Source of the DNA: Escherichia coli | Lineage (GTDB): Bacteria; Pseudomonadota; Gammaproteobacteria; Enterobacterales; Enterobacteriaceae | DNA: 64,000 nucleotides | Assembly (NCBI RefSeq): GCF_001677475.2 | Contig: NZ_CP015229.1 | Reading direction: 5' to 3' (one strand) | Part shown: positions 1-64,000 of the stretch, piece after piece | Layout of the letters: the number at the start of each line of letters is the position of its first letter | Position numbering within the stretch: the stretch's first letter is position 1 | Translations under genes and position numbers: made by a program | The notes under the pieces: model-generated | Seen by the model: the letters and a program-made list of their open reading frames with translations, nothing else | Told to the model about the DNA's origin: nothing | The model's database searches: none

Positions 1-560
1 AAGCCACGGGCGTCATCCGCCGCATGTTCCTTTAAGACCGCCGGATTGATAATGGATGCACCGTCATTCGCCAGCGTGTAGAGGAACGGTGCGAATGGTT
101 GGCTAAGGGTAAACTTCACCGTATGTTCGTCGGGAGCATCAATCTTTAAATCTTTGGGAAATGCTTCTGCTGGCCCCTGGCCGATTTTTAGTAGCCGCTC
201 AAAAGAGAGTTTTACTGCTTCGGCAGTGACCGGTGTGCCATCGGCAAATTTAGCATTATCCTTCAGGGTAAACGTCCACTCTTTTTGATCGTCAGACGCT
301 TTCCAGCTACTTGCCAGATCGCCTTCAACGTCGGTTGAGCCTTTATCACCGTCCGTTTTGTACTGAACCAGTCGCTGATAAGACGGGTAGGTCACTGTCC
401 AGTCGTTATTATCAATTGTCACCGCTGGGTCGAGGGTTTGTGGGTCGGCAGCTTTACCGATCACCAGCATATCTTTCGGTACGGCGGCGTGCGCAACCGG
501 CATTGTTGTGGCAAGGACGATCGCGAGCAATGTAGGACGAAACAAAATCGATCTCTTCAT
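1..560 (-). CDS. ddpA: D,D-dipeptide ABC transporter periplasmic binding protein, N-terminal part (gene runs off the window start)
   Basis: Reverse complement of 541..560 gives ATG AAG AGA TCG ATT TTG (MKRSILF...), a signal-peptide-like N-terminus; gene sits immediately downstream of ddpX as in the E. coli ddpXABCDF operon. Recognised from memory. Confidence 0.8.
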   Translation of the reverse strand, partial: MKRSILFRPTLLAIVLATTMPVAHAAVPKDMLVIGKAADPQTLDPAVTIDNNDWTVTYPSYQRLVQYKTDGDKGSTDVEGDLASSWKASDDQKEWTFTLKDNAKFADGTPVTAEAVKLSFERLLKIGQGPAEAFPKDLKIDAPDEHTVKFTLSQPFAPFLYTLANDGASIINPAVLKEHAADDARG

Positions 561-573
561 GACAGTTTCCTGA

Positions 574-1155
574 TTAACTGGCGTGCTGTGTGCCAGGGGA
601 TATAAAACAGGTGAATTGATCAGCGAGTAGTGGGTAACTCGCTGCCTGGGGTAATTCGAAGTGCCACCATTCGCTCGGGATACCGACAAAGCCACCGCCA
701 GTCATAATCGCATTCAGCAACAGCCGATTGCGCTGAGCGGCTGGCGGGACGGAAGGGTGATAAGCATGGGAACGTTCGTGCATTTCATCGAACTCTGCAC
801 CCATATCCAGTATGTTCCCGTGCTCATCACGAAGCGTCAGGTCGATCGCCGTGCCACGGCTGTGATTAGAACCGACCGCCACATCAACAACATATTGCGG
901 GTCTGGGCAGGCTTGCCACAACATCGCCTGTGCTTGTTGTGGGCGATACGCATCGTAAATCACCAGTTGTAAGCCTGACAGCTGGGCGATACTGATACTT
1001 TTCGCCAGCGCAGTAATCGCATCCTTGTGTAACAGACAACGCGCTTGCTGGTAAATAGCTTTACCTGTGATGTTATCAGCGCAGGCATATTTCAATTCGA
1101 TCTCCAGATCAGGGAAGATCACGGCTAAATCAACCAGTTCGGTGGTATCCGACAT
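574..1155 (-). CDS. ddpX: D-Ala-D-Ala dipeptidase (VanX homolog)
   Basis: 193-aa ORF MSDTTELVDLAVIFPDLEIELKYACADN... recognised as E. coli DdpX. Confidence 0.9.
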   Translation of the reverse strand: MSDTTELVDLAVIFPDLEIELKYACADNITGKAIYQQARCLLHKDAITALAKSISIAQLSGLQLVIYDAYRPQQAQAMLWQACPDPQYVVDVAVGSNHSRGTAIDLTLRDEHGNILDMGAEFDEMHERSHAYHPSVPPAAQRNRLLLNAIMTGGGFVGIPSEWWHFELPQAASYPLLADQFTCFISPGTQHAS

Positions 1156-1379
1156 AAACGGTTCCTGTATAAGACAAAAATTGCTGCGCTTTCCGCTTAT
1201 GCAGATCTCATGCCATGCCGGGATAAGCGCCAGAATGCTGGCTTAAAGTTATATTTTTTAACTTTTGATCAACATTTGTGCAGCGTAGTGCAGTTTTGGT
1301 GCAAGAGGGGAAGTTAAGGAAGGAATCTCCCGGAATCGTAGCTGAAATCACAGTATTTAAGTGACAGTGTCACGTTAAA

Positions 1380-1399
1380 TGAAAACCCGCGAGTGCGGG
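1380..1399 (-). terminator. Putative intrinsic terminator downstream of dosP
   Basis: Hairpin cccgc-gagt-gcggg at 1386..1399 followed on the minus strand by a U-rich tract (plus 1381..1385 gaaaa). Confidence 0.5.
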
Positions 1400-1412
1400 C
1401 GAGAGGAATTTG

Positions 1413-3812
1413 TCAGATGTTCAGCGGTAACACGCTGCTCATCCAGCCTGGAATTTCTTCGGCGGGCAGGGGGCGGGAAAAGAAATATCCCTGAATAACG
1501 CGACAGTGGATCTTGCGTAGCATCTCAAATTGCTCTTTGGTTTCGACGCCTTCCGCTACGACGGTTAAATTGAGGCTTTGCCCAATGCTGGTAATGGCTT
1601 CGAGTAAGGCAAGGATGCGTTTTTCGGTCAGACAACGATCGACAAAACTTTTGTCAATTTTGATTTCCGTTACCGGAAGACTGACTAAGCGGGATAACCC
1701 GGAAAAGCCCGTGCCAAAATCATCTACCGATAAACCCACGCCCATATCACGCAGGATCTGAATGCGCTTAAAGATTTCGGTATCGTGTTCCATCATCATG
1801 CTTTCTGTGATTTCCACCGTCAGCTGGTGGCCGTCAATACCCCAGGCGTGCATTGCATCAGATACCTGATTAGGCAGCTGATTACTGCGAAAGTGCAGCG
1901 CCGACAAGTTAACGGATAACGCCGGGATATGAATATTCTGGCTACGCCATTCTGCTAACTGACGGCAAGCTTCCGCGATGACCCAGCGCCCAATATTTTC
2001 GATTTCACCAATCTCTTCTGCGAGAGGAATAAATCGTGAAGGGGGCACATGACCATGCAGGGGATCGTGCCAGCGAGCAAGGGCTTCGATGCCGTACAGT
2101 TCACCCGTTTCTGCGAAGATTTGTGGCTGGTAAACCAGTTTCAGTTGGTTATTGCTAATCGCTTCTTTCAGCGCTGCGCCTAAAACCAAACGCTCTTTTA
2201 CCATTTCGTTCATCGCCGGGCTGAAGAACTGCCAGCCGTTACCGCCATTCTTGCGAATATAATCCATTGCATTGTGAGCAGTGGAGAGCAGGTAATCGCG
2301 GTTTTTACCCACGTCGTAGCTGATGCCAATACTCAAGGTAAGCGGGAAGGGTTTATCGTCAATCATTATCGGCTTGCTGACCACATTCCGTAGCTCATCG
2401 GCGATTTGGGTAATGTTACTGACGTCGTTTTCCAGGCTCACGAGGACAAACTGCGTACCTTCGATACGACAGAGATACTGATCCGGTTTGAGTTTTTCAC
2501 GAAAGCGATTGACCACTTCCAGCAATGCCTGATCGGCCCACGCATAGCCAAGGCTATCAATCACATCCTGAATATGGTCAACACCGATGAGATACACCAC
2601 CGGAGAGACGGCTTTGTCGACAAGGTCATCGAGGTAATTGTGCAGGTTATTGCGATTTGGCAGACCGGTCATCGGATCAAATTGGATGAGTTGTTCAATA
2701 TGCTGACGGCTTTTTTCCTGTTCCAGCGCCAGCGCGGCCATATGCTGGCTGATATCTGCCACGCGTTCGATAAAGGCGCTGGTTTCTGCTCCTGACGAGG
2801 TTTTAATTTGCAGGATCCCCGCAGGCGCGCCATCACGCTGACGAATGGTCGCTGACCAGCTTTGCGCATTTTGAACTTCTGCACCGTGCGAAGATGACGC
2901 CCAGTGTATCGGCATCCCGTTGCGCAGTGCGAACAGCGAAACATGCGATTCGTTGAGAACAGATTCGATGTTACGACAAATGATTTCCCCCATTTCATGA
3001 AATGGCGGGCTGCTGCACATGGCGGCGAGAATATTGCCTTCAAGCTGGCGTATTTGTCGTTCTTCGGTGATATCCGAGAAGGTCATTACCAGGTTCTGCA
3101 GATGCGCGAGCACGTCATAAACCGGGCTGATAGAGGCTTTAATCCAGATTTTTTCACCGGTGCGCGTCAACAGCAGAAATTCGTCCTGATCGCGGGCGGT
3201 TTTCCATAGCAACTGTTGTAAACGAATGCGGTTATCGGCAGGGAATTCAGGAATGTTCAGGAGTGTATCGGGCTGCATACCGCTGGCTTCGCTAATGCAG
3301 TAACCAAACATTTCGGTAAATGCGCGATTGCACTGCACAATATGACGTTCCGGATCGAGGACAATCACCGGTCGGTCGAGATGGTCAACGGCAATAATCA
3401 ATTGTCGGGTCTGTTCTTTTTGCGCCATTTCTACGCTGGCATCCCGTACCAGCGCCAGGTAATAAACTTTCCCCTCGGCGCTCACTTTCGATAGCGCAAA
3501 ACGGGTCCAGATTTTACTGCCGTCTTTTTTCTCCAGCTGCAGCTCCCGACTCATCCCCTCAACGCGCGCTTTACCGCCTTCACGGTTATGACGAATGTAT
3601 TCAGGATGCGCGGGACGCAAATCCTGCGGAATCAGCATATCAATGTTATTGCCAATGACTTCTTCACGTTTGTATCCCCAGAGCTTCTCTGCGGCGGGGT
3701 TGAAAAACATCACTTCATCATTTTCGTTAATTAACACCGCACCCATCATATTTTGCTCAAGGGCGGGGAAAAAAATGCCATCGGCGGCATTATCCGCATC
3801 GGTTAGCTTCAT
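1413..3812 (-). CDS. dosP: Oxygen-sensing c-di-GMP phosphodiesterase (haem PAS, GGDEF-EAL)
   Basis: ORF 1413..3836; start trimmed to MKLTDADNAADGIFFPALEQN... (799 aa) as in E. coli DosP; EAL-type C-terminus. Confidence 0.9.
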   Translation of the reverse strand: MKLTDADNAADGIFFPALEQNMMGAVLINENDEVMFFNPAAEKLWGYKREEVIGNNIDMLIPQDLRPAHPEYIRHNREGGKARVEGMSRELQLEKKDGSKIWTRFALSKVSAEGKVYYLALVRDASVEMAQKEQTRQLIIAVDHLDRPVIVLDPERHIVQCNRAFTEMFGYCISEASGMQPDTLLNIPEFPADNRIRLQQLLWKTARDQDEFLLLTRTGEKIWIKASISPVYDVLAHLQNLVMTFSDITEERQIRQLEGNILAAMCSSPPFHEMGEIICRNIESVLNESHVSLFALRNGMPIHWASSSHGAEVQNAQSWSATIRQRDGAPAGILQIKTSSGAETSAFIERVADISQHMAALALEQEKSRQHIEQLIQFDPMTGLPNRNNLHNYLDDLVDKAVSPVVYLIGVDHIQDVIDSLGYAWADQALLEVVNRFREKLKPDQYLCRIEGTQFVLVSLENDVSNITQIADELRNVVSKPIMIDDKPFPLTLSIGISYDVGKNRDYLLSTAHNAMDYIRKNGGNGWQFFSPAMNEMVKERLVLGAALKEAISNNQLKLVYQPQIFAETGELYGIEALARWHDPLHGHVPPSRFIPLAEEIGEIENIGRWVIAEACRQLAEWRSQNIHIPALSVNLSALHFRSNQLPNQVSDAMHAWGIDGHQLTVEITESMMMEHDTEIFKRIQILRDMGVGLSVDDFGTGFSGLSRLVSLPVTEIKIDKSFVDRCLTEKRILALLEAITSIGQSLNLTVVAEGVETKEQFEMLRKIHCRVIQGYFFSRPLPAEEIPGWMSSVLPLNI

Positions 3813-3836
3813 GATTACCTCTGCATCCTGGCGCAT

Positions 3837-5219
3837 CTAAAGACTGGCTTTCCAGAGTTCAACACGGTTTCTACCTCGTCTTTTGGCGATATACAGAGCT
3901 TCATCGGCTATTTGAATGAGGCGCTCATAGTCAGGATGACCATTAAACATGGCGGCACCGATGGAAAGTGAGAGGGCAATATCCTCGCCGTTTGCGGCTT
4001 TCAGTTTGGTTTTCTCCACCCGACTGCGAATACGTTCTGCGGTACGTAACGTTTCGTTTTCCGAAGCTTCAGTCAAAACAATGATAAATTCATCGCCCCC
4101 GTAGCGGAAAACATAATCACTACTGCGGACGTTGTCATAAAAGGCCTGAGAGACTTTACGCAGAATTTCATCGCCAGTGTTATGGCCCCACGTATCGTTG
4201 ATCTCTTTGAATTTATCAACGTCAATAATCAGCACTGACAGCGGTGTACCGGTCCGGTTGGCATGGGCAATTTCGCGTTTGAAAATAGTCGGCAGGAAAC
4301 GGCGGTTAAGTAATTTCGTCAGTACATCCATACCGACTTCGTGGCGCGATACTTCTTCAAACAATTCACGCAGCAAGGTAATAATTTGCGATACGGTATT
4401 TCTTATCTGTAATAAAAATTTCACCCGCAGACTTCTGTTATTCAAATTCCTGGTGTTACGCATGGTTTGATTGAAAATACCGTCGAAATCCTGAATCAGA
4501 CGGGAGATATGGCCCACTTCGGCAATGCCGCTAAAATAATGTCGACCTTTATGGTTAAACCACAGGCCAAAATCAGCCTGGCTTAAAGGCAAACTACTGC
4601 CTAAATCAGAATCCAGCAGGACTTTATAGATAATATCTATTTCCCATGAAAGTAATGAGGCTATTTGCCGTTCTTTTTCTTCTTCGGCATTTTCCAGTAA
4701 CGAGAAGATACGATAGTTTTCATCTTCTTTTGAGGCACTACTGTCACTAAAGGTAAACGCGCGGGTCATCACTTCCATAGCGATATCAATACTGTTAATA
4801 GAGAAATGGTAGACCTGAAGTTTTTCTGCGGCGGAATAATCCGAAGAGAAGATGACCGGATAGAGGATTTTTTTCAGCACCCGAAACCCCATCTCGACAA
4901 TTTCTACCGGAATTCCTATGCGGGCATGCACTTCCGCGACGGTATGCTGGATTTGTATTAGCCTTTCGACATCGTCAACCTGGGCAGAAAGCACGTTAAT
5001 AATCCAGCGTTCCATCGCACTTTTCAACTGCCGCTCAACTTGTTCATTACTCAAGAATTCTTCGGCATGCGGGTCGATACGGACAATTCGGTAAAACTCA
5101 ATACTCAGATAATGGGCATGCGCAACGGCAATTTCCGCGGCTTTAGCACGAATGAGCGGATCTGCTTGTTCGACAAGCCCGGTCCACTCATCTTTCATTC
5201 TTTTAAAATACATCTCCAT
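3837..5219 (-). CDS. dosC: Globin-coupled diguanylate cyclase
   Basis: 460-aa ORF MEMYFKRMKDEWTGLVEQ...; GGDEF motif (YGGDEF) near the C-terminus; directly upstream of dosP (dosCP operon). Confidence 0.9.
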   Translation of the reverse strand: MEMYFKRMKDEWTGLVEQADPLIRAKAAEIAVAHAHYLSIEFYRIVRIDPHAEEFLSNEQVERQLKSAMERWIINVLSAQVDDVERLIQIQHTVAEVHARIGIPVEIVEMGFRVLKKILYPVIFSSDYSAAEKLQVYHFSINSIDIAMEVMTRAFTFSDSSASKEDENYRIFSLLENAEEEKERQIASLLSWEIDIIYKVLLDSDLGSSLPLSQADFGLWFNHKGRHYFSGIAEVGHISRLIQDFDGIFNQTMRNTRNLNNRSLRVKFLLQIRNTVSQIITLLRELFEEVSRHEVGMDVLTKLLNRRFLPTIFKREIAHANRTGTPLSVLIIDVDKFKEINDTWGHNTGDEILRKVSQAFYDNVRSSDYVFRYGGDEFIIVLTEASENETLRTAERIRSRVEKTKLKAANGEDIALSLSIGAAMFNGHPDYERLIQIADEALYIAKRRGRNRVELWKASL

Positions 5220-5595
5220 AATTCACACCCTTATAAGGCTGGGAAAGCAGACGGAATCAAAACGAAACGCAACGTGCGAGATCGACTAACTGCACCATAT
5301 TCTCCTGAAATATGAAGATATACTGAAAACAAATAAGCGACTTAGGACAGTTTCAATCTACGCTACTGTTCTTCAGAAGAGTATAGCCCATCGTAATTAT
5401 TTTTCGGTGACAGCGAATATCGTATGTTTTTTCATATTCATACATTTTTATTAGGGGATTTATGGCTATTTAACTAAGTGTGGTTAATTGCGTGGTGAAT
5501 TTGACTTAAGTAAGCATGATTACTAGTGGGATATTTCAAGAGGGTAGCAAGCCGGTGGGTAAACCACCGGCTTGTCACAAAGTATGAATGGGAGT

Positions 5596-6915
5596 TTAAC
5601 TGCCCCAACGACTTTGCAGATAGCTGACCGCTTGTTGAGTCTGCGGTTTATTCAGATAGTCCTCACGGAACAAGATGGTGCCGCTAATTTCTGGTACCGC
5701 ATCGTTAAGATCGAGCTGCTTTTTCAGTTCCGGTACGCCGCCGTTAATCATCCAGTCTGGCTCTATCTTTGAAGGTTCACCCACTTTATAGAAGGCGATA
5801 CCGATATACAGGCGGGTCCTGGTCGGTTTAACGACATCCGCCCACCATTTTGCCAACACGTCATAACGCGCGGCACTCCGTGAGAACGGCCAGTAAATTT
5901 GGGGAGCAATGTAATCCAGCAATCCTTGTTCCACCCATCGACGGGTGTCAGCGTAGGATTCGTCATAGGCTGCCGCGCCTCGGGTATCGGAACCGAGCGG
6001 ATCGTGTGATCGGTTACGCCACACGCCTGCCGGGCTAACACCAAATTCGACTCCCGGCTTAATGCTTTTAATGGTGTGCGATACCTTTGCAATTAACTGC
6101 TGAGTATTGTTGCGCCGCCAGTCTGCTTTTGACGCAAATGCGCCTCCGTATTTACGGTACGTTTCGTTATCATTTAGCCGTGAACCCGGTGATTCAGTAT
6201 AGAAATAGTCGTCAAACTGCACGCCATCTACCGGATAGCGGGAAACCACTTCCGCGACTATTGATGTGATCCAGTCCTGAACCTCAGGGATGCCCGGGTC
6301 GAGGACAAAGCGATCGCCGGACGTTCTGATCCAGTCGCGGTGTTGCACATAGACGCTCGCCGGTTGTTGAGACAGAGTGCTATTCAGTTCCCTGATAGTA
6401 CCGGGCTTCGTATTAACCGATACGCGATAGGGGTTAAACCAGGCGTGTACTTTCATCCCACGCTTGTGAGCTTCGTCGAGAATAAATTGCAGCGGATCGT
6501 AACCTGGATTTTCACCAATCTTTCCGGTCATAAGATCGGACCACGGCAAAATTTTCGATGGCCACAGGGCGGTACCGTCCGGCTTGACCTGGAAAAAGAC
6601 CGTGTTTATGCCGAGACGTTGCAGATGATCCAGTTTGTCGATCATCGCCTGTTGTTGTACACGTGCCCGGCTGGTGGGGTTACTAATGTTAACCGAGGAA
6701 ACCGGTGGCCAGTCGAGGCGAGACACCGTGGCCAGCCAGATGCCACGCATCGGTTGTGACGATTGTTGCGTCGTGGCTGGTGGCTTCGAACCTGTTGGTG
6801 GTGTCACCATTGACTCTGGGGGCGTGCTTTTGCAACTACACAGTAAAAGTGCCAGTGCAACCAGTACCGCGGGTCTTCTAATCGCTAATTTCTCGTTTCG
6901 GGAGCAGATATCCAT
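5596..6915 (-). CDS. yddW: Lipoprotein glycoside hydrolase YddW/DigH
   Basis: 439-aa ORF with lipoprotein signal (…LLLCSCKS) recognised as E. coli YddW. Confidence 0.85.
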   Translation of the reverse strand: MDICSRNEKLAIRRPAVLVALALLLCSCKSTPPESMVTPPTGSKPPATTQQSSQPMRGIWLATVSRLDWPPVSSVNISNPTSRARVQQQAMIDKLDHLQRLGINTVFFQVKPDGTALWPSKILPWSDLMTGKIGENPGYDPLQFILDEAHKRGMKVHAWFNPYRVSVNTKPGTIRELNSTLSQQPASVYVQHRDWIRTSGDRFVLDPGIPEVQDWITSIVAEVVSRYPVDGVQFDDYFYTESPGSRLNDNETYRKYGGAFASKADWRRNNTQQLIAKVSHTIKSIKPGVEFGVSPAGVWRNRSHDPLGSDTRGAAAYDESYADTRRWVEQGLLDYIAPQIYWPFSRSAARYDVLAKWWADVVKPTRTRLYIGIAFYKVGEPSKIEPDWMINGGVPELKKQLDLNDAVPEISGTILFREDYLNKPQTQQAVSYLQSRWGS

Positions 6916-6990
6916 ATATGCTGGTTTCCGGTAAACAGATGTGCGCTCATTCTCGTACTTATCCCGGTTAAGTCAATACGACAGCGAGCA

Positions 6991-7020
6991 CGAAAAAGGG
7001 AGCGATTAATTATCGCTCCC
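6991..7020 (-). terminator. Intrinsic terminator downstream of gadC
   Basis: Hairpin gggagcgat-taat-tatcgctccc at 6998..7020 preceded on the plus strand by aaaaa (T5 on the transcript). Confidence 0.65.
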
Positions 7021-7045
7021 TTGTCTTATAACCATTCAGACATGG

Positions 7046-8581
7046 TTAGTGTTTCTTGTCATTCATCACAATATAGTGTGGTGAACGTGCACGCGGGTGC
7101 AGGAAGAAGTGACCTTTTGGTGCGTTCTGACTGTTGATTGGCTCCAGAGTGACGCCGGTATTCGCTTTGCCTTTACGATCATGAACAGCATAGAGAATAA
7201 AGGGCAGGGCAAGTACCACCAGGAAACTAACGACCAGTAATTCAACATACATATCGGTAGAGTCACCCTGGATGTTATCCGGCGGCAGGAAGGAAACAAT
7301 AAACGCCATAATTGAAGTCAGCAGACCGACAATAGCCACGACCAGTTTCACCCCTTTACCACCAGGGATATTAAATGTGCGTTTTAAGTCAGGATGTTTA
7401 AGAACCAACACAATGTAGCCAATAAACAGCATGAAATAAGCACACAGATAAATCACCACCGTCAGCGCCAGTGCGATCAGGAAGGACATGTTGTTACCGC
7501 CACCGGTATTGGTGAGGATGATCAACGCGATAGAAGTAATCACCAGCTGCGAAATGACCAGCGTTACCGGTACGCCATTTTTGTTCATTTTAGCGAATGC
7601 CGCTGGCAGCAGGTTTTTCTGCGCTGTGACATACATCCCGCGAGAAGGACCAACAATCCAGGAGGCGATTTCCGCCAAAACACCCAGCAACAACAGTGCG
7701 GAGATCACGCGAACCGTCCACTCAATTTCCGGTGCCACATGGGACATCAGAACGGTAAAGGTTTGCATTACCCCTGCGGAGAGGTTGATTTCATTACCCG
7801 GAATGACCATCGCAATAGACAAACCGCCAACAGAGCTTAAGCAGATTGCCGCCACCATCAGCAGTAACATAGCCAGTGGATAGTCGCGCCCGGGGTTGCT
7901 CATTTCATTGACGTGAGTTGCGGAAGCTTCTACGCCCATATAACTCAAAATGAAGGCAACAAATACAACCAGGGTGCCCACTTTAGAGAAGTCAGGGAAG
8001 AAGGTCTTCGAATCCATTTCGATAGCAACGGGGGCACCGGAGTGCAGATAAATAGCCGCTAATGCGATCAAAATAAATGCAGGTAACAGGATACCGGCGA
8101 AGAAGCCAACTTTAGCAATTCGTGCCGTGTATTTCGTGCCACCAAACTGCGTTAATGCCAGCGCCCAAAGAATGATGAGTGCTGCAATAGTTTTGGTAAT
8201 GGGGTCTTCATTCAGCGCTGGCCATTTCAGGATGTAGGAGAGTGCCCCTAACACGAAATAGAGCATCGGAATAAAACCAATGGCGATTTGCAGATAGCCA
8301 AATGAGATCGCTGCAAATCCCCATCTCGGCCCCAGAGTATTTGATACCCAGGCGAAGACACCACCTTCTTCCCAGCCGTCGACGGTGGCCATTTCCGCAG
8401 CACAAAGTCCCACGGGAATAAACCATAAAATCCCGCCTAATAGCAGGAAGAAGACTAATGAAAAGCCCGATGTTGCGAAGGTAGGGTATTCATAAACAGC
8501 CATTACCATCGATGCCGTTATGGCAAAAAAGCCGAGTAATGTGAGCTGCTTAGCTTTACCTGTCTGTACTGATGTAGCCAT
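7046..8581 (-). CDS. gadC: Glutamate:GABA antiporter
   Basis: 511-aa polytopic membrane [39 protein letters not shown]... recognised as GadC. Confidence 0.92.
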
Positions 8582-8690
8582 ATTATCCCCCTAAAACGGT
8601 ATTCCTGTCGGAACCGCACCTGTTTTGTTCTGAAGCGTATTCAGAACAATATTTTCCGTTGCTAATGCCAGTGAACAGACTTTGGAGATT

Positions 8691-8716
8691 GTCCCGAAAC
8701 GGGTTCGTTTCGGGAC
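8691..8716 (-). other. 11-bp perfect stem-loop in the gadB-gadC intergenic region
   Basis: gtcccgaaacg-ggtt-cgtttcgggac; no U-tract follows, so more likely a processing or stability element than a terminator. Confidence 0.5.
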
Positions 8717-8736
8717 ACCGTTACCGTTAAACGTTA

Positions 8737-10137
8737 TCAGGTATGTTTAAAGCTGTTCTGCTGGGCAATACCCTGCAGTTTCGGGTGATCGCTGAGATAT
8801 TTCAGGGAGGCTTTGTAGTCTTCCAGCAACAGTTCAGCAAAGTCCATTTCGAAGCCACGACGACACATAATGCGCATCACCACGATGTCAGTGGCTTCAC
8901 CGCCGAGAGTGAAGGCCGGAACCTGCCAGCCGCGCAGACGCAGACGTTCAGAGAGGTCGTAGAGGGTGTATCCCGGATCTTCACCATCTTTCAGTTTGAA
9001 GCAGACCGCCGGGATGCCTTCGTCCGGACGACCGGTACAGATGAACTCATACGGCCCCAGTTTGGCGATCTCATCCGCCAGATAGGTAGCGACCTGATAA
9101 GAGGCGTTCTGTACTTTGGTATAGCCTTCACGACCGAGGCGCAGGAATTCATAGTACTGTGCAATTACCTGACCCGCCGGGCGGGAGAAGTTGATGGCGA
9201 AAGTACCAATCTGACCACCGAGGTAGTCAACGTTGAACACCAGTTCCTGCGGCAGCGCTTCTTCGTCACGCCAGATAACCCAGCCGCAGCCCAGCGGAGC
9301 CAGACCGAATTTATGGCCTGAAGCACTGATCGATTTCACCCGCGGCAGGCGGAAGTCCCAGACGATATCCGGGGCAACGAACGGCGCCAGGAAGCCACCG
9401 CTGGCAGCGTCGATGTGCATGTCGATGTCGATACCGGTGTCGGCCTGGAATTTATCCAGCGCATCGTGCAGCGGTTGCGGGAACTCATAGTTACCGGTGT
9501 AGGTCACGCCGAAAGTCGGCACCACGCCGATGGTGTTTTCGTCGCAGGCTTCAATCATGCGTTTCGGGTCCATAAACAACTGACCGGGGCGCATAGGGAT
9601 CTCACGCAGCTCCACATCCCAGTAGCGGGCGAATTTATGCCAGCAGATTTGTACCGGACCGCACACCAGGTTTGGTTTATCCGTTGGTTTGCCTGCAGCT
9701 TCCATACGCTTGCGCCAACGCCATTTCATCGCCATCCCGCCGAGCATACAGGCCTCGGAAGAACCAATGGTGTTGGTGCCAACGGCCTGACCATTTTTCG
9801 GCGCAGGCGCATGCCACAGATCGGCAACCATATTTACGCAACGCAGGTCAATGGCTGCGGATTGCGGATATTCTTCTTTGTCGATCCAGTTTTTGTTAAT
9901 GGATAAATCCATCAATTTGTGGACATTTTCGTCGTCCCAGGTCTGGCAGAAAGTGGCCAGGTTCTGACGAGCGTTGCCATCAAGATATAATTCGTCATTG
10001 ATAATCTGGAATGCGACATCGTCGCGCATTTCGTGCAGCGGAAAACGTTTTGATTCTGCGATAGTGGAAATAGACTTCGCACCAAAACGTGAATCGAGTA
10101 GTTCCGACCTTAAATCCGTTACTTGCTTCTTATCCAT
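8737..10137 (-). CDS. gadB: Glutamate decarboxylase beta
   Basis: ORF 8737..10206; start trimmed to [24 protein letters not shown]... (466 aa) as in E. coli GadB; gadA is excluded by the gadC neighbour. Confidence 0.92.
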
Positions 10138-10216
10138 TTTAAACTCCTTAAAATGATTGGATCGCATTAAAAAAGTAGGATTTATCGATAAAGTAAGCAA
10201 GTGCAAAGGACTCGTG

Positions 10217-10236
10217 TTTAAATAACAAAATCCTAA
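10217..10236 (-). promoter_or_regulatory. GAD box (GadE/GadX-type binding site) upstream of gadB
   Basis: Minus strand reads TTAGGATTTTGTTATTTAAA, the 20-bp GAD-box consensus known from gadA/gadBC promoters (recalled from literature). Confidence 0.8.
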
Positions 10237-10454
10237 TGTTATTTATCGTGAGATATTACACGAATAATATTTTTTCATTGAAAAACAATATAATATGGAA
10301 TTCCTGGGTGGTGGTAAGGTGTTTTATGCTGTTATTTTTATGCGCATTATGTGCCTCCTGAATTATCACGTAAAAATCAGACCTTAAAATATCACTATTA
10401 GTACTTGGTTATTATTTTGAACGCATTTATAAAATTATTACATAAAAATAGCGA

Positions 10455-10492
10455 ATATTGATAAAATCCCCGCCAACGATGTGTTGACGGGG
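10455..10492 (-). terminator. Putative intrinsic terminator downstream of pqqL
   Basis: Imperfect hairpin ccccgccaac-gatgtg-ttgacgggg (10468..10492) followed on the transcript by attttatcaatat. Confidence 0.45.
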
Positions 10493-10498
10493 CTGTTA

Positions 10499-13294
10499 TT
10501 ATTTTGGCAATAATATTCCAGTATAAGTATTTACCGGATGAGAAAGATATTGTTTAACGGCAGTGTTAACATTCTCTACCGTCATTTGTTTCAACAATTG
10601 CTCCTGCTCAGTCCATGCTGCAGGATCGTCATATTGAATAAGACTATTTACAATAGTGTTCGCTAATTGTTGAACGCTACGCTGTTGGATATCGAGGCTG
10701 CGCTGAACGTTTTGCTGGTATTCATTCAGTTCTTGCTCACTGATCCCTTTAGCCAGACGCTTAACCATCACTTCATTCGCTAACGTTAACAGTTCATCAT
10801 GTCGTTCTGGTTGACAAGTAAAAGCCAGCAAATGACTGATATCTTTGGCCTCAGGATCAACCGAGAGGCGAGAAGAAACGCTGTATGCTCCAGATGCCTG
10901 TTCACGAATATTAACGCGTAGATCTTTTGCCAGTGCGACGTTAAAAGCATCGAGCGCCATACGCGTCTCCAGATTTACAGGTGTCCGGGAATCATAACGT
11001 TTCCACTGTGAAACCTGTGCCACAGGTTCATTTTGTTCTTTTACAGTAACCGATGCGTTGTCCGTCGCGCGAGTTAATGGTTTACCTGCGGCTAATGGCG
11101 AATCAGAGTGTTTGATTGATCCTAAGTAACGCGTAATTAACGCCACGAGTTTGTCTTCTGCGACATTACCGACAATGACAAACGTGATATCCGCTGGAGA
11201 TGAAAACAACTGGCGATCGGCAGCCAGCGCATCTGCGGCAGTAAACTGTGCAATCTGATTTTCTTGCAGTAATTTCGTGCGGTCATCAGCATAGCGCGTC
11301 TCATACATCTGCTGGGCGAATTTCTCCGCTGGACGCTGGTCGAGCGTTTTCAACGCCTGAATTTGAGCATTTTGTAGCGATGCCCAAATATTATCGTTAA
11401 TCGTGCTGTGGGTGATTCGCTGGTTAATCAACTGGAAACCAGGTTCAGGGTTATTAGTCCGCGTGCTAACAGAGAGCAATGTATTCATGCCACTGACTTT
11501 ACTGCTCATGGTTACCGAGTTTTCCGCACTCCAGCGTTTCAGGCTGGAAGAGGAGAGTTCACCAACGCCGCTTCCGCTTACTGCTTTATTTGCCAGCGCG
11601 ATAAGTGATTTTTGCTGCGCAGGGAAACTTAAATCGCCTTTATTAGATACGGCAGTAATTTGTAGCTTTTGCTCTTCACCCGCGGATTTTGCCAGAATAA
11701 CCCTGGCACCATTGGAAAGTGTTAATGATGTCAGATTCTCAGCCAGCGTTTCTTTGCTGCTAATTTCCGCCAGTGGGTCAGCGTCTACTGTTAACGATAA
11801 ATTTCTGCCTGGGAAGATGTAAGCCGCCAGCTTTTTGTTGGCGTACTCTTTTTCCAGCGCCAGGATAGCCGCAGGAGACAATGCTTTTTTGGCAGCAACC
11901 TCATTGTTTACCATTTGCTCCCAAAATGCATCCTGGTTCTTTCTTAACTGCTGCCATTTTTCCGCCAGACTTTGCACGGTAATTTGCTGCCACAGACGTT
12001 TCGAAAGTTGATATGTCTCTTCCGGCGACAAGAACGGCGTATTATTTAATGAGCTGGATGCCAGGCGACTGGTCAGCATACGTAAATCACGTTCAGCTTG
12101 CTGATCAACCGCATTTTTCAGCCAGGTGAGGCGGGTAGATTTGACATCATCGAGTTCTTCAGCAGAAAAACCATGCTGATCAATGGTTGCCAACTCTGCC
12201 ATTAATGCATTCGCAGCATCCTGCATATTATCGTCTCGTGCATTTACACGGAAAAACAGCGACTGATAATCGGGTGCAATTTTAACGCTGCGCGCAGTGC
12301 CGCCAGAAATAGTCTTCAACTCGCCCGACTGTATGCGTTCCTGCAGACGTTGATTGAACAGCTGAACTAACATGCTCCATTCCGCTTGTTCGATAAAGCT
12401 TTGCTCATCGTTCACTTGTACCATTGGCAGGCGATAATAGAGTGCGATGCCGTTCACCCGGTTTTCTTTATCATTAATGATATTAAAGCGCAGGTGATTT
12501 TCGGCTTTTGTCGGCCAGACGCGATTTTCAGCTGCTTTGTTAGCCGGAAGCTTACTTAAATTATCCTTTATCAGCGCCAGCGCTTCTTTACTGTCGATAT
12601 CGCCGACCACGATAAAGGTCATATTATTTGGTTGATACCAGCGTTGATAAAATTGGCGCAATTGTGCCGGTGTGACCGTGGCGACAGTATCCATCAGGCC
12701 GATAGGTTCACGGTCTAAATTACGGGTATTAGCCAGCAGGAAAGGGCGGCGCGCCTGAGAGGTGCGCCATTTCGCATCCTGATGGGCACGCCATTCCTCA
12801 GTAATTACGCCACGTTCAGCGTCAACTTCGAGTTTTTCAAAGGTTGCGGCATTACTCCATTCACTGAAGATTGCCATCACTTGTTGCAGATTTTGTTTCT
12901 GCGTAGTCGGCAAACTCACCTGATACACCGTTTCGTCATAGCTGGTATAGGCATTAACATCGCGACCAAAACGCAGGCCCATTGACTCAAATGTTTCGAT
13001 GACTTTATTACCCGGCCATGTTTTTGTGCCGTTAAACATCATATGTTCTACAAAATGAGCCACGCCGCGCTCATTGTCTTCTTCCTGCAATGAACCGGTA
13101 TGAATTTGCAGCCATAAATTTATCTGATCCTTTGGATGAGCATGCGGATAAATCATATATCGCAAGCCATTGTCCAGTTGCCCGGTAATTAACTTTTCAT
13201 CCTGCGGTAAGGCGGCGGCAATCAGCCGCCCGGGGAGCAACAGAGTTGCCACTAACGTCAGTAAGAAACAGAGGTTTCTCATAATTATCTCCAT
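10499..13294 (-). CDS. pqqL: Periplasmic M16-family zinc peptidase
   Basis: 931-aa ORF with signal peptide and HFVEH (inverted HXXEH) zinc motif; recognised as E. coli PqqL. Confidence 0.9.
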   Translation of the reverse strand: MEIIMRNLCFLLTLVATLLLPGRLIAAALPQDEKLITGQLDNGLRYMIYPHAHPKDQINLWLQIHTGSLQEEDNERGVAHFVEHMMFNGTKTWPGNKVIETFESMGLRFGRDVNAYTSYDETVYQVSLPTTQKQNLQQVMAIFSEWSNAATFEKLEVDAERGVITEEWRAHQDAKWRTSQARRPFLLANTRNLDREPIGLMDTVATVTPAQLRQFYQRWYQPNNMTFIVVGDIDSKEALALIKDNLSKLPANKAAENRVWPTKAENHLRFNIINDKENRVNGIALYYRLPMVQVNDEQSFIEQAEWSMLVQLFNQRLQERIQSGELKTISGGTARSVKIAPDYQSLFFRVNARDDNMQDAANALMAELATIDQHGFSAEELDDVKSTRLTWLKNAVDQQAERDLRMLTSRLASSSLNNTPFLSPEETYQLSKRLWQQITVQSLAEKWQQLRKNQDAFWEQMVNNEVAAKKALSPAAILALEKEYANKKLAAYIFPGRNLSLTVDADPLAEISSKETLAENLTSLTLSNGARVILAKSAGEEQKLQITAVSNKGDLSFPAQQKSLIALANKAVSGSGVGELSSSSLKRWSAENSVTMSSKVSGMNTLLSVSTRTNNPEPGFQLINQRITHSTINDNIWASLQNAQIQALKTLDQRPAEKFAQQMYETRYADDRTKLLQENQIAQFTAADALAADRQLFSSPADITFVIVGNVAEDKLVALITRYLGSIKHSDSPLAAGKPLTRATDNASVTVKEQNEPVAQVSQWKRYDSRTPVNLETRMALDAFNVALAKDLRVNIREQASGAYSVSSRLSVDPEAKDISHLLAFTCQPERHDELLTLANEVMVKRLAKGISEQELNEYQQNVQRSLDIQQRSVQQLANTIVNSLIQYDDPAAWTEQEQLLKQMTVENVNTAVKQYLSHPVNTYTGILLPK

Positions 13295-13338
13295 GCGAAA
13301 ACCGGGCGAATTTACCCGGTTAAGTAAAATCCGAACTA

Positions 13339-15711
13339 TTAAAATTTCATGCTGACATCAAGCCAGAAAGTACGGCCACTGGCGTAGGTCGCCACACCGG
13401 TATTCGTTGTATCAACAGCGGTTTTGCTATCCAGTACATTGAGAATATCGGCACTGATCGTCAGGTTTTGTTGTTTCAGAAATTGTGGCGTCCAGGACAA
13501 GCGGGTGTCCCAGGTCAGGCTGCTATCCAGTTTTTCGTCAACATACTGCTTGTAATCTGAATATTCGCTGTTGTATTGCGCATTCGTCTTACCCAGGATA
13601 ATGCGAGCTTTACGCGCTTCTTGCCAGGCCAGCGTATTCGCCCACACCAACCCGCTCGGTTGATGCGTGAAATCCATGTTTAAGGAGATCTTTAATGGGT
13701 TATTAAAATCCGCCACTGGAACGCTATCGTAAGAAACCAGATTACCGTTATAAACCACCTGGTTATCACCGGTATTGCTCTCCTCATAACCATTGTTTAA
13801 CGACAAGTTGCCCTTGCTCTTGATATAGCTAAAGACAATTTGCGGGTTAATATCTACCTGGCTGATATGCAGGGGTTCGGCCAGTTCAAGACTGAGGTTA
13901 AACGAATGCGTTTTGGTTTTGCCGTCGTTGTTATATTCAGTAATGGTGGTTTTAGTCGCGCTGTCGGTACGACTGCTTTTGCTGATTTGATCATGCGCTT
14001 CACGGTAAACATAGTTTGCGCGCGCAATAACGTTCTTACCGAATTTTTGCTGCAATCCCATTGCCAGTTCATCGTTATAAGGCGTTTTCAAATCCTGATA
14101 ACGCGTCAGGGTTTTATTGCCTGATACAGATTCCGTCCAGCTATTGCGGATATCACGTAATCCCATATCAAGAATATTCCCGCCATAGTAACGGTTATAA
14201 CCTGCGGTAATCATTGAGGTTTGATCAGCAAAAATATCCCATTCCGTCATAAAGCGTGGGGAAATATTGTGGTTTGACAGATAGTTGTCATAGTCATACC
14301 GCACGCCGGGCATTAACGACACATTACGCCAGCTAATGCGATCCGCCATATACAGCGTGTAGTTGTCAATTCCCAGGCTGCCTTTACCTTTATGGTAAAT
14401 GGTATGGTTAGTTTTCTTTCCGGCAGCATTAATCACATAGGATTCAGACTGGTTATGGCGTTCGGTCCATGCATCGGAATAGATGTATTCCGCGCCGAAG
14501 TAGGGTTGATGAGAAACATTACCCACGGTGAATTTTTGCCAGTCCAGGCGTGTTTTGAAGGTGTAATTATCTACAGCCTGGGAAATGTGTCCTAATCCGC
14601 CACGGGTGCAACGCCCTGTAATATCACCATATGTACATGAAAGTTCGGTGTACCAGATGTCATGATCGTGACGGGTATAATCACTAATATGATCCCAACC
14701 AACGGTGGTACGTAGTTTGGCCCATGCGAGATGCGTATCCATATCCCATGCCAGACCGTAGGATTTATTACCCATTTCGCGATCAGACTGCGGGAAGGTG
14801 CTGGTATTATAATCACGGCTGGAGCCGGTATATTTTAAGGTTAAATCGTGGGTAAAGCGGTCGCTGGCAAACCAGGTAAATTTGCTCACTGCGGTATCGA
14901 TAACGTTTTTGTACTGTGCCCGACCGGCGACAATGCCGTCATTCGAAACATAATCCGCGCGGGTGATATCAGACTGGCGGCGCGATAAACCGGCGGTAAC
15001 GCCGAAGTTATGAGCGAGTTCCTGATTAAATGACAAAGTATAAAAGTTCTTTTTAAAATCTGGAGAGTAATAAGTACTTCCTGAAGAACCTTGATTAAAT
15101 GCGCTCTTGTTATTCTCATCGATATGCGATGTTAACCAGTCCGAACGCGTAGTGCGGTAACCCAGTTTCACGCTGCTATCATCAGCGTTGAAGCGTTTGA
15201 TCTTTGCATCAATTACCCCGCCATTGAAGCGACCAAATTCAACCGGCACAAAACTGTCATAAAGCGTCACATTGTCCAGTAAGCTGACATCAAGATAATA
15301 CCCCTGTGACATCCCGCTAATATTGGTTGCACTACTGGCATCGGACTCATTCGCTGGGTTCAGGTTATTAGTTGCACTAATACCGTCAATCAAATAGGCA
15401 TTCTGGTAGGGCGACGCACCGTGAATAGAGATTTTCTCCGGGCGAATATCTCCCTGGTTCAACGAGGTACTTTGCGTTGAATCCATGCGTACCGCAGGGT
15501 TGGTTCTCAGCAGATCGCTGATATTGCCATTCCCGGTCGGTAAACGCTCGATGCTTTCACTGGTGTAATGCGTGTTGCCGTTTACGGGTACAGGGACAGG
15601 AGCATAGACCGTCATCTCTTCAAAAAAATGCATGTACATGTTTTTGTCATCGACGGCCTGCGCCACATCAGCGCCACATAAAATGACGCCAGGAATAAGA
15701 ACTCGCTTCAT
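13339..15711 (-). CDS. yddB: TonB-dependent outer-membrane receptor
   Basis: 790-aa ORF with signal peptide and C-terminal aromatic residue (…VSMKF); recognised as YddB, partner of PqqL. Confidence 0.85.
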   Translation of the reverse strand: MKRVLIPGVILCGADVAQAVDDKNMYMHFFEEMTVYAPVPVPVNGNTHYTSESIERLPTGNGNISDLLRTNPAVRMDSTQSTSLNQGDIRPEKISIHGASPYQNAYLIDGISATNNLNPANESDASSATNISGMSQGYYLDVSLLDNVTLYDSFVPVEFGRFNGGVIDAKIKRFNADDSSVKLGYRTTRSDWLTSHIDENNKSAFNQGSSGSTYYSPDFKKNFYTLSFNQELAHNFGVTAGLSRRQSDITRADYVSNDGIVAGRAQYKNVIDTAVSKFTWFASDRFTHDLTLKYTGSSRDYNTSTFPQSDREMGNKSYGLAWDMDTHLAWAKLRTTVGWDHISDYTRHDHDIWYTELSCTYGDITGRCTRGGLGHISQAVDNYTFKTRLDWQKFTVGNVSHQPYFGAEYIYSDAWTERHNQSESYVINAAGKKTNHTIYHKGKGSLGIDNYTLYMADRISWRNVSLMPGVRYDYDNYLSNHNISPRFMTEWDIFADQTSMITAGYNRYYGGNILDMGLRDIRNSWTESVSGNKTLTRYQDLKTPYNDELAMGLQQKFGKNVIARANYVYREAHDQISKSSRTDSATKTTITEYNNDGKTKTHSFNLSLELAEPLHISQVDINPQIVFSYIKSKGNLSLNNGYEESNTGDNQVVYNGNLVSYDSVPVADFNNPLKISLNMDFTHQPSGLVWANTLAWQEARKARIILGKTNAQYNSEYSDYKQYVDEKLDSSLTWDTRLSWTPQFLKQQNLTISADILNVLDSKTAVDTTNTGVATYASGRTFWLDVSMKF

Positions 15712-15748
15712 TTATTTATATCTCCGTACAGCAGGGCTTTTATTGTTT

Positions 15749-17434
15749 TTATAAAACCGCGCTAATGTCACAAATATCATCAGCCAGGTTCCAGACACCG
15801 GGTTGATGTGTAACCATAATGACGCCGCTTGTGGGTAGTTTTTCACGCACTAAACGCAGTAAGCGGATAGCCTCTTGTTCCTCAAGATGAGAGGTAGTTT
15901 CGTCAAGAAATATCCATTTCGGACGTCGTAAAATTAATCGTGCCAGGGCGATACGTTGTTTTTCGCCGCTGGAAAGAATATCTCCCCAGCGATCGTGGTC
16001 ATGAATACGCGCAGCCAATTTCCCCAGACCAACCTGATGCAGTACTTCGCTCAACGATTTATCGTCTACGGGCAGGGGAAGTGCTTTACAAATAATCTCT
16101 TTCAGTAAGCCGGTTTTGATTAACGGTGTTTGTGACACATACCAACTGTCAGCAGGAGAAGAAATATAACCTTTAAACCACGGCCAGCAGTGAGATAATG
16201 TTTTAAGCAGTGTGGTTTTTCCCGCACCAGAGTAACCTTTCAGTAATAGCCATTTGCCTGGCGGAACATGAAAGTTCAGGTTCTCTAATATGATCTTATT
16301 ATCAGGGGTACGAATACTCGCGTCAGCCACTTGTACCGCATGTTGGCAATTTTTAGGCTTATTCGTAGGGCGCTGTTCGGTGAGTTGATGGAACTCATAC
16401 AAGCGATCGATAACCGCAGCCAGTTCAGCAATTTCATCATATTTATAAATAAACCAGCTTAAATTGTTCGATACCAGCATAAATGCCTGGCGCGATTTCA
16501 TAAGTCCGCCCAGATTGATCTGTCCGCTAATAAACTGCGGCAATAACAGAAAGTAGGGAAGAACGCTAAGCGAACGCGAATAAATATTCTGCCAGTAATC
16601 AAGCCACCGCTGACGATTCATTAAACGATGCCAGTTCTCTTTAATGGTATGAAAATTGTCGCTCAACTCCTGGCGTTGTAGAGACTCAGCATTGCTTAGC
16701 GCAATCAGTTCTGCCTGTTTATTATGCTGCACAAGATTAGTTCGAAATGTCGCTTCGCTACGTTGTTTTTCCACATTAAGCGGACGAATACGTTTACCCA
16801 CCTTATGGGTAAATAAAGTTCCACCGATCACAATGAGCACGACGGTATAGACCATATACCCCTGGATATTCCATTCTGTTCCACCAACAGTGAATGAGAG
16901 CGTACCCGCACTTTGCCAAAGAATAACGGTAAAGGTGATCAGCATGCTAAGCGACTGGATGAAGCCAAATGAAAGGCTGAGCGTTTTACTGATCAGTAAG
17001 AGAATGTCCTCAGCGATACGTTGGTCAGGGTTATCTGTATTTTTATGCTCGCCGTAGATTTGCGTGAAGTAGTAGTTTTTATCTGCAAACCAGCGATTAA
17101 GATAGTAATCTGTTAACCATTCGCGCCAGCGAATAGTCAGTAGTTTAATTAACCATGTTTTGTTTACGGATATTAATACAAAGATCCCCAGCAGGGCAGG
17201 GAACCAAAGAACAAGCTGCCAAAGCTTATCGGTTTCTTTCTGGCTTAGCGCATTGAAAAAATCATTATTCCAGTCGTTTAACCAGACCTGAATTTTAACA
17301 ACGCCAAGGATCATGGCGAGGATAATAATGATTAACAGCACTGAAGTTTTATTATTCTTACGCAGCCAAAAGGGCTTCAGCAGACAGAGATACTTTGCTA
17401 TCAACATACAAAACGTAATGGGAATGGTTATCAT
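15749..17434 (-). CDS. yddA: Fused ABC transporter permease/ATP-binding protein
   Basis: 561-aa ORF; N-terminal transmembrane region, C-terminal Walker A (GYSGAGKTT) and signature LSSGEKQR. Confidence 0.85.
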   Translation of the reverse strand: MITIPITFCMLIAKYLCLLKPFWLRKNNKTSVLLIIIILAMILGVVKIQVWLNDWNNDFFNALSQKETDKLWQLVLWFPALLGIFVLISVNKTWLIKLLTIRWREWLTDYYLNRWFADKNYYFTQIYGEHKNTDNPDQRIAEDILLLISKTLSLSFGFIQSLSMLITFTVILWQSAGTLSFTVGGTEWNIQGYMVYTVVLIVIGGTLFTHKVGKRIRPLNVEKQRSEATFRTNLVQHNKQAELIALSNAESLQRQELSDNFHTIKENWHRLMNRQRWLDYWQNIYSRSLSVLPYFLLLPQFISGQINLGGLMKSRQAFMLVSNNLSWFIYKYDEIAELAAVIDRLYEFHQLTEQRPTNKPKNCQHAVQVADASIRTPDNKIILENLNFHVPPGKWLLLKGYSGAGKTTLLKTLSHCWPWFKGYISSPADSWYVSQTPLIKTGLLKEIICKALPLPVDDKSLSEVLHQVGLGKLAARIHDHDRWGDILSSGEKQRIALARLILRRPKWIFLDETTSHLEEQEAIRLLRLVREKLPTSGVIMVTHQPGVWNLADDICDISAVL

Positions 17435-17730
17435 TAGCGAAAATTGATTGTGCCATCCAATGATTGTCTATGGCAATGATTTACTGATGAAATTTATTTA
17501 AGTGTCATTTAACAATATGAAATATAAAGGAATATTTCATTTTCAGTGGTTATGGTTATGCTATTGATAATCAAGGATATTGCTAATGCTAATGCCCTGA
17601 CGCATACCACGTAAGCCAGGATTTTCGCAAGGGAAGATGATGATGACGAAACACCCGACAGGAATATGTGTCGGGTGCATTGTTAAGGTCATAAGAAGGA
17701 GGCTAAGACTGGAGCTAAGAGGGAGCGTTA

Positions 17731-18888
17731 TTAATTATTCTCCATTTGTCTTGCAACATCCATGATGTGGTAAAGCGGTACTCTGTTCTTAGCTAACTCC
17801 ACCATGGCGTTCAAATAAGGCACCATGGTTGAAAAAAGGATTTTATAACCTTCACAAAAATAGGAAACAGTCTCATTGTTTACTTTAGTAATACGATGCT
17901 TAGGACAACCGCCATTGCAGATAGGTTTATATGCACATTGCTGACATTTCGCTGAAATCCGTTTTTTTTGCGCTGTCAGTTGAACACTGTTCATCGTTTT
18001 GAGTTCAGATTTATTAATGTTTCCAATTTTGTACTGTGGATAGACAAAATGGTCGCATTCGTAAATGTCTCCATTACTTTCAACAACCAGATTATCCTTG
18101 CAGGACTCCTGGAAAATACAACTGGTATGCCCATTCCCCAAAAAACGGCTGACAAAGCTTTCAAACTGACGGATGAAAATTTCACCCACATCGTTTTTAA
18201 CCCATTGCATAAAAATGGTCGACATAAACTTGCCATAAGCCGTAGGAGGCACAGAAAAATCAATGATACGGAATGTGTTCTCACTATGACCACTGAAATC
18301 AATATTCGGCGTCCCGGTTTCGAGCAATTCGATAAATTGCATATGTTTACTGCCGATAGATTTTAAAAAATGATAAACCTCAAGAGGGTAATGGACATTA
18401 ACGTTATTAATGACGGTTAACGTATTAAACTCTACTTGATATGATTTCAGACGCTCGATGGCTGCTATCACTTTTGTAAAAGTACCGTTACCTGAATTAC
18501 TGCGTCTGTAACGGTCATGTAGCTCCTGGGGTCCATCGATCGAGATACCAACCAGAAACTCATGTTCTTTGAGAAAGGCACACCATTCATTATTCAATAA
18601 AATGCCATTCGTTTGTAATGCATTAAAAATACGTTTTTGGCCTGCATAGCGTTGTTGATAGTGAATAACTTTACGGAAAAAATCCAGGCCAGCCAGAGTG
18701 GGTTCACCGCCTTGCCAGGTAAAATAGACCTGATTGCCAGACGCTGCGATATATTGTTTGATGAACTCTTTCAGAGTGCTGTCATCCATCCATTTTTCAT
18801 GAGTAAACTGCGACTCTTTTTCAAGGTAAAAACAGTAATCACATTTGAGATTACATTGAAAACTGGAGGGCTTGGCTGTAACGTGCAT
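17731..18888 (-). CDS. ydeM: Radical-SAM anaerobic sulfatase-maturating enzyme homolog
   Basis: ORF 17731..18903 trimmed to [21 protein letters not shown]... (385 aa); CxxxCxxC radical-SAM motif. Confidence 0.85.
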
Positions 18889-18939
18889 CGCTATCTCGCT
18901 CAATAAGGCGGCGGAAAATTCCGCCGCATGAAGGTTTAG

Positions 18940-20622
18940 TTATTTCGCTTCGCTTAGTGCTTTCTTGATATTGTTAAACTTCTCCTGATTTACCTCGCTA
19001 AGCGGTGGCTGGCTGCTGTCGATAAACTCTCTTACCACGCCTTGCATCTCTTTAACGACCTGCGGATTGGCGGCGGCAAGGTTATCTTTTTGCTGTAGAT
19101 CCGTCAGTTTGTATAGACCTAACTGATTGTTTTCTACTGTATAGACAAGCGAATAATCGTTATTTCTCACCGTATAAGAGAATTGGCTTAAGTCCTCAGT
19201 GTTGGGGTTATGCGGGTAATCGTCTGACTGATGACGGACAAATTTGTGGTAATTATCCCAGAATGGAATATTTTCCTCGTCAAACCAGTGAGAATAAGAG
19301 GTTATCCAGGTCAGATTTTTATGTGGCTCGCCTTGTTTCTTATCTTGCAACCAGGGCAGCAAGGAAACGCCATCCAGCTTAAGGTCTTTTGGAATGCTGA
19401 TATCGGCTGCATCAAGAGCTGTCGGGTAGAAATCCATTGCGGAAATCAGCTTGTCATAATTACCGGGTTGAAGTTTTCCTTTCCACCACATAAACATTGG
19501 GGTGTGAGTACCGCCAGGATAGGTCTGACTCTTATAGCCTTTTTGCGCCCCGTTCAGCGGCAGAGGACCATCGATAACCGCACCATTATCGGAGGTAAAG
19601 AGAATAATTGTATTGTCATACTGTCCGTTTTTCTTCAGTTGTTCGAGAATGCGTTTTACACCCTGATCAACAGAATAAACGGAAGCGTAGTAGTTATCTG
19701 CCGTTTGACTACCGGTATTAAATTGCTTCTGATATTGCTCCGGTGCAGGATTATCATTTGGCAGGTGCGGAGCATTATAAGCCAGGTAAAGCATAAAAGG
19801 CTGGTCAAGTGTTTTGGCACGATCAACAACGCCAATTGCCTCATCGGTTAACTGATCGCTGATATAACCTTTTGCGGGGACGCGTTCACGATTTTTGAAC
19901 AGTGAAGGGGAGTTGTAATATGCCGTTCCTGCAGCGTGGAATCCCATAAAGTAATCAAAGCCACGGTTTTGCGGTTGCCATTCTTCCGCAGAAAATGTGG
20001 TGAAGTTGTCATGATAGTCACGCGTTTGTTTATCTTCCGGTACCGGCACATTACTGATTTTTGACAAGTGCCATTTACCTACTGCTGCAGTGTAATAACC
20101 ATGATTCTGGAATAATTCAGGCAAGAAAGTTTCTGTTAGCGGAATACCATCCTGAGCATCAGTATTGGAATAGACACCAAAGCGGGCGGGTGCTCGACCG
20201 GTCATTATTGCGGCGCGGGAGGGGCCGGAAACACCGTGCGCCACATAGCCGTTAGTAAAACGTACGCCTTCATCCATTAATGAAAGGAGCGTCGGCGTTG
20301 ATTTTTGCGCAGCTTCAATGGCTTTATCTATCCCTATTTTGTAGGTATCGACAACTTCACGATTTTCCATTGTTTTTGGGTCAAAAGATCCCTTATCAAA
20401 AGGAAGTTGTCCATAACCAAGATCATCCATGGTCAGTACGATAATATTTGGCTTTCCTTTGGTACTGTATTCAGTCGGCGTAAAGTCTGAGAAAGCAACG
20501 TTTGTTTTGGTTGCTTTCAGCTTTACATCATCTGCCGCATGAGCAGCAAATGCAGTCATACCAGATGCCAGTATCAAAGATATCGAGGTACTTACGACAC
20601 TTTTCTTTAATGCAGACTTCAT
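18940..20622 (-). CDS. ydeN: Putative sulfatase (secreted)
   Basis: ORF 18940..20655 trimmed to MKSALKKSVVSTSISLILASG... (560 aa); adjacent to its putative maturase ydeM. Confidence 0.85.
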   Translation of the reverse strand: MKSALKKSVVSTSISLILASGMTAFAAHAADDVKLKATKTNVAFSDFTPTEYSTKGKPNIIVLTMDDLGYGQLPFDKGSFDPKTMENREVVDTYKIGIDKAIEAAQKSTPTLLSLMDEGVRFTNGYVAHGVSGPSRAAIMTGRAPARFGVYSNTDAQDGIPLTETFLPELFQNHGYYTAAVGKWHLSKISNVPVPEDKQTRDYHDNFTTFSAEEWQPQNRGFDYFMGFHAAGTAYYNSPSLFKNRERVPAKGYISDQLTDEAIGVVDRAKTLDQPFMLYLAYNAPHLPNDNPAPEQYQKQFNTGSQTADNYYASVYSVDQGVKRILEQLKKNGQYDNTIILFTSDNGAVIDGPLPLNGAQKGYKSQTYPGGTHTPMFMWWKGKLQPGNYDKLISAMDFYPTALDAADISIPKDLKLDGVSLLPWLQDKKQGEPHKNLTWITSYSHWFDEENIPFWDNYHKFVRHQSDDYPHNPNTEDLSQFSYTVRNNDYSLVYTVENNQLGLYKLTDLQQKDNLAAANPQVVKEMQGVVREFIDSSQPPLSEVNQEKFNNIKKALSEAK

Positions 20623-20954
20623 AAATGTTCCTCTTCTTATTGTACTTAATTCCAAAGTAATTTTACGAAGAGAAATAAGTGGATGTAAGTGAAGTTAGTC
20701 ACATAAAGAGATAGCAGATTTAGCTAAAAAAAGGGAAATAACAGTCCATAAAGCGTTGACATTACTTTTTGTTCTACTAAGTAATTTCTCGACGATAAAC
20801 AACTAATCTATTGATATTTAATAAATTATTGTATTTTACTGACAAAATGCCGAATTAAGATCATAAATAATCATGCAACAGGTTATGCAAATGCATAAAT
20901 ATGTGATGAATGTCACTTATTTATTTCAATAAATATATCGCCTAAAAACAACGC

Positions 20955-20975
20955 GGGGCAGGAAATGGCTGCCCC
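20955..20975 (-). terminator. Putative intrinsic terminator downstream of ydeO
   Basis: Hairpin ggggcag-gaaatgg-ctgcccc followed on the transcript by gcgttgttttt. Confidence 0.5.
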
Positions 20976-21023
20976 ATTTAATTCTTACGTAGCGTGTGTG
21001 GTTGACTACTCGTTAGCAAATAA

Positions 21024-21785
21024 TCAAATAGCTAAAGCATTCATCGTGTTGCCCTTATTCATACCCGTGTGCCTTTGACAACGGTACTCCTTAGAAACTC
21101 TCTTTGGACTGTTGCCAAAATGTTTGCGGAACGCATAAATAAAATAAGATGTACTGGCATAACCACATTGTTCGGCAATTTTATTGACTGAACCTTCTAC
21201 GCGTATCAAATTTTTTGCGTGCTGCATTCTGGCATCTAAAAGAATCTGTGAGAATGTCGTTTGCTCTTGCTTAAGTTTTTTCTTCAACAGGCTTTCACTG
21301 ATGTACAGGCAGTCACAAATATCTTTCAGCTTCCATGGGTGCGCCAGCTTCATGTTGACAATATTTCTCACTTTCCCGGAAACGGATAGCACACCGTTAG
21401 TTAATAGTGTAATGAAACCTTTGCATGCGGCAAAAATAGACAGGCAAGAAAAAAGCAAAAGTTCTGAAAAATTATGATGATTGCGTTCTTCCGAGTTGAG
21501 ATAAGCAATCATTTCATTAAGCAATCCAGTCGGTACATTTGAAGCACGTAAAAACTTCGCAGGAACAGGCACCGTCACTGTCTGGATGTTAGTGCATTGT
21601 AGATATTTTTTAATGGTATTTTCATTAAATCCGATTTCTTTAAAATGCCGCTCATAAGGTTCAAAATGCGTACGAACAGCGTTATCTACCATCAAGATCT
21701 CGCCGTCAGAGAAGGCGTAATCTTTATCTAAAATGTTAGCGTTGAAGGCATGATGAATAAATATAACAGAACAAACGAGCGACAT
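21024..21785 (-). CDS. ydeO: AraC-family acid-resistance transcriptional activator
   Basis: 253-aa ORF MSLVCSVIFIHHAFNANILDKDYAFSDG... with C-terminal AraC HTH; recognised as YdeO. Confidence 0.92.
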   Translation of the reverse strand: MSLVCSVIFIHHAFNANILDKDYAFSDGEILMVDNAVRTHFEPYERHFKEIGFNENTIKKYLQCTNIQTVTVPVPAKFLRASNVPTGLLNEMIAYLNSEERNHHNFSELLLFSCLSIFAACKGFITLLTNGVLSVSGKVRNIVNMKLAHPWKLKDICDCLYISESLLKKKLKQEQTTFSQILLDARMQHAKNLIRVEGSVNKIAEQCGYASTSYFIYAFRKHFGNSPKRVSKEYRCQRHTGMNKGNTMNALAI

Positions 21786-21859
21786 TTTATCTCCTTAAAA
21801 CAATAAAGTTTTTATCGATACTTTTTTAACATTTCATATTTATAATTTGCTGTTTATTT

Positions 21860-22057
21860 TCAGTCTTGCAAACTATTGATAATGAAATGTGTAATATCTC
21901 TTGCAATGCGACCCATTTCTGAAATACCCAGCTGATCAATTGCCGAAAAAATGGCTATCAACGTAAGTGTCAGTAATAAGACAACCACAATTACAGACAT
22001 GATTTCTTTATAGTTGTCTCTTTGCGTGATTTTGTTTTTCACTGTGGTCGCATGCAT
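21860..22057 (-). CDS. safA: Small membrane connector protein linking EvgS/EvgA to PhoQ/PhoP
   Basis: 65-aa ORF with a single transmembrane segment (IMSVIVVVLLLTLTLIAIFSAI); position between ydeO and ydeP as for safA. Confidence 0.85.
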   Translation of the reverse strand: MHATTVKNKITQRDNYKEIMSVIVVVLLLTLTLIAIFSAIDQLGISEMGRIARDITHFIINSLQD

Positions 22058-22168
22058 TTCAAATATGTTTATTTAGCGGATAACGTTAAAAATCGTTAAT
22101 CAGTATGCTTAATATAACAGGCTGGAGAAAAGAGGAAATAGGACTGGTGCTTCAGTACTGAGCGGAGT

Positions 22169-22186
22169 TTCTTACAGCTGTAGGCA
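22169..22186. promoter_or_regulatory. EvgA box upstream of safA-ydeO
   Basis: TTCTTACA-GC-TGTAGGCA, matching the inverted-repeat EvgA consensus TTCYTACA-N2-TGTARGAA (recalled), about 110 bp upstream of safA. Confidence 0.7.
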
Positions 22187-22304
22187 GAAGTTTATATCTT
22201 ATAGTATGTAGTTTAATTTAATCCATGTGAGCAAATTGCGCGATAATAGTCAATGAGGAATTCTTCTGCTGTGCGGATGACAGCAGAAGAAATGAGAAGA
22301 GGCA

Positions 22305-24584
22305 TTAATTTGATGGTTCTAATTCAACCGGAATACTTTTATAGCCAGGAATGCCACTTAATGGATCGTGGTTATCAAGTGTTAGCATGTGATTCGATTC
22401 TGGAAAATAGGTCACCAGTGAGCGGTCAGCCATAGGGTAAATGACCACTTTTAATCTATCCATGCGGCGTGAGCTGCGCTTACCGTCTGGCGTAAGCGCA
22501 ATAAGATTAACTCTTTCGCCGTTTTTTACACGGCAAATTTTAGCTTGTTTAGCACTCATAAAGACCACATCTCGTTGACCGAATACCCCTCGATAGCGAT
22601 CATCCATACCATAAATCGTCGTGTTGTACTGATCGTGGCTGCGTACTGTCGCCATGACCAGCTTACTATTAAACGCTGAAGAGGGATCTTCTAACAGCCC
22701 TTTGCTGGTAATGAAATTAGCCTTACCTGACGGCGTCATCCAGCGCCTTTCAGCAGCTGCATTTATCAGGTGAAAACCACCGGGATGACGGATGCGCTGG
22801 TTATAGTCGGCGAACTCTGGCAGCACAGCTTCAATGTCATTGCGAATGCGATCATAATCTTCCACCAGATACTCCCAGGCTACCACGCTCTGAGGTAGTG
22901 CTGCCTGCGCGATTCCCGCGACCACTGCACACTCTGATTTCAGCATTACACCGGCGGGTTTTAACACGCCACGCGAGGCATGAATCATCGACATTGAATC
23001 CTCAACGGTTACCGCCTGCGCACCGCTTTTTTGCATATCAATCTCGCTACGTCCCAGAACCGGCAGAATATAGCTATGCCGTGCGGTCAGCAGATGAGAG
23101 CGGTTAAGCTTAGTGGCTACGTGTACCGTCAGATCTAATTGCGTTAACGGTACAGCGCTCGCTTCCCGATCTGGCATTGCAAGTGCAAAGTTGCCCCCCA
23201 TGCAGATCAATGCTCGAGCTTGCCCCGTACATATAGCTTGCATGCTGGCAATTGCAGCATGTCCAGGTGCATGAGGTGGGGTGAAGCCATAGCGCTCACC
23301 AAGGCGAGCCAGAAACTCTGCAGACGGTTTCTCGGTGATACCGACGGTTCGGTCGCCCTGTACATTAGAGTGACCTCGTAGTGGGCAGATACCCGCACCA
23401 GGCTTGCCAATGTTACCTTTCATCAACAGCAGATTGACCAGTTGCTGTACATTCTGGGTACCATGTTCGTGCTGAGTGATCCCCATTCCGTAACAGATAA
23501 TGGTGCGTTCGGCAGCGACATATGCATCAGCCAGTTCGGCGATTTGAGTCTGACTTAATCCAGAAATACGTTCGATATCTTTCCACTCGGAATTGAGAAC
23601 GTCACGGCGTAGCTCGTCAAAGCCGACGGTATGCGTTTGAATAAATTCGTCATCCAGCAATGAGGGCCGACCTGCGGCGCTTGCAGCATCATCGCGCTCA
23701 ATTAACAGGCGCATCATCCCCTTGAGCAACGCCATATCGCCACCAATGCGCACGTTATAGTAGGCACTAGCCAACTGAGTCTCAGAGTTCGTCAGCATTT
23801 CAAACGGGTTTTGCGGTGCGGTAAATCGCTCCAGGCCACGTTCCTGTAGAGGATTGATGGCGATCATTTTCGCTCCCCGTTTCACTAAAGCGCGCAACGA
23901 AGTCAACATGCGAGGGTGGTTTGTACCAGGGTTATGCCCAATGCAAATGACTAAATCGCACTTCTCAAAGTCTTCCAGCAACACGGTCCCTTTACCCACA
24001 CCGATACTCGCTGCCAAACCCACACTGGTCGGTTCATGGCACATGTTGGAGCAGTCGGGAAAGTTATTGCTCCCGTATTCACGGGCAAAAAGCTGATAAA
24101 GAAAGGCAGCTTCATTGGAAGTGCGCCCCGAAGTATAGAATTCAACCTGATTGGGATCACTATAGCTTTGAAGGCGAGCGCCAATTTCGTCGAAAGCTTG
24201 TTGCCAGCTTAATGGCTTGTAACAGTCGCTGACGGCATCATATTTCAAAGGCTGAGTGAGACGCCCGGCAGCCTCAAGCTCGTGGTCTCCCCAGGTAAGT
24301 AATGATTGAACCGTATTCTCAGCAAAGAAAGAGGCGTTTACCTGCTTATCCGTGACTTCCCAGGCGATTGCTTTTGCGCCGTTTTCACAAATGTCGAATG
24401 ACGCACTGTGCTTAGGATCTGGCCATGCACAACCCGGACAGTCAAAGCCCTCTGGCTTATTCATGTCAAACATGGCAATAACATCCTGGCGTATATCCAT
24501 CTGCTTACGTACTGCATTCGCTACGGATTTAACAGCACCCCAACCACCGGCAGCTCCCTGGTAGGATTCAATTTTTTTCTTCAT
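22305..24584 (-). CDS. ydeP: Molybdopterin-type oxidoreductase, acid-resistance protein
   Basis: 759-aa ORF recognised as YdeP (formate-dehydrogenase-like family). Confidence 0.9.
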
Positions 24585-24824
24585 CTGCTTATCCTGTGTG
24601 GAAATGAATTATTAGGATTTGTAATAGCGATGATGCACAGTATATACAAAGGGATTATCGTCAACATGGATATAAGAGTAGGGGACTACTCTCTTTCTAT
24701 TTTAATCTATTATCGTTAAACAAAAGATTAAATACGATAAATTAAGCATCATCTCTCGTAGTGTTTAAATTAACATATTTTTCAATATAAAAAATAAGAC
24801 TCTGGCGTTAATTGTGCGCGGATT

Positions 24825-24842
24825 TTCTTACAGGTGTAGGAT
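24825..24842. promoter_or_regulatory. EvgA box upstream of ydeP
   Basis: TTCTTACA-GG-TGTAGGAT; same inverted-repeat pattern as the safA box, about 240 bp upstream of ydeP. Confidence 0.7.
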
Positions 24843-24914
24843 AATAGCCTTCACAAAATAATTATCCGCGCAATTTTCGCGAATGGAGCGCATAGACTAA
24901 GGTCAAAATCACAA

Positions 24915-25829
24915 TTATTCATAGATAAAAGTGACACCAATGACTGACTGGACGGTTCCGGCTGAAACTTTGTTTCCTGTTTGTCCATAGGTTGCGCTTA
25001 AACCCAGAGGTACTTTGCTTTTATTTACTGTCCCCAGGGAGACGTTTTCTCCCGTAGCCAGTATTTTTCCATTACGCATCAGAGAGACACCCACTCCCGA
25101 TGCTTTTGTTGCATCTGGTGCTGTGTTAGCAAACACTTGTCGGGCACTGTCAGTGGTGGCACCCGAAAGATAAAATGAGAGCTTTTGTTCACTTGAGCAA
25201 TATACGCCAAGTGGTATTTCTGCGCTTCCAGGAAAGTCCGGGAGATTCACGTTGACATTACGACTATCAACGGTGCAGCCGCCTGTTGGCATAACAACAC
25301 TGTTATTTGAAATAATATTCCACGTAAAATTACGCGGATTTCCGCTTCCTAACGTGGCAATTTTATACATATGAATACGGGCAATAACTTCCCCGGCTTT
25401 TATGACAACTCCACCGGCCGCACCGACTGGGGTAATATAGAGTTTTAACGGTAATGGCATCGGTGTCTTATCACCAATATCTAATACATTAGTATTTGTC
25501 GTCAACGGGAAGGGGTAGGTCACACTATTCCAGTACAGCGATCCTTTATATGACTGTAGGGAGCCTGCGAAAGCTGAGCCTTGTACCAGGTTTATATGAT
25601 CAGTATCGTACCAGCCGCCGTAATCATTCCAGCAACTTATATGCTGAGACAAGTCTACAACCAGATTCTGTCCCGGTTGTATTACAGGGTCGAGATTAAC
25701 ATAAACAGAGGTTGTACCTGCTCCAATACTTGCCCCGCCATCGACATTACAACTGAAGGCAAAAACTTTGCCTGCCATTAATAGAAGATAAATACCGAAC
25801 AGGACCTTTATACTGATTGTTTTACCCAT
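24915..25829 (-). CDS. ydeQ: F9/Yde-type fimbrial tip adhesin (FimH-like)
   Basis: ORF 24915..25871 trimmed to [24 protein letters not shown]... (304 aa); last gene of a chaperone-usher operon. Confidence 0.85.
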
Positions 25830-25889
25830 GATATATCCTAAGGTTAAAAAATTGATTAAAAAAGGAGGCAAAAAAAAATCGAATCGACG

Positions 25890-26393
25890 TTATTGCCAGG
25901 TGTAGATCACATTGATTAGCGCCTCGATCGTTCCCTGGCTTGCGTTTCCATTCACCGTGATAGCTCTTGCCTTAAGTGGAAACTGTGCATTACGAGTGAT
26001 CTCATCAACAATAACCGTTTTGCTATCGCCATTTTTTAACGTCGCATCCTGGTCATCCCTTAGCTCTATCTGAATATTTTCGGCAGTACCTTCATTTTTG
26101 TAATAACCCGTATTGTCAGTTGAACCTGTCACGATTGCCGTCACTGCACTTGTTTCAACCGGACAATCGGTTAATGACAAAGTAATATTGTGCCAGCCTG
26201 ATGCAGAACCAGGTTGTTGCAGATTGCGCGTATAAAGATCCCCGAGATTAACGTTAGCTTCTTTGGTTTGAATAGTGCAGGGTTTAGCGACTACCCGACC
26301 ATTAACAGTGATAGTGACATCGGCGGCCTGGAGAGTTGCTGTGAATAACGCGCAAAACGTAGCTAACAGGAACCTCTTGTGAAGTCTTTTCAT
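25890..26393 (-). CDS. ydeR: Fimbrial minor subunit
   Basis: 167-aa ORF with signal peptide and pilin-like C-terminus. Confidence 0.85.
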   Translation of the reverse strand: MKRLHKRFLLATFCALFTATLQAADVTITVNGRVVAKPCTIQTKEANVNLGDLYTRNLQQPGSASGWHNITLSLTDCPVETSAVTAIVTGSTDNTGYYKNEGTAENIQIELRDDQDATLKNGDSKTVIVDEITRNAQFPLKARAITVNGNASQGTIEALINVIYTWQ

Positions 26394-26405
26394 ATCTGAC
26401 TCTGA

Positions 26406-26936
26406 TTATTGAAATTCAAGGGTAAAGGTTGCCGAAGCCCTCACCAGTCCCGGATTGACGGAATTCTGCGTTGACTTCAAACGAGCGGAATAAGGCAAAA
26501 TATTGTTCTGTTCTGGTACCAGTGGGATCCACTGCATCCCGGCATGAAGGTCATTCAATTTCACCGGACGCATATTTCCGTCCAGTATTTCTATACCCAA
26601 ACCGGAGGCCGTATTGCTTCCTTCATCCAGTTTCAACAGAGTATTATTTTCTGCATCCTCAATCCCGTTAAATGCAACCCGAACCCCCGTTGTTCCTTTA
26701 CTGCATTCACTTAACGTAATCTGAAAAGGGACGGCTGGACCTGTGCTACCGGTCGTTGGAAATTGTCTGGCACTGTTTTTTTGGAGATCTACGGTAAAAT
26801 TAAGCGAATCCGATGAGACTGTGCAGCCATAATCGAGGACGCGCCCGCTAATTTTAATAACGCTATCTGCGGATAAAGCAGAATAGGTGGTTAACCCCAG
26901 ACATAAACCGAGGAAAATAATGTTATTGTATTTCAT
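26406..26936 (-). CDS. ydeS: Fimbrial minor subunit
   Basis: 176-aa ORF with signal peptide; pilin-like. Confidence 0.85.
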   Translation of the reverse strand: MKYNNIIFLGLCLGLTTYSALSADSVIKISGRVLDYGCTVSSDSLNFTVDLQKNSARQFPTTGSTGPAVPFQITLSECSKGTTGVRVAFNGIEDAENNTLLKLDEGSNTASGLGIEILDGNMRPVKLNDLHAGMQWIPLVPEQNNILPYSARLKSTQNSVNPGLVRASATFTLEFQ

Positions 26937-26949
26937 AATCTATTGTTCC

Positions 26950-29601
26950 TTAGCGACAGATTGCTGTCTGCTGGTTCAGTAAGGTACCAGGAGAAACTTC
27001 AGGAAGCTTGTACTCGACAATACAGTTTGAGTTTTTATCTTTGCCCCATGAAACCTGTAATTTCCCTGACTGTGGAAGTCCAGTCAGATAAACCTGACCG
27101 TTTTCCGCGACAATGCTGCCATTTTTATTCTCTCCATGTGTGACAATTGCACCGAATGGAACGCTCTTATTACCGTACTTCAACGTCATTAATACTTTCC
27201 CGCCGATTTGTGCATTAAATGTTGCTCTGGCAATAGCACCGTGAGTTGGGATGACAGTGACCACGGTTTCATCCAGTTCAACATTATCTGCAAGGGAATT
27301 CGCGTTAAGAGCGACACGATTTTCTCTATATTCTGTCGCAAATGGTAATATGGCATAGCCACGCCAGTCGGTATGAATTCCGGTCTGGTTCTCTATTTTG
27401 ACATTATCAGCGCCAGGAGCCTTAACCAGAACCATTGTGTCGCCCAGCGGCTGACCAAAGGTGATGCCATCAGCATGAGCAATAATCCCACCACTCATTC
27501 CGTAATAAATCTGGCTGCTGTCCCCACTCCGACTGTAACCGACATTAGTATTACCGTAAGCTCCACGATAATTAAGAGAACTGTAACCACTGGTGGCAGA
27601 CGATGTATTACCTCCGTGGGTGTTACCTACCTGAACGCTATAATTCAGGTTATTATCCGGCAGCAGAGTGCCATAAACCCCCGATAGATTGGTCATGCCG
27701 CCTTTCAAATCGTTTGACATACTGTAACTGGCGTTTGAATTACGAAATGCCGACTGACTGTCTGTACGCATCCAATGACTGAAGGGAACATTAAGCGTAA
27801 AAGCAAGTAAATGATCCCGATCGTTTTGCCATATATTATTGGAATAGCTGTAATTCAGCGAAGTCGTAATATCACCAAACGGCACATTTAATCCAAATGA
27901 TATTTGCTGGTCGCTGCGTGACGTGTTCCAGTAACTTTGGCGACTGGCACTGAAAAATGTCGTACCGTAATTTCCAAGCTGCTGAGAGATGCTTATTTGT
28001 TCCTGACCACGCTTACTGTAGAACAGATTAAAATAATCAATAAATTGTGTCTGCTCATTGCTGTCTCCGGTAGGAGGCTTGACGGTGTAACCACTCATTC
28101 GACTGTAGGCACTGTCGGATAAGTTATAAAAACCTTGCGTAGAATAGCGATATCCTGCGACCTGGATATTGGTTCCCGTCTGGTAGAAGGATTTGCTGTA
28201 GACGGATTTAATCGATTGCCCGCTGTGACGGGTGCCATCTGCAAGTGTCGTATTGGCCTGCGTGATATCGAAAGAAAAGGCACCAAAAAGTCCTAAATCT
28301 TTACCAATACCAAGGTTGAAGGCCTGATAATCTTCTGCAATTTGCATTCCGCCATAAGGTGTCCAGTTTCCTTCCAGTCCATGCATCAAGCTACCTTGTA
28401 TGAACTTGGGGGAGCTTTGCAGGTTATTTCCACTACGATATTCCCCCATGGCAAGCGCATAACGCGTATATCCAGCACGTTGGAGAACCGGAACAGACGA
28501 ATAAGGAACATATAATGTCTGAATACTGCCGTCTGCCTCTTTTATGGTTACTTGCAGATCACCACCATTGGCCGCAGAGTTGATATCATCAATAGTAAAA
28601 GGGCCGGGTGGAACAGTAGTCTGATAAACATCGTATCCGTTCTGTTTTACACTCACTTGTGCGGTGCCACGGGCAATACCATGAATCACCGGAGCGAAAC
28701 CATGTTGGCTATCGGGCAACATCGCTTCTGTTGAATTTATTTTGAGGCCACGAAAGTTCACACTATCAAAAATATCGCCATCGGTATAACTATCACCTAC
28801 CGTTAACCGTGAGCGTAAGGGAATAATGTCACGTTCAGCCGACGTATTGATATGCTGCCATTTATTGCTGTCAGATGAATTGCTACTCCCACTGTTATAA
28901 CTCCACGTTGAGTTATCGCGCAGTCGCCAACTACCAATGTTGATGCCACTCTGTAAATTCAAATATGCATAGTTGGATTTTCCTGCATTATGGTTACTAC
29001 GATTATTAATAGAATTACCATTAAAACTATAGTTTAGAAGCCCAGCATTTATTCCTTCTTCCCACAGATCAGGAGAAACATAGCCGCTAGCCATTCTGCC
29101 AACATAAATTTGCGGAACGGAGAGTGACAGATGTTGCTGACCAACATCAAACTCAGTTGATGCGTCGGCCAAACGATCCTGAAGTGGTGTGCATGCGCTG
29201 TTGTCCGGCACATGTTTTTCTGCCGAATGTTCCTTATTGCCTAATAATGCAGATTTTTTTATGCCAAGACTGACAAGAAGATCTGTACTCAGGCATGGGA
29301 TGAGATCTGCGTTATTATCATCTGCAATAAAAGTAATATCCCGACTAGTCATAAATTCGTCGTTCAAATAAATGTCGACCCGATATGTACCAGGTGGTGC
29401 CTCGCGTCCCTTAGTAAAGGCGGATAAATCGACAGATTCAGCAAGATCATTGCTTAAAAACCGTGGATTAAAATAATACTCTGCGTCAACGGGAAAAACC
29501 GCAGTTGCTAAGCCAAGGGCAATGGTAAGCCGTGCAAAGCGAGGCAGTAGTAACACCTGATGCATACGATATGCCTTAAATGCGGCACGAAAGGCTGTCA
29601 T
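26950..29601 (-). CDS. ydeT: Fimbrial outer-membrane usher, full length
   Basis: 883-aa ORF at usher size and position; in K-12 ydeT is only a fragment (recalled), whereas here it is intact. Start codon choice (MTAF vs MHQV) not resolved. Confidence 0.85.
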   Translation of the reverse strand: MTAFRAAFKAYRMHQVLLLPRFARLTIALGLATAVFPVDAEYYFNPRFLSNDLAESVDLSAFTKGREAPPGTYRVDIYLNDEFMTSRDITFIADDNNADLIPCLSTDLLVSLGIKKSALLGNKEHSAEKHVPDNSACTPLQDRLADASTEFDVGQQHLSLSVPQIYVGRMASGYVSPDLWEEGINAGLLNYSFNGNSINNRSNHNAGKSNYAYLNLQSGINIGSWRLRDNSTWSYNSGSSNSSDSNKWQHINTSAERDIIPLRSRLTVGDSYTDGDIFDSVNFRGLKINSTEAMLPDSQHGFAPVIHGIARGTAQVSVKQNGYDVYQTTVPPGPFTIDDINSAANGGDLQVTIKEADGSIQTLYVPYSSVPVLQRAGYTRYALAMGEYRSGNNLQSSPKFIQGSLMHGLEGNWTPYGGMQIAEDYQAFNLGIGKDLGLFGAFSFDITQANTTLADGTRHSGQSIKSVYSKSFYQTGTNIQVAGYRYSTQGFYNLSDSAYSRMSGYTVKPPTGDSNEQTQFIDYFNLFYSKRGQEQISISQQLGNYGTTFFSASRQSYWNTSRSDQQISFGLNVPFGDITTSLNYSYSNNIWQNDRDHLLAFTLNVPFSHWMRTDSQSAFRNSNASYSMSNDLKGGMTNLSGVYGTLLPDNNLNYSVQVGNTHGGNTSSATSGYSSLNYRGAYGNTNVGYSRSGDSSQIYYGMSGGIIAHADGITFGQPLGDTMVLVKAPGADNVKIENQTGIHTDWRGYAILPFATEYRENRVALNANSLADNVELDETVVTVIPTHGAIARATFNAQIGGKVLMTLKYGNKSVPFGAIVTHGENKNGSIVAENGQVYLTGLPQSGKLQVSWGKDKNSNCIVEYKLPEVSPGTLLNQQTAICR

Positions 29602-29642
29602 TATTAATTCCGATTGAGTTTATTATTAATTAGGTCACTGGC

Positions 29643-30362
29643 TTACTGCATGGTTGCCTTAATACGCGGAGTTAATGCACCGTAATCATTGATCGTCTGA
29701 AAACTGATGTCCCCGGTTGCAGCATGCGGGATATCCACCGATACTTCACCTTTTGGCGGCACCATGGTGTTTGGGAGATTGCTATTTCCTGCTTTCATAT
29801 TTGTTACGGTAATGAAGTAGGGCGTTGGATTAATAAGAGTGAGTTTGCTACCGCTGCGACGAAACCGAAGCATTGCAGGCGCTTCTTCAGGTGCCATTGC
29901 CAGGTTCGTGGGGCGATAAAACATTTTTATGCGGCTAATAATTGCCAGCTGTAATGTATTCTCATTCTTCTGGTCTTTTTCCATAGCAGGAATAGCTTTA
30001 ACATTAACCCAGAACAGGCTTTCACGGTCGCCTGGTAACTGATGATTAGTGGCGTTGATTATCCGCAGCGTATTCTCTTTTTTACCTTGCATGGAAAAAA
30101 GCGGTGGGGTAATGACAAACTGGGTGTCTTTTTGGTCACCTGCATTTTCTATCCATGACTGAATGAGATAGACACTGGCAGGATCATTATTCGTGACAGG
30201 CAATAAAACCTGTTTCTGGTTTGCCGGATAAATTACCCGCGTCGCACCCAGTGCGACAGCTGCGTTGGCAACGGTGCTATGGCAAGCAAAGAGCAATAAA
30301 AGTAACACTGTCGCCATAAAGGAAATAGAGTAGGGGGTACGCGTAGTTTGCATCTGATGCAT
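29643..30362 (-). CDS. Periplasmic fimbrial chaperone (PapD/FimC family)
   Basis: 239-aa ORF with signal peptide, immediately upstream of the usher. Confidence 0.85.
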   Translation of the reverse strand: MHQMQTTRTPYSISFMATVLLLLLFACHSTVANAAVALGATRVIYPANQKQVLLPVTNNDPASVYLIQSWIENAGDQKDTQFVITPPLFSMQGKKENTLRIINATNHQLPGDRESLFWVNVKAIPAMEKDQKNENTLQLAIISRIKMFYRPTNLAMAPEEAPAMLRFRRSGSKLTLINPTPYFITVTNMKAGNSNLPNTMVPPKGEVSVDIPHAATGDISFQTINDYGALTPRIKATMQ

Positions 30363-30714
30363 TCTCCATGTGTTAAGAGGATAAGCGGGGAAACCGTTAC
30401 ATCAGACAATCGGTAAATGTTGCTAATACATTGGCGACTCGCTGGGTTTCCATACTTAATGCGTTTGTAATAAATGTTGGTTCTCTTTTAATAGGAAAAC
30501 CTTGCTACAAAGTAAATTTTTTAAATAACAGTAAATTTAACTACTGTTGTTTATTGATCGTTTAGATATTATGTGATTTTTCATAGTGCTCCCAAATAAA
30601 AACCATTTCTCATTAAAAATGAGATGAACATTGGTGAGTTGCTCGGGTGTGCGTAGCCATGCCACACACACCCTGTTTCAATTTCAGATGACGTATAGCC
30701 ACCTTAAGATTGAA

Positions 30715-31278
30715 TTATAGATATTGAACTTTGAAGGTCGCATCTGCGTTTGCAGTACCAGCTACTGACTGCCCGAGAGCAATATAACGAGCCTGGAATG
30801 GCAGTATATTCGTGCCATCAATCAAGTCAGTTTTAGCGCTAAAAGTGGTACCATCAAGTATTAATACCTCCCCCGTACGGTCCAAAATTTGAATACCAAC
30901 ATTTTGGGCAGAGCCTGCCGCTGAACTCTGCAGCGCTAACGTGTCGTCATTACTGGTGACAGTAGTACCCAGGAATGCAACAGCTGCATTACTGGAAACA
31001 TTGGTATCACAATCATTCAGCTTGATATTGAAGCCAACGGCGGAGCTGAGGTCACCCGCTTTAGCCAGACGAGAAGAACGGACCTGACCCAGCTCAACCG
31101 TTTGGTTCATTGATTCTGAATCAATCGCACAAGCGGCATTTACCACTTCACCTTTAAAATGAATAACACCGCCATTAACAGTGGTCGTTACTGATTCATC
31201 ACCCTCGGCTGCGCTTACCGCAGCAGACGACATCGCCAACACAGAAACGACAATCATACCGACATGTTTGAGTTTCAT
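30715..31278 (-). CDS. Major fimbrial subunit (FimA-like)
   Basis: ORF 30715..31326 trimmed to [23 protein letters not shown]... (187 aa), preceded by GGAG; first gene of the operon. Confidence 0.8.
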
Positions 31279-31711
31279 AATTCTCCAAAATCTATATTTA
31301 AGTAGCTGAATAAAGAGAGTTAACAATTAAGTCATTCTGTTATTGCTTATAAAACAAGAATCATTCTTGATTGGTTGTTGCCCTGAGAATATAGTTTCCA
31401 GGGTTATTACATTTCACGAAGAACGATAATATCTTTAAATCACAAGGACACCTAATCACAACAAGTTTATTGCTGCACTTGTTGGAGAGAGTATTTGCAA
31501 AAACATTTTATGGCGCTAAATAACATGACGATTTCATTATGCATGTTATTTATAAACCGTGACTAAACAGAATATTATTGCGGACAAGGGAAGTGTCAGG
31601 AAAGGTCAAGAGATACTAATGGTTTATATGGCTATAAATCATTAGTTATGGTTAATGTTTGCCTGGTGTAACTAACACGGAATTGCTCTAAACAGATAAG
31701 TGCAGGGTTTA

Positions 31712-32062
31712 TTAAAGCTGACCGACAGACTTTCTTAACCTGGTAATATCTCTCTTAGGTGACTCTCCAAACATCCGCGAATATTCCCGACTGAAATGGG
31801 ATAAGCTTTCGTAACCGACAGCATAGGCTGCAGTGGTGACATCGTAATGTTCATTCAGCATCGGTCGCCTGGCTTCATTGAGGCGTAGCCATTTCTGATA
31901 CCGGAGTGGACTCATTCCCGCAAGCTGTCTGAAGTGTTGATGGAAAGAGGGGGGTTCATTTGCACGCGGTTTGCCAGCCTGACTCTTCAACGCAGGGAAG
32001 ATGCGGCAAACGGCAAACCTGCATACCAGCCAGCCTATATCCGGTATGCACAGGCTAATCAT
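31712..32062 (-). pseudogene. yneL: AraC-family regulator fragment (HTH domain only)
   Basis: 116-aa ORF carrying only an AraC-type HTH (…LSHFSREYSRMFGESPKRD…) with no sensing domain; corresponds to the yneL remnant that flanks dif in K-12. Confidence 0.6.
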
Positions 32063-32141
32063 GAAAGAGGAGAGGCTTTATGTTCTTGAACCCTGAAGTA
32101 ATAACGACGACCGGAAAATCGCTTCGCATCACTCAAACTCA

Positions 32142-32169
32142 ATTTAACATAATATACATTATGCGCACT
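32142..32169. other. dif-like site, left junction (attL): host-like XerD arm, phage-like XerC arm
   Basis: ATTTAACATAA-TATACA-TTATGCGCACT; 27 of 28 identical to the reverse complement of E. coli dif (GGTGCGCATAATGTATATTATGTTAAAT, recalled); the single mismatch is the outermost base of the XerC arm. Confidence 0.85.
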
Positions 32170-32181
32170 AAGGTGCGCATA
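32160..32181 (+). repeat. 9-bp perfect inverted repeat of the XerC-binding arm
   Basis: TATGCGCAC-TAAG-GTGCGCATA; the left half is the XerC arm of attL, the right half an inverted copy; overlaps a 10-bp palindrome CGCATATGCG (32176..32185). Confidence 0.8.
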
Positions 32182-32202
32182 TGCGTATTCTGGAGGTGTG
32201 TC

Positions 32203-33066
32203 ATGGCTTGTACTCGTCCTTTGAACGCGTACCAAATGCCATCGGGGAAGATTTTTTTCACGCCGTCACGTGGCGCTAAATTCATTCAGTTGCCCTGTGG
32301 TCAGTGCATCGGTTGCCGTCTTGCTCATTCTCGTGACTGGGCGACCCGCTGCGTTCATGAAGCCCACATGCACGATCACAATTGTTTTATCACTCTGACT
32401 TATTCGCCTGAGAATTTACCTGAAGGCGGTACTCTCGTTCGTAAACATTTCACCGATTTTATGAAGCGTTTGCGTAAGGAATTAGATAAGGATGATGTGA
32501 AAATTCGTTATTTTGGCTGTGGTGAATATGGCTCTAAATTAGAGCGACCGCATTATCATGCGATTATTTTTGGTTATGATTTTCCGGATAAGACACTTTA
32601 TAAAGCGGGAAGATTTAATTTATTTAATTCCCCGCTTCTTTCGAGATGTTGGAATCTTGGTTGGGCTGTTATTGCTGGTTTTAGTTTTGAGTCGGCTGCT
32701 TATGTGGCGCGATACTGTGTTAAAAAAATCAACGGTTTCCGTGCAGATGAGCATTATGGACATCGCCTACCCGAGTTTTCGGCTATGAGTAATCGCCCAG
32801 GTATTGGGTATGATTTTTTTATGACCTATTACGAGGATATTGTTAATGCAGATGCGTGTATTGGTCGTGGCGGTCGTCAGATAAAACCGCCCCGCTATTA
32901 TGACAAGTTATTATCAGGCTGTGATTTGGAAAAGTTGCAGCAGAATAAAGAAAAGCGCCAGTTAAATGCCCGTGTATTAGACCCGTGGCGTTTGCAGGAT
33001 TTGGATAAGTTTAATCTGGTTAAATTCCAGCGAATGATGAGGAAATTAGAAGATGGCTCACTCTGA
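32203..33066 (+). CDS. Replication initiation protein (VP4, rolling-circle HUH endonuclease)
   Basis: Track ORF 32080..33066 trimmed to MACTRPLNAYQ… (287 aa) with GGAGG 6 nt upstream. Rolling-circle motifs: FITLTY, HYHAIIF (HUH), AAYVARYCVKK (catalytic Tyr pair), plus CGQCIGC. Confidence 0.9.
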   Translation: MACTRPLNAYQMPSGKIFFTPSRGAKFIQLPCGQCIGCRLAHSRDWATRCVHEAHMHDHNCFITLTYSPENLPEGGTLVRKHFTDFMKRLRKELDKDDVKIRYFGCGEYGSKLERPHYHAIIFGYDFPDKTLYKAGRFNLFNSPLLSRCWNLGWAVIAGFSFESAAYVARYCVKKINGFRADEHYGHRLPEFSAMSNRPGIGYDFFMTYYEDIVNADACIGRGGRQIKPPRYYDKLLSGCDLEKLQQNKEKRQLNARVLDPWRLQDLDKFNLVKFQRMMRKLEDGSL

Positions 33067-33322
33067 TGCAGTTTATGTAATTCATGACAAGCTGATTGCG
33101 GCTGATGTTTTTATGTTTATGGCCCAGCATGATGGTATTGCGAAAGGCAATTTGCACGCGTTCTGTAACCGTATGCAGCGCACTGACTTTGTGCTGTACC
33201 GTGTGACGGCTTATGACTTTGAAGACCAGCAGCTCGTCCCCGTGGACATTGACCGCGTTTATATTTGCACCGCTTTCCCTGCCATGCTGGAGAATGCCCA
33301 AGATGAAATCCTTGAAGCGTAA
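33053..33322 (+). CDS. Small phage protein, VP5-like
   Basis: 89-aa ORF overlapping the VP4 3' end and the VP3 start; assigned by size and position in the gokushovirus gene order, not by motif. Confidence 0.6.
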   Translation: MAHSDAVYVIHDKLIAADVFMFMAQHDGIAKGNLHAFCNRMQRTDFVLYRVTAYDFEDQQLVPVDIDRVYICTAFPAMLENAQDEILEA

Positions 33323-33815
33323 GTTCCATACCCGCTATGACCCGCCGCCGTCGCCCGGCATCGAGTTCAAAGAACCCACGATGACCCAGCAGCATTTCCG
33401 CGATGAGTGCGACATCAACAAGATTGTTGAGCGTGCGATAAGAACGGGAGATACGACAGTCTTTACCAGTGCTCAACGTGCTGATTTCTACGATGCATCT
33501 TCGATTACTGACTACGTGGACGCAATGGCTTTAATTGACGACGTTAACGACGACTTTAACAGCCTGCCGTCCACGATTCGCTCGATGTTTGGTAATAACG
33601 TTAAGCAGTACGTTGAGTGGATGAGTAATCCCGCGAACTGGAATAAAGCCCGTGAGCTTGGATTGTTGAGCGGCGGAGAGGAGTCGGCGACCGAACGCGC
33701 CAGCGTTCGCGAGTCGAGTCCTGCTCCGGCGTCCCCGCGGGAGCGTGAGCGGACTTCGGAGAGTTCCCCGAAGGGGGAGTCGGAGAAGTCTGCGAATAAT
33801 GATGCAGGCTCATGA
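33303..33815 (+). CDS. Internal scaffolding protein, VP3-like
   Basis: ORF 33213..33815; likely start MKSLKRKFHTRYDPPPSPGIEF… (33303, or 33294); acidic Ser/Glu-rich C-terminus. Assigned by position and size. Confidence 0.6.
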   Translation: MKSLKRKFHTRYDPPPSPGIEFKEPTMTQQHFRDECDINKIVERAIRTGDTTVFTSAQRADFYDASSITDYVDAMALIDDVNDDFNSLPSTIRSMFGNNVKQYVEWMSNPANWNKARELGLLSGGEESATERASVRESSPAPASPRERERTSESSPKGESEKSANNDAGS

Positions 33816-33855
33816 GCTGCATGAAAAAAACCTGAAGACGGCTCCGGCCCTTCAG

Positions 33856-33892
33856 CCTGGCACAGTGGCCCTCTTGATGTAACTGTGCCAGG
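33856..33892 (+). repeat. 11-bp perfect stem-loop in the VP3-VP1 intergenic region
   Basis: cctggcacagt-(15 nt)-actgtgccagg. Confidence 0.8.
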
Positions 33893-33904
33893 TGACACCG
33901 AAAC

Positions 33905-33932
33905 TTACAGGCGGCTCCCACGAAGCCTGTAA
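33905..33932 (+). repeat. 8-bp stem-loop in the VP3-VP1 intergenic region
   Basis: ttacaggc-(12 nt)-gcctgtaa. Confidence 0.75.
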
Positions 33933-33992
33933 AAAGGTGTCAGTTTATACAGTAGTTTGTGTAGTATTTAAACAATTCCCTGAGGGGGGTTT

Positions 33993-35705
33993 ATGAGTAA
34001 ATTCGGTCGTAAAGTACCTAGTAATGCAAAAAGTCAGCATAATTTTTCAGTAATCCCGAGTGCCAATATTCAGCGTTCGGTCTTTAACCGCAGCTCTGGT
34101 TATAAAACCACTTTTGACGCTGGTTATTTGATTCCCGTGTTTCTGGATGAGGCTTTGCCGGGTGATACATTCCACCTGAAAACGTCCATACTGGCGCGTT
34201 TATCCACGCCAGTGGTGCCGTTTATGGATAACCTGCGACTGGACATCCAGTATTTTTCCGTGCCCTACCGTCTGGTCTGGGATAACTGGCAGAAATTCAA
34301 CGGTGAACAGAAGAATCCTGGCGATTCGACGGATTACCTTATTCCGCAGATTAAAGCCCCTGCTGGCGGCTTCCCTGTAGGCTCCCTTGCCGATTATTTT
34401 GGTGTTCCCACAGGTGTGGAGAATATCAGTGTAAGCGCCCTGCCGTTCCGCGCTTATAACCTGATTTATAACGAGTGGTATCGTGATGAAAACCTGATTA
34501 ATTCCGCCCCGCTTCCGCTTGGCGATGAGGAAGAAACAGGCCTCGCCAATTTCCCGCTGCGTAAGCGTGCCAAGCGTCACGATTACTTCACAAGTGCTCT
34601 GCCGTGGCCTCAGAAGGGTGAAGGCGTTGAGATTGGTTTAGGCGTTCCGCCGTCGTATACGCTCGATTTCCCGACCTATCCTGATGGTCTGCCGTTTGTT
34701 TCTTATGGCGTTGGTGTCGATGGAGATATGACTTCGCACAATCCGACTTATCTTGCCCGTAATAATGTTAACGAAGGCTCATCATACGAGGCCTATGGTA
34801 ATGCGGTTTATATGAGTGACGGCAGGAATCCCAGCAATCCGCTGGAATGGCCTCCTATGTCGCCCTCCACTGGACGTATTGATGTTATTGGTGGTTTTAG
34901 CAGAAACCAGCCTCCGGTTACGTTAAATAAGCAAGGTGGTGAAGTTGTCGATAATCTGACAATTAACTCGCTGCGTCAGGCGTTCCAGCTTCAGCGGCTG
35001 CTTGAGCGCGATGCTCGCGGTGGTACTCGCTATATTGAGATTATCCGCTCCCACTTTGGCGTTATTTCGCCTGATGCCCGTGTACAGCGTCCCGAGTATC
35101 TCGGCTCTGGTTCATTCGACATAAATATTAATCCTGTTCTTCAAAACTCCGCGACGACCGACGCAAGTCCGCAAGGCAACCTCGCGGCCTATGGTGTCTC
35201 CGGTGGTGTTAACCGTGGATTTTCTCATTCTTTTGTGGAGCACTGTTTTGTTATTGGCCTTGTTAGCGTTCGTGCTGACCTGACCTACCAGCAAGGCATC
35301 CCGCGCATGTTCTCCCGCCAGACCCGCTTTGATTTCTACTGGCCTGCACTGGCTCACCTGGGCGAACAGGCTATCCTTAACAAGGAGATTTACGCGCAAG
35401 GCAACGACAAGGATGATGAAGTATTTGGCTACCAGGAACGTTACGCGGAGTACCGCTACCGACCGTCTCAGATTACTGGTAAATTGCGTTCTACCGACCC
35501 GCAATCCCTCGATGTGTGGCATTTAGCCCAGCGGTTCGACTCTCTGCCCGCACTGAATCAGGAGTTTATCGAGGAGAATCCACCGATGAAGCGCGTCCTC
35601 GCCGTACAGGACGAGCCTCAGTTCATCATGGATGCGTTCTTCGACCTGAAGTGTGTGCGGCCTATGCCTGTTTACTCAGTACCAGGTCTTATCGATCATT
35701 TCTAA
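33993..35705 (+). CDS. Major capsid protein (VP1, Microviridae F-protein family)
   Basis: 570-aa ORF MSKFGRKVPSNAKSQHNFSVIPSANIQRSVFNRSSGYKTTFDAGYLIPVFLDEALPGDTF…, closely resembling the conserved N-terminal block of gokushovirus VP1 (recalled Chlamydia-phage pattern …IQRS.F.RS.G.KTTFDAGYLIP…PGDTF…); RBS GAGGGGGG. Confidence 0.9.
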   Translation: MSKFGRKVPSNAKSQHNFSVIPSANIQRSVFNRSSGYKTTFDAGYLIPVFLDEALPGDTFHLKTSILARLSTPVVPFMDNLRLDIQYFSVPYRLVWDNWQKFNGEQKNPGDSTDYLIPQIKAPAGGFPVGSLADYFGVPTGVENISVSALPFRAYNLIYNEWYRDENLINSAPLPLGDEEETGLANFPLRKRAKRHDYFTSALPWPQKGEGVEIGLGVPPSYTLDFPTYPDGLPFVSYGVGVDGDMTSHNPTYLARNNVNEGSSYEAYGNAVYMSDGRNPSNPLEWPPMSPSTGRIDVIGGFSRNQPPVTLNKQGGEVVDNLTINSLRQAFQLQRLLERDARGGTRYIEIIRSHFGVISPDARVQRPEYLGSGSFDININPVLQNSATTDASPQGNLAAYGVSGGVNRGFSHSFVEHCFVIGLVSVRADLTYQQGIPRMFSRQTRFDFYWPALAHLGEQAILNKEIYAQGNDKDDEVFGYQERYAEYRYRPSQITGKLRSTDPQSLDVWHLAQRFDSLPALNQEFIEENPPMKRVLAVQDEPQFIMDAFFDLKCVRPMPVYSVPGLIDHF

Positions 35706-35722
35706 GTTACATTGTCACTTTT

Positions 35723-35745
35723 GGCCTCTGCGGAGGCCTTTTTTT
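35723..35745 (+). terminator. Intrinsic terminator/attenuator after the capsid gene
   Basis: ggcctc-tgcg-gaggcc followed by TTTTTTT. Confidence 0.7.
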
Positions 35746-35759
35746 CATGAGGTGAAATT

Positions 35760-36542
35760 ATGGGCTTTTTATCATCTGCCATTGGTGCCGCTGGTTCTAT
35801 TGCCGGCTCCCTGCTTGGTGCGAACTCTGCGAAGGATTCAGCTAACCGTGCCAATAAGTTAACGATGGATTTGGCCAAAAACGGCATCCAGTACCGTGTG
35901 CAGGATTTACGGAAAGCTGGCCTTAACCCCATTCTGGCCGTTACTGGTTCCGGTGGTCTTGGTTCCGTCAGTTCGTCAGGTATTCAGGCCGCCCAGCCTG
36001 CCGATTTTTCTGGTGTGGTTAATTCTGCGGTCAGCGTATTTGACGCATTAACGAAGCGTCAGCAGCAGGAAGTCGCTAAGGAAGGCATCATGTCCCAGAT
36101 TGCGTTACAACGTAACCAGATTGCGAATAGCGCGGCTGATGTGAAGCTCAAAGAGGCTCAGGCTGCGCAAGCCTTATCTTCCATTTCTACTGGTAATGCC
36201 CAGACTAATTTGATTAATCAGCAGGCTTTGACCGAGGCTTCCCGCCGTGCCAATATTGAAGCACAGACGGGCCTTAGTTCTGCGCAGCGGATTAGAACAC
36301 AGTATCAAACTGTACAGGACAAGGTTTTGGCTGATTATTTGAATACACCGATTGGAGCTGAAAGTGCACGTGTCAATATGGATGCTTCTCGCGGTGGTAT
36401 CGTTGGCGGCGTTAATACTTTTCTGCGTTCTTTGCAACGTGATTACCCGTCTAACTCGAACTCTGCGAAGAAAGTAAACAAGGGGGGAACCTTCCCCCCT
36501 TCACAGTTCCAACAGCAATTGATTAATAACTATCGGAGGTAA
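35760..36542 (+). CDS. Minor capsid / DNA pilot protein (VP2-like)
   Basis: 260-aa ORF with Gly/Ala/Ser-rich N-terminus (MGFLSSAIGAAGSIAGSLLGANSA…) and Gln/Ala-rich predicted coiled region; RBS GAGGTG; position after VP1. Confidence 0.7.
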   Translation: MGFLSSAIGAAGSIAGSLLGANSAKDSANRANKLTMDLAKNGIQYRVQDLRKAGLNPILAVTGSGGLGSVSSSGIQAAQPADFSGVVNSAVSVFDALTKRQQQEVAKEGIMSQIALQRNQIANSAADVKLKEAQAAQALSSISTGNAQTNLINQQALTEASRRANIEAQTGLSSAQRIRTQYQTVQDKVLADYLNTPIGAESARVNMDASRGGIVGGVNTFLRSLQRDYPSNSNSAKKVNKGGTFPPSQFQQQLINNYRR

Positions 36543-36543
36543 T

Positions 36544-36663
36544 ATGGCTCGTTCTCGCCGTCGTATGTCCAAGCGTTCTTCCCGTCGTTCGTTCCGTAAG
36601 TACGCAAAGACGCATAAACGTAACTTTAAAGCCCGCTCTATGCGTGGTGGAATTCGTCTTTGA
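36544..36663 (+). CDS. Small basic DNA-binding protein (VP8 / J-like), absent from the ORF track
   Basis: ATG at 36544, stop TGA 36661..36663; translation MARSRRRMSKRSSRRSFRKYAKTHKRNFKARSMRGGIRL (39 aa, roughly 40% Arg/Lys). Confidence 0.7.
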   Translation: MARSRRRMSKRSSRRSFRKYAKTHKRNFKARSMRGGIRL

Positions 36664-36693
36664 TTGACAAAGTTGATCGTAACGATCTATGAT
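36664..36693 (+). promoter_or_regulatory. Putative sigma70 promoter at the prophage right end
   Basis: TTGACA (36664..36669), 18-bp spacer, TATGAT (36688..36693); the spacer contains GATCGTAACGATC with two GATC sites. Pattern match only. Confidence 0.35.
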
Positions 36694-36716
36694 AATTATC
36701 GTAAGTCGTTGTTTTT

Positions 36717-36744
36717 GTTAAACTAAATATACATTATGCGCACC
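36717..36744. other. dif-like site, right junction (attR): phage-like degenerate XerD arm, host-like XerC arm
   Basis: GTTAAACTAAA-TATACA-TTATGCGCACC; XerD arm 7 of 11, central region 6 of 6, XerC arm 11 of 11 versus dif. Confidence 0.8.
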
Positions 36745-36820
36745 AACATAAACCAAGGGAGAATCCAGTCGTTGGCGGTCATGATTGTCCTGCTCATTAA
36801 CAACGGCCAAACCCCATATC

Positions 36821-38143
36821 TTACTTAATACCGTATTCTCGGCTTAACCGACGGTGCAACCTCAACACATTGGTTTCAACTGCCGTCACCACGTTCTTCG
36901 GAAAATCTGTCGGTAATGAAGTCTTCACGTTATCCAGTGCTGCCGGAATCATTCTGGCAAAGTCACTCAGGATTTCATGCATCTGCACTTCCGGAAATTT
37001 CAGCACCTTTGCTGTCGCCAGAAAATGTCGCGGATAAATTTTATCGATTGCCGTTTTTTTGCCTTTGGATGAGTTAAGCCCCATTGCCAGTTTGAGATCG
37101 CTAATGTGTATTCCTGCGCCACCCAATACCGGAAATGCTGAAATGATGTCGTAAAATGGCGTGAGTCGATAACTGCCGCCAGCCTGAATAAATACGGAGA
37201 AGTTTTTTGCATGGCCATCCGTTGCGCCAATCAACCACTGGAACACCTGAAACTTCATAAAATCATAGCGATCTTTCAGCGCCTCGCTGGACCCCATCAA
37301 AAAAGCCATGATCCGCGCGATACCTGGGCCTCCATCTGATTCATATTTCACCGATGAAGGTAAACCGAATGTCTGACACATATCCTCCTGTGGCAAGCGA
37401 AGTAAAACCGTTCGCTCAGCATTCCAACGCCTGTCAAAACGTTCGACCGCTAACGCACGCACATTTCCCGCTTTAATGATTTCTGCGTCCGGCACATTCA
37501 ACCCAAGTTCTTTCGCCAGCAGCAGACAGTAATACTCATTATCAACGCTTTGGCTGAGATCGAGCGTCGCATTGGGCTGCCTGATTTCGCCAATCGGTAA
37601 TTTAATGATGTGTGTCGTCGGCGTTATTCCTTTCGGAATGCACCAGTCATTGCCTATTCTGAGCAGCGCTGTCTTCTCCTGCGCGCCAGCAACCGAGATG
37701 CGAAAGTCATTTTCTTCTCTAATCATGCCTAGAGGGATATCTGCTTTATAAGCCGTTAATACTTCTTCAAGCCTGGCTTCAGTGAGCTGCTCCCATGCCA
37801 TTATCGGGCGCGTTATGGTTTCATTTTCGGGTAATAACGTTACGGCACCAACGCTGTCTCGCCCTATTTCTGACAATAAATCAAACGGTTGTCTGGATTT
37901 AGCATGATAACGTTTAACGATCCGGTCACGTACAATCGGGCTATCGGGTAGCAGGTTATCGAAGAAGTTAAATACGGCATCAGAGGTGATATTCCCCCTC
38001 TGCAATGGCAGCGAAAGTGACAACGGTCTGGCATAACGGTTAGCTAACCACTCCGGTGCATACTTAAAGGTGTGCGCGCCATTGGCTAACTTCGTTAACT
38101 CGCCTACCCGCTGGTTGTTCATCCAAGTGACAAGTTTAGGCAT
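36821..38143 (-). CDS. hipA: Ser/Thr kinase toxin HipA
   Basis: ORF 36821..38200 trimmed to MPKLVTWMNNQRVGELTKLANGAHTFKYAPEWL… (440 aa); start overlaps the hipB stop by 1 nt. Confidence 0.92.
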   Translation of the reverse strand: MPKLVTWMNNQRVGELTKLANGAHTFKYAPEWLANRYARPLSLSLPLQRGNITSDAVFNFFDNLLPDSPIVRDRIVKRYHAKSRQPFDLLSEIGRDSVGAVTLLPENETITRPIMAWEQLTEARLEEVLTAYKADIPLGMIREENDFRISVAGAQEKTALLRIGNDWCIPKGITPTTHIIKLPIGEIRQPNATLDLSQSVDNEYYCLLLAKELGLNVPDAEIIKAGNVRALAVERFDRRWNAERTVLLRLPQEDMCQTFGLPSSVKYESDGGPGIARIMAFLMGSSEALKDRYDFMKFQVFQWLIGATDGHAKNFSVFIQAGGSYRLTPFYDIISAFPVLGGAGIHISDLKLAMGLNSSKGKKTAIDKIYPRHFLATAKVLKFPEVQMHEILSDFARMIPAALDNVKTSLPTDFPKNVVTAVETNVLRLHRRLSREYGIK

Positions 38144-38409
38144 TACCACTCCAGATCTTGCTGTTCTGTTGATTCTGGCGAGGCATTTTTCGTGTCGCAT
38201 AGCGTCATTGAGAGTTCAAGCGACTGTAAAATCTTAAAAAATGTCGTGAGCGTGGTATTGTCAGGGTTGTTTTCGAAATTGGAAATTGTCGCCTGCTTAA
38301 TACCGATTTTTTTCGCCAGCTCGCTCTGCGTCCAGCCATTTTGCTGACGAACCAGTTTCATTGCATTCGCTAATTGCGTTGGGCTATAAATCTTCTGAAA
38401 GCTCATCAT
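38143..38409 (-). CDS. hipB: Antitoxin and HTH repressor HipB
   Basis: ORF 38143..38427 trimmed to MMSFQKIYSPTQLANAMKLVRQQNGWTQSELAKKIGIKQATISNFENN… (88 aa). Confidence 0.9.
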   Translation of the reverse strand: MMSFQKIYSPTQLANAMKLVRQQNGWTQSELAKKIGIKQATISNFENNPDNTTLTTFFKILQSLELSMTLCDTKNASPESTEQQDLEW

Positions 38410-38430
38410 GTCATACGTCCATAGCAAATT

Positions 38431-38544
38431 TATCCGCTCAAGGGGATATTATCAGTTTTATCCTTTAGTGGGGATAAAGTCAATCAGGAAACACATTTTA
38501 TCCGCTCTACGGGATAAACGCTGCGATATCCGCGATCGCGGATA
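38431..38544. promoter_or_regulatory. Four HipB operators upstream of hipBA
   Basis: TATCC-N8-GGATA at 38431..38448 (TATCCGCTCAAGGGGATA), 38459..38476 (TATCCTTTAGTGGGGATA), 38499..38516 (TATCCGCTCTACGGGATA) and 38527..38544 (TATCCGCGATCGCGGATA). Confidence 0.9.
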
Positions 38545-38619
38545 AAAAGGAGAATTTAAAAGTCGTTTGAAGTCGGCAATATTAAGCCGCATGCCATCTC
38601 TACATGCGGCTTATACGGT

Positions 38620-41600
38620 TTACCAGCTATATTTAACACCCAGCATGCCCTGAGTATCGCTATAGCCTTTATCACCTAGTTGCACACCGACATTCCCCCA
38701 CAGGCTAAGGTTGTTATTTACTTTCGCCTCAACCCCGGTACGTACTTCACCGAGATTACGCGCACCATCACGGCTTACGGTTTGACCATTCATCTTCACG
38801 GCGTAGACTTTGCTGTTGTTGATCCAGTTCGCTTCAATGTAAGGCTGGAACTCACGCTGTTTACCATTGTCACGCTGGTGATGACTGTTCAGGTAGGTTT
38901 TCACCCCAAGCCGCGTTTGCACGTTTCCGTCACCTTCCGTTTCAATGCGTGTTCCGTCTTTCCGGGTATGGTCAGAATTTTTCACACCCATCCAGGTGAT
39001 TTGCACCTGTGGCTGGACGTACCAGGTATTCAGCGTCCCTTCGCTGCCGCTAAATATTCCCGCTTCAAAGGTATACCCACCCTCAACAGAGGCCGTCAGA
39101 CCGCGAGAATCATAGTCGTCAGCAGAACGGTTATCGGAACTGACGCTGTTATCAAACCAGTTATACAGCGCCCAGCTGTCAACATAAGCGCCGGTCTTAT
39201 TCGCATCGTTCTGATACCAGGTCGCGTAAATCCCAGCGCTGTACCCGCTGATGCGCCCATCCGATTTATAACCCACACGATTACTCTGAGTATTACTGTG
39301 CTGATTGGCATAGCCTGCCATAATGCCGAGGTGCCAGCGATCCTGCGCGTTGCTACTCCACTGCGCCAAATCGCCGCCTAGATGCAATACATAGCGGTTA
39401 GCCTGAGTATTTAGCTGACCGTCACCGGTCCTGAAACGTTCGTGCCCCCCGACATGACGCATCCACATACTGCTTGCTGCACCCTGAGAATGCAGTGAAT
39501 CTGCATACTGTGGCTCACCCAGACGGTCGTGTAAGCGATGGCTAAACAGCGAGTTAGCTGCGGCAATGTTGCTGATATAGCTTCCGGCCTCCGGGCGATA
39601 AACTGATGGGCCTTCCGGATCCACAACAGGGGGATTATTAATGGGATCGGGTGTATCCGGTGGCGTTACGCCGTCCCATTTACTGGTCAGATACCAGTTT
39701 TTCTCGTCATTCCCCTTCCCTTTAGCCAGCGTGTAGACGTATGCCCCAGCTTCGACAGTTCCGGTGGTCAGCGCGAAGTTACCTGCAGAATTACCGCCAA
39801 CCTCAATGAGTTCAATACCGTTGACCGTATGTGCACCGACGCCGCCAATGTTATCAACCCGAACGCGAGTGCTTCCTTGTGTATCGCCTTTCACGTTCAT
39901 CTTATCGGTGGGCGAATTATCGCCGCCCAGCGTCGCGTTGAACGTTATCAGGCCATTGTTTCCGGTATCGTTGCCGTTAACGGTCAGTACATTCCCCGGT
40001 TTTCCTCCTTCACTATTCATTTGAACCGTGCCGCCATTCTCCAGATTGCCGCCGATAGTGGTTTTGGCGACACGCAGTGTCCCCCCAGACATAACGTTCA
40101 CATCACCTGCAGTGGTGACATTTCCCGACATCACACCGCTGTTGTGGATATTAATGTGCTGACTTGCCATATTAATGGCAGAGTCGGAACCGAAAGCAAT
40201 TTCACCACCCACGATATCCGTCGTACCCTTATACGTCGCGGAATCGTTGTTAAGAGTCAGGATCCCGGTCCCCAGTTTTGTCACATCACCGCTACCGCTG
40301 ATACTGTGCGTCATCGCCCAGCTACGCTCAGTGGAGATGGTGAGCAGGCCATTATTGATAACGGAAGCATCACCCAGGTTTTTCTGCTCGTTGACGCTGA
40401 GCGCGCTACCTGCATCGATGTTGAATTGCCCCACAAAGCGGCTATTATCGCCATCCAGCTCTACATCTGTCCTGGCGGTTGCGCTCACGATACCCTTCCC
40501 GCTTATGCTATTACGCAGTTCGCCAGTCACGTTTTTTAGCGTTAACAGACCGTCATTGGCAATATTTCCTCTGCCTAACCCCTGCGTATTATCGAGGCTG
40601 ACTTCCGCATTTGGGCTAACGCTGGTTAACGCATTGTAGCGTGCATTAAGCCCCTCGATAGCCAGCGTTCCCCCTGTAACATTCAGATTACCGCCACCTG
40701 TCAGTTCACCCTGACTGATCCCACCTTTATTTACCGTCAGCGCCCCCTCTTTGAACAAAACAGTCGAACCCATCTGCCCGGTGAATGTCTCTACCGTCTG
40801 CGTCGATCCATTAAGATCGACGATGGCCGCGTTGCGGATGTTCAGTTCCCGGGTGTTGCCCAGCGCGCCATCCGCATCGGTACGTAATGTCCCCATCTGA
40901 ACATAGGTTGCCCCCTGATAGTCGTTCTGACCGTTGGAAAGCGAAACCTGTCGCACCGTATTGATTGCCAGATCCCCTTCACCACCGATTTTTGCCGACA
41001 TATCGGCCGTTGCGCCATAGGCTCCGCCATGTTCGGCTAACGTCAGCTTTTGCCCACCATGGATGTTCAGCGCTTTCAGCCCATAGTTAACATACAAACC
41101 ATCACCAGGTACGGTCGTGAGGCGGAATCCATAATCACCCTCGGCGACCACTGTTCCGTTTTGTGCAATGTGTAACGTTTTGTCCGCTTCCACCTCGTCG
41201 CCCTGTAAATCACGTAACGTTAATGAGCCACCCGACCCAATAACCGTTTGCGCCTTCACCAGTTGAACGCCGACATGGCTATCATCGTGTTCCAGCAAAT
41301 TGAGCGTCGTCAGAGGGTTATTCGCCATGGGATCATTCCACGGTTTAGGCACGTCGATAAGCACGTCGCCCGTCCCGTTTACCTGATAGTTACGGCCTTT
41401 CCAGGTGTAGTCACCCGCGCCGACAACCAGCGTATCGACGCTGATATATCCCTCCGCAAGCGTCGCAGCAGGTATATCCGTATCGAAAGTGAGCGTACCG
41501 CCATTCATGGCTAGTCCACCAATGGATTGCTCTCCCACTTTTACCGATGTGGTATTTTCACTGTCAGACTGAAGCATCGCGTGAGTAAGCGCAGCGGTGT

Positions 41601-44040
41601 TGTCGCGTTCCAGTGTGAAGGTACTGTCTTTCAGTTGGGCAACACCGGCGAATTCAGTTCCTGTTGCATGGGTAAAGCCAAACATTTTGTCGGAGGATGA
41701 CAGCTGCACTCGCATCAAGCCATCGCCTTTGAGCGCATTGGTCAGCGTGTAATCTCCTGCGCTGTTCGTTGATGCGAGAATGTCTAGCGTACCGGGGCTT
41801 GCAATGGTTACTTCACTCGAACCCATGCCTGTTACCCCATCTGCCGTATGTGACGCAATAGTCAGGAGGCCGTCATTGACCAGCGTTTTACCGCTATAAG
41901 TATTCCCTGCATTGAACACCGTATGGCCTGCATCATGCATCACTTTTCCGCCTTTATCGTCACCCGTAATCAGCATATCGACCTGGTAGCCGGCATCACT
42001 GTTATTAGTATGATTAAAGACAAAAACGCCTTCGCCATGACCAAACTCTACTTTCGTCGCGTTGGTGATAAATCCGGCATCTGCCGCCGCCTCACCGTGA
42101 GCAGCACCAATGTTTAGCGTTCCTACAGCAGGATCAAAAAGACCTAAGTAAACTTCGCCACCCTCAACATTTAGCGTGCCGTTATTCGTCAGGGTTAACG
42201 TACCCGTGCCAGTCGTCCCTACGTTCATATTGAATGTTTCAAGAAGAGAGTTCTGCCCATCCACCCTCACGTCGCCCTTACTTTTGTCATTGAGAGCTAT
42301 CTGTGTATCACGCGCTTTAACTATACCTCCGGTGGTAATATTCAGTTCACCCGAGCCTAATACACCGACCTGTAGCAATTGGGCGTTATTAGAAGACGTC
42401 TTTAAATTCCAAAGACTATCCGTTGAAATATTAACTATTCCCTTACCGGGGGAATTTCCTCCGATAAATCCATAGCCCGTTGAATTAAGTGTGGCACCAT
42501 TACTGACATTTACGATACCGCTACCAAAATTACCGACATTGATACCCACAGTATCGAACGATGATGTCGCATCCATCAGGTTCAGTGTGCCGATACTGCT
42601 TGCTTTATCGCCCAAAAAAGTAATATTTTGCGATACGAACTTACCGCCATCGCTAATATTGAGGTTTCCGACGCCCGCAACACCAATGGTGGTATAGACA
42701 TTCTTATTGACCTCCCATATCCCCCCCGTGGTGATGCTAACCTTCCCGACGCCGGTTTCGCCATAACCGAGTGAGCTTCCTCCGTTGCTGACAACAAGCC
42801 CCTCATTACTGATATTCATTTCGCCGTGGCCGTCATAACCAAGATTAGTTCCGAGATTAGTGATAACGGAGTTCTTATCCTTAACAGTAATGTTGCCAGT
42901 GCCTGTTTCTTTCATCCCCGCAGTGATAATTCCCGAATCTACTTTACCTGCACGCGAGACATTAAGTTCACCGTCGCCAGCATCACCGATATAGATATAG
43001 CGGAAAGCTTCGCCTGTTCCGAGGAAATTCCAATGCCCTTTATCGGTCACGTTGACGACACCGTGGGAACCGTCCTGAACGCCCACCAATGAATATTCTT
43101 TGTTATTAATTAGTCCATTATTGGAAATATTGACTGTGCCATTACCGAAATATCCATTATAGAGTCTGCGTACCGTGATGACAGAGTCTTGATCCTGCAC
43201 ATTCAGGGTTCCGATACCGGTAGCATTGCCACCGATAATCGTATTTTCAGCCGTAATCAGCCCACCCTCGCGAATAGTCGCTTCTCCCGTCCCTTGATTA
43301 CCAATTTGAAATTCAATTGAGGAGTCGTTATTTTTTATTAGCCACTCACCGCCCTTTTCAACGACAACCTGGCCATTACTGCCCGTCTGATAGCCTAAAA
43401 TGGCGACGATTGAACTCGTGACATAACCCTTATCTGTAATATTTAATGAACCTGTGCCATAGCTACCTATTTCGAATAACTCCGTCGTCAGAACCGAGTC
43501 CTCTCCCTCAACATTAATCATCCCGACGCCTGCAGCTTGAGTACCTAATCTTAAATAGCCTCCATCAACGTGACCTTTCTGTTTAATATTCAGCGTCCCC
43601 GTTCCGGATTGACCCACATTTAAAGGCCTTGCATTATTTCCGCTATCATACAATCGCCAGGTGCCACCCAAAACATTAACGGTGCCCTCTGAGTCCTCAT
43701 TAGCGCCAATGACACTGGTAGTAATAGTGGTTAAGGAGGCATTTCCGCCAGCCAAAATATTAAGCACTCCAGTGCCATACCAGCCAACCAGATAGGCATC
43801 ATAAGCAACATCAGTATCAATATTGGTAATCAGACCATTATCAACTTCAAGACTTGCACCAGACGCTGAACCGCTTAGTGCCAGCAAAACACCCAGCGTC
43901 AATCTACTGAATTTCGTTGTCAGCCCAGAGGATTTATGTAAATTAACCGTCGATGTTTTACCTACCCTGAGAGTTAATTCCGAGCAGACCTGAAATACCT
44001 GTAGGGTGCAATTCCATATCACGCGATAGATTCTATTCAT
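38620..44040 (-). CDS. Large AIDA-I-type autotransporter adhesin, intact
   Basis: 1806-aa ORF with extended signal peptide MNRIYRVIWNCTLQVFQVCSEL…, long Gly/Thr/Asn-rich repeat passenger, and C-terminal β-barrel ending …GMLGVKYSW; recalled as fragmented (yneO/ydeK/ydeU) in K-12. Confidence 0.85.
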   Translation of the reverse strand: MNRIYRVIWNCTLQVFQVCSELTLRVGKTSTVNLHKSSGLTTKFSRLTLGVLLALSGSASGASLEVDNGLITNIDTDVAYDAYLVGWYGTGVLNILAGGNASLTTITTSVIGANEDSEGTVNVLGGTWRLYDSGNNARPLNVGQSGTGTLNIKQKGHVDGGYLRLGTQAAGVGMINVEGEDSVLTTELFEIGSYGTGSLNITDKGYVTSSIVAILGYQTGSNGQVVVEKGGEWLIKNNDSSIEFQIGNQGTGEATIREGGLITAENTIIGGNATGIGTLNVQDQDSVITVRRLYNGYFGNGTVNISNNGLINNKEYSLVGVQDGSHGVVNVTDKGHWNFLGTGEAFRYIYIGDAGDGELNVSRAGKVDSGIITAGMKETGTGNITVKDKNSVITNLGTNLGYDGHGEMNISNEGLVVSNGGSSLGYGETGVGKVSITTGGIWEVNKNVYTTIGVAGVGNLNISDGGKFVSQNITFLGDKASSIGTLNLMDATSSFDTVGINVGNFGSGIVNVSNGATLNSTGYGFIGGNSPGKGIVNISTDSLWNLKTSSNNAQLLQVGVLGSGELNITTGGIVKARDTQIALNDKSKGDVRVDGQNSLLETFNMNVGTTGTGTLTLTNNGTLNVEGGEVYLGLFDPAVGTLNIGAAHGEAAADAGFITNATKVEFGHGEGVFVFNHTNNSDAGYQVDMLITGDDKGGKVMHDAGHTVFNAGNTYSGKTLVNDGLLTIASHTADGVTGMGSSEVTIASPGTLDILASTNSAGDYTLTNALKGDGLMRVQLSSSDKMFGFTHATGTEFAGVAQLKDSTFTLERDNTAALTHAMLQSDSENTTSVKVGEQSIGGLAMNGGTLTFDTDIPAATLAEGYISVDTLVVGAGDYTWKGRNYQVNGTGDVLIDVPKPWNDPMANNPLTTLNLLEHDDSHVGVQLVKAQTVIGSGGSLTLRDLQGDEVEADKTLHIAQNGTVVAEGDYGFRLTTVPGDGLYVNYGLKALNIHGGQKLTLAEHGGAYGATADMSAKIGGEGDLAINTVRQVSLSNGQNDYQGATYVQMGTLRTDADGALGNTRELNIRNAAIVDLNGSTQTVETFTGQMGSTVLFKEGALTVNKGGISQGELTGGGNLNVTGGTLAIEGLNARYNALTSVSPNAEVSLDNTQGLGRGNIANDGLLTLKNVTGELRNSISGKGIVSATARTDVELDGDNSRFVGQFNIDAGSALSVNEQKNLGDASVINNGLLTISTERSWAMTHSISGSGDVTKLGTGILTLNNDSATYKGTTDIVGGEIAFGSDSAINMASQHINIHNSGVMSGNVTTAGDVNVMSGGTLRVAKTTIGGNLENGGTVQMNSEGGKPGNVLTVNGNDTGNNGLITFNATLGGDNSPTDKMNVKGDTQGSTRVRVDNIGGVGAHTVNGIELIEVGGNSAGNFALTTGTVEAGAYVYTLAKGKGNDEKNWYLTSKWDGVTPPDTPDPINNPPVVDPEGPSVYRPEAGSYISNIAAANSLFSHRLHDRLGEPQYADSLHSQGAASSMWMRHVGGHERFRTGDGQLNTQANRYVLHLGGDLAQWSSNAQDRWHLGIMAGYANQHSNTQSNRVGYKSDGRISGYSAGIYATWYQNDANKTGAYVDSWALYNWFDNSVSSDNRSADDYDSRGLTASVEGGYTFEAGIFSGSEGTLNTWYVQPQVQITWMGVKNSDHTRKDGTRIETEGDGNVQTRLGVKTYLNSHHQRDNGKQREFQPYIEANWINNSKVYAVKMNGQTVSRDGARNLGEVRTGVEAKVNNNLSLWGNVGVQLGDKGYSDTQGMLGVKYSW

Positions 44041-44524
44041 ATAAACGCTCCATATACAAATAATACAGCCACGAAAGAGATGAGTCGTCAGACATTAAAA
44101 ATGAAACTTATTAAATTGTCAGAGGTCTGTATTGAGTGTTGGTTGGAGGTGGGAAGGTGTCAATTTGGCTAATTTGCTAATACTTTCGAATTGATAGATT
44201 AAAAATTGCATAGTTCTTATTTTATTTAAAAATGGACCATGAGTTATTGTTGCTTAATAAGAAAACTGTTTCTTTCAATAAGAAAACTATCATCATCATA
44301 TTTAACAAATAATAGCACTAATTGCTAAAAACCGAAGTTTATTAAACCCCTTTTGCATCCATTAATGTCTTTAGGAATATTCGCTATAAAATAAGGGTTA
44401 TGCTTAATGCTTTAAGGAAAATAGCAATTTTCCCTTGAATATAGTACTGGTGATGGAACGATGAATCTGCAAGCTGGCATTTAACAAGCCAGCTCTAAAA
44501 GAAGGGAAATAAGAATAACTATAC

Positions 44525-44562
44525 TCAAAAACTAACAGCCACGGTCATCATGATGTGGCTGT
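44525..44562 (-). terminator. Putative intrinsic terminator downstream of lsrK
   Basis: Stem acagccac/gtggctgt (44535..44562) followed on the transcript by tagtttttgag. Confidence 0.45.
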
Positions 44563-44570
44563 CAATGAAA

Positions 44571-46163
44571 CTATAACCCAGGCGCTTTCCATAACGACGT
44601 CGTCAGTCCATGATCAACCAGCCCCAGCTGATCCTGATAAACTGCCTGCCACTTATCGCGTGAATCCTGATAAAGTTCATGCTTTTTCGGGTCTGGTGTG
44701 TGCGTCCGTTCCCAGCGAACCAGGCGTTCTCCGGTTTCTGCCATTGATGAAAAAATTCCGGCACCGACGCCAGCTGCAATGGCACATCCTAATGCAGTGG
44801 CTTCTTTGACCACCGGAATATTGACGGGTAATCCCGAGACATCAGCGAGAATTTGACTCCATAATTTCCCTTTTGAACCTCCACCTGCAAAGACTAACGA
44901 TGAAGGATGAATATTCGAGAAATCAGCAATTTGCTGCAAGTTACACGCTGATACAATCGCCGCATTTTCTTCCAGCGCACGGAACAATGTCGCTTTGTTA
45001 CATTTATCCGGGTCAATAGACAAATTAATAAAGGAAGGTGCAGCGTGATACCAAGTTTTAAAGCGCATTCTGTCGGAGAATATCGGCATTACGCCCCACG
45101 ACCCAGGCGGCACACGACTGGCCATCTCTTCCAGCAACGTATAGGTGTCGATGCCTAAACGTTCGGCAATCAGTTTTTCTTCGGCACAGAAAGCATCGCG
45201 AAACCAGCGCATGGTGAGTCCGGTAAAAAAGCTTATAGATTCAGCTTGTACCATGCCAGGAATAACATGGGGATTAACGCGCACGTTCATTTCTGGGTCT
45301 GTCGCCGGCGCGGCTAAGTTTACAACTTGCTGCCAGAATGTGCCGCCAAGAACAGCGGTTTGTGCCGGACGCACAACGCCTAACCCCAGGCAACCAAGCT
45401 GCACGTCGCCTCCTCCAACGACCACAGGAGTGCCCACCTTCAGACCGCAGAGTTCCGCCGCTTGTGAACTTACCACGCCCAGCAATGTGCCGGTTTCTTT
45501 GACAGGAGAAAGAATATCGGCACGCAGGCCAGCCATATCCAGCAATGCAGGTTTCCAGTCACGGGTGGTTAGATCAAGAAGTCCCGTGGTGCCAGCGTTA
45601 GAGGGATCCACCGCAAGTTCGCCGCTGAGCATATAGGCCAGCCAGTCGCTGATCATGGTGATGGTTGATGCCTGACGGTAAATATCGGAACGATGGTGCG
45701 CCAGCCAAAGTAATCTGGGGATGGCACTTAAAGCCAGCGTTTGTCCGGTCGCGCGATAAACTTCGTTTTCAAAGGTATTGTTGTGCAGTTCTTTAAGTTC
45801 GCTAACTTCGCGCGCCGCTCTGGCATCCACATTGGCGCAGGCCCAGATCGGTGTTCCTTCATTGTTATATAAAACAATGCCTTCACGCATCGAACATGCC
45901 GAAACGGCAGCGATATACTCAGGGGCTATGCCGGCGTTGTGCAGCGCCTGGCGCATACACTCACACGCCAGTTTCCAGTTTTTGTTGAGATCAAATTCCA
46001 TAGAACCAGGAACGTCCGGTACTGCCAGATGCTGCCACTCCGCCTGTCCCACTGCTATTTGATTGCCTTCCAGGTCGAATATCACAGCCCGAATACTTCC
46101 GGTGCCTGCATCCAGCGCCATAAGGTAATACTTTGATTCTGAAGGGGTAAAGAGTCGAGCCAT
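44571..46163 (-). CDS. lsrK: Autoinducer-2 kinase
   Basis: 530-aa FGGY-family kinase [33 protein letters not shown]… recognised as LsrK. Confidence 0.92.
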
Positions 46164-46241
46164 TAGATTATCCTCGGCTTATGCGTTCTGTCTGTTCCTC
46201 TATACGTTCTCCATCATTCCCGGTAATAAGGTCATGCAAAT

Positions 46242-47195
46242 TTAACTACGTAAAATCGCCGCTGCTGTATCCTGATCGGTAACCAGTGCGTTGATATAAC
46301 CGCCTTTCATTGCAGCAGCAATTGCTTCGGCTTTATTTTCTCCCCCTGCCACGCCAACCCGGACGGGTATGGTCTTCAGCGCGCTTAAAGGTAAGCCAAT
46401 CAGTTCGTTATGTATTTTAATATCCGTGACAACGTCACCTTTTGCATCAAAAAAGTAGCCTAAAATGTCGCCAACTGCACCTTTTCGGCCAATCATTAAC
46501 TGTTCGCCCTGGCTGATATAGCCGGAGCGAATGATTGTCGCGTCGTCTTGTTGACTCACGGCCCCAATGCCGACAATCGCCACATCCGCTGCTTGCGCGG
46601 CTAACAGAACATCTTTGACGCAATTTTCATTTTTTAGCGTACGGGCAATATCAGCGGAGGATGCCCGCAGCGGAGCCGGAATAATATTCACACTGCACGC
46701 CGCGTTAAGCTGCCCGATACCCGTCATATAAGAACCGACGCCACCGGAGAGCGTGACCAGGCGAATTTGCTGTGACGAAATAAAACCACTTAAGCGTTGC
46801 AGCGTATTCATGGTTGCCTCGCCAAAACCAATCGCCAGCATCTGTTGTGGTTGAAGTAAACTCATCAACATATGCGCCGCGCCTATCCCTAGTCGCCCGC
46901 CGACATCAGCATCCGCAAGCCCAGGGATCACCCGGACATGTTGCAGCGAAAACTGACGACGTAATTGTGTTTCATGTTCCAGACAGCCTTCAAAGCGAGA
47001 ATTAATCTGCACGCGAATAATGCCGGACTGATGCCCTTTTTCCAGTAATCGCGACACTTTCAAGCGAGTCAGCCCGAGACGATCGCTGATCTCGCTCTGG
47101 GTCAGCCCGTCGTGGTAGTAAAACCACGCGATCCGCGCGACCTGTTCTTCTTCACACATTCCCTGTTCTGAAATTGCCGAATCGTTGATTGTCAT
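46242..47195 (-). CDS. lsrR: lsr operon repressor (SorC family)
   Basis: 317-aa ORF with N-terminal HTH; divergent from lsrA. Confidence 0.92.
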
Positions 47196-47211
47196 AATTC
47201 ATTCTTCACTT

Positions 47212-47244
47212 TGAACATATTTAAATCTTTAATGCAATTGTTCA
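47212..47244. promoter_or_regulatory. Palindrome TGAACA-N21-TGTTCA, lsrR-proximal; candidate LsrR operator
   Basis: tgaacatatttaaatctttaatgcaattgttca in the lsrR-lsrA intergenic region. Confidence 0.5.
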
Positions 47245-47379
47245 GTTCTTGCGCATTTATATCTGTGATAGCAACCACAGTTTGACTCTACGAGCATGAA
47301 CAAACGCAACCGTGAAAATCAAAATAGCATAAATTGTGATCTATTCGTCGGAAATATGTGCAATGTCCACCTAAGGTTA

Positions 47380-47412
47380 TGAACAAATTAAAAGCAGAAA
47401 TACATTTGTTCA
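47380..47412. promoter_or_regulatory. Palindrome TGAACA-N21-TGTTCA, lsrA-proximal; candidate LsrR operator
   Basis: tgaacaaattaaaagcagaaatacatttgttca, about 30 bp upstream of the lsrA start. Confidence 0.5.
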
Positions 47413-47443
47413 AAACTCACCTGCAAAACTGAACGGGGGAAAT

Positions 47444-48979
47444 ATGCAAACGAGTGATACCTGCGCGTTACCGCTACTTTGCGCCCGCTCGGTTTATAAA
47501 CAGTATTCAGGGGTCAATGTCCTGAAAGGCATCGATTTTACGTTGCACCAGGGGGAAGTCCACGCCCTGCTTGGCGGCAATGGTGCCGGTAAATCGACGT
47601 TAATGAAGATTATTGCCGGTATTACCCCTGCTGATAGCGGTACGCTGGAGATTGGGGGCAATAATTACACCAGATTAACGCCAGTTCATGCTCATCAGTT
47701 GGGCATTTATCTCGTTCCCCAGGAACCGCTGCTTTTCCCAAGCCTGTCGATAAAAGAAAACATCCTGTTTGGACTGGCAAAAAAACAGCTCTCCATGCAG
47801 AAAATGAAGAACTTGCTGGCGGCTCTGGGCTGCCAGTTTGATCTGCATAGTCTGGCAGGATCGCTGGATGTCGCCGATCGCCAAATGGTGGAAATCCTCC
47901 GCGGGCTGATGCGCGACTCGCGGATTCTGATCCTCGATGAACCTACCGCCTCGCTTACCCCTGCGGAAACCGAACGCTTGTTTAGTCGCTTGCAAGAGCT
48001 GCTTGCTACTGGCGTGGGTATTGTTTTTATCTCGCATAAGCTGCCGGAAATTCGCCAGATTGCCGATCGAATTAGCGTGATGCGCGACGGAACCATCGCC
48101 TTAAGCGGCAAAACCAGCGAACTGTCTACCGACGACATTATTCAGGCCATCACGCCAGTGGTACGGGAAAAATCGCTCTCTGCCAGCCAAAAATTATGGC
48201 TGGAGTTACCTGGTAACCGCCCACAACATGCCACCGGAACGCCGGTGCTGACACTGGAAAATCTGACCGGCGAAGGTTTCAGGAATGTCAGCATGACGCT
48301 CAATGCCGGAGAAATTCTGGGCCTGGCTGGGCTGGTGGGAGCCGGACGCACAGAACTGGCCGAGACGCTATATGGTCTACGTACTTTGCGTGGCGGACGC
48401 ATTATGCTGAATGGTAAAGAGATCAATAAATTATCCACTGGAGAACGTTTACTGCGCGGTCTGGTTTATCTGCCGGAAGATCGCCAGTCATCCGGACTGA
48501 ATCTCGATGCTTCGCTGGCCTGGAACGTCTGCGCCCTTACTCATAACCTTCGTGGATTCTGGGCGAAAACCGCGAAAGAAAATGCCACCCTGGAACGTTA
48601 TCGTCGGGCGCTGAATATTAAATTTAACCAACCGGAACAAGCTGCACGGACATTATCCGGTGGCAACCAGCAAAAAATCCTCATTGCCAAATGCCTGGAA
48701 GCTTCGCCGCAAGTATTGATTGTCGATGAGCCGACGCGCGGCGTGGATGTCTCGGCGCGTAATGATATCTACCAACTGTTGCGCAGCATCGCAGCACAGA
48801 ATGTGGCTGTGCTGCTTATCTCCTCTGATCTGGAAGAGATCGAACTGATGGCAGATCGCGTGTATGTGATGCATCAGGGCGAAATTGCCCACTCTGCACT
48901 GACCGGGCGCGATATTAATGTCGAGACCATTATGCGCGTTGCCTTCGGCGATAGTCAGCGTCAGGAGGCGTCATGCTGA
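47444..48979 (+). CDS. lsrA: AI-2 ABC transporter ATP-binding protein (tandem ATPase)
   Basis: 511-aa ORF with Walker [10 protein letters not shown] and a second nucleotide-binding domain. Confidence 0.92.
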
Positions 48980-50001
48980 AATTTATTCAGAACAATCGTG
49001 AAATCACGGCACTGCTGGCGGTGGTGCTGCTGTTTGTATTACCCGGTTTTCTCGACCGCCAGTATTTAAGTGTGCAAACGCTGACCATGGTTTATAGCAG
49101 CGCGCAAATCCTGATCCTGCTGGCAATGGGCGCGACGCTGGTAATGCTTACGCGCAATATTGATGTTTCAGTGGGTTCGATTACCGGAATGTGCGCGGTG
49201 CTGTTGGGGATGTTACTGAACGCGGGGTATTCACTACCTGTTGCTTGTGTCGCGACTTTACTGCTTGGTTTGCTTGCGGGATTTTTCAACGGTGTCCTGG
49301 TCGCGTGGCTAAAGATCCCTGCCATTGTTGCCACCCTTGGCACGTTAGGATTGTACAGAGGCATCATGTTGCTGTGGACTGGCGGTAAATGGATTGAGGG
49401 ATTACCCGCCGAACTGAAACAGCTCTCCGCCCCGCTGCTGCTTGGCGTTTCAGCAATTGGTTGGTTGACGATAATTCTGGTGGCATTTATGGCCTGGCTG
49501 CTGGCGAAGACAGCGTTTGGACGCAGTTTTTATGCCACGGGCGATAATTTACAGGGCGCTCGTCAACTGGGCGTTCGTACGGAAGCCATTCGCATTGTGG
49601 CATTTTCGTTGAACGGTTGCATGGCGGCACTGGCGGGGATTGTGTTTGCTTCGCAGATTGGTTTTATCCCCAACCAGACCGGTACCGGGCTGGAGATGAA
49701 AGCAATTGCAGCCTGCGTGCTGGGCGGCATTAGTTTGCTCGGCGGTTCCGGTGCGATCATCGGTGCGGTACTCGGCGCATGGTTCCTGACGCAGATCGAT
49801 AGTGTACTGGTGCTGTTGCGCATTCCGGCATGGTGGAACGATTTTATCGCGGGCCTCGTGCTGCTGGCGGTGCTGGTGTTTGATGGACGCCTGCGTTGCG
49901 CGCTGGAACGTAATCTGCGGCGGCAAAAATATGCCCGCTTTATGACGCCACCGCCATCCGTTAAAACCGCTTCGTCAGGTAAAAAACGGGAGGCTGCATA
50001 A
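48973..50001 (+). CDS. lsrC: AI-2 ABC transporter permease
   Basis: 342-aa polytopic membrane ORF overlapping the lsrA end. Confidence 0.9.
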
Positions 50002-50993
50002 TGCGTATTCGCTACGGTTGGGAACTGGCTCTTGCCGCACTGCTCGTTATTGAGATTGTCGCATTTGGTGCAATTAACCCGCGGATGTTAGATCTCAATA
50101 TGTTGCTGTTCAGCACCAGTGACTTTATCTGCATTGGCATTGTCGCCCTACCGCTGACGATGGTGATTGTCAGTGGCGGGATCGATATTTCGTTTGGTTC
50201 GACCATCGGCCTCTGCGCCATTGCATTGGGCGTACTGTTTCAAAGTGGTGTGCCGATGCCGCTGGCGATCCTCCTGACCTTATTGCTCGGCGCATTGTGC
50301 GGGCTTATCAACGCCGGATTAATTATCTATACCAAAGTTAACCCGCTGGTGATTACGCTTGGCACGCTGTATCTGTTTGCCGGAAGCGCCCTGCTGCTTT
50401 CCGGAATGGCCGGAGCGACGGGGTACGAAGGTATTGGTGGATTCCCGATGGCGTTTACAGATTTCGCTAACCTGGATGTGCTGGGACTCCCCGTTCCGCT
50501 GATTATCTTTCTGATATGTCTCCTCGTTTTCTGGCTCTGGCTGCATAAAACCCATGCCGGACGTAATGTGTTTTTGATTGGGCAAAGCCCGCGCGTGGCA
50601 CTTTATAGCGCGATTCCAGTTAACCGCACCTTATGTGCGCTCTATGCCATGACGGGGCTGGCGTCTGCGGTCGCCGCTGTGCTGCTGGTGTCGTATTTTG
50701 GTTCAGCACGTTCCGATCTCGGTGCGTCGTTTCTGATGCCCGCCATCACCGCCGTGGTGCTTGGCGGTGCCAATATTTATGGTGGTTCCGGTTCCATTAT
50801 CGGCACCGCCATTGCGGTTTTACTAGTGGGATATTTGCAACAAGGTTTGCAAATGGCAGGAGTGCCAAATCAGGTGTCCAGCGCCCTTTCCGGTGCGCTG
50901 CTTATCGTCGTTGTCGTAGGTCGTTCCGTTAGCCTGCATCGCCAGCAAATTAAAGAGTGGCTGGCGCGTCGGGCCAATAACCCATTGCCATAA
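50001..50993 (+). CDS. lsrD: AI-2 ABC transporter permease
   Basis: 330-aa membrane ORF; start overlaps the lsrC stop. Confidence 0.9.
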
Positions 50994-51004
50994 AGGATAT
51001 CTTC

Positions 51005-52027
51005 ATGACACTTCATCGCTTTAAGAAAATCGCCTTACTTAGCGCCCTTGGCATTGCCGCAATTTCTATGAATGTGCATGCCGCAGAGCGTATTGCATTT
51101 ATTCCCAAACTGGTTGGCGTGGGATTTTTTACCAGCGGTGGCAACGGCGCACAACAAGCGGGTAAAGAGCTGGGCGTTGATGTGACCTACGACGGGCCGA
51201 CAGAACCCAGTGTTTCTGGTCAGGTACAGTTGATTAATAACTTCGTCAATCAGGGTTATAACGCCATTATCGTTTCTGCGGTTTCGCCTGATGGCTTGTG
51301 TCCGGCACTGAAACGCGCCATGCAACGTGGTGTGAGAGTGCTGACCTGGGACTCGGATACTAAACCGGAGTGCCGCTCTTACTACATTAATCAGGGAACG
51401 CCCGCCCAGTTAGGAGGTATGTTGGTGGATATGGCGGCACGTCAGGTGAATAAAGACAAAGCCAAAGTCGCGTTTTTCTACTCCAGCCCCACCGTTACGG
51501 ACCAAAACCAGTGGGTGAAAGAAGCGAAAGCGAAAATCGCCAAAGAGCATCCAGGCTGGGAAATTGTCACTACGCAGTTTGGCTATAACGATGCCACTAA
51601 ATCGTTACAAACCGCAGAAGGAATATTAAAAGCGTATAGCGATCTCGACGCCATTATCGCTCCGGATGCCAACGCCCTGCCCGCTGCCGCACAAGCCGCA
51701 GAAAACCTGAAAAATGACAAAGTTGCGATTGTCGGATTCAGTACGCCAAATGTGATGCGCCCGTATGTAGAGCGCGGCACGGTGAAAGAATTTGGCCTGT
51801 GGGATGTGGTTCAGCAAGGCAAAATTTCAGTGTATGTCGCGGATGCATTATTGAAAAAAGGATCAATGAAAACGGGCGACAAGCTGGATATCCAGGGAGT
51901 AGGTCAGGTGGAAGTCTCGCCAAACAGCGTTCAGGGCTATGACTACGAAGCGGATGGTAATGGCATCGTACTGTTACCGGAGCGCGTGATATTCAACAAA
52001 GAGAATATCGGCAAATACGATTTCTGA
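51005..52027 (+). CDS. lsrB: Periplasmic AI-2-binding protein
   Basis: 340-aa ORF with signal peptide. Confidence 0.92.
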
Positions 52028-52053
52028 TGTGCATTACTTAACCGGAGTACGTT

Positions 52054-52929
52054 ATGGCAGATTTAGACGATATTAAAGATGGTAAAGATTTTCGTACCGA
52101 TCAACCGCAAAAAAATATCCCTTTTACCCTGAAAGGTTGCGGTGCGCTGGATTGGGGAATGCAGTCACGCTTATCGCGGATATTTAATCCGCAAACGGGT
52201 AAAACCGTGATGCTGGCCTTTGACCATGGTTATTTTCAGGGGCCGACTACCGGACTTGAACGCATTGATATAAATATCGCCCCGCTGTTTGAACATGCCG
52301 ATGTATTAATGTGTACGCGCGGCATTTTGCGCAGCGTAGTCCCCCCTGCGACCAATAAGCCGGTGGTACTGCGGGCGTCAGGTGCGAACTCTATTCTGGC
52401 GGAATTAAGTAATGAAGCCGTGGCGTTATCGATGGATGACGCCGTGCGCCTGAACAGTTGCGCGGTGGCGGCGCAGGTTTATATCGGCAGCGAATATGAA
52501 CATCAGTCGATCAAAAATATTATTCAGCTGGTCGATGCCGGAATGAAAGTGGGAATGCCGACCATGGCCGTGACTGGCGTGGGCAAAGATATGGTGCGCG
52601 ATCAGCGTTATTTCTCGCTCGCGACTCGAATCGCCGCTGAAATGGGGGCGCAAATTATCAAAACCTATTATGTTGAAAAAGGTTTTGAACGGATTGTTGC
52701 CGGATGTCCGGTACCCATTGTTATTGCTGGCGGTAAAAAATTACCGGAGCGCGAGGCGCTGGAAATGTGCTGGCAGGCTATCGATCAGGGTGCTTCTGGT
52801 GTGGATATGGGGCGTAATATTTTCCAGTCTGACCATCCGGTGGCGATGATGAAAGCCGTACAGGCGGTGGTTCACCATAACGAAACGGCTGATCGGGCAT
52901 ATGAACTCTATCTGAGTGAAAAACAGTAA
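52054..52929 (+). CDS. lsrF: Phospho-AI-2 processing thiolase (aldolase-fold)
   Basis: 291-aa ORF recognised as LsrF. Confidence 0.9.
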
Positions 52930-52951
52930 CTGCGGATTAAGGAGAAGAAAC

Positions 52952-53242
52952 ATGCACGTCACACTGGTTGAAATTAACGTTCATGAAGACAAGGTTGACG
53001 AGTTTATCGAAGTTTTTCGCCAAAACCATCTGGGCTCGGTACAGGAAGAAGGCAATTTGCGCTTCGATGTCTTACAGGACCCGGAAGTGAATTCGCGCTT
53101 TTATATTTACGAAGCCTATAAAGATGAAGACGCAGTGGCGTTCCATAAAACCACGCCCCACTACAAAACCTGTGTCGCGAAACTGGAATCTTTAATGACC
53201 GGGCCGCGTAAAAAACGTCTGTTCAATGGGTTGATGCCGTGA
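52952..53242 (+). CDS. lsrG: Phospho-AI-2 isomerase
   Basis: ORF 52916..53242 trimmed to [18 protein letters not shown]… (96 aa), preceded by AAGGAGAAG. Confidence 0.88.
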
Positions 53243-53298
53243 GGCGAATTTATCAGTTTTATCTACAATTGGGGTAACGCGCTGACGGGAGTAAATAA

Positions 53299-54057
53299 AT
53301 GTCTGACTGGAATCCCTCTTTATATCTGCACTTTGCCGCTGAACGATCGCGTCCGGCGGTGGAGCTGCTTGCCAGAGTGCCGCTGGAGAATATCAAATAC
53401 GTTGCCGATCTTGGCTGTGGCCCAGGTAACAGCACCGCCCTGCTGCATCAACGTTGGCCTGCTGCCAGGATAACGGGCATCGACTCGTCTCCGGCGATGA
53501 TTGCTGAAGCGCGCAGTGCTTTGCCAGACTGCCAGTTCGTGGAAGCAGACATCCGCAACTGGCAACCGGTACAGGCACTCGATCTGATTTTTGCTAATGC
53601 CTCACTGCAATGGCTGCCCGACCATTACGAATTGTTCCCTCATCTGGTTTCTTTACTTAATTCGCATGGTGTGTTGGCAGTACAGATGCCAGATAACTGG
53701 CTAGAGCCGACCCATGTGCTCATGCGCGAAGTCGCCTGGGAACAAAATTATCCGGATCGCGGGCGTGAGCCGCTGGATGGCGTTCATGCTTACTACGATA
53801 TTTTGAGCGAAGCCGGATGTGAGGTCGATATCTGGCGAACCACCTACTATCACCAGATGCCGTCGCACCAGGCGATTATCGATTGGGTGACCGCCACTGG
53901 ATTACGCCCGTGGTTACAGGATCTGACCGAGAGCGAACAGCAGCATTTTCTTACGCGCTACCATCAGATGCTGGAAGAGCAGTATCCCCTCCAGGAGAAC
54001 GGAGAGATACTGCTGGCATTTCCGCGTCTGTTTATTGTTGCCCAGCGTACGGAGTAA
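53299..54057 (+). CDS. tam: trans-Aconitate 2-methyltransferase
   Basis: 252-aa ORF with SAM-binding motif [10 protein letters not shown]. Confidence 0.9.
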
Positions 54058-54060
54058 ATA

Positions 54061-54975
54061 TTACGTCAGCTGGTAATGACGATCGGGAAGAATTTTTGCT
54101 GGAATTTCTGCTTCATCGTTCATCTGTAACAGGTCAATTTCAATAGCGTTGCAGATGGCATCCAGTGGTAAATCATTGTTTTCAGTACCGAAGGGATCTT
54201 CCAGTTCTTCCGCCAGACAATCCAGCGAAATAAAAGTGTAGGAAATCAGCACAGAGATAAAAGGCGTCATGTAATGCAGGTCCACGACCAGCGCGAACGG
54301 TAGCATGATACAAAACAGATAAACGGTACGATGCAAAATCAGGGTGTAGGCAAAGGGAATTGGCGTGTAGGCAATGCGCTCGCAACCTGCCAGAACCGCT
54401 GAAATATCGTTAAGCCGATCGTTGAGGCTAATAAACAGGATATCTGAAAGCTGTCCATTGCGTCGCTGAACCGCCAACCACTCCCCCATTATCAACAAAA
54501 TACGGTTAGCTGGAGTGTTTGAAGCCAGTACACGCTGAAGATCTTCAGTCTTGAGATAATGTGCCAGCACTTCCGCCTGTGGCTGTTTGCGTAATGTCAT
54601 GCGTAAACAGTGGGCGAAGGCGATTTGCAGCCGGGCAAACTCCCTTACACTTGCCGAATCCGGCAATGTCGTTTTTACCTCGCGCAGTAACGACCGTGAG
54701 GCAATCATCAACTGCCCCCAAAGTTTTCGCGCTTCAACGTAACGGGCGTACCCAGCATTATTACGAAAACCAAGAAAAATGGCGATGGCGACACCGAGAA
54801 TGCTGAACGGTGCGAGGGTGAATTTAATGCCCAAATGCGTGTACCAGGGCAGCATGAAAATAACAGCGATAGAAAAGAGAAAATTGAGTAGTAAGCGCGA
54901 GGATATCTTGGATAATACTGAACCGTGCCAGACAAAAATACGGCGCAGCCAGTGTTGTTGTGGACGAACAATCAT
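54061..54975 (-). CDS. yneE: Bestrophin-family membrane protein
   Basis: ORF 54061..55026 trimmed to MIVRPQQHWLRRIF… (304 aa); convergent with tam. Confidence 0.8.
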   Translation of the reverse strand: MIVRPQQHWLRRIFVWHGSVLSKISSRLLLNFLFSIAVIFMLPWYTHLGIKFTLAPFSILGVAIAIFLGFRNNAGYARYVEARKLWGQLMIASRSLLREVKTTLPDSASVREFARLQIAFAHCLRMTLRKQPQAEVLAHYLKTEDLQRVLASNTPANRILLIMGEWLAVQRRNGQLSDILFISLNDRLNDISAVLAGCERIAYTPIPFAYTLILHRTVYLFCIMLPFALVVDLHYMTPFISVLISYTFISLDCLAEELEDPFGTENNDLPLDAICNAIEIDLLQMNDEAEIPAKILPDRHYQLT

Positions 54976-55144
54976 GGTTATCTTCAGGCGTGGAAAAGTC
55001 GCACTATTAAACGTGATTCCGATCACATTCTCAAGACACTACTTACAAATTACCTACAAGCTTACAACATCAACAGGTGCTGCATGTGGCACCTGTTGAT
55101 GATAAAGGCACATAGGATGTTGTAACTAATATAGTCAAATAAGA

Positions 55145-55164
55145 AACCCGGTCGAAACCGGGTT
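55145..55164 (-). terminator. Intrinsic terminator downstream of uxaB
   Basis: aacccggt-cgaa-accgggtt followed on the transcript by tcttatttgac. Confidence 0.6.
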
Positions 55165-55171
55165 CAGAGTA

Positions 55172-56623
55172 TTAGCACAACGGACGTACAGCTTCGCGCA
55201 TTCCTTTTTCGAGAATCGCATCCAGGTCATTAGCAACCTGCTCGACCAGACCAGGCACTTGCGTCAGGTCCTGCTCCCAGTGGTCTTTTTCTGCCAACAC
55301 AATAGCAACCAGTTCCTGGGTGCCGATAACACGGTCATGATGCTGGCTCCAGAGTTGCTGATAACGTTCCAGCCAGTGGGCATCGTCCTGTACCGGATAT
55401 GTTTCTCCGTTACGCTCACCGCGATAAAACGCAATCAATGCCGCTAATGCGAAAGTAAGGCGCGCCGGAAGTGTGCCGTTTGCCTTCTGCCCTGCCAGCA
55501 GCTGCGGCAGGATACGGGTGCGGAACTTGGTCATACCGTTAAGCGCGATAGACAGAAGCTGATGCTTGATGTACGGATTACGGAAACGTCCGGTGACTGC
55601 ACTGGCGAAAGATTCCAGTTCATCACGAGGCAAATCCAGTACCGGAATAATCTCTTCGTAGATGGCTTTTTCAACGAATGCACAAATTTCAGCATCGTTC
55701 ATCGCTTCACCTACAGTATCCAGCCCTGCCTGGAACGCCACCGGCACCAGCGCCGTGTGTGCACCGTTGAGGATTGCCACTTTGCGCTCTTTATACGGTT
55801 TAATATCGTCAACAATCAGCACGTTGAGCGGATATTTGTCCAGACGCAGCTCAGTCGCTAAGGATTTCGGCCCCTGAATCACAAACAGGTAAAAGTGTTC
55901 AGCGGTGTCGAGGAAACCATCGTGATAACCCAGTTCTTCTTCCAGTTTAGCCACTTCATCACGCGGATAACCGGTGACGATACGGTCCACCAGCGTAGAA
56001 CAGAAGCTGTTAGCCTGATCCAGCCATTGAATAAATGCTTCTGGTAGTGCCCACTCTTGCGCGTAGCGCAGCACCAGTTCACGCAGTGCATCGCCGTTAT
56101 AGTCGATCAGTTCACATGGGATGATGATCCAACCTTTATCCTGCGCTCCGTTGAAATGGCTGAAACGTTCGAACAGCAGACGGGTCAGTTTTGCCGGATA
56201 ACTTACCGCTGGCGCGTCATCGAATTTATCGCCCGCATGGTAGCTGATACCTGCTTCGGTGGTGTTAGAGAAAACAAAGCGCATTTCCGGGTTGTGCGCC
56301 AGTTTCAGGAATTCATCGTATTCACTGTAGACGCTGATTTCACGATTAACAGAGCGAATCAGACGCGCGTCGCTGACCGCCTCCCCCTTCTCATTCAAAC
56401 CACGAATGATGGTGGTGTACAGACCATCCTGCGTGCTCAGTGACGGCGGGAATGAAGTTTCAATCGGACGAACAACGACCACGCCAGAATTCAGATCGGT
56501 GTGCTCATTCAGGAGATCGATTTGCCAGTCAACAAAGGCGCGCAGGAAGTTACCTTCACCAAACTGAATGATACGTTCTGGATACTGTGCACCGGGAAAA
56601 TCGCGACGATTTAGTGTTTTCAC
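55172..56623 (-). CDS. uxaB: Altronate oxidoreductase (tagaturonate reductase)
   Basis: 483-aa [33 protein letters not shown]… recognised as UxaB. Confidence 0.92.
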
Positions 56624-56850
56624 AATGGGTTCCCTTCTGATTAGTCATACAACCTGTTTGAATTGGTACGACAGGTTAGCAAACTTTAATACGCCGAACC
56701 CCTGTTTTGATCAACTCCTGATGATTAATGAGCAGTTTTATGAGAAAAGTGTGGCGCGGATCATGGTTTAATCAAGGAACTACGCCTTTTATTCGCTCAA
56801 TAAAGTGGTAGAACACATTCCGTTTAAATCGCTGTGAATGAATAAAGATG

Positions 56851-58269
56851 TCAGACAACTTCCTCACCGTAACGCATAGTGCTGGTACGGTTGCGCCCAT
56901 CTTTCTTCGAGCGATACAGACACGTATCGGCTTCGACCATCAATTTATTAAAGTCATCGGTCAGCGTTCGGTACGACGCGCATCCACTACCGACGCCAAT
57001 ACTTACCGTGAGATAAAGCGTTTTTTGTTGCCAGGTGAACGGTTGCAGTTCAACGCCTTTACGGATTTTTTCCGCCATTAGCAGACCATCGACAGGATTC
57101 ACCGATGGCACTGCAACAGCAAATTCTTCGCCGCCCATTCGTGCCACCAGCCCCTTATCACCGACAATCTTCTGAATATGCTGGGCAAACACGCTTAACA
57201 CTTTATCGCCACATTCATGTCCATAGTTATCGTTAATGCTTTTGAAATAGTCGATATCAAGCAGCATGACAGTCAGATGTTGTGTCTGTTTCAGCGATGG
57301 ACTTTTCAGCGCCTCATAAAGACCGGACCGTGAGTAAACCTGAGTCAGAAAATCAAAGTCGGCTCGCAGCGCAACTTGCTTCATTAGCGAATTGATCGCT
57401 GCCACGCTAAAAGAAACCATAATTGGGCATATCGCCATCGTGGCAATACCGAGACGTGCGGAGAACATTTCTGGAATGGAGAATGGCGAACCGACCGAGA
57501 TATCAATTACCGAATTTGCCACCAGTACGATTTCCACCGCACCGGTGACAAAGGTCAACAGACATGTTACCTGCGGCGTATAGCGCACTGCACACCAGAT
57601 TAATGCAGGCAGCGGGAACGCCAGACTCCCCGCTCCGCCAATGACTACCGAGGCAATAACCGACACAATAAGCGCGATAGCGGGCATCATCTGTTCTGCT
57701 TTAAAGCGCGGCAGCACTCCCGGAATAGCCAACGTCAGCATACAAGGCACGATCAACACGCCCGTTGAGAATTGCTCACTGAACCAGTCGGCAAGCAAAG
57801 GCCAGAAATCCAGACTATCAATACTGACCGAACCAATCGCCCCGACAATAGCGCATAATAATGCGGCAATCAGACAGTAATTAAATAGCCGTAAGGCACT
57901 TACTGGCTCATACTTATTTTTCCCCAAACGCTTATCCCGCACGACCAGTAAGGCGACGGTAACAATAAACATCATATTAGAGAAATTGATAGCCAGTGAA
58001 ACCAGCCCCCATTCGGTGGTTATGGCATCATAAACCAGCATTGCCACATAACTGATCGCATAGTAATGCAGTCGATTAAGCCAGACATAGCGGGCAAACA
58101 CCCCCGCCATTACGCCATTCAGCGGCCAGAAAAGAGAAAGTTCGTGAACCAGCCGTAACTCTGCACCAATAAAATAGAACAGCGTGGTTAGCGCAAAAAT
58201 AGCGATGCTATTACGTAGCAGATGACCTTCCTGGAACAAACGGAAAGTTGAAATGGGCTGTACATGCAT
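56851..58269 (-). CDS. dgcF: Membrane diguanylate cyclase (N-terminal membrane sensor domain plus GGDEF, GGEEF motif)
   Basis: 472-aa ORF; GGEEF active-site motif in the C-terminal domain; K-12 yneF/dgcF position. Start codon not verified. Confidence 0.75.
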   Translation of the reverse strand: MHVQPISTFRLFQEGHLLRNSIAIFALTTLFYFIGAELRLVHELSLFWPLNGVMAGVFARYVWLNRLHYYAISYVAMLVYDAITTEWGLVSLAINFSNMMFIVTVALLVVRDKRLGKNKYEPVSALRLFNYCLIAALLCAIVGAIGSVSIDSLDFWPLLADWFSEQFSTGVLIVPCMLTLAIPGVLPRFKAEQMMPAIALIVSVIASVVIGGAGSLAFPLPALIWCAVRYTPQVTCLLTFVTGAVEIVLVANSVIDISVGSPFSIPEMFSARLGIATMAICPIMVSFSVAAINSLMKQVALRADFDFLTQVYSRSGLYEALKSPSLKQTQHLTVMLLDIDYFKSINDNYGHECGDKVLSVFAQHIQKIVGDKGLVARMGGEEFAVAVPSVNPVDGLLMAEKIRKGVELQPFTWQQKTLYLTVSIGVGSGCASYRTLTDDFNKLMVEADTCLYRSKKDGRNRTSTMRYGEEVV

Positions 58270-58407
58270 TAATTATCTGTCCATACAATTGCGGGTGGCA
58301 ATTATCTCAACGTAATAAGTAAATTCTCATAAAGGATAGCATGTTCGCTGACAGCGGCGGCAAATAAAGATATCCTGGGAATGCTATTTTATCGTTTTCC
58401 GCAATTA

Positions 58408-58767
58408 TCATGGCTGATTCATCTGTATAACCAGCCAGTGATAGATTACCGCCACGATATAACGTTGTTGTTGCTCGCTTAGCGAAACACCCTGCGGAAT
58501 GTTATGCCACTTAGCCAGACAACCGCGACAACAGGTTGCAGTGGCGTGCTGAGCGATAAACACCGGATGCCCGCGCATGGGGGTTTGCTTACCGTCGTTA
58601 GCCGGTAATGCCGGAGCAAGACGTTTAGCGACAAAATCCGCCGCATGTTGTTCGATGACTGGCGCGCCTTTCTCCAGACAATACTGACGCTCTTTCATGC
58701 CCAAACGAAAGCGAGAGCGAAATTTTGAACGGGATAAACGCGCGAAGAGTGGATCGAGAGACTGCAT
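58408..58767 (-). CDS. yneG: Small conserved protein YneG
   Basis: 119-aa ORF immediately downstream of glsB. Confidence 0.75.
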   Translation of the reverse strand: MQSLDPLFARLSRSKFRSRFRLGMKERQYCLEKGAPVIEQHAADFVAKRLAPALPANDGKQTPMRGHPVFIAQHATATCCRGCLAKWHNIPQGVSLSEQQQRYIVAVIYHWLVIQMNQP

Positions 58768-59693
58768 TAATAAACCGAACGCCCTAACTGTTTCGTTAAT
58801 TGTTCAAGAACGGCAATGCCCGCAAGCGAGTTACCAGCATCATCCAGTTCCGGACTCCAGACTGCGATGGCCATTTCATGCGGAACAATCGCCACAATAC
58901 CGCCACCAACGCCAGATTTCGCTGGTAGTCCCACCCGCCAGGCAAACTCCCCCGCGTTCTGGTACATACCACTGGTCGCCATCAGTGCGTTAATTTGCCG
59001 CGCCTGCATTGGCGTCACCACAGGTTCATCAATATGAATAGCTTTCCCCTGATTAGCCAGAAAGACAAACGTCCGGGCCAGCTCTACACAGCTCATTTTC
59101 AGAGCGCAGTAATGAAAGTAGTTTTGCAGAACGGTTGTCACGTCATGATGGAAATTGCCAAACGACTTCATCAGCCAGGCGATAGCCGCATTTCGCGCGG
59201 AGTGTTCAAATTCGGAACGCGCTACCACCGTATCGTAGGAAATATCAGACACACCGCTTAAGCCGCGCACGACTTCCAGCATACGTTGCCGAGGAGCGCT
59301 TAATCGCCCTTGCAACATATCGCAGACCACCAGCGCACCGGCATTAATAAACGGATTACGCGGAATACCCTGCTCCATTTCCAGTTGCACTAAAGAATTG
59401 AACGGTGATCCAGACGGATCTTTGCCGACGCGTTGCCAGATTTCCTCTTCGGAGTAATGACGCATGGCGACAACGAGACTCAGCACTTTGGAAATAGACT
59501 GAATGGAAAAACGTTCTTGCGCGTCTCCGGCCTGAAAAAGCTGTCCGTCAACGGTACAGATAGCAATGCCCAATCGGGAACCGTCTACTGTAGCCAGCGC
59601 CGGAATATAATTCGCGACTTTACCCTGACCAATGAGCGGCCGTACTTGCCGCAAGATGTTTTCTAAAATTGCATTATCCATGGCGACTGCCAC
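58767..59693 (-). CDS. glsB: Glutaminase 2
   Basis: 308-aa [37 protein letters not shown]… recognised as GlsB/YneH. Confidence 0.92.
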
Positions 59694-59756
59694 TTTCTAC
59701 TCCTGGACCGCAGGTCTGAAAAGACCTGCGAGTATATCAGAGCTGAATATGTAGCG

Positions 59757-61145
59757 TCAGATCCGGTCTTTCCACACCGTCTGGATATTACAGAATTCGT
59801 GTAAGCCGAAATGGGAAAGCTCACGACCAAAGCCACTCTTTTTCACGCCACCAAAGGCCACTCGCGCGTCGCTGGCACAATAACCATTGATAAACACTCC
59901 ACCGCATTCCAGACGTGCCGCCATCTGTCTGGCCTGTGTTTCGTCAGTGGTAAAAATGGTCGCTGAAAGGCCGAACTCGCTATCATTAGCCAGTTCCAGT
60001 GCATGTTCTGCATCTTTCGCAATGGTGATTGCCGCAACGGGGCCAAACATTTCTTCCCGAAACGCGGTCATTTCTGGGGTAACATTCGCCAGAACCGTTG
60101 GCGGATAGTAGTTACCTGCCCCAGCCATCTTTTCCCCGCCCAGTATCAAACGCGCACCCTGCGCCAGGGTTTTCTCCACCTGATGATGCAGCTCATCACG
60201 TAAATCAAAACGAGCCATTGGTCCGAGAGTGTTCTCTTCGTCACGGGGATCGCCCATTTTCAAGGCTGCCGCAGCTGCCACAAAACGTTCGGTAAATGCA
60301 GAAGCAATTCCCTCTTCGATAATAAAGCGTTTTGCCGCTGCACATACCTGTCCGGTATTCTGATAACGTCCGGCTACCGCCGCTTTCACCGCCAGTTCCA
60401 GATCGGCATCGTTAAGCACAATAAAAGGATCCGAACCGCCCAGTTCCAGTACGCATTTTTTCAGTGCCGCTCCAGCCTGTGCGCCAATAGCAGCTCCAGC
60501 ACGAACACTTCCGGTCACCGTGACAGCAGCAATGCGCGAGTCTTTAATCATCTGACTGACACCGTCGTTGTCAGCATTCAGCCAGCCATATACGCCTTGC
60601 GGGATTCCCGCATCTTTAAACACCTGGGCAATGAGCTGAGCACACCCCATCACATTCGGCGCATGTTTAAGTAAGTAGCCGTTACCTGCAAGAATGATGG
60701 GAACAGCGCCACGCATCACCTGCCATAACGGAAAATTCCACGGCATAATCGCCAGAATCGTCCCCAACGGTCGATACTCAATAACTGCCTGCTGATTTTC
60801 CACCAGCGTAGGTTCCGCCTTCAGCATTGCCGGACCATGTTCTGCATACCAGTCACACAAATTCGCCGATTTCGCCACTTCAGCGCGCGCCTGATTGATT
60901 GGTTTGCCCATTTCACGGGTGATCATTTGCGCCATTTCTTCGCTACGGGCGCGCAGAGCCTTACCGATATCACGCAGTTTTTCAGCACGATAATCTATAT
61001 TTGTCTCGCGCCAGTCGCGAAAGCCTGCTGCCGCCAGCTGAAGTGCGTTTTCTATATCGTCAGCGCCAGCCCACGGCAGCACAGAAAGTTGTTCACCAGT
61101 GGCAGGATTTATCGAAATTGCATGGGTTGCCGGAGTAATGGTCAT
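59757..61145 (-). CDS. sad: NAD-dependent succinate-semialdehyde dehydrogenase
   Basis: 462-aa aldehyde dehydrogenase family ORF recognised as Sad/YneI. Confidence 0.9.
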
Positions 61146-61245
61146 CGGGGTATCTCCTTTATGGGTTATGGAAAAAAGATACGCAGATTTACTCTTGCTT
61201 GAAAATGAATAATATTAAGCCACTTATTCACGAATTGAGAATGCT

Positions 61246-62127
61246 ATGGATCTGACCCAACTGGAGATGTTCAACGCGGTTGCCGAAGCTGGCAGCATTA
61301 CCCAGGCTGCAGCAAAAGTGCATCGCGTGCCGTCGAATCTCACTACCCGTCTACGCCAGCTGGAAACAGAACTGGGGGTTGATCTGTTTATTCGCGAGAA
61401 TCAGCGTTTACGTCTCTCGCCTGCCGGGCATAACTTTTTACGCTATAGCCAACAAATTCTCGCGTTAGTGGATGAAGCGCGGAGCGTTGTCGCTGGCGAT
61501 GAGCCGCAAGGTTTATTTTCTCTTGGTTCGCTGGAAAGCACCGCTGCAGTGCGCATTCCGGCCACGCTGGCGGAATTCAACCGTCGATATCCCAAAATTC
61601 AGTTTTCACTTTCCACCGGCCCTTCCGGCACTATGCTGGAAGGGGTGCTGGAGGGAAAACTGAATGCGGCGTTTATTGATGGGCCCATTAACCATACTGC
61701 CATTGACGGGATACCGGTGTACCGCGAGGAGTTGATGATTGTCACGCCACAAGGACATGCGCCAGTAACCCGTGCCAGTCAGGTTAATGGCAGTAACATT
61801 TATGCCTTCCGCGCCAATTGTTCGTATCGTCGCCACTTCGAGAGCTGGTTTCATGCTGACGGTGCCGCTCCGGGAACTATTCACGAGATGGAGTCGTATC
61901 ACGGAATGTTGGCCTGTGTGGTCGCAGGAGCAGGCATTGCGCTTATTCCACGCTCTATGCTGGAAAGTATGCCGGGGCATCACCAGGTTGAAGCGTGGCC
62001 GTTAGCTGAGCAATGGCGTTGGTTAACAACCTGGCTGGTCTGGCGTCGTGGTGCGAAAACGCGTCCGCTTGAGGCATTTATTCAACTACTGGATGTGCCT
62101 GACTCAGCAAAACAGGGTTACCAATGA
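61246..62127 (+). CDS. yneJ: LysR-family transcriptional regulator
   Basis: 293-aa ORF with N-terminal LysR HTH; divergent from sad. Confidence 0.88.
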
Positions 62128-62204
62128 GCTATTTTTGATAGTTCTTGCAGCTCAAATGCCCTATATAGTGATGTTCCGATGACTTATGACTATATGGGGC
62201 AAAT

Positions 62205-63320
62205 ATGGTTACGCCAGTAAGCATCAGCAATTACATATCTCTTCCTGATGATTTTCCCGCTCGTAATATTGCACCTCAAGTAAAAGAAGTTTTAAAGGAT
62301 TTTATTGATGCACTCAGTACCATAATATGTGATGAAGAGTGGCGCACGTCTTTAAACACCAACTCAGCCACAAAAAAGATATTTAACAACCTTGATAACT
62401 TATCATATATTCAGAGGACTTCTTTTCGGGGTAACGACACACTATACAATGAAAAGGTTCAGTTTAAACTCACTTATCCTGCCAGGAATGGAAGACACAA
62501 AGAAAATATTGAATTTCAGGTAGTAATAAATTTAAGCCCTATTTATTTAGATAATTTTCGCCATGATGGAGAAATTAATATTTTTTGCGCCCCCAACCCA
62601 AAGCCTGTCACTATGGGGCGCGTATTTCAGACCGGCGTCGAGCGTGTGCTCTTTCTGTTTCTGAATGATTTTATTGAACAATTTCCAATGATCAACCCTG
62701 GCGTTCCTATCAAAAGAGCGCATACACCACATATTGAACCCCTGCCTCCGGATCACCATACCGCTGCAGATTACTTACGCCAGTTTGATTTGCTTGTCCT
62801 GAATTTTATCACCCGCGGTAATTTTGTCATACTCCCCCGATTATGGAATAGCTCTGAAGTTCACAGATGGTTCGTCAATAAAGAACCTAACTTGATCACC
62901 GCCATTCTCGACATAACGGACAGCGAATTAAAAGAGGATTTATTGCAAAGTCTGATGGATTCATTAGGTTCTAACAAACATGTACTACCCGAAGTCTGCA
63001 TCTGCTTTTTATCCCTTTTAGCAGAACAAGAATCCCCTCATTTTCAGGAGTTGTTTTTATTTTTCGCCAATATGTTGTTGCACTATCACCAATTTATGAA
63101 TCCCAATGAAAGTGATTTGAATGACGTGTTGATGCCAGCATCATTAAGTGATGATAAAATTATCAAACATTTGGCGCGCAGGACCCTCAAACTTTTTGTA
63201 AAAAATGAAACGCCGCCAAAAGTTACTCACGAAGACCTGGTTAAAAACAGGCCTCGCTCCCCTGTAAGACCACCTATACCCGCAACCGCCAAAACGCCAG
63301 ACCTCCCTGAACGTCATTAA
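62205..63320 (+). CDS. yneK: Uncharacterised protein YneK
   Basis: 371-aa ORF at the K-12 yneK position. Confidence 0.75.
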   Translation: MVTPVSISNYISLPDDFPARNIAPQVKEVLKDFIDALSTIICDEEWRTSLNTNSATKKIFNNLDNLSYIQRTSFRGNDTLYNEKVQFKLTYPARNGRHKENIEFQVVINLSPIYLDNFRHDGEINIFCAPNPKPVTMGRVFQTGVERVLFLFLNDFIEQFPMINPGVPIKRAHTPHIEPLPPDHHTAADYLRQFDLLVLNFITRGNFVILPRLWNSSEVHRWFVNKEPNLITAILDITDSELKEDLLQSLMDSLGSNKHVLPEVCICFLSLLAEQESPHFQELFLFFANMLLHYHQFMNPNESDLNDVLMPASLSDDKIIKHLARRTLKLFVKNETPPKVTHEDLVKNRPRSPVRPPIPATAKTPDLPERH

Positions 63321-63469
63321 ACCGTGATGTTACCGACTCTCTGACGCGGACCAGAATCAGCGTCAGAGAAACGGAAAACGCGATCCAGATCACAAATGCA
63401 TTGTATTCACATCATTAACCGTTTTAAGATCATTTCATCACTTTTTCGCAACTCACCCGATAATCTGTT

Positions 63470-64000
63470 ATGACAACAAACACTGTTTCCCGCAAAGTGG
63501 CGTGGCTACGGGTCGTTACGCTGGCAGTCGCCGCCTTCATCTTCAACACCACCGAATTTGTCCCTGTTGGCCTGCTCTCTGACATTGCGCAAAGTTTTCA
63601 CATGCAAACCGCTCAGGTCGGCATCATGTTGACGATTTATGCATGGGTAGTGGCGCTAATGTCATTGCCTTTTATGTTAATGACCAGCCAGGTTGAACGA
63701 CGCAAATTACTGATCTGCCTGTTTGTGGTATTTATTGCCAGCCACGTACTGTCGTTTTTGTCGTGGAGCTTTACCGTTCTGGTGATCAGTCGCATTGGTG
63801 TGGCTTTTGCACATGCGATTTTCTGGTCGATTACGGCGTCTCTGGCGATCCGTATGGCTCCGGCCGGGAAGCGAGCGCAGGCTTTGAGTTTAATTGCCAC
63901 TGGTACAGCACTGGCAATGGTATTAGGTTTACCTCTCGGGCGCATTGTGGGGCAGTATTTTGGCTGGCGAATGACCTTCTTCGCGATTGGTATCGGGGCG
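63470..64000 (+). CDS. sotB: Sugar efflux transporter (MFS), N-terminal part; runs off the window end
   Basis: ATG at 63470; [43 protein letters not shown]… recognised as YdeA/SotB; no stop within the window. Confidence 0.85.

Follow-up and report, generated by a model that had tools for sequence, protein, structure and literature searches.

A short Arg/Lys-rich open reading frame as vp8, the last gene of a dif-integrated enterogokushovirus prophage in Escherichia

The 39-codon ORF at positions 36544-36663 of the window, i.e. of the whole stretch of 64,000 nucleotides of Escherichia coli DNA that was analyzed, is almost certainly vp8, the last gene of an intact enterogokushovirus prophage (Microviridae, Gokushovirinae) that was integrated by XerC/XerD at the dif site of an Escherichia chromosome. 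An earlier note on this DNA had proposed that the ORF encodes a small basic DNA-condensing or packaging protein of Microviridae, "VP8, or J of phiX174". The assignment as VP8 is supported by 100% identity of the deduced protein to VP8 of Enterogokushovirus EC6098 and to chain E of PDB entry 8DES, while the assignment as J failed at the level of sequence similarity, as detailed below. VP8 of enterogokushoviruses is already known: it has been annotated since 2020, and a virion structure from 2022 contains the identical protein. Biologically, the present result is therefore nothing new, but the ORF helps to confirm that the window carries a complete, probably viable, dif-integrated gokushovirus prophage.

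The prophage comprises the following features, listed by position:

32142-32169, minus strand: bacterial-type dif site matching E. coli dif GGTGCGCATAATGTATATTATGTTAAAT at 27/28 positions, left boundary of the prophage (mismatch scan)
32161-33066, plus strand: vp4, rolling-circle replication initiator, 301 aa; Pfam REP_ORF2-G2P
33053-33322, plus strand: vp5, small nonstructural protein, 89 aa; 82% identity to EC6098 VP5 over the full length
33294-33815, plus strand: vp3, internal scaffolding protein; Pfam Chlamy_scaf, E=2.8e-34; 88.6% identity to EC6098 VP3
33993-35705, plus strand: vp1, major capsid protein, 570 aa; Pfam Phage_F, E=1.7e-184; 90.5% identity to EC6098 VP1
35760-36542, plus strand: vp2, DNA pilot (minor capsid) protein, 260 aa; 75% identity to EC6098 VP2 over the full length
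36535-36539, plus strand: Shine-Dalgarno sequence GGAGG, 4 nt before the vp8 ATG, within the last vp2 codons
36544-36663, plus strand: vp8, 39 aa, ATG start, TGA stop at 36661-36663 (from the reading frame and its translation)
36717-36744, minus strand: phage-borne dif-like site, 24/28 match, right prophage boundary (mismatch scan)

When the six EC6098 proteins were used as queries in tblastn, the genes vp4-vp5-vp3-vp1-vp2-vp8 were found to be collinear and essentially full-length. Residues 1-301 of EC6098 VP4 aligned to 32161-33063 with 91% identity. The VP3 alignment ended at residue 149 of 167, and vp3 is taken to start at the ATG at either 33294 or 33303. For vp5, the match to Pfam Phage_ORF5 (E=7.5e-5, 22.7 bits) was under the 27-bit cut-off, and vp2 matched a PHROG family annotated as "pilot protein for DNA ejection" (E=1.8e-17). 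The two dif sites are 4,575 nt apart. In the phage-borne site, the 17 bases of the spacer and the XerC arm are identical to dif, all mismatches being located in the XerD arm. Gene order, size (4.3-4.7 kb) and the presence of two dif sites agree with the enterogokushovirus prophages described previously, which integrate via XerC/XerD, carry the genes vp4-vp5-vp3-vp1-vp2-vp8 and are bounded by a conserved bacterial and a variable phage dif (Kirchberger and Ochman, PMC7062461). A megablast search with the 5-kb block retrieved EC6098 (Enterogokushovirus, MT185428/NC_048874) with about 92% and Microvirus mar4 with 84% identity. The prophage adjoins hipBA, and its flanks (hipA, hipB and, on the right, an ECSE_1600-type autotransporter) match E. 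coli chromosomes with up to 98.5% identity, which places the host in Escherichia. An Rfam search at E<=1 over positions 31000-38000 found nothing, and therefore no known RNA family accounts for this region.

Two further observations concern the genes upstream of vp8. The XerC arm of the left dif site includes the ATG of vp4 (…ACATTATGCGCACT); the EC6098 record is organized alike, with dif at 1-28 and vp4 starting at 21. A host-derived N-terminal extension of VP4 in the lysogen is formally possible, because a longer ORF starting from the ATG at 32080 crosses dif in the vp4 frame. Between vp1 and vp2, 18 nt past the vp1 stop, there is a GC-rich hairpin followed by a T-run on the plus strand (GGCCTCTGCGGAGGCC TTTTTTT, 35723-35745), which resembles an intrinsic terminator or attenuator separating vp1 from vp2 and vp8. 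With efficient termination here, vp2 and vp8 would be produced in smaller amounts than vp1, which is seemingly at odds with the expected 1:1 ratio of VP8 to VP1.

Translation of the ORF at 36544-36663 (plus strand) yielded MARSRRRMSKRSSRRSFRKYAKTHKRNFKARSMRGGIRL, bearing out the Arg/Lys-rich ORF of 39 aa that had been described from the letters. It was also correctly noted that the ORF begins 2 nt past the VP2 stop: the ATG is found 2 positions after the last base of the stop codon, with T36543 as the single base between the vp2 TAA (36540-36542) and the vp8 ATG. The motif GGAGG is present 4-5 nt upstream of the vp8 ATG in 9/9 copies of the gene, including those with a differing vp2 3' end, and translation of vp8 is probably coupled to termination of vp2. 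The ORF was absent from the ORF track, as had been stated, because with 39 aa it is shorter than the default of 60 aa used by the ORF lister. The length of the vp8 ORF by itself carries no weight, since the six frames of the window contain 604 ORFs of at least 30 aa, 420 of which have 30-60 aa. Its composition is exceptional: Lys and Arg make up 17 of the 39 residues (44%), placing vp8 at the top of the 604 ORFs, the second-ranked of which reaches 30%. There are no Asp or Glu residues, the computed pI reaches 12.0, and the mass of the product is 4.8 kDa.

An ORF of this size might simply be a chance frame in a non-coding spacer between vp2 and dif, deriving its basicity from CGT-rich sequence. 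The abundance of ORFs of 30-60 aa in the window would be in line with this idea, and so would the results that neither Pfam (E<=1) nor NCBIfam contains a model matching the 39-aa protein and that PGAP did not call the gene in 6/6 E. coli genomes. However, comparison of nine copies, i.e. of the window, EC6098, mar4 and the prophages of six complete E. coli genomes (out of 5,426), whose genomes differ by 8-17% in DNA, showed that the variation is nearly all synonymous. The ORF was intact in 9/9 copies and the GGAGG motif was kept. Although 26 of the 120 nucleotides vary, 20 of the 22 variable codons (the stop codon being among the 22) exhibit purely synonymous changes, and the only differences in the protein are T23S and R26K, both of which are conservative. 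For the most divergent vp8 pairs, NG86 estimates were 0.04-0.065 for dN versus 0.84-0.98 for dS, corresponding to a dN/dS of about 0.07. Hence, vp8 is under purifying selection. Lack of conservation in related prophages, named in the earlier note as an argument against the ORF, was thus not observed. Of note, the basicity far beyond that of the other ORFs in the window, the identity of the protein to a chain in a solved virion structure (8DES) and a family with an invariant C-terminal motif that reaches distant gokushoviruses likewise speak against a chance frame. The conservation pattern and the PDB chain exclude this explanation, whose probability we consider to be next to nil.

The same alignment was informative in regard to the start codon and the coding strand. 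Codons 4-6 vary synonymously only, which supports the first ATG as the start of vp8. A 30-aa ORF on the minus strand (36523-36615) was rejected, as the third-position periodicity of the substitutions follows the plus-strand frame. VP8 is 100% identical to its EC6098 counterpart in tblastn, while the other five proteins range from 75% to 91%, and by this measure VP8 is the most constrained protein of the phage.

Identity of the ORF was established by several comparisons. The peptide is 100% identical in amino acid sequence to the vp8 product "putative DNA binding protein" (QIQ61034.1) of EC6098, a resurrected and viable phage, in which it is encoded by a 39-aa CDS at the equivalent position. 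Searching the PDB with the peptide retrieved chain E of 8DES, which is identical over 39 aa and entitled "Putative DNA binding protein", and chain A of the same entry matches VP1 of the window over its full length. In PHROGs, the peptide matched phrog_10695 (E=1.6e-10), a family without assigned function, and BLASTP against p10 of phiMH2K yielded 42% identity (E=1e-8). Thus, in sequence the ORF matches EC6098 VP8, 8DES_E, phiMH2K p10 and phrog_10695. The comparison with VP8 of characterized gokushoviruses, which had been suggested as a check, gave agreement in size, charge, C-terminal motif, position and identity. With 39 aa the protein falls among relatives of 38-44 aa, and the gene is on the plus strand as are the other phage genes. 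It is Arg/Lys-rich with zero acidic residues, and it ends with MRGGIRL, conforming to the motif M-R-G-G-[IF]-R-[LFI] at the very end of gokushovirus VP8 proteins. In the circular form, vp8 is followed by dif and then by vp4; location upstream of vp4 is likewise found in EC6098, mar4, Chp2, phiMH2K and the records L013-L018.

The family extends beyond the enterogokushoviruses. A small basic ORF ending with MRGG[IF]R[LFI] was also present in phiMH2K, Chp2 and 6/6 metagenomic microviruses examined. In a 10-sequence VP8 alignment, which includes phiMH2K p10, Chp2 ORF8 and six metagenomic gokushoviruses, residues R5, F17, M33, R34, G35, G36 and R38 are invariant. In the genomes of Chp2 and the metagenomic phages the VP8-like ORF precedes vp4 on the same strand without an intervening gene; phiMH2K is the exception, its ORF likewise being upstream of vp4 but following vp5.

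VP8 might be produced without being part of the virion interior, acting instead as a nonstructural or regulatory protein, e.g. on replication or on the host nucleoid. This idea could draw on the RefSeq label "nonstructural protein", which is attached to EC6098 vp8 (NC_048874) and to Chp2 ORF8, and on the consulted papers, in which no functional genetics of VP8 turned up. The label is at variance with the structural data and seems to be a holdover from earlier annotation: entry 8DES contains the exact VP8 chain together with the capsid protein, density for VP8 within the EC6098 and SpV4 capsids is described in PMC11281519, and purified SpV4 contains a band of 5-10 kDa (PMC11281519). We therefore regard a purely nonstructural role as very improbable. 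Absence of the peptide from virions, which according to the earlier note would have spoken against the proposal, is contradicted by the identical peptide being 8DES chain E and by the reported presence of VP8 within the capsid of EC6098 (PMC11281519).

VP8 has been described as an Arg/Lys-rich analogue of phiX174 J that is important in DNA packaging (PMC11281519). According to that paper, VP8 resides in the interior of the EC6098 capsid, where order is restricted to its 10 C-terminal residues; in EC6098 and SpV4, its C-terminus is buried in a VP1 pocket, as in other microviruses, and its N-terminus points toward the DNA and the interior (PMC11281519). The scaffolding protein is replaced by VP8/J during genome loading (PMC11980548). 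From these data the following scenario may be envisioned for a VP8 protein acting inside the virion. On the late phage mRNA, ribosomes using the GGAGG motif at the end of vp2 would translate vp8, probably in a manner coupled to termination of vp2. The basic N-terminal two thirds of VP8 would bind the new ssDNA genome and neutralize part of its phosphate charge, and VP8 would enter the procapsid together with the DNA while the internal scaffold VP3 departs. The C-terminal MRGGIRL would then insert into the pocket at the inner face of VP1, thereby tethering the genome to the shell. If there were 60 copies of VP8 per T=1 particle, as for J in phiX174, they would contribute ~1,020 positive charges versus 4,575 nt of DNA, i.e. 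~22%. We infer from charge and from the analogy with J that the N-terminal part of EC6098 VP8 contacts DNA; copy number, charge neutralization and expression of VP8 from the prophage in the window are extrapolated.

Annotation of vp8 is systematically incomplete. The prophage was found in only 6 of 5,426 complete E. coli genomes (loci L003-L008: NZ_CP127252, NZ_CM149560, NZ_CP104500, NZ_AP027709, NZ_CP059835 and NZ_CP010122). RefSeq/PGAP annotates vp4, vp5, vp3, vp1 and vp2 in 6/6 of these genomes and vp8 in 0/6, the ORF being intact in each of them. Similarly, among 60 microvirus records with a tblastn match, 38 have no annotated feature at the matching position, and four of the six metagenomic microvirus records examined are without vp8 annotation despite an intact ORF. 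A small profile for the VP8 family ending with MRGGIRL would close this gap.

The DNA preceding vp8 contains a conspicuous hairpin. A perfect 9-bp inverted repeat, AAGGGGGG-AACC-TTCCCCCCTT, is located at 36480-36501 within the 3' end of vp2; its G6-N6-C6 core (36482-36499) lies 62 nt upstream of the vp8 ATG. The G6/C6 stem is present in 9/9 enterogokushovirus copies with the loop variants AACCTT, ACGCCT, ACGCTT and ATTCTT, while the surrounding DNA encoding the VP2 C-terminus is the most variable part of the genome. Moreover, the codon phase of the G-run differs: seven copies encode KGGTFPP here, the other two RGDSSPL. The retention of the stem despite variable surroundings and two codon phases suggests that selection acts on the hairpin, as DNA or RNA, rather than on the peptide encoded at 36482-36499. 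Folded as ssDNA, the hairpin has a free energy of -9.4 kcal/mol (z=-1.9), and in a simple scan it was terminator-like on the minus strand, which is the direction of hipBA transcription entering the prophage. A comparable hairpin was not found in Chp2, SpV4, phiMH2K and 5/6 metagenomic gokushoviruses. Candidate roles are an origin of complementary-strand synthesis on the packaged plus strand, an element determining transcript end or stability, or a barrier to antisense read-through. The nearby sequence CAATTGATTAATAAC (36516-36530) was considered as a counterpart of the phiX174 replication origin CAACTTGATATTAATAAC and rejected: the resemblance is attributable to chance, because 95 of 200 shuffles attained its local alignment score of 20 and two related prophages lack the motif.

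Directly 3' of the vp8 stop, the plus strand carries a sigma-70 promoter-like sequence (TTGACA-18 nt-TATGAT, 36664-36693) that matches the consensus at 11/12 positions and faces the phage dif at 36717-36744. EC6098 and two E. coli prophages share it without change, one further E. coli prophage has TATGGT as its only difference, and mar4 and the remaining three E. coli prophages have different DNA at this place. In PMC7062461, a promoter is mentioned solely in the title of a cited reference. Circularization of the phage would place the promoter-like site about 70 nt ahead of vp4. In the prophage, the site points toward the hipA end, host DNA precedes vp4 (ATG at 32161), and the whole prophage separates the site from vp4. 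Integration might thus cut the replication initiator off from its putative promoter. Between vp2 and vp8, mar4 (L002, MZ089750) contains about 100 extra bases (2533-2631) that are missing from the window, in a region that has been called variable in enterogokushoviruses (PMC7062461). The insert includes an annotated 32-aa hydrophobic ORF, MFSRLLTPVLLALDSLYVAVDAIVKIVRSFGG, whose end is formed by the GGAGG serving vp8. It is conceivable that this ORF encodes a small membrane peptide, possibly a candidate for lysis.

VP8 is the sole enterogokushovirus protein to remain nearly invariant (0-2 conservative changes, with VP2 diverging by 25% in protein and the remaining genome by 8-17% in DNA), which might reflect a second job beyond charge neutralization, although we give this idea only a slim chance. 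Such a job might comprise, for example, sequence-specific recognition of a packaging signal, action together with the G6-N6-C6 hairpin or a function during the carrier or lysogenic state, e.g. in superinfection immunity.

J of phiX174, G4 and alpha3 (Bullavirinae) is a basic peptide of 38 aa that accompanies the ssDNA into the procapsid, where it displaces the internal scaffold and anchors in the coat through its C-terminus. VP8 most likely acts in the same way, yet there is no detectable sequence similarity and the genomic position is another one: phiX174 J (848-964) is located between D/E and F, vp8 of the window after vp2 and before vp4. BLASTP of vp8 against phiX174 J produced no alignment at E<=100, and the Pfam model Microvir_J (PF04726) did not match vp8 at E<=1. 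Moreover, a profile built from 10 VP8 sequences retrieved from the PDB only 8DES_E and a meaningless match (E=1.9), but no J chain. Membership in the J family at the sequence level was thus rejected. VP8 is a functional and positional counterpart of J and not a demonstrable member of its family, because BLASTP, Pfam and the VP8 profile gave no signal. It could still be argued that VP8 is a true sequence homologue of J rather than a mere analogue: both proteins are of similar size (39 versus 38 aa), combine a basic N-terminus with a short hydrophobic C-terminus and occupy the same location in the virion, and the four C-terminal residues are superposable in all solved microviruses (PMC11281519). 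Given the negative searches and the different placement of the genes, we consider homology unlikely, albeit with a chance worth keeping in mind, and adhere to VP8 as the counterpart of J in function.

VP8 of the Spiroplasma phage SpV4 resembles VP8 of the window in name, size (38 aa), charge and location at the inner capsid (PMC11281519), and its seven C-terminal residues superpose on EC6098 VP8 according to the same paper. It has fewer basic residues (PMC11281519) and is too divergent to be retrieved from the PDB by the VP8 profile. Most of SpV4 VP8 is ordered along VP1; in EC6098 VP8, order is limited to the last 10 residues (PMC11281519). A regular-expression search of SpV4 (plus strand, translation table 4, K+R >30%) detected only a 28-aa ORF and not the published VP8 of 38 aa.

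Closer to VP8 of the window are p10 of the Bdellovibrio phage phiMH2K (38 aa) and ORF8 of the Chlamydia phage Chp2 (44 aa), which both have a basic N-terminus and the C-terminal sequence (A/I)MRGGIR(L/F), and whose genes are located upstream of vp4 on the same strand as in the window. The phiMH2K record annotates its small basic ORF as "putative DNA binding protein; similar to phiX174 J". Identity across the alignment is only 38-54%. Gene order also differs, as the gene follows vp3 in Chp2 and vp5 in phiMH2K, and both are lytic phages of intracellular bacteria without a dif site, unlike the prophage in the window.

The closest system is EC6098, whose VP8 has the same 39 aa and is encoded at the same place, with vp2 ahead of it and the phage dif and vp4 behind it, within the same order of six genes and with the same integration at dif. 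At the DNA level, vp8 differs from that of EC6098 at 4 synonymous sites. As the whole prophage is about 88-92% identical and VP2 only 75%, the sequence comparison indicates that the prophage in the window is a different enterogokushovirus lineage from EC6098, carrying the same VP8.

Follow-up and report, generated by a model that had tools for sequence, protein, structure and literature searches.

Integration at dif appears to separate a promoter-like motif from the replication initiator gene of an enterogokushovirus

Introduction

The joining of an end promoter to a gene at the opposite end once an integrated element closes into a circle is an established principle, known from ICEclc, ICEKp1, ICEEc1 and Tn916 (PMC5812530, PMC13023037). 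Pcirc of ICEclc (PMC5812530) and the 3′-end promoter of ICEKp1 (PMC13023037) are constitutive, point outward in the integrated element, and become joined to a gene at the opposite end, across the attachment site, only once the element is circular. Both drive the integrase of their own element and favor re-integration. In Tn916, according to Celli and Trieu-Cuot 1998 as cited in PMC5812530, transfer-gene transcripts must cross the joined attachment site and expression occurs only after excision. Tn916, as portrayed there, is a conjugative transposon with its own Int and Xis and a tetracycline-regulated upstream promoter. The locus described here belongs instead to a six-gene ssDNA phage that has neither integrase nor repressor and relies on host XerCD at dif; its promoter activity is predicted, and the target would be a replication initiator.

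Enterogokushoviruses are the only cultivable model for the gokushoviruses, which are very abundant in the gut and the environment. Integration of Escherichia phage EC6098 requires XerC, XerD, and both arms of the phage dif motif, and excision and re-integration are ongoing continuously (PMC7062461). The phage encodes neither integrase nor repressor, and cultures carrying only the circular form release significantly more phage (PFU) than lysogens (PMC7062461). The founding paper, which comes without promoter or transcript mapping, left the lysogeny of a six-gene, repressor-less phage unexplained (PMC7062461). Our literature searches for transcript, promoter, or terminator mapping in gokushoviruses returned nothing relevant.

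The element shares a dif-like attP, the lack of an integrase, integration at dif, and retention of dif with the IMEX elements (CTXphi, VGJphi, and TLCphi types; EC6098, PMC7062461). CTXphi, unlike the element studied here, uses a repressor, RstR. To our knowledge, a promoter-uncoupling logic has not been described for IMEX elements. In mycobacteriophage integration-dependent immunity and in lambda sib retroregulation, the position of attP makes expression integration-dependent; those cases change a protein C-terminus or an mRNA 3′ end, whereas here a 5′ promoter would detach.

The H-A region of phiX174 holds a terminator (TH) and a promoter (PA) ahead of the rep gene A, and a further terminator follows the major capsid gene. 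The gokushovirus locus resembles it in having a last structural gene, a short spacer with a transcript-end structure and a putative promoter, and a gene for a rolling-circle initiator. In contrast to the gokushovirus, phiX174 has no attP and never integrates, and the gokushovirus spacer is an insertion.

We put at about even the prospect that positions 36664-36693 of the DNA analyzed here are a real PA-like promoter in phages with the type A spacer defined below, which would read via attP into VP4 in the circle and be detached by XerCD integration.

Results and Discussion

The prophage and its attachment sites

The window, the whole stretch of Escherichia coli DNA that was analyzed, is 64,000 nucleotides long. 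At its dif site lies a 4.6-kb element (32142-36744) that is an EC6098-type enterogokushovirus prophage, 92% identical to EC6098, the type enterogokushovirus. Related prophages occupy the same position in 6 of 5,426 complete E. coli genomes. The six genes all lie on the plus strand in the order VP4-VP5-VP3-VP1-VP2-VP8, flanked on the left by yneL/an AraC-like pseudogene (31712-32062, minus strand) and on the right by hipA. The features needed to follow the argument are these:

32142-32169: attL, a dif hybrid site with the host canonical XerD arm ATTTAACATAA, core TATACA, and XerC arm TTATGCGCACT
32203-33066, plus strand: VP4, the rolling-circle replication initiator (PF23343), with Shine-Dalgarno GGAGG at 32192-32196
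35723-35746, plus strand: intrinsic-terminator-like site after VP1, GGCCTC-tgcg-GAGGCC then TTTTTTTC
36544-36663, plus strand: VP8, a small basic DNA-binding protein and the last phage gene, stop codon TGA at 36661-36663
36717-36744: attR, with the degenerate phage XerD arm GTTAAACTAAA, core TATACA, and the canonical host XerC arm TTATGCGCACC
36821-38200, minus strand: host hipA, convergent with the prophage

The hallmarks of such a prophage are present (a dif-like attP and two flanking dif motifs at the host dif), and an integrase gene is absent. An empty E. coli site (L009) carries a single canonical dif with exactly the two flanks of the window, so the insertion was precise. The Shine-Dalgarno sequence and ATG of VP4 are kept across every lineage, and because GGAGG-N7-ATG is conserved even where there is no upstream ATG, we place the VP4 start at 32203 and not at 32161. 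The GenBank record of EC6098 (L001, 21-926) starts VP4 at the latter, an ATG within the dif XerC arm. No Rfam family matched 31500-37500 at E<=1.

The terminator-like hairpin at 35723-35746 is strong, with a run of seven T, and stands directly 3′ of the major capsid gene VP1. A strong terminator at this point fits a phiX-like transcription unit. The variable 3′ end of VP2 contains another hairpin, 9 bp and G+C-rich (AAGGGGGGAAGGTTCCCCCCTT, 36480-36501), which resembles a terminator when read on the minus strand and is not obviously present in EC6098; it could block read-through from hipBA into the prophage.

A promoter-like motif directly after VP8

36664-36693, plus strand: sigma-70-type promoter motif TTGACA-18-TATGAT, -35 at 36664-36669 and -10 at 36688-36693

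This motif starts one base past the VP8 stop and faces attR. It agrees with the consensus at 11 of 12 positions and is the best site of 31000-38000 in a consensus scan. Under a simple sigma-70 weight matrix, no other position on either strand of the window scores as high (14.9 bits; the runner-up has 13.5), and other sense-strand sites in the phage reach at most 10.6 bits. Random sequence of the phage's composition is expected to hold 0.023 sites this good per phage strand and about 0.0004 per 80-nt spacer. The transcription start is predicted at about 36699-36701. Counting against its reading as a promoter, the 18-bp spacer is suboptimal. In the integrated element the motif sits 24-51 nt inside attR and points outward, toward hipA.

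The circle junction

The circular EC6098 sequence holds the identical motif, then attP, then VP4; that genome was itself built from a prophage. Independent proof of the joined order comes from a free metagenome-assembled genome (L012), circular by a 127-nt terminal redundancy, which reads VP8, TTGACA-18-TACGAT, attP, hairpin, Shine-Dalgarno sequence, VP4. In both, the att junction is all that lies between motif and VP4. The hairpin has its counterpart in the window:

32160-32181, plus strand: hairpin TATGCGCAC-taag-GTGCGCATA in the VP4 leader, formed by the XerC arm and an inverted copy of it carried by the phage

When the window circle is reconstructed by joining within the shared dif core (e.g., 36733|32159), the -35 element starts 114 nt, and the -10 element ends 84 nt, before the VP4 ATG, and the predicted VP4 leader is about 78 nt long, attP included. 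The preliminary description of this DNA had reported a promoter just after VP8 facing the right att site, and the att sites themselves; sequence and consensus scan bear out the first, and the attL and attR sequences together with the empty site bear out the second. Its estimate that the promoter sits about 90 nt before VP4 in the circle was fair (84 nt), but its joining of 36744 to 32142 counts dif twice.

In the circular replicative form, transcription would thus start near 36700 and run through attP and the hairpin into VP4 and onward. Host XerCD would recombine attP with dif, and since attP lies between promoter and VP4, integration shifts the motif to the far right end of the prophage, facing hipA. 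Excision by XerCD would restore the promoter-attP-VP4 unit.

The integrated state

VP4 would be left in the lysogen behind yneL/dif DNA with no comparable promoter in the nearest 140 nt. The best sense-strand matches directly upstream of it (32063-32202) score 7.1-7.5 bits, which is ordinary background; all genes of the left flank lie on the minus strand; and a search for a hybrid promoter at attL found weak matches only. That integration puts the motif at the opposite prophage end from VP4, with host DNA before VP4, was stated in the preliminary description and agrees with the att sites and the empty site. It further suggested that in the circle the promoter could drive VP4 "and downstream genes"; uncoupling is certain for VP4 and not necessarily for the downstream genes, which possible internal sites in VP4 and VP2 might serve. 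Promoter-like sites within VP4 (about 32513 and about 32687) and VP2 (36228) recur at the same positions among relatives and might maintain expression of other genes, a point that counts against the uncoupling proposal.

The second-best promoter-like site of the window, TTGATT-17-TATAGT (31367-31395, plus strand, 13.5 bits), is situated in the fimbrial/yneL intergenic region 0.8 kb upstream and faces dif and VP4. No terminator-like site was found between it and VP4. It could read into VP4 in the lysogen, which again weighs against the proposed uncoupling, as does the phage still shed by EC6098 lysogen cultures (PMC7062461). The yield data for EC6098 and its lack of a repressor fit the uncoupling geometry (PMC7062461).

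From sequence we infer promoter activity, a role in transcribing VP4, and silencing upon integration. On this basis integration could switch VP4 off without a repressor, the "built-in silencing" of the preliminary description: with no VP4 there would be no rolling-circle replication, and the single-copy prophage is proposed to stay quiet for that reason. If true, this would be a minimal, protein-free lysogeny switch in which XerCD integration detaches a promoter and excision re-attaches it. It would extend the state-dependent promoter principle of ICEs to phages and to XerCD-exploiting (IMEX) elements, and would account for circular carriers shedding more phage than lysogens. If the motif is inactive, the finding shrinks to an ordinary consequence of where attP lies.

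Spacer types among relatives

About 50 enterogokushovirus loci were collected from E. coli genomes, NCBI and Logan assemblies, IMG/VR, and metagenomes. IMG/VR contributed three close relatives; its other 77 contigs are distant gokushoviruses, useful only for the abutment of VP8 and VP4 without dif and for the location of a universal hairpin (below). An exact-pattern scan for the VP4 start found none in genome contigs and four loci in metagenomes. The VP8-VP4 spacer proved modular, with these types:

Type A (window, EC6098), 26 loci: motif present, -35 and spacer up to the -10 invariant
Type B, 10 loci: both hexamers missing, dyad GATCG-N3-CGATC kept
Type C (L008 and the free genome mar4), 2 loci: almost no spacer
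Types D and E (VP4 78-83% identical), a few loci: both hexamers missing, dyad GATCG-N3-CGATC kept

The motif is restricted to type A (26 of the 43 loci with a readable spacer) and is absent from types B, C, D, E, and G. Within type A the -10 element is TACGAT in 15 loci, TATGAT in 10, and TATGGT in 1. The main polymorphism thus falls on position 3, the least critical of the -10, and the majority allele TACGAT matches at 4 of 6 positions and gives the motif 13.6 bits. An identical VP4 protein (P0121) occurs with type A and type B spacers (L095-L104), so the motif is not essential to the clade. The spacers of types B, D, and E offer at best weak sites, TTAAC(A)-16/18-TACATT with 9-11 bits, which take the dif core as -10; in types B and E (TTAACA-16/18-TACATT) they reach 10.6-10.8 bits.

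A further promoter-like site lies upstream of the spacer:

36228-36257, plus strand: VP2-internal promoter-like site TTGACC-18-AATATT, position conserved in all lineages

Its general form is TTGACN-17/18-(T/C)AATAT, scoring 13.4 bits in types C and D (TTGACN-17-TAATAT) and 10.6 bits in A, B, and E; a synonymous GCC/GCT or GGT codon accounts for the gap. Conservation of this site is confounded because it is coding sequence (Leu-Thr...Ala-Asn-Ile). A compensation model, in which phages with no spacer promoter carry a stronger VP2-internal site, agrees with types C and D but not with B and E, and was rejected.

In gokushoviruses that have no dif-like site, VP8 abuts or overlaps VP4; the two were therefore ancestrally co-transcribed, and the spacer with attP is an insertion. 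The halves of the spacer upstream and downstream of attP always travel together despite lying at opposite ends of the prophage. The spacer is a recombining module that presumably acts as one unit in the circle.

Sequence comparison makes it a robust conclusion that in every enterogokushovirus attP lies between VP4 and upstream phage transcription. Since it separates the two, integration always orphans VP4; the strong promoter-like motif is the type A version of this general attP-VP4 arrangement. An independent dif-bearing lineage (L066/L076) carries attP in the VP3-VP1 spacer, and the sequence ahead of it has no strong promoter. The position of attP is therefore not fixed across gokushoviruses and a promoter-attP-VP4 architecture is not a universal design; independent support sought in this lineage was not obtained. 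Its dif-like site (L066 50-77 and about 5008-5035; L076) has a canonical XerD arm and a degenerate XerC arm, in the opposite orientation.

Palindromes in and around the motif

Two palindromes overlap the motif:

36675-36687: dyad/hairpin GATCG-taa-CGATC inside the promoter spacer, with two GATC (Dam) sites
36680-36719, plus strand: 13-bp hairpin TAACGAT-c-TATGAT-aatt-ATCGTA-a-GTCGTTG then TTTTTGTT, stem 36680-36711

The inner 5′ arm of the second is the -10 hexamer itself. An unlikely, though not negligible, alternative is that this cluster is the selected feature, as a transcript-end structure, an attenuator, or a protein-binding dyad, with the promoter likeness a by-product and VP4 reached by read-through from further upstream, e.g., from the VP2-internal site. 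Integration would then still sever VP4, though not via this motif. Conservation speaks for such a reading, as the dyad, though variable in its loop, recurs in types A, B, D, and E and the hexamers do not, and with the majority -10 allele a perfect 16-bp palindrome arises, TACGATAATTATCGTA. As RNA, the hairpin with its T-run folds at -10.8 kcal/mol (z -2.2), and each of the three polymorphisms in the inner stem is a transition compatible with G.U pairing. Further points on the same side are long-range stems spanning attP in type B, formable only by read-through RNA or ssDNA; the lack of room for a spacer promoter in type C, which carries the stronger VP2-internal site; and the co-transcription expected where VP8 abuts VP4.

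The details of the hairpin, however, make it a poor terminator. In 5 of the 26 type A loci uncompensated changes disrupt its outer stem, and the T-run is usually TTTTC, on which grounds an intrinsic terminator at 36680-36719 was downgraded; the stem is A+U-rich, and an intrinsic-terminator scan made no call there. The -35 TTGACA stands outside the palindromes yet is invariant, and the chance expectation given above for a 14.9-bit site in an 80-nt spacer also goes against a by-product. Types B and E, moreover, have only the weak form of the VP2-internal site and weak spacer sites from which read-through could come. If the motif is indeed a promoter, a transcript begun near 36700 would escape the hairpin, its 5′ arm being absent, whereas one arriving from VP8 would contain it.

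The dyad stands out for its GATC content. Where 17.6 copies of the tetranucleotide would be expected in 32159-36733, the phage has 4, a four-fold depletion, and two of the four sites are those of the conserved dyad after VP8. Its retention suggests possible control by Dam/SeqA or a binding protein.

Other readings of the motif

A role on single-stranded DNA appears improbable. A promoter mimic embedded in a hairpin might prime the complementary strand on the incoming (+) strand, as the M13 minus origin and F Frpo do, or the region might hold another ssDNA signal. The packaged strand is the one given here, and this region, one of just two that are non-coding, has -35/-10-like hexamers in or next to hairpins. 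The hexamers are sense-oriented, however, and RNA made from them would be templated by the complementary strand and not by the incoming one; the -35 is outside any stable stem; type C phages, with a VP4 88-91% identical, do not have the element; and the universally conserved hairpin region is the VP3-VP1 spacer.

A function in the lysogen is similarly improbable. There the motif would serve as an outward promoter at attR antisense to the toxin gene hipA, or as one gated by Dam/SeqA through its two GATC sites, with an effect on host persistence or a link between phage expression and replication state. For it speak the orientation, which dif polarity dictates in all E. coli lysogens, and a GATC pair 9 bp apart that is retained in the promoter spacer of a phage otherwise poor in GATC. 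Against it, the same spacer also stands beside unrelated host flanks (L091, L094), so hipA cannot be a general target, and the GATC pair occurs as well in spacers that have no promoter. Neither strand holds a terminator-like fold between attR and hipA, so the motif, if active, would transcribe antisense into hipA in the lysogen.

attP stems and a candidate replication origin

The hairpin at 32160-32181 has a folding energy of -17.9 kcal/mol, compared with -8.3 when the flanks are shuffled (p=0.004). A stem brackets or includes attP in every enterogokushovirus lineage, with sequences that are lineage-specific and covary. The regions compared were 32160-32181 and 36705-36744 of the window and the junctions of L099, L008, L002, L119, L121, L122, and L123. 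The paired arms are:

Types A and D: TATGCGCAC / GTGCGCATA
Type C, L008: GGCACCT / AGGTGCC
Type C, free genome mar4: GGCGATTTT / AAAAGTCGCC
Type E, L121: ACGCCGT / ACGGCGT
Type E, L122: ACCTCCTTA / TAAGGAGGT
Enterobacter prophage, L123: ACCCCTC / GAGGGGT

Against shuffled flanks, 7 of 8 representatives give p<=0.011, with a combined p of about 1e-11. These stems are part of the VP4 leader; upon integration, their two arms end up apart in most lineages, one at attR and the other at attL. We tentatively extend the proposal to a lysogeny switch of topology only, in which attP between one strong promoter and the rep gene would leave the latter off when integrated and on when circular, the attP-bracketing stems would take part in control at the junction, and the orphaned promoter would run antisense to hipA; taken as a whole, this is doubtful.

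A different hairpin is the better candidate for the origin of replication:

33856-33892, plus strand: conserved hairpin in the VP3-VP1 spacer, loop ..CTTGATGTA(AC), then GTGACACC

Its loop may also be written ..CTTGATGTAAC, then GTGACACC. Among the 77 distant gokushovirus contigs, 47 have the motif, flanked by covarying stems; on the reverse strand it turns up in 6. The universal gokushovirus hairpin (L016-L057 and others) has the loop ..ACTTGATGTAAC, then CTGACACC(A). As the loop at 33856-33892 resembles CAACTTG/ATATTAATAAC, the phiX174 nick region, this hairpin is the likely (+)-strand origin. The palindromes of the promoter region are for this reason not regarded as the origin; an origin there was also rejected because the element is absent from type C despite 88-91% identity in VP4.

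Neighboring elements at dif

In one close relative (L010, VP4 93% identical), a 491-aa open reading frame (19-1494) lies directly upstream of VP4 in the same orientation, at the expected position of attL; judged by eye, its product looks like a DDE-type transposase. The dif-like site at the right end of this locus has the unusual core CCGCTT. In L113, L116-L118, L091, and L122, the DNA left of attL is not yneL but another element, which carries two tyrosine-recombinase genes and whose end, ...ACCACAGTAGGTG, lies beside dif, suggesting that tandem elements are stacked at dif in these loci.

Follow-up and report, generated by a model that had tools for sequence, protein, structure and literature searches.

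Why should a small prophage carry a near-consensus promoter at its very end, directed out of the phage genome and towards the 3' end of a chromosomal toxin gene? The question is raised by a stretch of 64,000 nucleotides of Escherichia coli DNA (the window), in which a promoter-like sequence at the end of a prophage faces the gene hipA across the phage attachment site. A preliminary description of this DNA suggested that an antisense transcript started there could modulate expression of the HipA toxin, and would thereby link a prophage to the control of persistence. We argue below that the element is probably a phage promoter parted from its gene by integration, and that its encounter with hipA looks incidental.

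The window belongs to the terminus region of the E. coli chromosome, with a fimbrial operon and a yneL remnant on the left and hipA, hipB and a large autotransporter gene on the right. Between the fimbrial/yneL side and the hipBA side lies an element of 4575 bp with six genes, all on the + strand, in the order vp4-vp5-vp3-vp1-vp2-vp8:

32203-33066, + strand: vp4, rolling-circle replication initiator, 287 aa from an ATG preceded by GGAGG (PF23343)
33053-33322, + strand: vp5
33303-33815, + strand: vp3
33993-35705, + strand: vp1, major capsid protein
35723-35745, + strand: intrinsic terminator after vp1, rated good in a terminator consensus scan
35760-36542, + strand: vp2, pilot protein
36544-36663, + strand: vp8, basic DNA-binding protein of 39 aa, the last prophage gene

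Capsid and Rep domains of the Microviridae (PF23343, PF09675 and PF02305) are found in these products, and the element shares its six genes with Escherichia phage EC6098, to which it is 91.9% identical at the nucleotide level over 88% of the query. The annotation of EC6098 places the vp4 start 14 codons earlier (32161), within a dif arm. The element is an EC6098-like prophage of the genus Enterogokushovirus (Microviridae), integrated at dif by the host recombinases XerCD. The 4575 bp contain no integrase gene and no open reading frame beyond the six, among which no repressor is recognisable. Integration at dif by XerCD has been shown experimentally for EC6098 (Kirchberger & Ochman 2020, eLife, PMC7062461), and prophages of this type excise continually in culture (PMC7062461). 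They are also rare: the query is matched by 5338 of 5426 complete E. coli genomes, mostly over its chromosomal half only, and the prophage junction is present in five of the 5426.

The borders of the prophage and the chromosomal genes beyond its right end are as follows:

32142-32169, - strand: attL, a hybrid dif, AGTGCGCATAA-TGTATA-TTATGTTAAAT, with one mismatch to the E. coli dif
32160-32181, + strand: inverted repeat TATGCGCAC-TAAG-GTGCGCATA, formed by the XerC arm and an inverted copy of it
36717-36744, - strand: attR, a hybrid dif, GGTGCGCATAA-TGTATA-TTTAGTTTAAC
36745-36820: chromosomal spacer of 76 nt from dif to the hipA stop, of equal length in prophage-free K-12
36821-38143, - strand: hipA, intact, 440 aa, stop codon at 36821-36823
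38143-38409, - strand: hipB, antitoxin gene, intact, 88 aa

In attL, the canonical chromosomal XerD arm and central region are combined with a phage XerC arm that carries one change; in attR, the canonical chromosomal XerC arm and central region are combined with a phage-type XerD arm that is degenerate, with four mismatches in 11 positions. Of the two sites, attL is the more dif-like. Homology with prophage-free E. coli chromosomes begins at 36726, and the empty site of prophage-free K-12 is a single dif, 76 nt from hipA. When the attP of EC6098 and this empty site are set against attL and attR, the arms are found to be swapped reciprocally, as expected of XerCD recombination within the central region. 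The inverted repeat lies between attL and the vp4 start, and is part of the vp4 leader in the circular form of the phage.

Such an arrangement is familiar from the elements that exploit XerCD to integrate at dif (IMEX), among them CTXphi, VGJphi, TLCphi and the gonococcal genetic island (GGI). The prophage resembles elements with TLCphi/GGI-type sites in that the central region of attP is identical to dif, the XerD arm is degenerate and a phage-proximal hybrid site remains after integration; it differs in that IMEX are filamentous phages or islands, for which effects of end promoters on neighbouring genes are not a defining trait. IMEX at dif are discussed in the report on EC6098 (PMC7062461), whose phage agrees with ours in gene order, in the use of host XerCD at dif, and in having a near-canonical dif at one border and a phage-type dif motif at the other. 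EC6098 also carries the identical promoter-like sequence between vp8 and its dif motif.

This sequence lies in the 53-nt non-coding gap between vp8 and attR:

36664-36693, + strand: sigma-70-type promoter-like element TTGACA-18-TATGAT, 11 of 12 matches to consensus
36675-36687, unstranded: palindrome GATCG-TAA-CGATC inside the promoter spacer, with two Dam GATC sites
36694-36716, + strand: phage-derived start of the predicted outward transcript, which is vp4 leader in the circular form

The preliminary description was right about this element and its direction. The -35 hexamer TTGACA (36664-36669, one base past the vp8 stop) matches the sigma-70 consensus at all six positions, and the -10 hexamer TATGAT (36688-36693) at five of six, with A2 and T6 present. 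The spacing of 18 nt falls inside the 17 +/- 1 range of sigma-70 promoters; lacUV5 also has an 18-nt spacer, and such spacing is thus compatible with strong activity. Neither an UP element nor an extended -10 is present in the element. The first base after the -10 hexamer is 36694, and transcription is predicted to start at about 36700-36702 on the + strand.

A scan of both strands of the 64-kb window returns no other site with at least 11 of 12 matches. Markov-1 random sequences of matching composition yield 1.08 sites of this quality per 64 kb on both strands, and the consensus match by itself is unremarkable; what is notable is its position in the 53-nt non-coding gap, for which, on one strand, the chance expectation is about 4.5e-4. 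Scored with a position-weight matrix, the element reaches 14.1 bits and ranks first both in the window (next 12.7 bits) and in the phage genome (next 10.0 bits). It is likewise the best sigma-70-like site in two other sampled loci, L001 and L002.

That roughly one such site per 64 kb is expected by chance lends some weight to a different reading of the gap, namely that the promoter match is secondary or fortuitous and that the spacer between vp8 and dif serves a function at the DNA level, centred on the palindrome GATCG-NNN-CGATC: a replication or packaging signal, an element sensitive to Dam and SeqA, or an accessory site for XerCD. We hold this to be unlikely. A fortuitous match of 14 bits, in the correct orientation and in the one non-coding gap that precedes vp4, is improbable at the expectation given above, and the stem of the palindrome is weak (-4.1 kcal/mol, z -1.08). 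The two roles are, moreover, not mutually exclusive.

Downstream of the element, the path of the predicted transcript crosses attR and runs towards the hipA stop on the opposite strand, as had been described. The absence of a terminator-like hairpin before hipA also holds: no intrinsic terminator is found by the consensus scan on the + strand from 36694 to 38500, and predicted folds are no more stable than those of shuffled sequences (36698-36900 on the + strand, z 0.38; 36690-36860 on the - strand, z 1.06). No Rfam match at E <= 1 is obtained across 31500-39000. Since none of the six phage genes can be recognised as a repressor, constitutive outward transcription from the predicted promoter at the prophage end is plausible.

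The likely purpose of the element becomes apparent once the ends of the prophage are joined. The circular genome of EC6098 reads vp8-TGA-TTGACA-18-TATGAT, then 22 nt, then the dif motif (attP), a short leader with GGAGG, and vp4. In this form only, the promoter-like element lies in non-coding DNA about 80 nt upstream of vp4 and in the same orientation; in the lysogen there is no co-oriented gene downstream of it. We therefore regard the element, with moderate confidence, as the promoter of vp4, and probably of the block vp4-vp5-vp3, in an EC6098-like phage, orphaned by integration. The replicative form would present, in order, the vp8 stop, the promoter, attP, a leader of about 80 nt, GGAGG and vp4. 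Because attP sits between promoter and gene, recombination of attP with the chromosomal dif by host XerCD would separate the two: vp4 would come to lie at the left prophage end without a promoter, and the promoter would stay at the right end, reading outward. Since the hipA 3' end occupies that side of dif in Escherichia, the orphaned promoter would then be convergent with hipBA. Its likely product would be an untranslated RNA from about 36701 that crosses attR and becomes antisense to hipA after about 120 nt.

What remains upstream of vp4 in the lysogen is modest: within 650 nt, all + strand sites are weak, at most 9.1 bits. A 12.5-bit + strand site at 31367, in chromosomal DNA, could read into vp4, and given this site vp4 may not be fully silent in the lysogen. 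Carriers that hold EC6098 as circular DNA only release significantly more phage than integrated lysogens (PMC7062461), a difference that fits lower expression in the integrated state and is no proof of it. The stronger proposition that one promoter serves the whole phage goes too far: other clades conserve a candidate upstream of vp1, GTGTCA-17-TATAGT (with TGTAGT as its -10 in the window), and the locus L087 has two further sites that score as high as the promoter element.

The proposed arrangement has counterparts among well-studied systems. In phiX174, another member of the Microviridae, the sigma-70 promoter P_A follows the last structural gene and lies just upstream of the gene for the rolling-circle initiator. 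The position after the structural genes and before the initiator gene is thus the same, whereas phiX174 is strictly lytic, has no att site and shows no sequence homology to the spacer discussed here. Promoters at the tips of mobile elements are known from IS10 (pOUT) and from the junctions of IS911 and IS30, where they transcribe host DNA or are joined to a gene of the element upon circle formation. Our element is similar in reading into neighbouring DNA, or in being coupled to a gene of its own once the circle is formed; in the junction promoters, however, each end contributes one of the two hexamers, while here the whole promoter lies on one side of the crossover. A well-documented parallel is Porf7 of Tn916, which reads outward from one end of the element, the genes that it serves, including those for rolling-circle replication, being at the other end (PMC11658703) and expressed after circularization (Celli & Trieu-Cuot 1998, cited in PMC11658703). 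Both elements have a promoter that points outward at one end and served genes that point inward at the other. Tn916 is a conjugative element of 18 kb that encodes its integrase and has an antiterminator, an insulating terminator and a promoter under regulation; the prophage is a 4.6-kb element of a single-stranded DNA phage that depends on host XerCD, has no known regulator, and whose promoter activity is predicted. Neither the EC6098 report (PMC7062461) nor the later literature searched mentions hipA, phage promoters or transcription, and in this literature we found no link between gokushovirus prophages and hipA and no promoter mapping for EC6098. The location of attP between promoter and vp4, with its consequence for the lysogen, is likewise not described there, and is a reading from sequence on our part.

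If the element is the vp4 promoter, it should leave traces in relatives. We sampled 24 loci from the clade, using only the vp8 end and the dif core as anchors; a few of them are one genome fetched twice (L001 and L007; L089 and L184). The spacers between the anchors fall into four types:

Type A, 15 loci: TTGACA-18-TAYGRT; includes the window, EC6098 and L127, from another host
Type A', 1 locus (L179): TTGACA-18-TAATAT
Type B, 5 loci: -10 removed by a 12-nt deletion, -35 replaced by TCAAAT
Type C, 3 loci: gap between vp8 and dif of only about 20 nt

A further variant, D, is seen in L006, apart from the anchored set. The promoter hexamers are kept in 16 of the 24 sampled loci (types A and A') and missing in eight (five of type B, three of type C). 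Across type A, a set recovered again when loci are selected by the anchors alone, four of 53 non-coding columns vary, compared with 13 of 39 third-codon positions in vp8 (Fisher p = 0.0024). The -10 occurs as TATGAT, TACGAT and TATGGT: A2 and T6 are always retained, and it is the least constrained hexamer positions that change. The type A' locus differs from type A at five of the 18 spacer bases and at several downstream positions, and still has TTGACA, followed after 18 nt by a -10-like TAATAT in which positions 1, 2 and 6 of the hexamer are retained. This pattern supports the view that a promoter is under constraint in the A and A' lineages.

The same comparison bears on the proposed DNA-level role of the spacer. 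Conservation in type A covers the entire spacer, which also outside the hexamers varies less than synonymous sites do, and the palindrome is its most widely kept part: it alone is common to types A, A' and B, with a loop that varies (TAA, TAT or TGA). An alternative function at the DNA level could therefore account for the conservation of the type A spacer. Against it, type A' preserves its -35, spacing and key -10 positions amid diverged surroundings, and the palindrome is absent from types C and D and so is not essential to the family. A role for the palindrome as a general gokushovirus origin was discarded, as only spacers of types A, A' and B contain it.

The eight loci of types B and C also indicate that the family can do without this promoter. 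In type B the best remaining candidate is a 10.9-bit site overlapping dif. To judge from these spacers, enterogokushoviruses can express vp4 by other routes, for instance by read-through from vp2-vp8 or from the weak dif-overlapping site (10.9 bits), and in types C and D the layout requires transcription to read through from vp8 into vp4. Most non-temperate gokushoviruses, known from metagenomes, have the vp4 start at the vp8 stop or a few nucleotides from it; as these relatives lack a spacer, the vp8-vp4 spacer with promoter and attP is specific to the temperate clade.

Read-through of this kind offers another account of transcription towards hipA, in which the outward RNA would mainly be the extended late transcript of vp1-vp2-vp8, and would be general to enterogokushovirus lysogens of any spacer type. 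That non-temperate relatives and types C and D have little or no spacer between vp8 and vp4 implies co-transcription, with no terminator after vp8, and in the window no convincing terminator is found from vp8 to attR. A good intrinsic terminator nevertheless follows vp1 (35723-35745), no strong promoter precedes vp1 or vp2 in the window (10.0 bits at best, for a site inside vp2), and the upstream genes would themselves be severed from the strongest promoter in the integrated state. It seems doubtful, then, that late read-through is the principal source, and an orphaned vp4 promoter remains our preferred explanation of the element.

We now turn to hipA. In the 18 sampled Escherichia loci (16 distinct after removal of duplicates), vp8 always adjoins hipA, and six of these 18 lack the promoter; thus six of the eight promoter-less loci adjoin hipA as well. 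As XerCD recombine in one direction only and dif is 76 nt away from hipA, it is necessarily this end of the prophage that comes to lie beside the gene in any Escherichia lysogen. In L187, from a more divergent Escherichia, the spacer between dif and hipA is longer. In L127, from a different host, the identical promoter type faces an unrelated co-directional open reading frame with an HTH_32 domain. The juxtaposition of promoter and hipA thus looks like a consequence of the position and polarity of dif, and not a property of the phage.

The outward RNA itself would have a skewed composition where it meets hipA:

36778-36910, + strand: rut-like, C-rich and G-poor stretch of the predicted outward RNA, C/G 1.5-2.27 in 78-nt windows

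The C/G ratio reaches 2.27 (78-nt windows) where the RNA crosses the hipA stop, and no convincing ribosome-binding site is found on it. A 30-codon open reading frame that begins at an ATG in the XerC arm of attR (36736-36828) was rejected as spurious, since it lacks a Shine-Dalgarno sequence and K-12 does not share its stop. Untranslated antisense RNAs with a C>G profile are usually terminated by Rho within a few hundred nucleotides. As the predicted RNA is untranslated and C-rich and G-poor across the hipA stop, Rho would probably halt it within a similar distance, and its antisense overlap with hipA may be short.

These observations bear directly on the regulatory role proposed at the outset, in which a functional cis-antisense RNA would alter the stability, translation or transcription of hipA mRNA, through cleavage of the duplex by RNase III or through collision of polymerases, and lysogeny would change the level of HipA and the frequency of persisters. 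The geometry behind this proposal stands: the outward, near-consensus promoter is convergent with hipA, about 120 nt from its stop, with the + strand free of intrinsic terminators up to 38500; the six phage genes include no recognisable repressor; and each sampled Escherichia lysogen has this prophage end adjoining hipA. For modulation of HipA and a link to persistence, the support is positional. The promoter is accounted for by its role within the phage, prophages of types B and C sit at the identical position without it, and in L127 it faces an unrelated gene. The predicted RNA is untranslated, with a rut-like C>G stretch at the hipA stop, and the most to be expected of an overlap confined to the 3' end of hipA, the distal gene of an autorepressed operon, is a lowering of HipA. 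Deletion of hipBA changes persistence only slightly. A prophage that is rare (5 of 5426 genomes) and continually excised (PMC7062461) leaves little room for selection of a host-regulatory function. We thus consider a functional antisense RNA improbable, and the suggested connection between prophage and persistence looks incidental: the promoter can be explained from within the phage, is missing in eight of 24 loci, and faces another gene in another host.

Comparison with type I toxin-antitoxin systems leads in the same direction. Antisense RNAs such as that of hok/sok belong to the toxin locus itself, cover the 5' region of the toxin mRNA or its translation signals, and are conserved along with the toxin. 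The RNA predicted here would resemble them in coming from the strand opposite a toxin gene; it differs in overlapping a 3' end, in concerning a type II toxin, in originating from a foreign element and in not being conserved among lysogens. The antisense element is absent from non-lysogens and from type B and C lysogens beside hipA, and is not conserved with the toxin locus.

The state of hipA in lysogens could be taken as a further hint, as the gene is disrupted in two of about 16 distinct lysogen loci (an internal stop in L087; a product of 284 aa in L180). This number is not significant, as at least one of 25 non-lysogens among the matches listed (H12) has a truncated hipA too; decay of hipA in lysogens was thus set aside. 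Convergent transcription may slightly affect hipA mRNA, and a regulatory role is unsupported; any effect on hipA is probably a small by-product. More improbable still is the full chain in which the orphaned promoter would be constitutively active, lower full-length hipA mRNA relative to hipB, through its transcript or through polymerases that converge, and let type A lysogeny shift HipA and persister formation. Were this true, the effect would be limited to type A enterogokushovirus lysogeny and not extend to types B or C, and a single-stranded DNA phage of 4.6 kb would, by its frequent XerCD excision, make individual cells differ in a toxin-antitoxin system.

For hipA and persistence, the significance of this locus is therefore small, as nothing suggests selection for the juxtaposition. 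For the enterogokushoviruses it may be larger. The prophage family, its mode of integration, outward promoters and excision-coupled expression are already known. With six genes and no recognisable repressor or integrase, these phages pose the question of how a prophage is kept quiescent, and separation from a promoter would be a simple answer. With attP placed between the strongest promoter and vp4, integration by XerCD would disconnect the replication initiator gene and excision would reconnect it, with types B and C, which lack the promoter, as natural controls. An orphaned vp4 promoter is in this way a possible repressor-free silencing mechanism for the prophage, which would apply the logic of Tn916 to the smallest known temperate phages.

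Further sequence features in and around the integrated Enterogokushovirus are located in the window as follows:

31367-31395, + strand, TTGATT-17-TATAGT, which resembles a promoter and, at 12.5 bits, ranks third among such sites of the window
32080-33066, open vp4 frame, a mechanical ORF of 328 aa
32160-32181, inverted repeat TATGCGCAC-TAAG-GTGCGCATA with a 9-bp stem, in which the XerC arm recurs in inverse orientation immediately after attL/attP
33816-33992, non-coding vp3-vp1 intergenic region, 177 nt
35723-35745, + strand, intrinsic terminator, GGCCTCTGCGGAGGCC then TTTTTTT
36482-36499, G6-N4-C6 hairpin AAGGGGGGAACCTTCCCCCCTT inside the 3' end of vp2
36675-36687, palindrome GATCG-TAA-CGATC in the promoter spacer, with two Dam sites (GATC) 9 nt apart

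The first of these sites, within the regulatory DNA of the fimbrial operon, is directed through the yneL remnant toward attL and vp4. No stop codon precedes the vp4 frame, which therefore extends past attL into the chromosome without interruption. The record of the related phage EC6098 places the vp4 start at an ATG within the XerC arm of dif; the ATG at 32203, which follows a GGAGG and is the start used by PGAP, is more likely to be the genuine one. The inverted XerC-arm repeat also occurs in EC6098 and in the related prophage locus L008, is partial in L004 and is missing from mar4. When the phage DNA is single-stranded, this repeat would fold into a hairpin presenting a duplex XerC arm; in the lysogen it lies between the chromosome and vp4, the position expected of an insulator. 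L004 (Intestinirhabdus alba NZ_WMJZ01000007.1, ~2600-11250) holds two different gokushovirus prophages in tandem at one dif locus, with vp4 at 2661 and 6947 and vp8 at 6790 and 11101. An internal dif-like site thus joins the vp8 end of the first prophage to vp4 of its neighbour.

Alignment of prophages with spacer types A, B and C, which are classes of the gap between vp8 and dif, shows the 177-nt vp3-vp1 region to be nearly unchanged, its conservation exceeding that of coding DNA. It contains a number of inverted repeats (GAAGACGGCTCCGGCCCTTC; CCTGGCACAG...CTGTGCCAGG; ACAGGCGGCTCCCACGAAGCCTGT) as well as a possible promoter, GTGTCA-17-TATAGT, whose -10 element reads TGTAGT in the window. This region is likely a replication or priming signal, or a regulatory region of vp1. 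A clean intrinsic terminator stands 18 nt 3' of the vp1 stop, ahead of vp2. The GATC palindrome, whose second GATC touches the -10 hexamer, is conserved in spacer types A and A' and also in type B, which has no promoter; its loop varies. The heptamer ATCGTAA is directly repeated, with copies at 36676 and 36698.

Beyond attR, the adjoining hipA is inactivated in two lysogens, a sample too small for comparison with the background rate: L087 (E. coli E9, NZ_CP104500.1) has an internal stop at codon 234, and L180 (GCA_958325165.1) has ~314 nt missing and a shortened product of 284 aa.

The vp2 hairpin sits in a variable portion of the gene and is retained in all enterogokushovirus clades among the sampled loci (L001 4292, L002 5943, L087/L088 5957, L090 2468, L008 3732, and L127 on the - strand), with variable loop and flanks. 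Directly 3' of it, on the + strand, L087, L088 and L008 carry TGTTTTTCC, giving a terminator-like arrangement; the T-rich tail of the window's hairpin belongs to the - strand, where it could block read-through from hipBA into the prophage. Alternatively, the hairpin may act as a signal in single-stranded DNA, for example as a complementary-strand origin or for packaging.

Follow-up and report, generated by a model that had tools for sequence, protein, structure and literature searches.

hipBA and a gokushovirus prophage as neighbours at dif in Escherichia coli

The hipBA toxin-antitoxin operon of the E. coli chromosome examined here lies next to a dif-like site and a prophage, raising the question of whether the phage acts on this operon or whether the two merely share a location. 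The question was addressed in a stretch of 64,000 nucleotides, called the window below, in which the span 36821-38544 runs from the hipA stop through the last base of the fourth HipB operator. Our overall reading, built on the observed gene identities, operators, junction structure, conservation and strain sequence identity, is that an ordinary hipBA operon at dif adjoins a gokushovirus integrated by XerCD, the two being neighbours through the position of dif, and we regard this reading as very probably correct. The features concerned are collected in Table 1.

Table 1 Features of the hipBA, dif and prophage region, in window positions
Feature	Position	Strand	Details
Distal dif site, AGTGCGCATAA-TGTATA-TTATGTTAAAT	32142..32169	-	phage-type first base in XerC arm and bacterial XerD arm; 27/28 to dif
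Enterogokushovirus prophage, 4547 bp	32170..36716	+	all genes on + strand, convergent with hipA
vp4, rolling-circle replication initiator	32203..33066	+	phrog_942, E 8e-112; PF23343
vp5, nonstructural protein	33053..33322	+	position and gene order as in EC6098 annotation; gene call
vp3, scaffolding protein	33303..33815	+	phrog_1642; PF09675 Chlamy_scaf
vp1, major capsid protein	33993..35705	+	phrog_514, E 3e-217; PF02305 Phage_F
vp2, DNA pilot protein	35760..36542	+	phrog_8693; EC6098 annotation
vp8, 39-aa arginine-rich putative DNA-binding protein	36544..36663	+	phrog_10695; EC6098 annotation
Phage sigma-70 promoter-like site, TTGACA-18-TATGAT	36664..36693	+	11/12; consensus match only
hipA-proximal dif-like site, GGTGCGCATAA-TGTATA-TTTAGTTTAAC	36717..36744	-	bacterial XerC arm and phage XerD arm; 24/28 to dif
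hipA, Ser/Thr kinase toxin, 440 aa	36821..38143	-	ATG at 38143; K-12 HipA match
hipB, Xre-type HTH antitoxin and repressor, 88 aa, ends W88	38143..38409	-	HipB equivalog
HipB operator O1, TATCCGCTCAAGGGGATA	38431..38448	.	TATCC-N8-GGATA, aligned to K-12; closest to hipB start
HipB operator O2, TATCCTTTAGTGGGGATA	38459..38476	.	TATCC-N8-GGATA, aligned to K-12
HipB operator O3, TATCCGCTCTACGGGATA	38499..38516	.	TATCC-N8-GGATA, aligned to K-12
HipB operator O4, TATCCGCGATCGCGGATA	38527..38544	.	TATCC-N8-GGATA, aligned to K-12

The coordinates of hipA and hipB were the same in independent gene calls on the identical public contig. The two genes share a single base, 38143: read on the minus strand, TAATG joins the TAA that ends hipB to the ATG that starts hipA, bearing out the 1-nt overlap described in a first-pass annotation of this DNA. 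The TAATG overlap fits the translational coupling of hipB to hipA expected of a K-12-type HipBA. The window HipA matched the crystal-structure chains of K-12 HipA (PDB) over its full length (E 2e-292) and carries the Couple_hipA (PF13657, N-terminal) and HipA_C (PF07804) domains, together with a TIGR03071 match at 103.6 bits. It differs from the K-12 protein by 13 substitutions in 440 residues (97% identity), and a position-by-position comparison with K-12 found G22, S150, K181, D291, D309 and D332 unchanged. From the HipA structure literature, we take S150 to be the autophosphorylation residue and K181, D309 and D332 to be residues that matter. HipB matched the NCBIfam HipB equivalog NF007271 at 184.5 bits, against a cutoff of 79, and has two substitutions relative to K-12, with W88 kept in a C-terminus that reads ...DLEW. 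The hipA7 allele is defined by G22S and D291A (PMC3376134); since both positions are wild type in the window HipA, this is not the hipA7 allele. Given the 97% identity to a characterised protein, toxicity of HipA, its neutralisation by HipB and phosphorylation of GltX would all be expected. A 459-aa open reading frame extending hipA upstream was considered and rejected, as the 440-aa start, MPKLVTW, agrees with K-12 and with the independent gene calls. In a PADLOC scan, HipA and HipB gave generic HTH hits and, for candidate families, matches that were weak and incomplete; there is therefore no basis for calling hipBA a defence system.

The control region was compared with the published HipB operator consensus, TATCCN8GGATA, to which HipB binds cooperatively (PMC3920265, PMC3376134). 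Four exact matches to TATCC-N8-GGATA are present within 114 bp upstream of hipB (38431-38544), just as the first-pass annotation had reported, and they pair one-to-one and in the same order with O1-O4 of K-12. Chance would give 0.05 matches to this pattern per 64-kb window, and the count stayed below five in all 100 shuffles. Relative to K-12 hipBA, the hexamer beside O1 (38448-38453) reads GATAAT in place of TATAAT, the O2-O3 spacing (38476-38499) is 40 bp in place of 39 bp, and a 13-bp stretch upstream of O4 is missing from the window, this last in a comparison with K-12 only. The hexamer is presumably the hipBA -10, as in the original promoter mapping. Both the GATAAT hexamer and the 40-bp spacing were common to all six other E. 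coli lysogens examined, and they appear to be natural promoter and operator-phasing variants. Gene order, the 1-nt overlap, protein lengths, catalytic and autophosphorylation residues, the order of the four operators and a distance of 76 bp to dif are all as in K-12 hipBA (b1507/b1508), and the locus reads as the canonical chromosomal E. coli hipBA type II toxin-antitoxin operon in its usual position.

A fifth perfect TATCC-N8-GGATA (TATCCTGCGACCTGGATA, 28151-28168) is found 10.3 kb from the hipBA operators. It was rejected as part of the hipBA control region, as it lies inside the 883-aa open reading frame of a fimbrial usher and the same 18-mer is present in K-12, just past the truncated ydeT (position 4055 of the compared K-12 segment); the match is unexplained or due to chance. 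The usher gene itself (26950-29601, minus strand) is full length in the window, where K-12 ydeT is truncated.

On the other side of hipA, the gap between its stop codon and the dif-like 28-mer is 76 bp, the same as the gap between dif and hipA in K-12, and phage DNA directly abuts this 28-mer. The first-pass annotation had correctly named the parts of the locus (a hipBA type II toxin-antitoxin, a dif-type site and a dif-integrated prophage) and had placed dif and the prophage about 80 bp past the hipA stop. The distance stands, but the site found there is not an intact dif, matching at only 24 of 28 positions, and the near-canonical site lies beyond the prophage, at a distance of 4.6 kb. E. 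coli dif, the site of XerCD and FtsK action, consists of an 11-bp XerC arm, a 6-bp centre and an 11-bp XerD arm (28 bp in all) at the convergence of KOPS, and in K-12 it reads GGTGCGCATAA-TGTATA-TTATGTTAAAT. Compared with this sequence, the hipA-proximal site is identical in its XerC arm (11/11) and centre (6/6), whereas its XerD arm is degenerate (7/11), so that the pair of arms that makes up an intact 28-bp dif is not present beside hipA.

The origin of the divergent arm was seen by comparison with the attP of Escherichia phage EC6098, AGTGCGCATAATGTATATTTAGTTTAAC, which resolves into AGTGCGCATAA-TGTATA-TTTAGTTTAAC. One bacterial and one phage arm were present at each flanking site in all seven lysogens examined, and both sites look like recombinant hybrids; for the opening base of the XerC arm (A or G), the assignment to the phage was made by parsimony and from the EC6098 database entry, whose sequence had been reconstructed from a prophage. 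In a published survey of these prophages (PMC7062461), the dif upstream of vp4 is near-canonical and the dif-like motif that follows vp8 is more variable, and the window shows this arrangement too. In Supplementary file 1 of that study, the motif at 36717-36744 is listed as the 'phage dif-site' and that at 32142-32169 as the 'bacterial dif-site' of strain MOD1-EC2703, whereas the window sequences indicate that both motifs are hybrids. We read the hipA-proximal site as a recombinant dif-like attachment site and not as the intact chromosomal dif, which is the sole addition to the known picture; the position of hipBA next to dif, its four operators, and the prophage with its flanking motifs in MOD1-EC2703 are all published and already known. 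In strain C5, a phage-type centre, TGTAAA, remains with the phage XerD arm, suggesting that the crossover was positioned toward the XerC-arm side. The distal site, in which the XerD arm and left-arm flank are intact, is probably the FtsK-dependent dimer-resolution site. Just upstream of vp4, a 9-bp inverted repeat (32160-32181, TATGCGCAC-CTTA-GTGCGCATA) spans the phage-type XerC arm and adjacent phage sequence; it is found only in the EC6098-like lineage and could fold over the XerC arm in the single-stranded genome.

The element between the two sites has the gokushovirus gene set, vp4-vp5-vp3-vp1-vp2-vp8 without an integrase, and at 4547 bp it falls within the published prophage size range of 4316-4692 bp (PMC7062461). 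In this gene order, in the lack of an integrase, in its flanking dif motifs and in its integration site, it resembles EC6098 and 95 enterobacterial gokushovirus prophages described in the same study. The nucleotide identity to EC6098 (genus Enterogokushovirus) is 92% over 90% of the prophage length. A 7.7-kb segment of the window, 30993..38705, is 100% identical to NJSK01000007 (assembly GCA_002516285.1), which belongs to E. coli MOD1-EC2703, O36:H14, clade H (PMC7062461 Supplementary file 1, Kirchberger and Ochman 2020), and both flanking motifs tabulated for that strain are exactly those of the window (PMC7062461). Experiments with EC6098 showed that integration requires host XerC and XerD as well as both arms of the phage motif, and that excision is ongoing and dependent on XerC/XerD (PMC7062461); by analogy, the window prophage would depend on XerC/XerD in the same way. 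It differs from EC6098 by about 8% nucleotide divergence and in its behaviour, as cultures of MOD1-EC2703 contained circular phage genomes by PCR and yielded no plaques on K-12 (PMC7062461). Related prophages were found in 6 of 5426 complete E. coli genomes, each between yneL and hipA. In one of these six lysogens, E. coli E9, an internal stop interrupts hipA (5386-6708 of the compared E9 segment), which is annotated as a pseudogene; hipB is intact.

Two side observations concern the phage genes themselves. Right after the vp1 stop, a strong intrinsic-terminator-like hairpin on the + strand (35723-35745, GGCCTCTGCGGAGGCC) is followed by seven T, which suggests a transcription-unit boundary between vp1 and vp2. 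The vp4 reading frame can also be extended over the distal dif into host DNA (32080-33066, 328 aa), from an ATG at 32080 preceded by GAGGAGAGG; public annotations differ here, one giving the long 328-aa form and another a 287-aa form, and K-12 has AAG where the window has this ATG. The 328-aa form is probably an annotation artefact.

The dif site of K-12 MG1655 is flanked by yneL and hipA, and yneL-dif-hipA has been described as the K-12 arrangement (bioRxiv 10.1101/2025.09.02.673814). A 301-bp probe of the K-12 junction matched 5288 of 5426 complete E. coli genomes, and among the matches listed most covered dif and the end of hipA. Among these listed matches, many genomes (ST131 and CFT073, for example) showed similarity to the probe that starts at the first base of dif, position 4751 of the compared K-12 segment, and runs into hipA; similarity in these genomes thus ends exactly at dif, indicating that the hipA side is conserved and the yneL side variable. 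The window lies at the terminus, as the KOPS motif GGGNAGGG is perfectly polar, with all six + strand copies left of 25514 and all three - strand copies right of 39713. The motifs of the two replichores therefore converge on the interval that holds dif and the prophage, as expected for the true terminus dif zone. Since K-12 and most of the 5426 complete E. coli genomes searched have hipA at 76 bp from dif, integration at dif will by itself place any element next to hipBA. For elements entering the E. coli chromosome through XerCD, this means arrival 76 bp from a toxin-antitoxin operon, and after gokushovirus integration the near-canonical dif has moved 4.6 kb from hipA, with a hybrid site left beside the gene.

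These observations are consistent with a simple account of the locus. HipB, with HipA as co-repressor, would bind the four TATCC-N8-GGATA operators and autorepress the operon, and free HipA would phosphorylate glutamyl-tRNA synthetase, the HipA target named in published abstracts, and so stop growth. An integrase-less Enterogokushovirus has very probably entered the chromosome through host XerCD, which recombined the dif-like attP of the phage with dif; the crossover fell within the 18-bp stretch common to the two, and a crossover there would leave the bacterial XerC arm and phage XerD arm beside hipA. The site on the yneL side would then carry the phage-type XerC arm with an intact bacterial XerD arm, and probably still serves dimer resolution. 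In its use of host XerCD for integration, the element would resemble other Xer-integrating elements, such as the CTX phage of Vibrio cholerae, and it is flanked by dif-like direct repeats. It differs from CTX in that gokushovirus integration keeps both sites, whereas CTX destroys the site (PMC7062461), and with both sites kept the integration is reversible. On this account, hipBA and the prophage would be adjacent owing to the location of dif and not through a joint function, and we infer that regulatory cross-talk between them is absent.

The first-pass annotation had instead proposed a functional link between the prophage and hipBA. Nothing in the sequence supports such a link, the one hint being a lineage-specific promoter-like site, and the conserved placement of hipA at dif suffices to explain why the two adjoin. 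The site in question (36664-36693) is the best promoter match of the prophage and lies in its only sizeable non-coding stretch. In the circular phage genome it is upstream of attP and vp4, and in the prophage it faces the hipA 3' end through the hybrid site. It could therefore be argued that, in EC6098-like phages, attP is placed between the strongest promoter-like element and vp4, such that integration would quieten the replication initiator without a repressor and at the same time drive antisense transcription into hipA, altering the HipA:HipB balance and persister formation. We consider this general scheme very improbable. The corresponding event in the window, with the promoter at 36664-36693 firing over the hybrid dif and antisense into hipA to change the HipA:HipB balance and persister frequency while vp4 is separated from its promoter, we regard as very unlikely. 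The match of 11/12 consensus positions and the identity of the sequence in EC6098 and in the MEI7BO1-21 and C41 lysogens, with one base different in E9, would fit such a role, as would the scan of the + strand, in which no terminator-like site was found between the promoter-like site and hipA. Against this, the site is a consensus match only, and 34 of 100 window shuffles also gave at least one match to the TTGACA-18-TATGAT pattern with one mismatch allowed. It is absent from the PSS-15/tcmA_3 and C5 lineages (three lysogens) and thus missing in two of the three phage lineages examined that are integrated at this place, and its position is simply explained if it is the vp4 promoter of the circular genome. 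The eLife paper on these prophages (PMC7062461) mentions neither hipA nor a phage promoter. An outward promoter as a general trait of dif-integrated gokushoviruses was also considered and rejected, as it occurs in one lineage only.

Transcription across the junction was considered in both directions. In the stretch that separates the hipA stop from the dif-like site, the scan detected nothing resembling a terminator, and the fold z-score was +0.56; with neither a terminator-like hairpin nor an unusually stable fold, hipBA transcripts may therefore enter the prophage and phage transcripts may enter hipA. Some 320 nt beyond the hipA stop, within the last part of vp2, a G/C-rich hairpin with a T-rich tail (36480-36501, AAGGGGGGAAGGTTCCCCCCTT) has the form of a terminator on the minus strand only and is conserved in three divergent prophage lineages. 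It could serve as a stop for hipBA read-through, or its form may be no more than a product of vp2 coding. Were the outward-facing phage promoter active, hipA expression could change with lysogeny.

A link between dif and hipBA has been documented in another setting. When the dif region is lost in a recB or dif mutant, growth stops through degradation of the hipBA locus, and deletion of hipA lets terminus-losing cells keep dividing (PMC5638614, which cites Hendricks et al. 2000 for this effect). This link is a HipA-mediated arrest after loss of terminus DNA and is distinct from any link to a prophage. The further idea that hipBA at dif guards the terminus or the integrated element, with loss of the dif region letting labile HipB decay and HipA arrest the cell, thereby penalising imprecise DNA loss around the prophage, is scarcely credible: the effect is documented for the terminus itself, and most E. 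coli genomes among the matches listed retain the junction of hipA with dif, but the effect is one of dif and hipBA in which the prophage has no part, precise XerCD excision leaves hipBA in place and would not trigger HipA, and the internal stop in hipA of one of the six complete-genome lysogens indicates that an intact hipA is unneeded for prophage retention.

The reading of an ordinary hipBA operon beside a dif-integrated gokushovirus, which none of the observations contradicts, is thus retained, and its importance beyond correct annotation is small. On the side of hipB away from the prophage, the neighbouring ECSE_1600-family autotransporter (38620-44040) is an intact open reading frame of 1806 aa, where K-12 has the pseudogene yneO.

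Follow-up and report, generated by a model that had tools for sequence, protein, structure and literature searches.

An intact ECSE_1600/YneO family autotransporter gene between lsrK and hipBA in Escherichia coli

The 64,000-nt stretch of E. coli DNA analyzed here (the window) very probably carries an intact chromosomal allele of ECSE_1600/YneO, whose product is a monomeric autotransporter of the classical kind (type Va) with a translocator of the AIDA-I type and, most likely, a role in surface adhesion, aggregation or biofilm formation. An intact copy of this gene is in itself already known and ordinary. It is the common wild-type state and has been on record since 2008, when the SE11 genome paper gave its length as 1806 aa and listed SE11 and HS with an intact copy, MG1655 with a disrupted one and B2 strains with none (PMC2608844). 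The features of the gene and its flanks are collected in Table 1.

Table 1. Features of the autotransporter gene and adjoining regions, in window coordinates
Feature	Position	Strand	Residues or codons	Basis
ECSE_1600/YneO family autotransporter ORF, complete	38620..44040	-	1806 aa	NF011422
Extended signal peptide	43855..44040	-	aa 1-~62	ESPR PF13018, sequence reading
N-terminal passenger, ~22 beta-helix rungs	42106..43776	-	aa 89-645	regex spacing, TIGR04393, AF2
Conserved C-terminal passenger module with PATR repeats	40291..41943	-	aa ~700-1250	PATR matches, homologue alignments
GGGTGGTG (V-G-G-E), interrupted G8 run	40203..40210	-	codons 1277-1280	allele comparison
G6 run	40081..40086	-	codons 1319-1320	allele comparison
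Autochaperone	39727..40047	-	aa 1332-1438	PF18883 AC_1, E 1.8e-24
Beta-barrel translocator	38689..39468	-	aa 1525-1784	PF03797, E 4.2e-41
AT-rich spacer between lsrK and the autotransporter gene, 530 bp	44041..44570	-		sequence
Shine-Dalgarno GGAG, 7 nt before the ATG	44048..44051	-		sequence reading
Sigma-70 promoter-like element CTGACA-17-TTTAAT	44094..44122	-		explicit motif search, alignment
lsrK terminator-like hairpin CAGCCAC...GTGGCTG with T-rich tail, at upstream edge of spacer	44526..44561	-		sequence reading, inferred
Hairpin GCCGCATG-N9-CATGCGGC then TTAATATT	38578..38610	-		sequence reading
hipBA promoter region, four perfect HipB operators (TATCC-N8-GGATA)	38431..38544	-		pattern search

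The reading frame and its family

The ORF list and translation give one uninterrupted frame with an ATG start and a single terminal stop after 1806 codons, just as the preliminary description had it, and no other large ORF in the list competes with it. The translation starts MNRIYRVIWNCTLQ, with the N-terminal motif MNRIYRVIWN. It aligns over its full length (1-1806 of 1806) to the NCBIfam model NF011422 ("ECSE_1600 family autotransporter") at 4084 bits, the curated cut-off being 2335 bits. Judged from its sequence, this is the same gene as yneO of K-12 (ydeK/ydeU, b1509-b1510) and ECSE_1600 of SE11, with which it shares the 1806-aa length, the position between lsrK and hipBA, and the upstream spacer. 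The allele differs at the DNA level by some 3-4% from those of all complete RefSeq E. coli genomes, the best match being 97.1%. The preliminary description gave the K-12 locus as a set of pseudogene fragments, and the alignment bears this out: in contrast to the intact window allele, the K-12 copy has an IS2 at codon ~560 and an extra G, giving a +1 frameshift, at codon 1318.

It is scarcely credible that the open frame is an assembly artefact. Homopolymer runs in the gene are error-prone for long-read assemblies, a consideration with no specific support here, but exactly the same protein is found on at least 24 independent public contigs (NCBI and Logan assemblies). The DNA is identical across 11,421 nt to NJSK01000007 (E. 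coli MOD1-EC2703, O36:H14), and the G8 run of other alleles (see below) is missing altogether from this one.

Domains and passenger fold

The features of a type Va autotransporter are present at the level of sequence and model, with a Sec signal peptide of the ESPR type, a beta-helical passenger with its autochaperone, and a barrel on the same polypeptide. Both ends of the protein are as first described. The MNRIYRVIWN start belongs to an extended signal peptide, with Pfam ESPR (PF13018) matching aa 1-47 (E 2.1e-12), after which come a basic n-region (KFSR) and the hydrophobic h-region LTLGVLLALSGSASGA at aa 47-62; by the -3/-1 rule, signal peptidase I would likely cleave after A62. The beta-barrel translocator is matched, besides PF03797, by TIGR01414 (1.3e-119) and by the AIDA-I beta-domain structure 4MEE (5.4e-85 over aa 1345-1806), and the autochaperone also by Pertactin (2.5e-10) and the IcsA autochaperone structure 3ML3 (2.1e-16). 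Some records label the product a lipoprotein ("putative lipoprotein YdeK" in K-12, "barrel domain-containing lipoprotein"). This label was rejected: the protein has just two Cys residues, aa 11 and aa 19, both inside the ESPR, and hence no lipobox.

The passenger was expected to be rich in repeats, which holds for the protein and not for the DNA. Its N-terminal part consists of degenerate rungs of about 25 aa, for which a regex search with the motif G-x-G-x-L-N-I gave intervals of 24-30 aa, and nine stretches match the T5SS/PEP-CTERM repeat model TIGR04393. In the DNA of the gene, direct repeats do not go beyond chance-level 18-22-mers, and tandem arrays are absent. The C-terminal module is common to hundreds of other, often giant, autotransporters at 30-48% identity, with the best-matching stretches mostly at query aa 640-1191. 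An AF2 model of aa 60-1250 is all-beta, with a pLDDT of 92, and confidently renders the passenger, about 1270 aa long, as a continuous beta-solenoid.

The best Foldseek matches to this model in the PDB are Ag43 (4KH3, 7KOH, 7KO9, 7KOB) and TibA (4Q1Q), at E-values from 4e-6 to 5e-4, with TM-scores of just 0.13-0.18 when normalized to the query, as expected for long solenoids and functionally weak evidence. These nearest solved passenger folds both belong to chromosomal E. coli autotransporters for aggregation and biofilm formation, from which the present protein differs in a much longer passenger and a sequence identity of only 12-15%. Ag43 is phase-varied by Dam/OxyR. The likeness to AIDA-I lies in a homologous autochaperone and beta-barrel (the AIDA-I model NF033176 aligns at aa 1296-1805) and in a passenger that is likewise a beta-helix. 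With 337 bits, however, the protein falls far short of the NF033176 cut-off of 1200 and is therefore not AIDA-I; the passenger sequences are unrelated, with rungs of ~25 aa here and 19-aa repeats there. No glycosyltransferase of the AIDA-I/TibA type (Aah/TibC heptosyltransferase) lies beside the gene, whose neighbors are lsrK and hipB. Membership in the AIDA-I, MisL, ShdA or YfaL families was rejected, since only the C-terminal translocator aligns and scores are far under the cut-offs.

The term "adhesin" is inferred from fold and family. It stays so because no experiment on the protein was found in the literature, where searches for functional studies of yneO, ydeK, ydeU or ECSE_1600 gave only genome papers, SELEX/ChIP tables and mutant lists. 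Another surface or secreted role, such as serum resistance, a toxin or enzyme activity, or service as a phage or colicin receptor, is very unlikely: Pfam and NCBIfam gave no catalytic domain in the passenger, the model is nearly all beta-solenoid, and adhesins come nearest to it in fold, while the SPATE proteases Hbp, EspP and Pet match only at E > 0.1 in Foldseek. Such a role would be in keeping with the recurrent independent loss of the gene (see below), as for a surface structure that is sometimes costly, for example a phage receptor or an immune target. On the favored reading, and as is usual for this class of protein, Sec would export the protein, the ESPR would delay its release from the inner membrane, and BAM would insert the barrel. 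The passenger would then be threaded outward C-terminus first and fold on the autochaperone into a rigid surface beta-helix, which most likely would mediate adhesion, cell-cell aggregation or biofilm formation.

Flanking regions

The gene order lsrR-lsrK-autotransporter-hipBA matches that of annotated E. coli genomes. The position next to hipBA and the AT-rich upstream region of 530 bp, both pointed out in the preliminary description, were found as given: hipB (38143-38409) and hipA (36821-38143) adjoin the gene directly downstream, and the lsrK stop and the ATG are separated by a spacer of exactly 530 bp, whose GC content is 32.1% (window 47.3%, gene 49.9%).

The K-12 orthologue of the spacer lies between ydeK and lsrK, and the two align without gaps at 97.2% identity. 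The K-12 region is tabulated as a "promoter island" to which H-NS binds according to every ChIP-chip study considered (category "A" in Table 1 of PMC3661553); it is also marked HNS in a sigma-70 SELEX map (PMC3946193), and an RpoS SELEX peak lies there (PMC5493296). The CTGACA-17-TTTAAT element has been assigned to yneO in K-12 by genomic SELEX (PMC3946193), and has a single exact match in the window. This published motif was located by explicit search, not by consensus scan; a strict scan for sigma-70 and terminator consensus sequences gave as many sites as expected from shuffled sequence, none of them promoter-like on the gene strand in the spacer. The element and the Shine-Dalgarno site are conserved in an eight-strain alignment, both hexamers being identical in 8/8 strains with one spacer change in O157, and the stretch holding the lsrK hairpin is nearly unchanged. 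Given the near identity (97%) to the H-NS-bound K-12 spacer in the ChIP-chip data, H-NS probably keeps the gene silent under laboratory conditions; the literature gave no hns derepression data for yneO.

Downstream, a hairpin beginning 10 nt past the stop codon is the probable terminator of the autotransporter gene, on a reading of its sequence; it is absent from the list of the strict terminator scan. An Rfam scan of positions 35000-47500 gave no RNA family. The HipB operator pattern TATCC-N8-GGATA has six matches in the window, as against 1.44 expected by chance; the operators belong to the hipBA neighbor, not to the autotransporter gene.

Distribution, selection and poly-G runs

The gene was matched in 4363 of 5426 complete E. 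coli genomes. Among 60 evenly sampled matching genomes, 25 (~40%) have an indel-free span; the remainder are interrupted by IS1, IS2, IS3 or IS4, altered in length by -6 to +8 nt, or affected by deletions. With over half of its carriers disrupted, the gene is therefore dispensable and often lost. This could also mean that the window copy is intact by chance of timing, as a cryptic, never-expressed gene drifting toward the pseudogene state seen in K-12, O157:H7 and numerous other strains, and the absence of the gene from B2 strains (PMC2608844) and H-NS binding at the K-12 spacer (PMC3661553, PMC3946193) point the same way. Such drift is nonetheless quite unlikely in view of the coding sequence itself. 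Comparisons with the intact alleles of IAI1, ATCC 8739 and TUM14771 gave dN/dS values of 0.17, 0.15 and 0.19 at a dS of 0.08-0.11, and indicate purifying selection. The C-terminal passenger module has the lowest dN/dS of five segments relative to IAI1 and ATCC 8739 (0.09-0.10), and a value of 0.18 relative to TUM14771. Escherichia and Pseudocitrobacter alike retain the exact length of 1806 aa, the Pseudocitrobacter orthologues being 83-86% identical. Two clusters at 90% identity with 1806-aa representatives, to both of which the window protein is 96% identical, have 5726 and 18868 member sequences, and most sampled members of the larger one are full length; conservation of the promoter and Shine-Dalgarno site likewise argues against drift.

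The frameshifts of other strains' alleles cluster in poly-G runs, which may be a new observation. Most other E. coli alleles have at codons 1277-1280 a G8 run, as in IAI1, ATCC 8739, K-12 and O157, that varies in length and is prone to frameshifts. Across 12 complete genomes it occurs as G5, G6, G7, G9, G10 and G12, switching the reading frame, and 57 metagenome contigs include G8 (35), G9 (5), G7 (2) and G5 (1), with variants at 25x and 80x coverage among them. The window allele instead has GGGTGGTG, in which the run is broken by two synonymous G-to-T changes. The second run, at codons 1319-1320, is G6 here and G8 in K-12, where it is the site of the frameshift. Both sit just upstream of the autochaperone. 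With G7 (42721-42727) and G6 as its longest runs, the window allele lacks the long homopolymer of a contingency gene. Copies with the interrupted run were intact in 8 of 11 metagenome contigs, as compared to 11 of 25 for the others, a difference that is not significant (Fisher p = 0.16).

Slipped-strand contingency switching at the G8 and G6-G7 runs in most E. coli lineages, with the window allele "locked-on", is one possible explanation, though an unlikely one; a plain mutational hotspot speeding one-way gene loss fits the poly-G data equally well. Phase-variable proteins of the autotransporter type with homopolymer tracts are found in Bordetella and Chlamydia (Pmp), and the common E. coli alleles resemble them in having within the ORF a G8 run whose length differs among isolates (G5 to G12), with a change of frame. 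The differences are that E. coli is mismatch-repair proficient and that the window allele has lost the run. Simple repeats are a typical means of phase variation for surface proteins in Neisseria, Haemophilus, Campylobacter and Bordetella, but to our knowledge are not considered one in E. coli; a literature search on E. coli autotransporters whose phase variation is driven by homopolymers gave other genera only.

As a discovery, the intact copy carries little weight: the gene, its length, its intact, disrupted or absent pattern and the K-12 pseudogene were published in 2008, and a curated NCBI model exists. The poly-G hotspot would be of modest importance if proven to be a real switch, in which case it would make this a homopolymer-driven phase-variable autotransporter in E. 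coli, with the surface protein turned off and possibly on again. The practical value of the window allele is as a clean, intact and slippage-resistant version of an uncharacterized E. coli autotransporter, suited to cloning for functional work.

The autotransporter locus and its neighbors

The window's ORF list has a single ORF of 1806 aa, opening with ATG, at the autotransporter locus. Its translation begins MNRIYRVIWNCTLQVFQ and contains no internal stops, so the uninterrupted reading frame proposed in the preliminary description holds, as does its position next to hipBA (see table). The 530-bp region upstream, described there as AT-rich, has a GC content of 32.1%, compared with 47.3% for the window and 49.9% for the gene itself; lsrK and lsrR lie beyond it, in the same orientation as the gene. 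On the other side, 210 bp separate the autotransporter stop codon from hipB, and the HipB operators sit within this spacer. Matches to their consensus number six in the window, versus 1.4 expected by chance.

Coordinates of features at the autotransporter locus and in the adjacent prophage
Feature	Position in window	Strand	Details
Autotransporter gene	38620-44040	minus	1806 aa
ESPR			aa 1-47; Pfam
PATR repeats			autotransporter; Pfam
AC_1 autochaperone			aa 1332-1438; Pfam
Pertactin domain			autotransporter; Pfam
Autotransporter beta-domain			aa 1525-1784; Pfam
Poly-G run 1	40203-40210		gene nt 3831-3838, codons 1277-1280 (V-G-G-E)
Poly-G run 2	40081-40086		gene nt 3955, codons 1319-1320
Shine-Dalgarno GGAG		minus	7 nt 5' of autotransporter ATG; sequence
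Spacer	44041-44570		530 bp
Promoter-like element CTGACA-17-TTTAAT	44094-44122		
lsrK	44571-46163	minus	upstream of autotransporter
HipB operators TATCC-N8-GGATA	38431-38544		four perfect palindromes; hipBA promoter region
hipB	38143-38409		downstream of autotransporter
hipA	36821-38143		downstream of autotransporter
Gokushovirus prophage	32142-36744		4.6 kb
dif-flank AGTGCGCATAATGTATATTATGTTAAAT	32142-32169		
dif-flank GGTGCGCATAATGTATATTTAGTTTAAC	36717-36744		
Replication initiator	32080-33066		prophage
Structural protein	33213-33815		prophage
Major capsid protein	33993-35705		prophage
DNA pilot protein	35760-36542		prophage

In three Pseudocitrobacter contigs (L012-L014) the orthologues are exactly 1806 aa long, with 83-86% identity, and are again followed by hipBA; in one of them (L014) a perfect dif core lies ~85 bp after hipA. 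Upstream, lsrK is replaced by a bluF/bluR-ymgAB cluster or a xanthine-dehydrogenase-like cluster. The order autotransporter-hipBA-dif is therefore conserved across two genera, and is an old terminus-region block rather than a recent island.

Directly downstream of hipA in the window, a gokushovirus prophage (Microviridae) has inserted at dif, flanked by one bacterial dif site (1 mismatch) and one phage dif-like site (4 mismatches). Over 11,421 nt the window DNA is 100% identical to the draft contig NJSK01000007, from E. coli MOD1-EC2703, serotype O36:H14 (supplementary file 1, PMC7062461), and the prophage is the clade-H enterogokushovirus listed for that strain, with the same two dif motifs (Kirchberger & Ochman, 2020; PMC7062461). 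The interval 35700-38619, a query that takes in the right end of the prophage, reached at least 80% coverage in only 6 of 5426 complete genomes.

Protein family, predicted fold and proposed export

Aligned over its whole length (1-1806 of 1806), the protein scores 4084 bits with NCBIfam NF011422, “ECSE_1600 family autotransporter”, whose cut-off is 2335 bits. Models for MisL, AIDA-I, ShdA and YfaL matched only the C-terminal translocator, with scores far under their cut-offs. The extended signal peptide and β-barrel translocator read earlier from the sequence correspond to the Pfam ESPR and Autotransporter beta-domain matches. The passenger had also been called repeat-rich. This is correct for the protein, where G-x-G-x-L-N-I occurs in some 22 copies between aa 89 and 645 as degenerate rungs of ~25 aa, but not for the DNA, as no meaningful direct or tandem repeats were found in the gene.

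Among solved structures, sequence comparison links the protein only to the AIDA-I beta-domain (4MEE, 5.4e-85, aa 1345-1806) and the IcsA autochaperone. For aa 60-1250, an AlphaFold2 model built on a 45-sequence alignment gives the passenger as a nearly unbroken all-beta solenoid (mean pLDDT 92), with top PDB matches to Ag43 (4KH3, 7KOH, 7KO9, 7KOB) and TibA (4Q1Q), then IcsA, whereas SPATE proteases match it only at E > 0.1; no catalytic domain was detected. Among 1.84 billion representative proteins, 3291 relatives of the passenger were found at E <= 0.001. Most of them align to aa ~700-1250, a module found again in autotransporters 2000-7700 aa long.

From what is known of type Va autotransporters, export would be Sec-dependent and delayed by the ESPR, with signal peptidase I probably cutting near A62/S63 (-3/-1 rule). 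BAM would insert the barrel, and the passenger would be extruded C-terminus first, folding on the autochaperone, for which the domains are present. The resulting surface beta-helix of ~1270 aa would most likely serve in adhesion or aggregation. Literature searches found no functional study of the ECSE_1600/YneO protein, and “adhesin” is a putative label taken solely from modeled fold and family.

Distribution, disruption and probable maintenance

The gene is a known one. The paper on the SE11 genome (2008; PMC2608844) lists ECSE_1600 at 1806 aa and gives the gene as whole in SE11 and HS but disrupted in MG1655, E24377A and O157 Sakai; the B2 strains CFT073, UTI89 and 536 lack it. A megablast search with the window gene hits 4363 complete E. 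coli genomes out of 5426, and in 3952 the hit covers at least 80% of the query. The best identity for the gene is 97.1% and that of its flanks, as of the window overall, is uniformly ~97.7-98.2% across this RefSeq collection, from which the window lineage is therefore missing; the exact protein is found on at least 24 public contigs. Two 90%-identity protein clusters with 1806-aa representatives hold 5726 and 18868 member sequences; Pseudocitrobacter contributes further clusters of 1806 aa, at 83-86% identity.

Of 60 rows sampled evenly from the complete genomes with a match, 25 had a single-piece span of exactly 5421 nt and 19 a net length change (+1, -1, -2, -6 or +8), while four carried an IS insertion (IS1, IS2, IS3) and 12 a deletion or truncation. 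All three 5421-nt loci checked are annotated as intact and all three of other spans as “frameshifted”, but LCP22S3_I2 is frameshifted despite spanning 5421 nt, so the intact fraction is at most 25/60. The preliminary description was correct that the K-12 locus is a pseudogene: in a K-12 derivative, IS2 splits the gene at about codon 560 (window ~42359-42363) and one extra G is present at codon 1318 (window 40087). In BL21(DE3) and some other strains, such as TUM9868 and E100341, only the 3' part of the gene is left, abutting an ABC transporter permease gene that by position probably belongs to the lsr operon, which suggests deletions that took out lsr genes along with the 5' end of the autotransporter gene. 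Some database proteins of the family, 1924-1975 aa long (P0058, P0076, P0071), carry fused FGGY_N (LsrK) or HipA domains and are presumably deletion fusions with neighbors or gene-calling artefacts.

Against three intact E. coli alleles, dN/dS is 0.15-0.19 (dS 0.08-0.11). The aa ~700-1250 module gives 0.09-0.10 against IAI1 and ATCC 8739 and 0.18 against TUM14771, the lowest of five segments in two of the three comparisons. The length is identical to the residue in two genera, and the final ~100 bp of the spacer, near-invariant in eight strains, contain the promoter-like element assigned to yneO by genomic SELEX (PMC3946193). Together these argue for a gene that is maintained rather than decaying.

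The K-12 spacer, 97.2% identical to that of the window without gaps, appears in a table of “promoter islands” as bound by H-NS in every ChIP-chip data set considered (PMC3661553), and holds an RpoS SELEX peak (PMC5493296). For the K-12 orthologue, silencing by H-NS thus has good support; by extension, H-NS would keep laboratory expression of the window gene low as well. Overall, the preliminary description was accurate and its interpretation is supported: the window holds the common wild-type form of a gene that is already named, published and widespread.

Poly-G runs in other alleles

In alignments, the small indels of disrupted alleles cluster in poly-G runs directly upstream of the autochaperone. 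Run 1 is G8 in IAI1, ATCC 8739, K-12 and O157; twelve further complete genomes, each annotated as “frameshifted”, have G5, G6, G7 (three strains), G9 (five strains), G10 or G12 instead. Run 2 reads G6, or G7 where an A has changed to G, with G5 in ET625 and G8 in K-12, the latter being precisely the K-12 frameshift. The two runs account for most small frameshifts of the gene. A 200-nt query around them, 3.7% of the gene, showed a net indel in 15 of the 52 sample rows that aligned completely; besides these, the alignments of four O157 rows end early where the O157 8-bp duplication lies. For the whole gene, a net small indel was present in 19 of the 48 rows that covered the full query, 44 of which were single-piece.

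Homopolymer errors in long reads are a genuine confounder here, so run 1 was also scanned in 57 public metagenome contigs, many with SPAdes-style short-read assembly names. It was G8 in 35, G9 in five, G7 in two, G5 in one, GGGTGGTG in 13 and GGCCGGTG in one, and contigs of 25x and 80x coverage are among the variants. Variation is lower at shorter runs of this gene (a G6 run in 1/46, two G7 runs in 2/30 and 0/17; G8 versus G6, Fisher p = 0.013).

The window allele has GGGTGGTG in place of G8 at run 1, and a third run is broken too, so the main hotspot is missing there. Interrupted-run alleles were intact in 8/11 cases versus 11/25 for the others, not a significant difference in this small sample (p = 0.16). 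Either a contingency switch or a simple mutational hotspot could account for the pattern. As a side observation the clustering may be new, and this hotspot in other alleles is the sole angle here that might repay more work.

Follow-up and report, generated by a model that had tools for sequence, protein, structure and literature searches.

The region between the divergently transcribed lsrR and lsrA genes of Escherichia coli carries two palindromes of the form TGAACA-N21-TGTTCA, and judging from sequence comparison these are almost certainly the operators of the repressor LsrR. The reading that we favor, and to which we assign a probability of roughly 0.85, is that each palindrome would be occupied by one LsrR tetramer, that the two bound tetramers would block both of the CRP-dependent promoters in the region, and that they would be released by phospho-AI-2. 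It draws on the sequence features, their conservation, the fixed spacing between them and the protein homology described below. A first-pass annotation of this DNA had already proposed that the palindromes are LsrR operators, and the proposal is supported by the published p-lsrR-box, by conservation of the palindrome in 68 of 68 loci, by homology to DeoR and by the lack of RNA covariation. The control region of the lsr operon is itself already known, its LsrR boxes from Xue et al. (2009) and its CRP control from Wang (2005), both as represented in papers that cite them. Since the action of LsrR and CRP at this site has been established since 2005–2009, the finding is a confirmation and not a discovery.

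The window, by which we mean the whole stretch of 64,000 nucleotides that was analyzed, contains the genes of the lsr system in their divergent arrangement. On the minus strand are lsrK (44571..46163), an open reading frame scoring above the NCBIfam autoinducer-2 kinase equivalog cut-off, and lsrR (46242..47195), whose 317-residue product is a repressor of the SorC/DeoR subfamily and reaches 618 bits in its NCBIfam equivalog against a cut-off of 486. On the plus strand lies lsrA (47444..48979; 511 residues), the first gene of lsrACDBFG, with 956.6 bits against an equivalog cut-off of 586, and lsrC comes after it among the open reading frames of the window. The RefSeq annotation concurs with the calls of lsrR and lsrA, and the 248 bp between these two genes are precisely the interval 47196..47443. 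LsrR encoded here is 99% identical to K-12 b1512 and also to the proteins of PDB entries 4GO1 and 4L5I. The intergenic region is likewise 99% identical to that of K-12 MG1655, and the only two differences, at 47253 and 47270, are outside the palindromes. A 901-bp stretch across lsrR and lsrA was matched, with annotation as lsrR/lsrA, in 4,204 complete genomes out of the 5,426 available for E. coli, and the 248-bp intergenic region was found in 4,178 E. coli genomes, with an identity of at least 99% in 3,364.

A pattern search located the two palindromes at precisely the coordinates given in the first-pass annotation, one beside each of the divergent genes, as had also been claimed. The lsrR-proximal palindrome, predicted operator O1, occupies 47212..47244 and reads TGAACATATTTAAATCTTTAATGCAATTGTTCA, and the lsrA-proximal palindrome, predicted operator O3, occupies 47380..47412 and reads TGAACAAATTAAAAGCAGAAATACATTTGTTCA; each is an exact instance of TGAACA-N21-TGTTCA. 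They are the only two exact instances on both strands of the 64 kb, where none is expected (none occurred in 100 dinucleotide-preserving shuffles), and when one mismatch is allowed a single unrelated match is added at 7555, with 0.16 expected. In direct register O1 and O3 are 76% identical, and their starts are 168 bp apart. The O3 palindrome in E. coli extends further than the hexamers and reaches arms of 13 nt (47376-88 and 47404-16).

Conservation was followed in a comparison set of 80 Enterobacterales lsrR loci, with LsrR identities of 64–97%, of which 68 have lsrA divergent and adjacent. None of these 68 lsrR–lsrA intergenic regions lacks the N21 palindrome when one mismatch is tolerated, and the O3 position is filled in every one; O1 is kept with at most one mismatch in 36 of the comparison loci. 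The motif is strongly confined to this place, as shown by 142 N21 matches (one mismatch or fewer) within 760 nt around the lsrR start of the 80 loci against a single match in 409 kb of flanking sequence. The spacer length is also characteristic: spacers other than N21 gave close to zero matches, apart from 15 cases of N20 at the middle site described below, mainly in Yersinia. A symmetrized profile of 114 distinct sites reads TGAACAatT...AatTGTTCA, with invariant hexamers and an interior that is merely A/T-rich, and at O3 the hexamers do not vary among 31 diverse sequences. When the intergenic regions of 15 genera were aligned, the sequence between the operators was found to have diverged almost totally save for a few islands, and the conserved islands of the whole alignment are O1, two CRP half-sites, a GGTTTTAT block, a TAnnnT hexamer and O3. 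The lsr regions of Salmonella and Klebsiella also carry the N21 palindrome. Extension of the motif to the lsr loci of alpha- and beta-proteobacteria was considered and rejected, as the palindrome was not found in the four such loci examined, where TGATCA and TGAACA motifs are arranged otherwise.

How a repressor could read such a long palindrome is suggested by its relatives. Besides LsrR itself, the nearest proteins of solved structure are SorC and Bacillus subtilis DeoR (8R7Y, E = 5e-28). The DeoR operator of dra-nupC-pdp is ATTGAACAAAATTTCAATTACCAATTTACATATGTTCAA (PMC11229326; PDB 8R7Y), which can be read as TGAACA-N24-TGTTCA. The full DeoR operator is bound by one tetramer, a dimer of DNA-binding-domain dimers, isolated half-operators are left unbound, and arginines R34 and R39 contact bases within TTGAACA; LsrR is structurally very similar to DeoR and is also tetrameric, as in the apo-LsrR tetramer 4GO1 (PMC11229326). 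In a HMMER alignment the ISRPTVSRLL segment of DeoR is aligned to LsrR, and on the basis of this alignment R34 and R39 of DeoR correspond to R44 and R49 of LsrR, both of which are kept without exception in 16 diverse LsrR sequences. From the DeoR operator and its tetramer, the structure of CggR (PMC11229326), the similar LsrR tetramer and the conserved arginines, we infer one LsrR tetramer per 33-bp palindrome, and by this analogy a single tetramer most likely binds each palindrome and reads the outer hexamers directly. LsrR scores 158.7 bits in the DeoR equivalog, far under the cut-off of 420.

The likeness of the two systems thus consists of the common outer half-sites TGAACA...TGTTCA with an A/T-rich interior, and of a tetrameric repressor whose base-contacting arginines are conserved in LsrR. 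On the other hand, DeoR acts at a single operator located at -60..-21, whereas LsrR would have two or three phased copies distributed over two divergent promoters, and the effector is deoxyribose-5-phosphate for DeoR and phospho-AI-2 for LsrR. The spacer is 24 bp in the DeoR operator and 21 bp in that of LsrR, and this difference of 3 bp is a point against the analogy of one tetramer per site. A search for inner DeoR-like TTCAA signatures in each half-operator was given up, since the profile contains only A/T richness there.

Two putative CRP sites lie between the operators. The first-pass annotation had reported a CRP-like pair of half-sites there, imperfectly matching the consensus, and it was right in both respects, but its interval 47274..47289, which actually contains ACCACAGTTTGACTCT, is wrong by 10 nt. 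The true pair, predicted CRP site II, is TGTGATAGCAACCACA at 47264..47279 and agrees with TGTGA-N6-TCACA at 9 of 10 core positions. Such a match carries little weight in itself, as the window holds 19 matches to this consensus with up to two mismatches where 28.7 are expected, that is, no enrichment; the significance of CRP site II comes from the conservation of its position in other genera and not from its fit to the consensus. In all 36 loci having O1, xGTGA begins exactly 19 nt past the end of this operator. The predicted CRP site I, TGTGATCTATTCGTCG at 47335..47350, agrees at 6 of 10 core positions, its left half being perfect and its right half, CGTCG, degenerate, and here xGTGA begins ahead of O3 by 45 bp in 52 of the 68 loci and by 46 bp in another 12. 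Across the 15 genera, GTGATC of CRP site I and GTGA of CRP site II are invariant. Of the pair of CRP sites that the literature reports for this region, the first-pass annotation had noticed one and overlooked CRP site I.

The geometry of these sites points to the positions of the promoters. On the lsrA side, the hexamer TAAGGT at 47372..47377 on the plus strand is the putative -10 element, TAnnnT being found from 8 to 3 nt before O3 in nearly all 68 loci. Transcription of lsrA would then start near 47384, with CRP site I centered at -41.5 and O3 covering about -4..+29. On the lsrR side, the putative -10 hexamer is AACAAT at 47237..47242 on the minus strand, in the arm region of O1, where CAATTGTTC is invariant across the 15 genera; the start would be near 47230, with CRP site II at -41.5 and O1 covering about -14..+19. 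In both cases the CRP core and the -10 hexamer are 37 nt apart. Both promoters would accordingly be of class II, dependent on CRP and occluded by LsrR. CRP-dependent expression of lsr, together with conserved predicted CRP sites, is described in a 2026 preprint, and the lsr promoters have been reported as CRP-dependent and weak (PMC5137460; 2026 preprint). The class II model fits this reported dependence and weakness as well as the lack of a strong consensus promoter. A scan for the sigma-70 consensus gave no promoter at threshold in the intergenic region, which fits a weak CRP-dependent promoter and gives no position, and the Cappable-seq supplements contain no entry for the lsrR–lsrA region.

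One published 5' end bears on the lsrR start. Kim et al. (2012) recorded, with 3 reads, an end at K-12 position 1599272, equivalent to 47202 in the window. A start at this position would place CRP site II at -69.5, against the class II model for lsrR, and is compatible with an alternative lsrR promoter, TTGCAT-N17-CAAAGT, which also lies beneath O1. We have not built on 47202, because no good -10 hexamer is found at the usual distance from it and because the resulting leader would be 7 nt long without a ribosome-binding site.

In the mechanism that we propose, LsrR would read the outer TGAACA and TGTTCA directly, and its contacts to the A/T-rich interior of 21 bp would be made chiefly via the backbone. 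Because the putative core promoter of lsrR lies partly under O1 and the putative start of lsrA lies under O3, LsrR bound at the two operators would block RNA polymerase at both promoters. Phospho-AI-2, the product of LsrK, would release LsrR, and cAMP-CRP would be needed in addition, acting from site II on lsrR and from site I on lsrA. As the least certain step, the bound repressors may cooperate across one face of the helix, given 168 bp or about 16 turns between them. Binding of LsrR to lsr promoter fragments and its relief by phospho-AI-2 have been reported (PMC8487509; PMC5137460), and LsrR binding to the region, tetramer formation and CRP dependence are taken here from the literature, while the occupancy of each palindrome by a single tetramer, the placing of the promoters and cooperativity are our own deductions.

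The comparison set reveals a third operator position, O2, midway between the other two. Counting upstream from O3, O2 where present lies at 83–85 bp (40 loci) and O1 at 166–168 bp (36 loci), so that the operator spacings amount to about 8 and about 16 helical turns; unlike these spacings, the stretch separating O3 from the lsrA ATG is variable and ranges from 43 to 207 bp. The positions are used in different combinations. All three are present within one mismatch in Salmonella enterica, Serratia sp. H1w and Entomohabitans, and Kluyvera and Superficieibacter also possess the full set, O2 there departing by two mismatches. Only O1 and O3 occur in Pantoea, Rahnella, Hafnia and Klebsiella, and only O2 and O3 in Yersinia, Photorhabdus, Xenorhabdus and Morganella, which lack the lsrR-proximal O1. 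In E. coli the middle position corresponds to 47297..47329, where TGAACA is intact (47297..47302) and the right arm, ATAGCA, has 4 mismatches; moreover ATGAACAAA at 47296..47304 is an exact duplicate of the left arm of O3. The middle operator of E. coli is, by these marks, a vestigial third site that has decayed. The first-pass annotation had passed over this third position.

The palindromes may be compared with the boxes defined in earlier work, according to which LsrR represses both lsr transcription units via two "boxes" (Hauk et al., 2016; PMC5137460). The order given there is p-lsrR-box, CRPII, CRPI and p-lsrA-box (Fig. 2 legend of PMC5137460), and the p-lsrR-box, at -237..-197 from the lsrA ATG, corresponds to 47207..47247 in the window, so that it encloses the whole of O1. 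Its critical motifs, which PMC5137460 gives after Xue et al. (2009) as AACAAT and AAGATTTAA, are both found within O1 on the minus strand, at 47237..47242 and 47221..47229. On the lsrA side, the motifs AAAACT and AAAACTGAA are quoted from Xue et al. (2009) by PMC8487509, from the same laboratory, and in the form quoted they map to the plus strand at 47412..47417 and 47425..47433. These motifs of the p-lsrA-box (47412..47433) lie directly downstream of O3 and share a single nucleotide with it, 47412. Comparison with the published operator mapping, which had been suggested as a check, therefore comes out differently on the two sides: O1 falls inside the p-lsrR-box, but the lsrA-side motifs, as they are quoted, abut O3 and are not inside it. 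The published E. coli boxes and the present palindromes share the locus, the repressor and the arrangement of one site per divergent gene; the published boxes are short A/T-rich motifs, whereas the element described here is a palindrome of 33 bp. LsrR sites are described in the E. coli literature as A/T-rich with little common sequence, for example NNNTTTTNN--NNNTTTTNN (PMC8487509). In the literature searched, to which Xue et al. (2009), RegulonDB and RegPrecise did not belong, neither a TGAACA operator nor a palindromic operator was found for LsrR, and the SorC structural paper was the one relevant result.

It is conceivable from the motif positions that the LsrR contacts on the lsrA side are AAAACT and AAAACTGAA themselves, with O3 auxiliary or coincidental. 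PMC8487509 does quote these motifs as LsrR boxes, at second hand, and AAAACTGAA includes part of a fourth TGAAC half-site (47430..47434). The motifs are, however, unconserved even in Citrobacter in the 15-genus alignment, whereas the palindrome at O3 is present in 68 of 68 loci with invariant hexamers, and on the lsrR side the published motifs sit inside the palindrome; furthermore, replacement of AAAACT would also damage O3, because its first base belongs to the TGTTCA arm. We consider this reading unlikely. Less probable still is that O3 acts as an RNA hairpin in the 5' untranslated region of lsrA that affects mRNA stability or translation. A start near 47384 would indeed put most of O3 in the transcript, and its RNA folds at -9.3 kcal/mol with a z-score of -3.55 relative to shuffled sequences. 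The equivalent RNA of O1 folds no better than chance (z -0.19), a 6-bp stem closing a loop of 21 nt is unstable, and no Rfam match was obtained; among the 31 O3 sequences only the hexamer pairs persist, four of them fully invariant, the outer pairs break in about half or more, and no covariation measure exceeds the shuffled controls. We give equally little credence to the idea that the protein bound to the palindromes is not LsrR but another regulator, for example CytR or a global factor, or that they are simply promoter elements molded by divergent transcription. A CytR half-site has been proposed in the region (PMC5137460), and a promoter element may be embedded in O1 (AACAAT/TTG), but the proposed CytR motif at 47357..47364 is outside both palindromes, and the palindrome accompanies lsrR across Enterobacterales while being essentially missing from the flanks. 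Because it co-occurs with lsrR in this way, has the half-site of DeoR and meets a protein in which the contact residues are conserved, another binding protein is unlikely.

With the palindromes read as LsrR operators, the remaining question is whether they act together. The spacing is constant and helically in phase, and in several genera a middle operator is upstream of both promoters, and for these reasons the arrangement suggests that the bound LsrR tetramers cooperate. Multiple phased operators are a feature of CRP-dependent sugar operons such as lac (O1/O2/O3), gal (OE/OI) and E. coli deo. Like lsr, these pair a specific repressor with cAMP-CRP, space their operators by whole turns and place an auxiliary operator ahead of the promoter; the difference is that looping or cooperativity of LsrR is deduced solely from conserved phasing. 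The operators might instead be independent, their spacing reflecting only the rigid geometry of two back-to-back CRP promoters, with neither LsrR–LsrR cooperation nor looping, and we give this reading a substantial chance, somewhat short of even. The separation between an operator and its own CRP site is indeed fixed (the CRP site follows O1 by 19 nt and precedes O3 by 45 bp), the Hill coefficient of DeoR on its full operator is slightly below 1 (PMC11229326), and no link between LsrR and looping was found in the literature searched. Independence leaves unexplained why the distance from CRP site II to CRP site I is constant although the intervening sequence has almost fully diverged, and why a third operator lies exactly midway, upstream of both promoters; every spacing, moreover, is near a whole number of helical turns. 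O1 mutations that raise expression in the lsrA direction (PMC5137460) were considered as evidence of looping and rejected, because both the selection and the assays were performed in LW6, a ΔlsrR strain, and are uninformative on LsrR.

Taken further, the functional LsrR element would be the 33-bp DeoR-related palindrome and not the A/T-rich motifs, and up to three such operators, phased at 8 turns, would be filled by cooperating tetramers to produce a switch-like response to AI-2; this combined proposal is a tentative one, to which we give rather less than even odds. Cooperation through looping or a higher-order assembly would be the step that makes the response switch-like. If the proposal is true, the LsrR targets that have been claimed from AACAAT-like motifs (katG, ahpCF, cysP) need to be re-examined. 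To what was known of the region the present analysis adds a consensus for the operator, in which the hexamers are invariant and the spacer is fixed at 21 bp, the link to the DeoR operator, a fixed geometry of promoter, CRP site and operator, a second CRP site and the phased layout of three operators, and it points out that the motifs published for the lsrA side do not coincide with the conserved O3 palindrome. Among enteric bacteria the lsr switch serves as the model of AI-2 quorum sensing, and it has been reused in synthetic circuits; the consensus and geometry offer precise engineering targets in the lsr promoters and a sharper test of proposed members of the LsrR regulon. The phased layout, in turn, raises the testable question of repressor cooperation.

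A last observation concerns the sequence TGTGCAAT at 47357..47364 on the plus strand, which was proposed as the CytR half-site mentioned above, is the site of promoter-up mutations and was described as 'very close to the CRPI box' (PMC5137460). In our own reading, both of the reported up mutations would shift TGCAAT (47359..47364) towards TATAAT.

Comparison of lsr intergenic regions revealed a third operator position in the middle of the region, corresponding to 47297..47329 in the window. An intact copy of this middle operator occurs in Salmonella, Serratia sp. H1w and Entomohabitans, where it lies 83 bp from each neighbouring operator; in the Salmonella locus L082 the operators are at intergenic positions 42, 125 and 208. 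In E. coli only the half-site ATGAACAAA is left of it, while Yersinia, Photorhabdus, Xenorhabdus and Morganella possess the middle and lsrA-proximal operators without the lsrR-proximal one. The four alpha- and beta-proteobacterial lsr loci compared (L084–L087; Sinorhizobium pSymB, Thalassospira, Roseateles, Alloyangia plasmids) retain the divergent lsrRK/lsrACDB layout, and the N21 palindrome was not found in them. Since their intergenic regions instead contain TGATCA and TGAACA motifs, such as ATGTTCA-N13-ATGAACA directly upstream of lsrA, the sequences suggest that the same half-site is used there in another operator geometry. Elsewhere in the window, the operator pattern is nearly matched just once more, at 7555..7587 (TGACCA...TGTTCA, one mismatch, G+C-rich spacer). 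This is probably not an operator site, since about 0.16 such matches are expected by chance.

The promoter-up mutations described by Hauk et al. (2016; PMC5137460) change TGTGCAAT into TGTACAAT or TGTGTAAT. Both changes bring the hexamer TGCAAT (47359..47364) nearer to TATAAT, and a -35-like element, GTGATC, is located 17 nt upstream of this hexamer. Creation of a stronger -10 hexamer offers a simpler reading of these mutations than loss of a CytR site. The same authors reported mutations in the region of O1, the putative lsrR-proximal operator, at TAATGCA (47230..47236), which overlap a second TGCAAT (47233..47238) positioned 16 nt downstream of TTGAAC (47211..47216). Because these mutants were selected in a ΔlsrR host, it is likely that their mutations, too, create promoters and act independently of LsrR.

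The motifs published for the p-lsrA-box, AAAACT and AAAACTGAA (47412..47433), follow the conserved palindrome directly on its downstream side, and already in Citrobacter they are no longer conserved. A fourth TGAAC (47430..47434) is contained in AAAACTGAA and adjoins the lsrA ribosome-binding site; the 248-bp region has six TGAAC pentamers in total. This ribosome-binding site, together with the start codon, forms the second copy (47438..47446) of an exact 9-nt repeat, GGAAATATG, whose first copy (47350..47358) starts an eight-codon ORF encoding MCNVHLRL (47356..47382). As other genera carry GGTTTTAT at the position of the first copy, this repeat is Escherichia-specific.

At the other end of the region, Kim et al. 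(2012) list in a supplementary table an lsrR 5′ end at K-12 position 1599272 (3 reads), which corresponds to 47202 on the minus strand; the annotated ATG is just 7 nt downstream. In LsrR orthologues Met13 hardly ever varies and residues 1–12 show no conservation, so the true start codon or leader of lsrR may be worth re-examining. Two residues set the LsrR encoded in the window (46242..47195) apart from the K-12/PDB sequence: H74 in place of Y and D258 in place of N.

Among 5426 complete E. coli genomes, about 1250 lack the intergenic region, and in some of these its last 49 nt alone are left, adjoining an autotransporter gene. When the complete genomes were searched with a 901-bp sequence, the closest match was 98.9% and 14 records reached at most 60–80% identity, representing a divergent lsr type; some genomes possess two copies, and three of the matching places are plasmid-borne.
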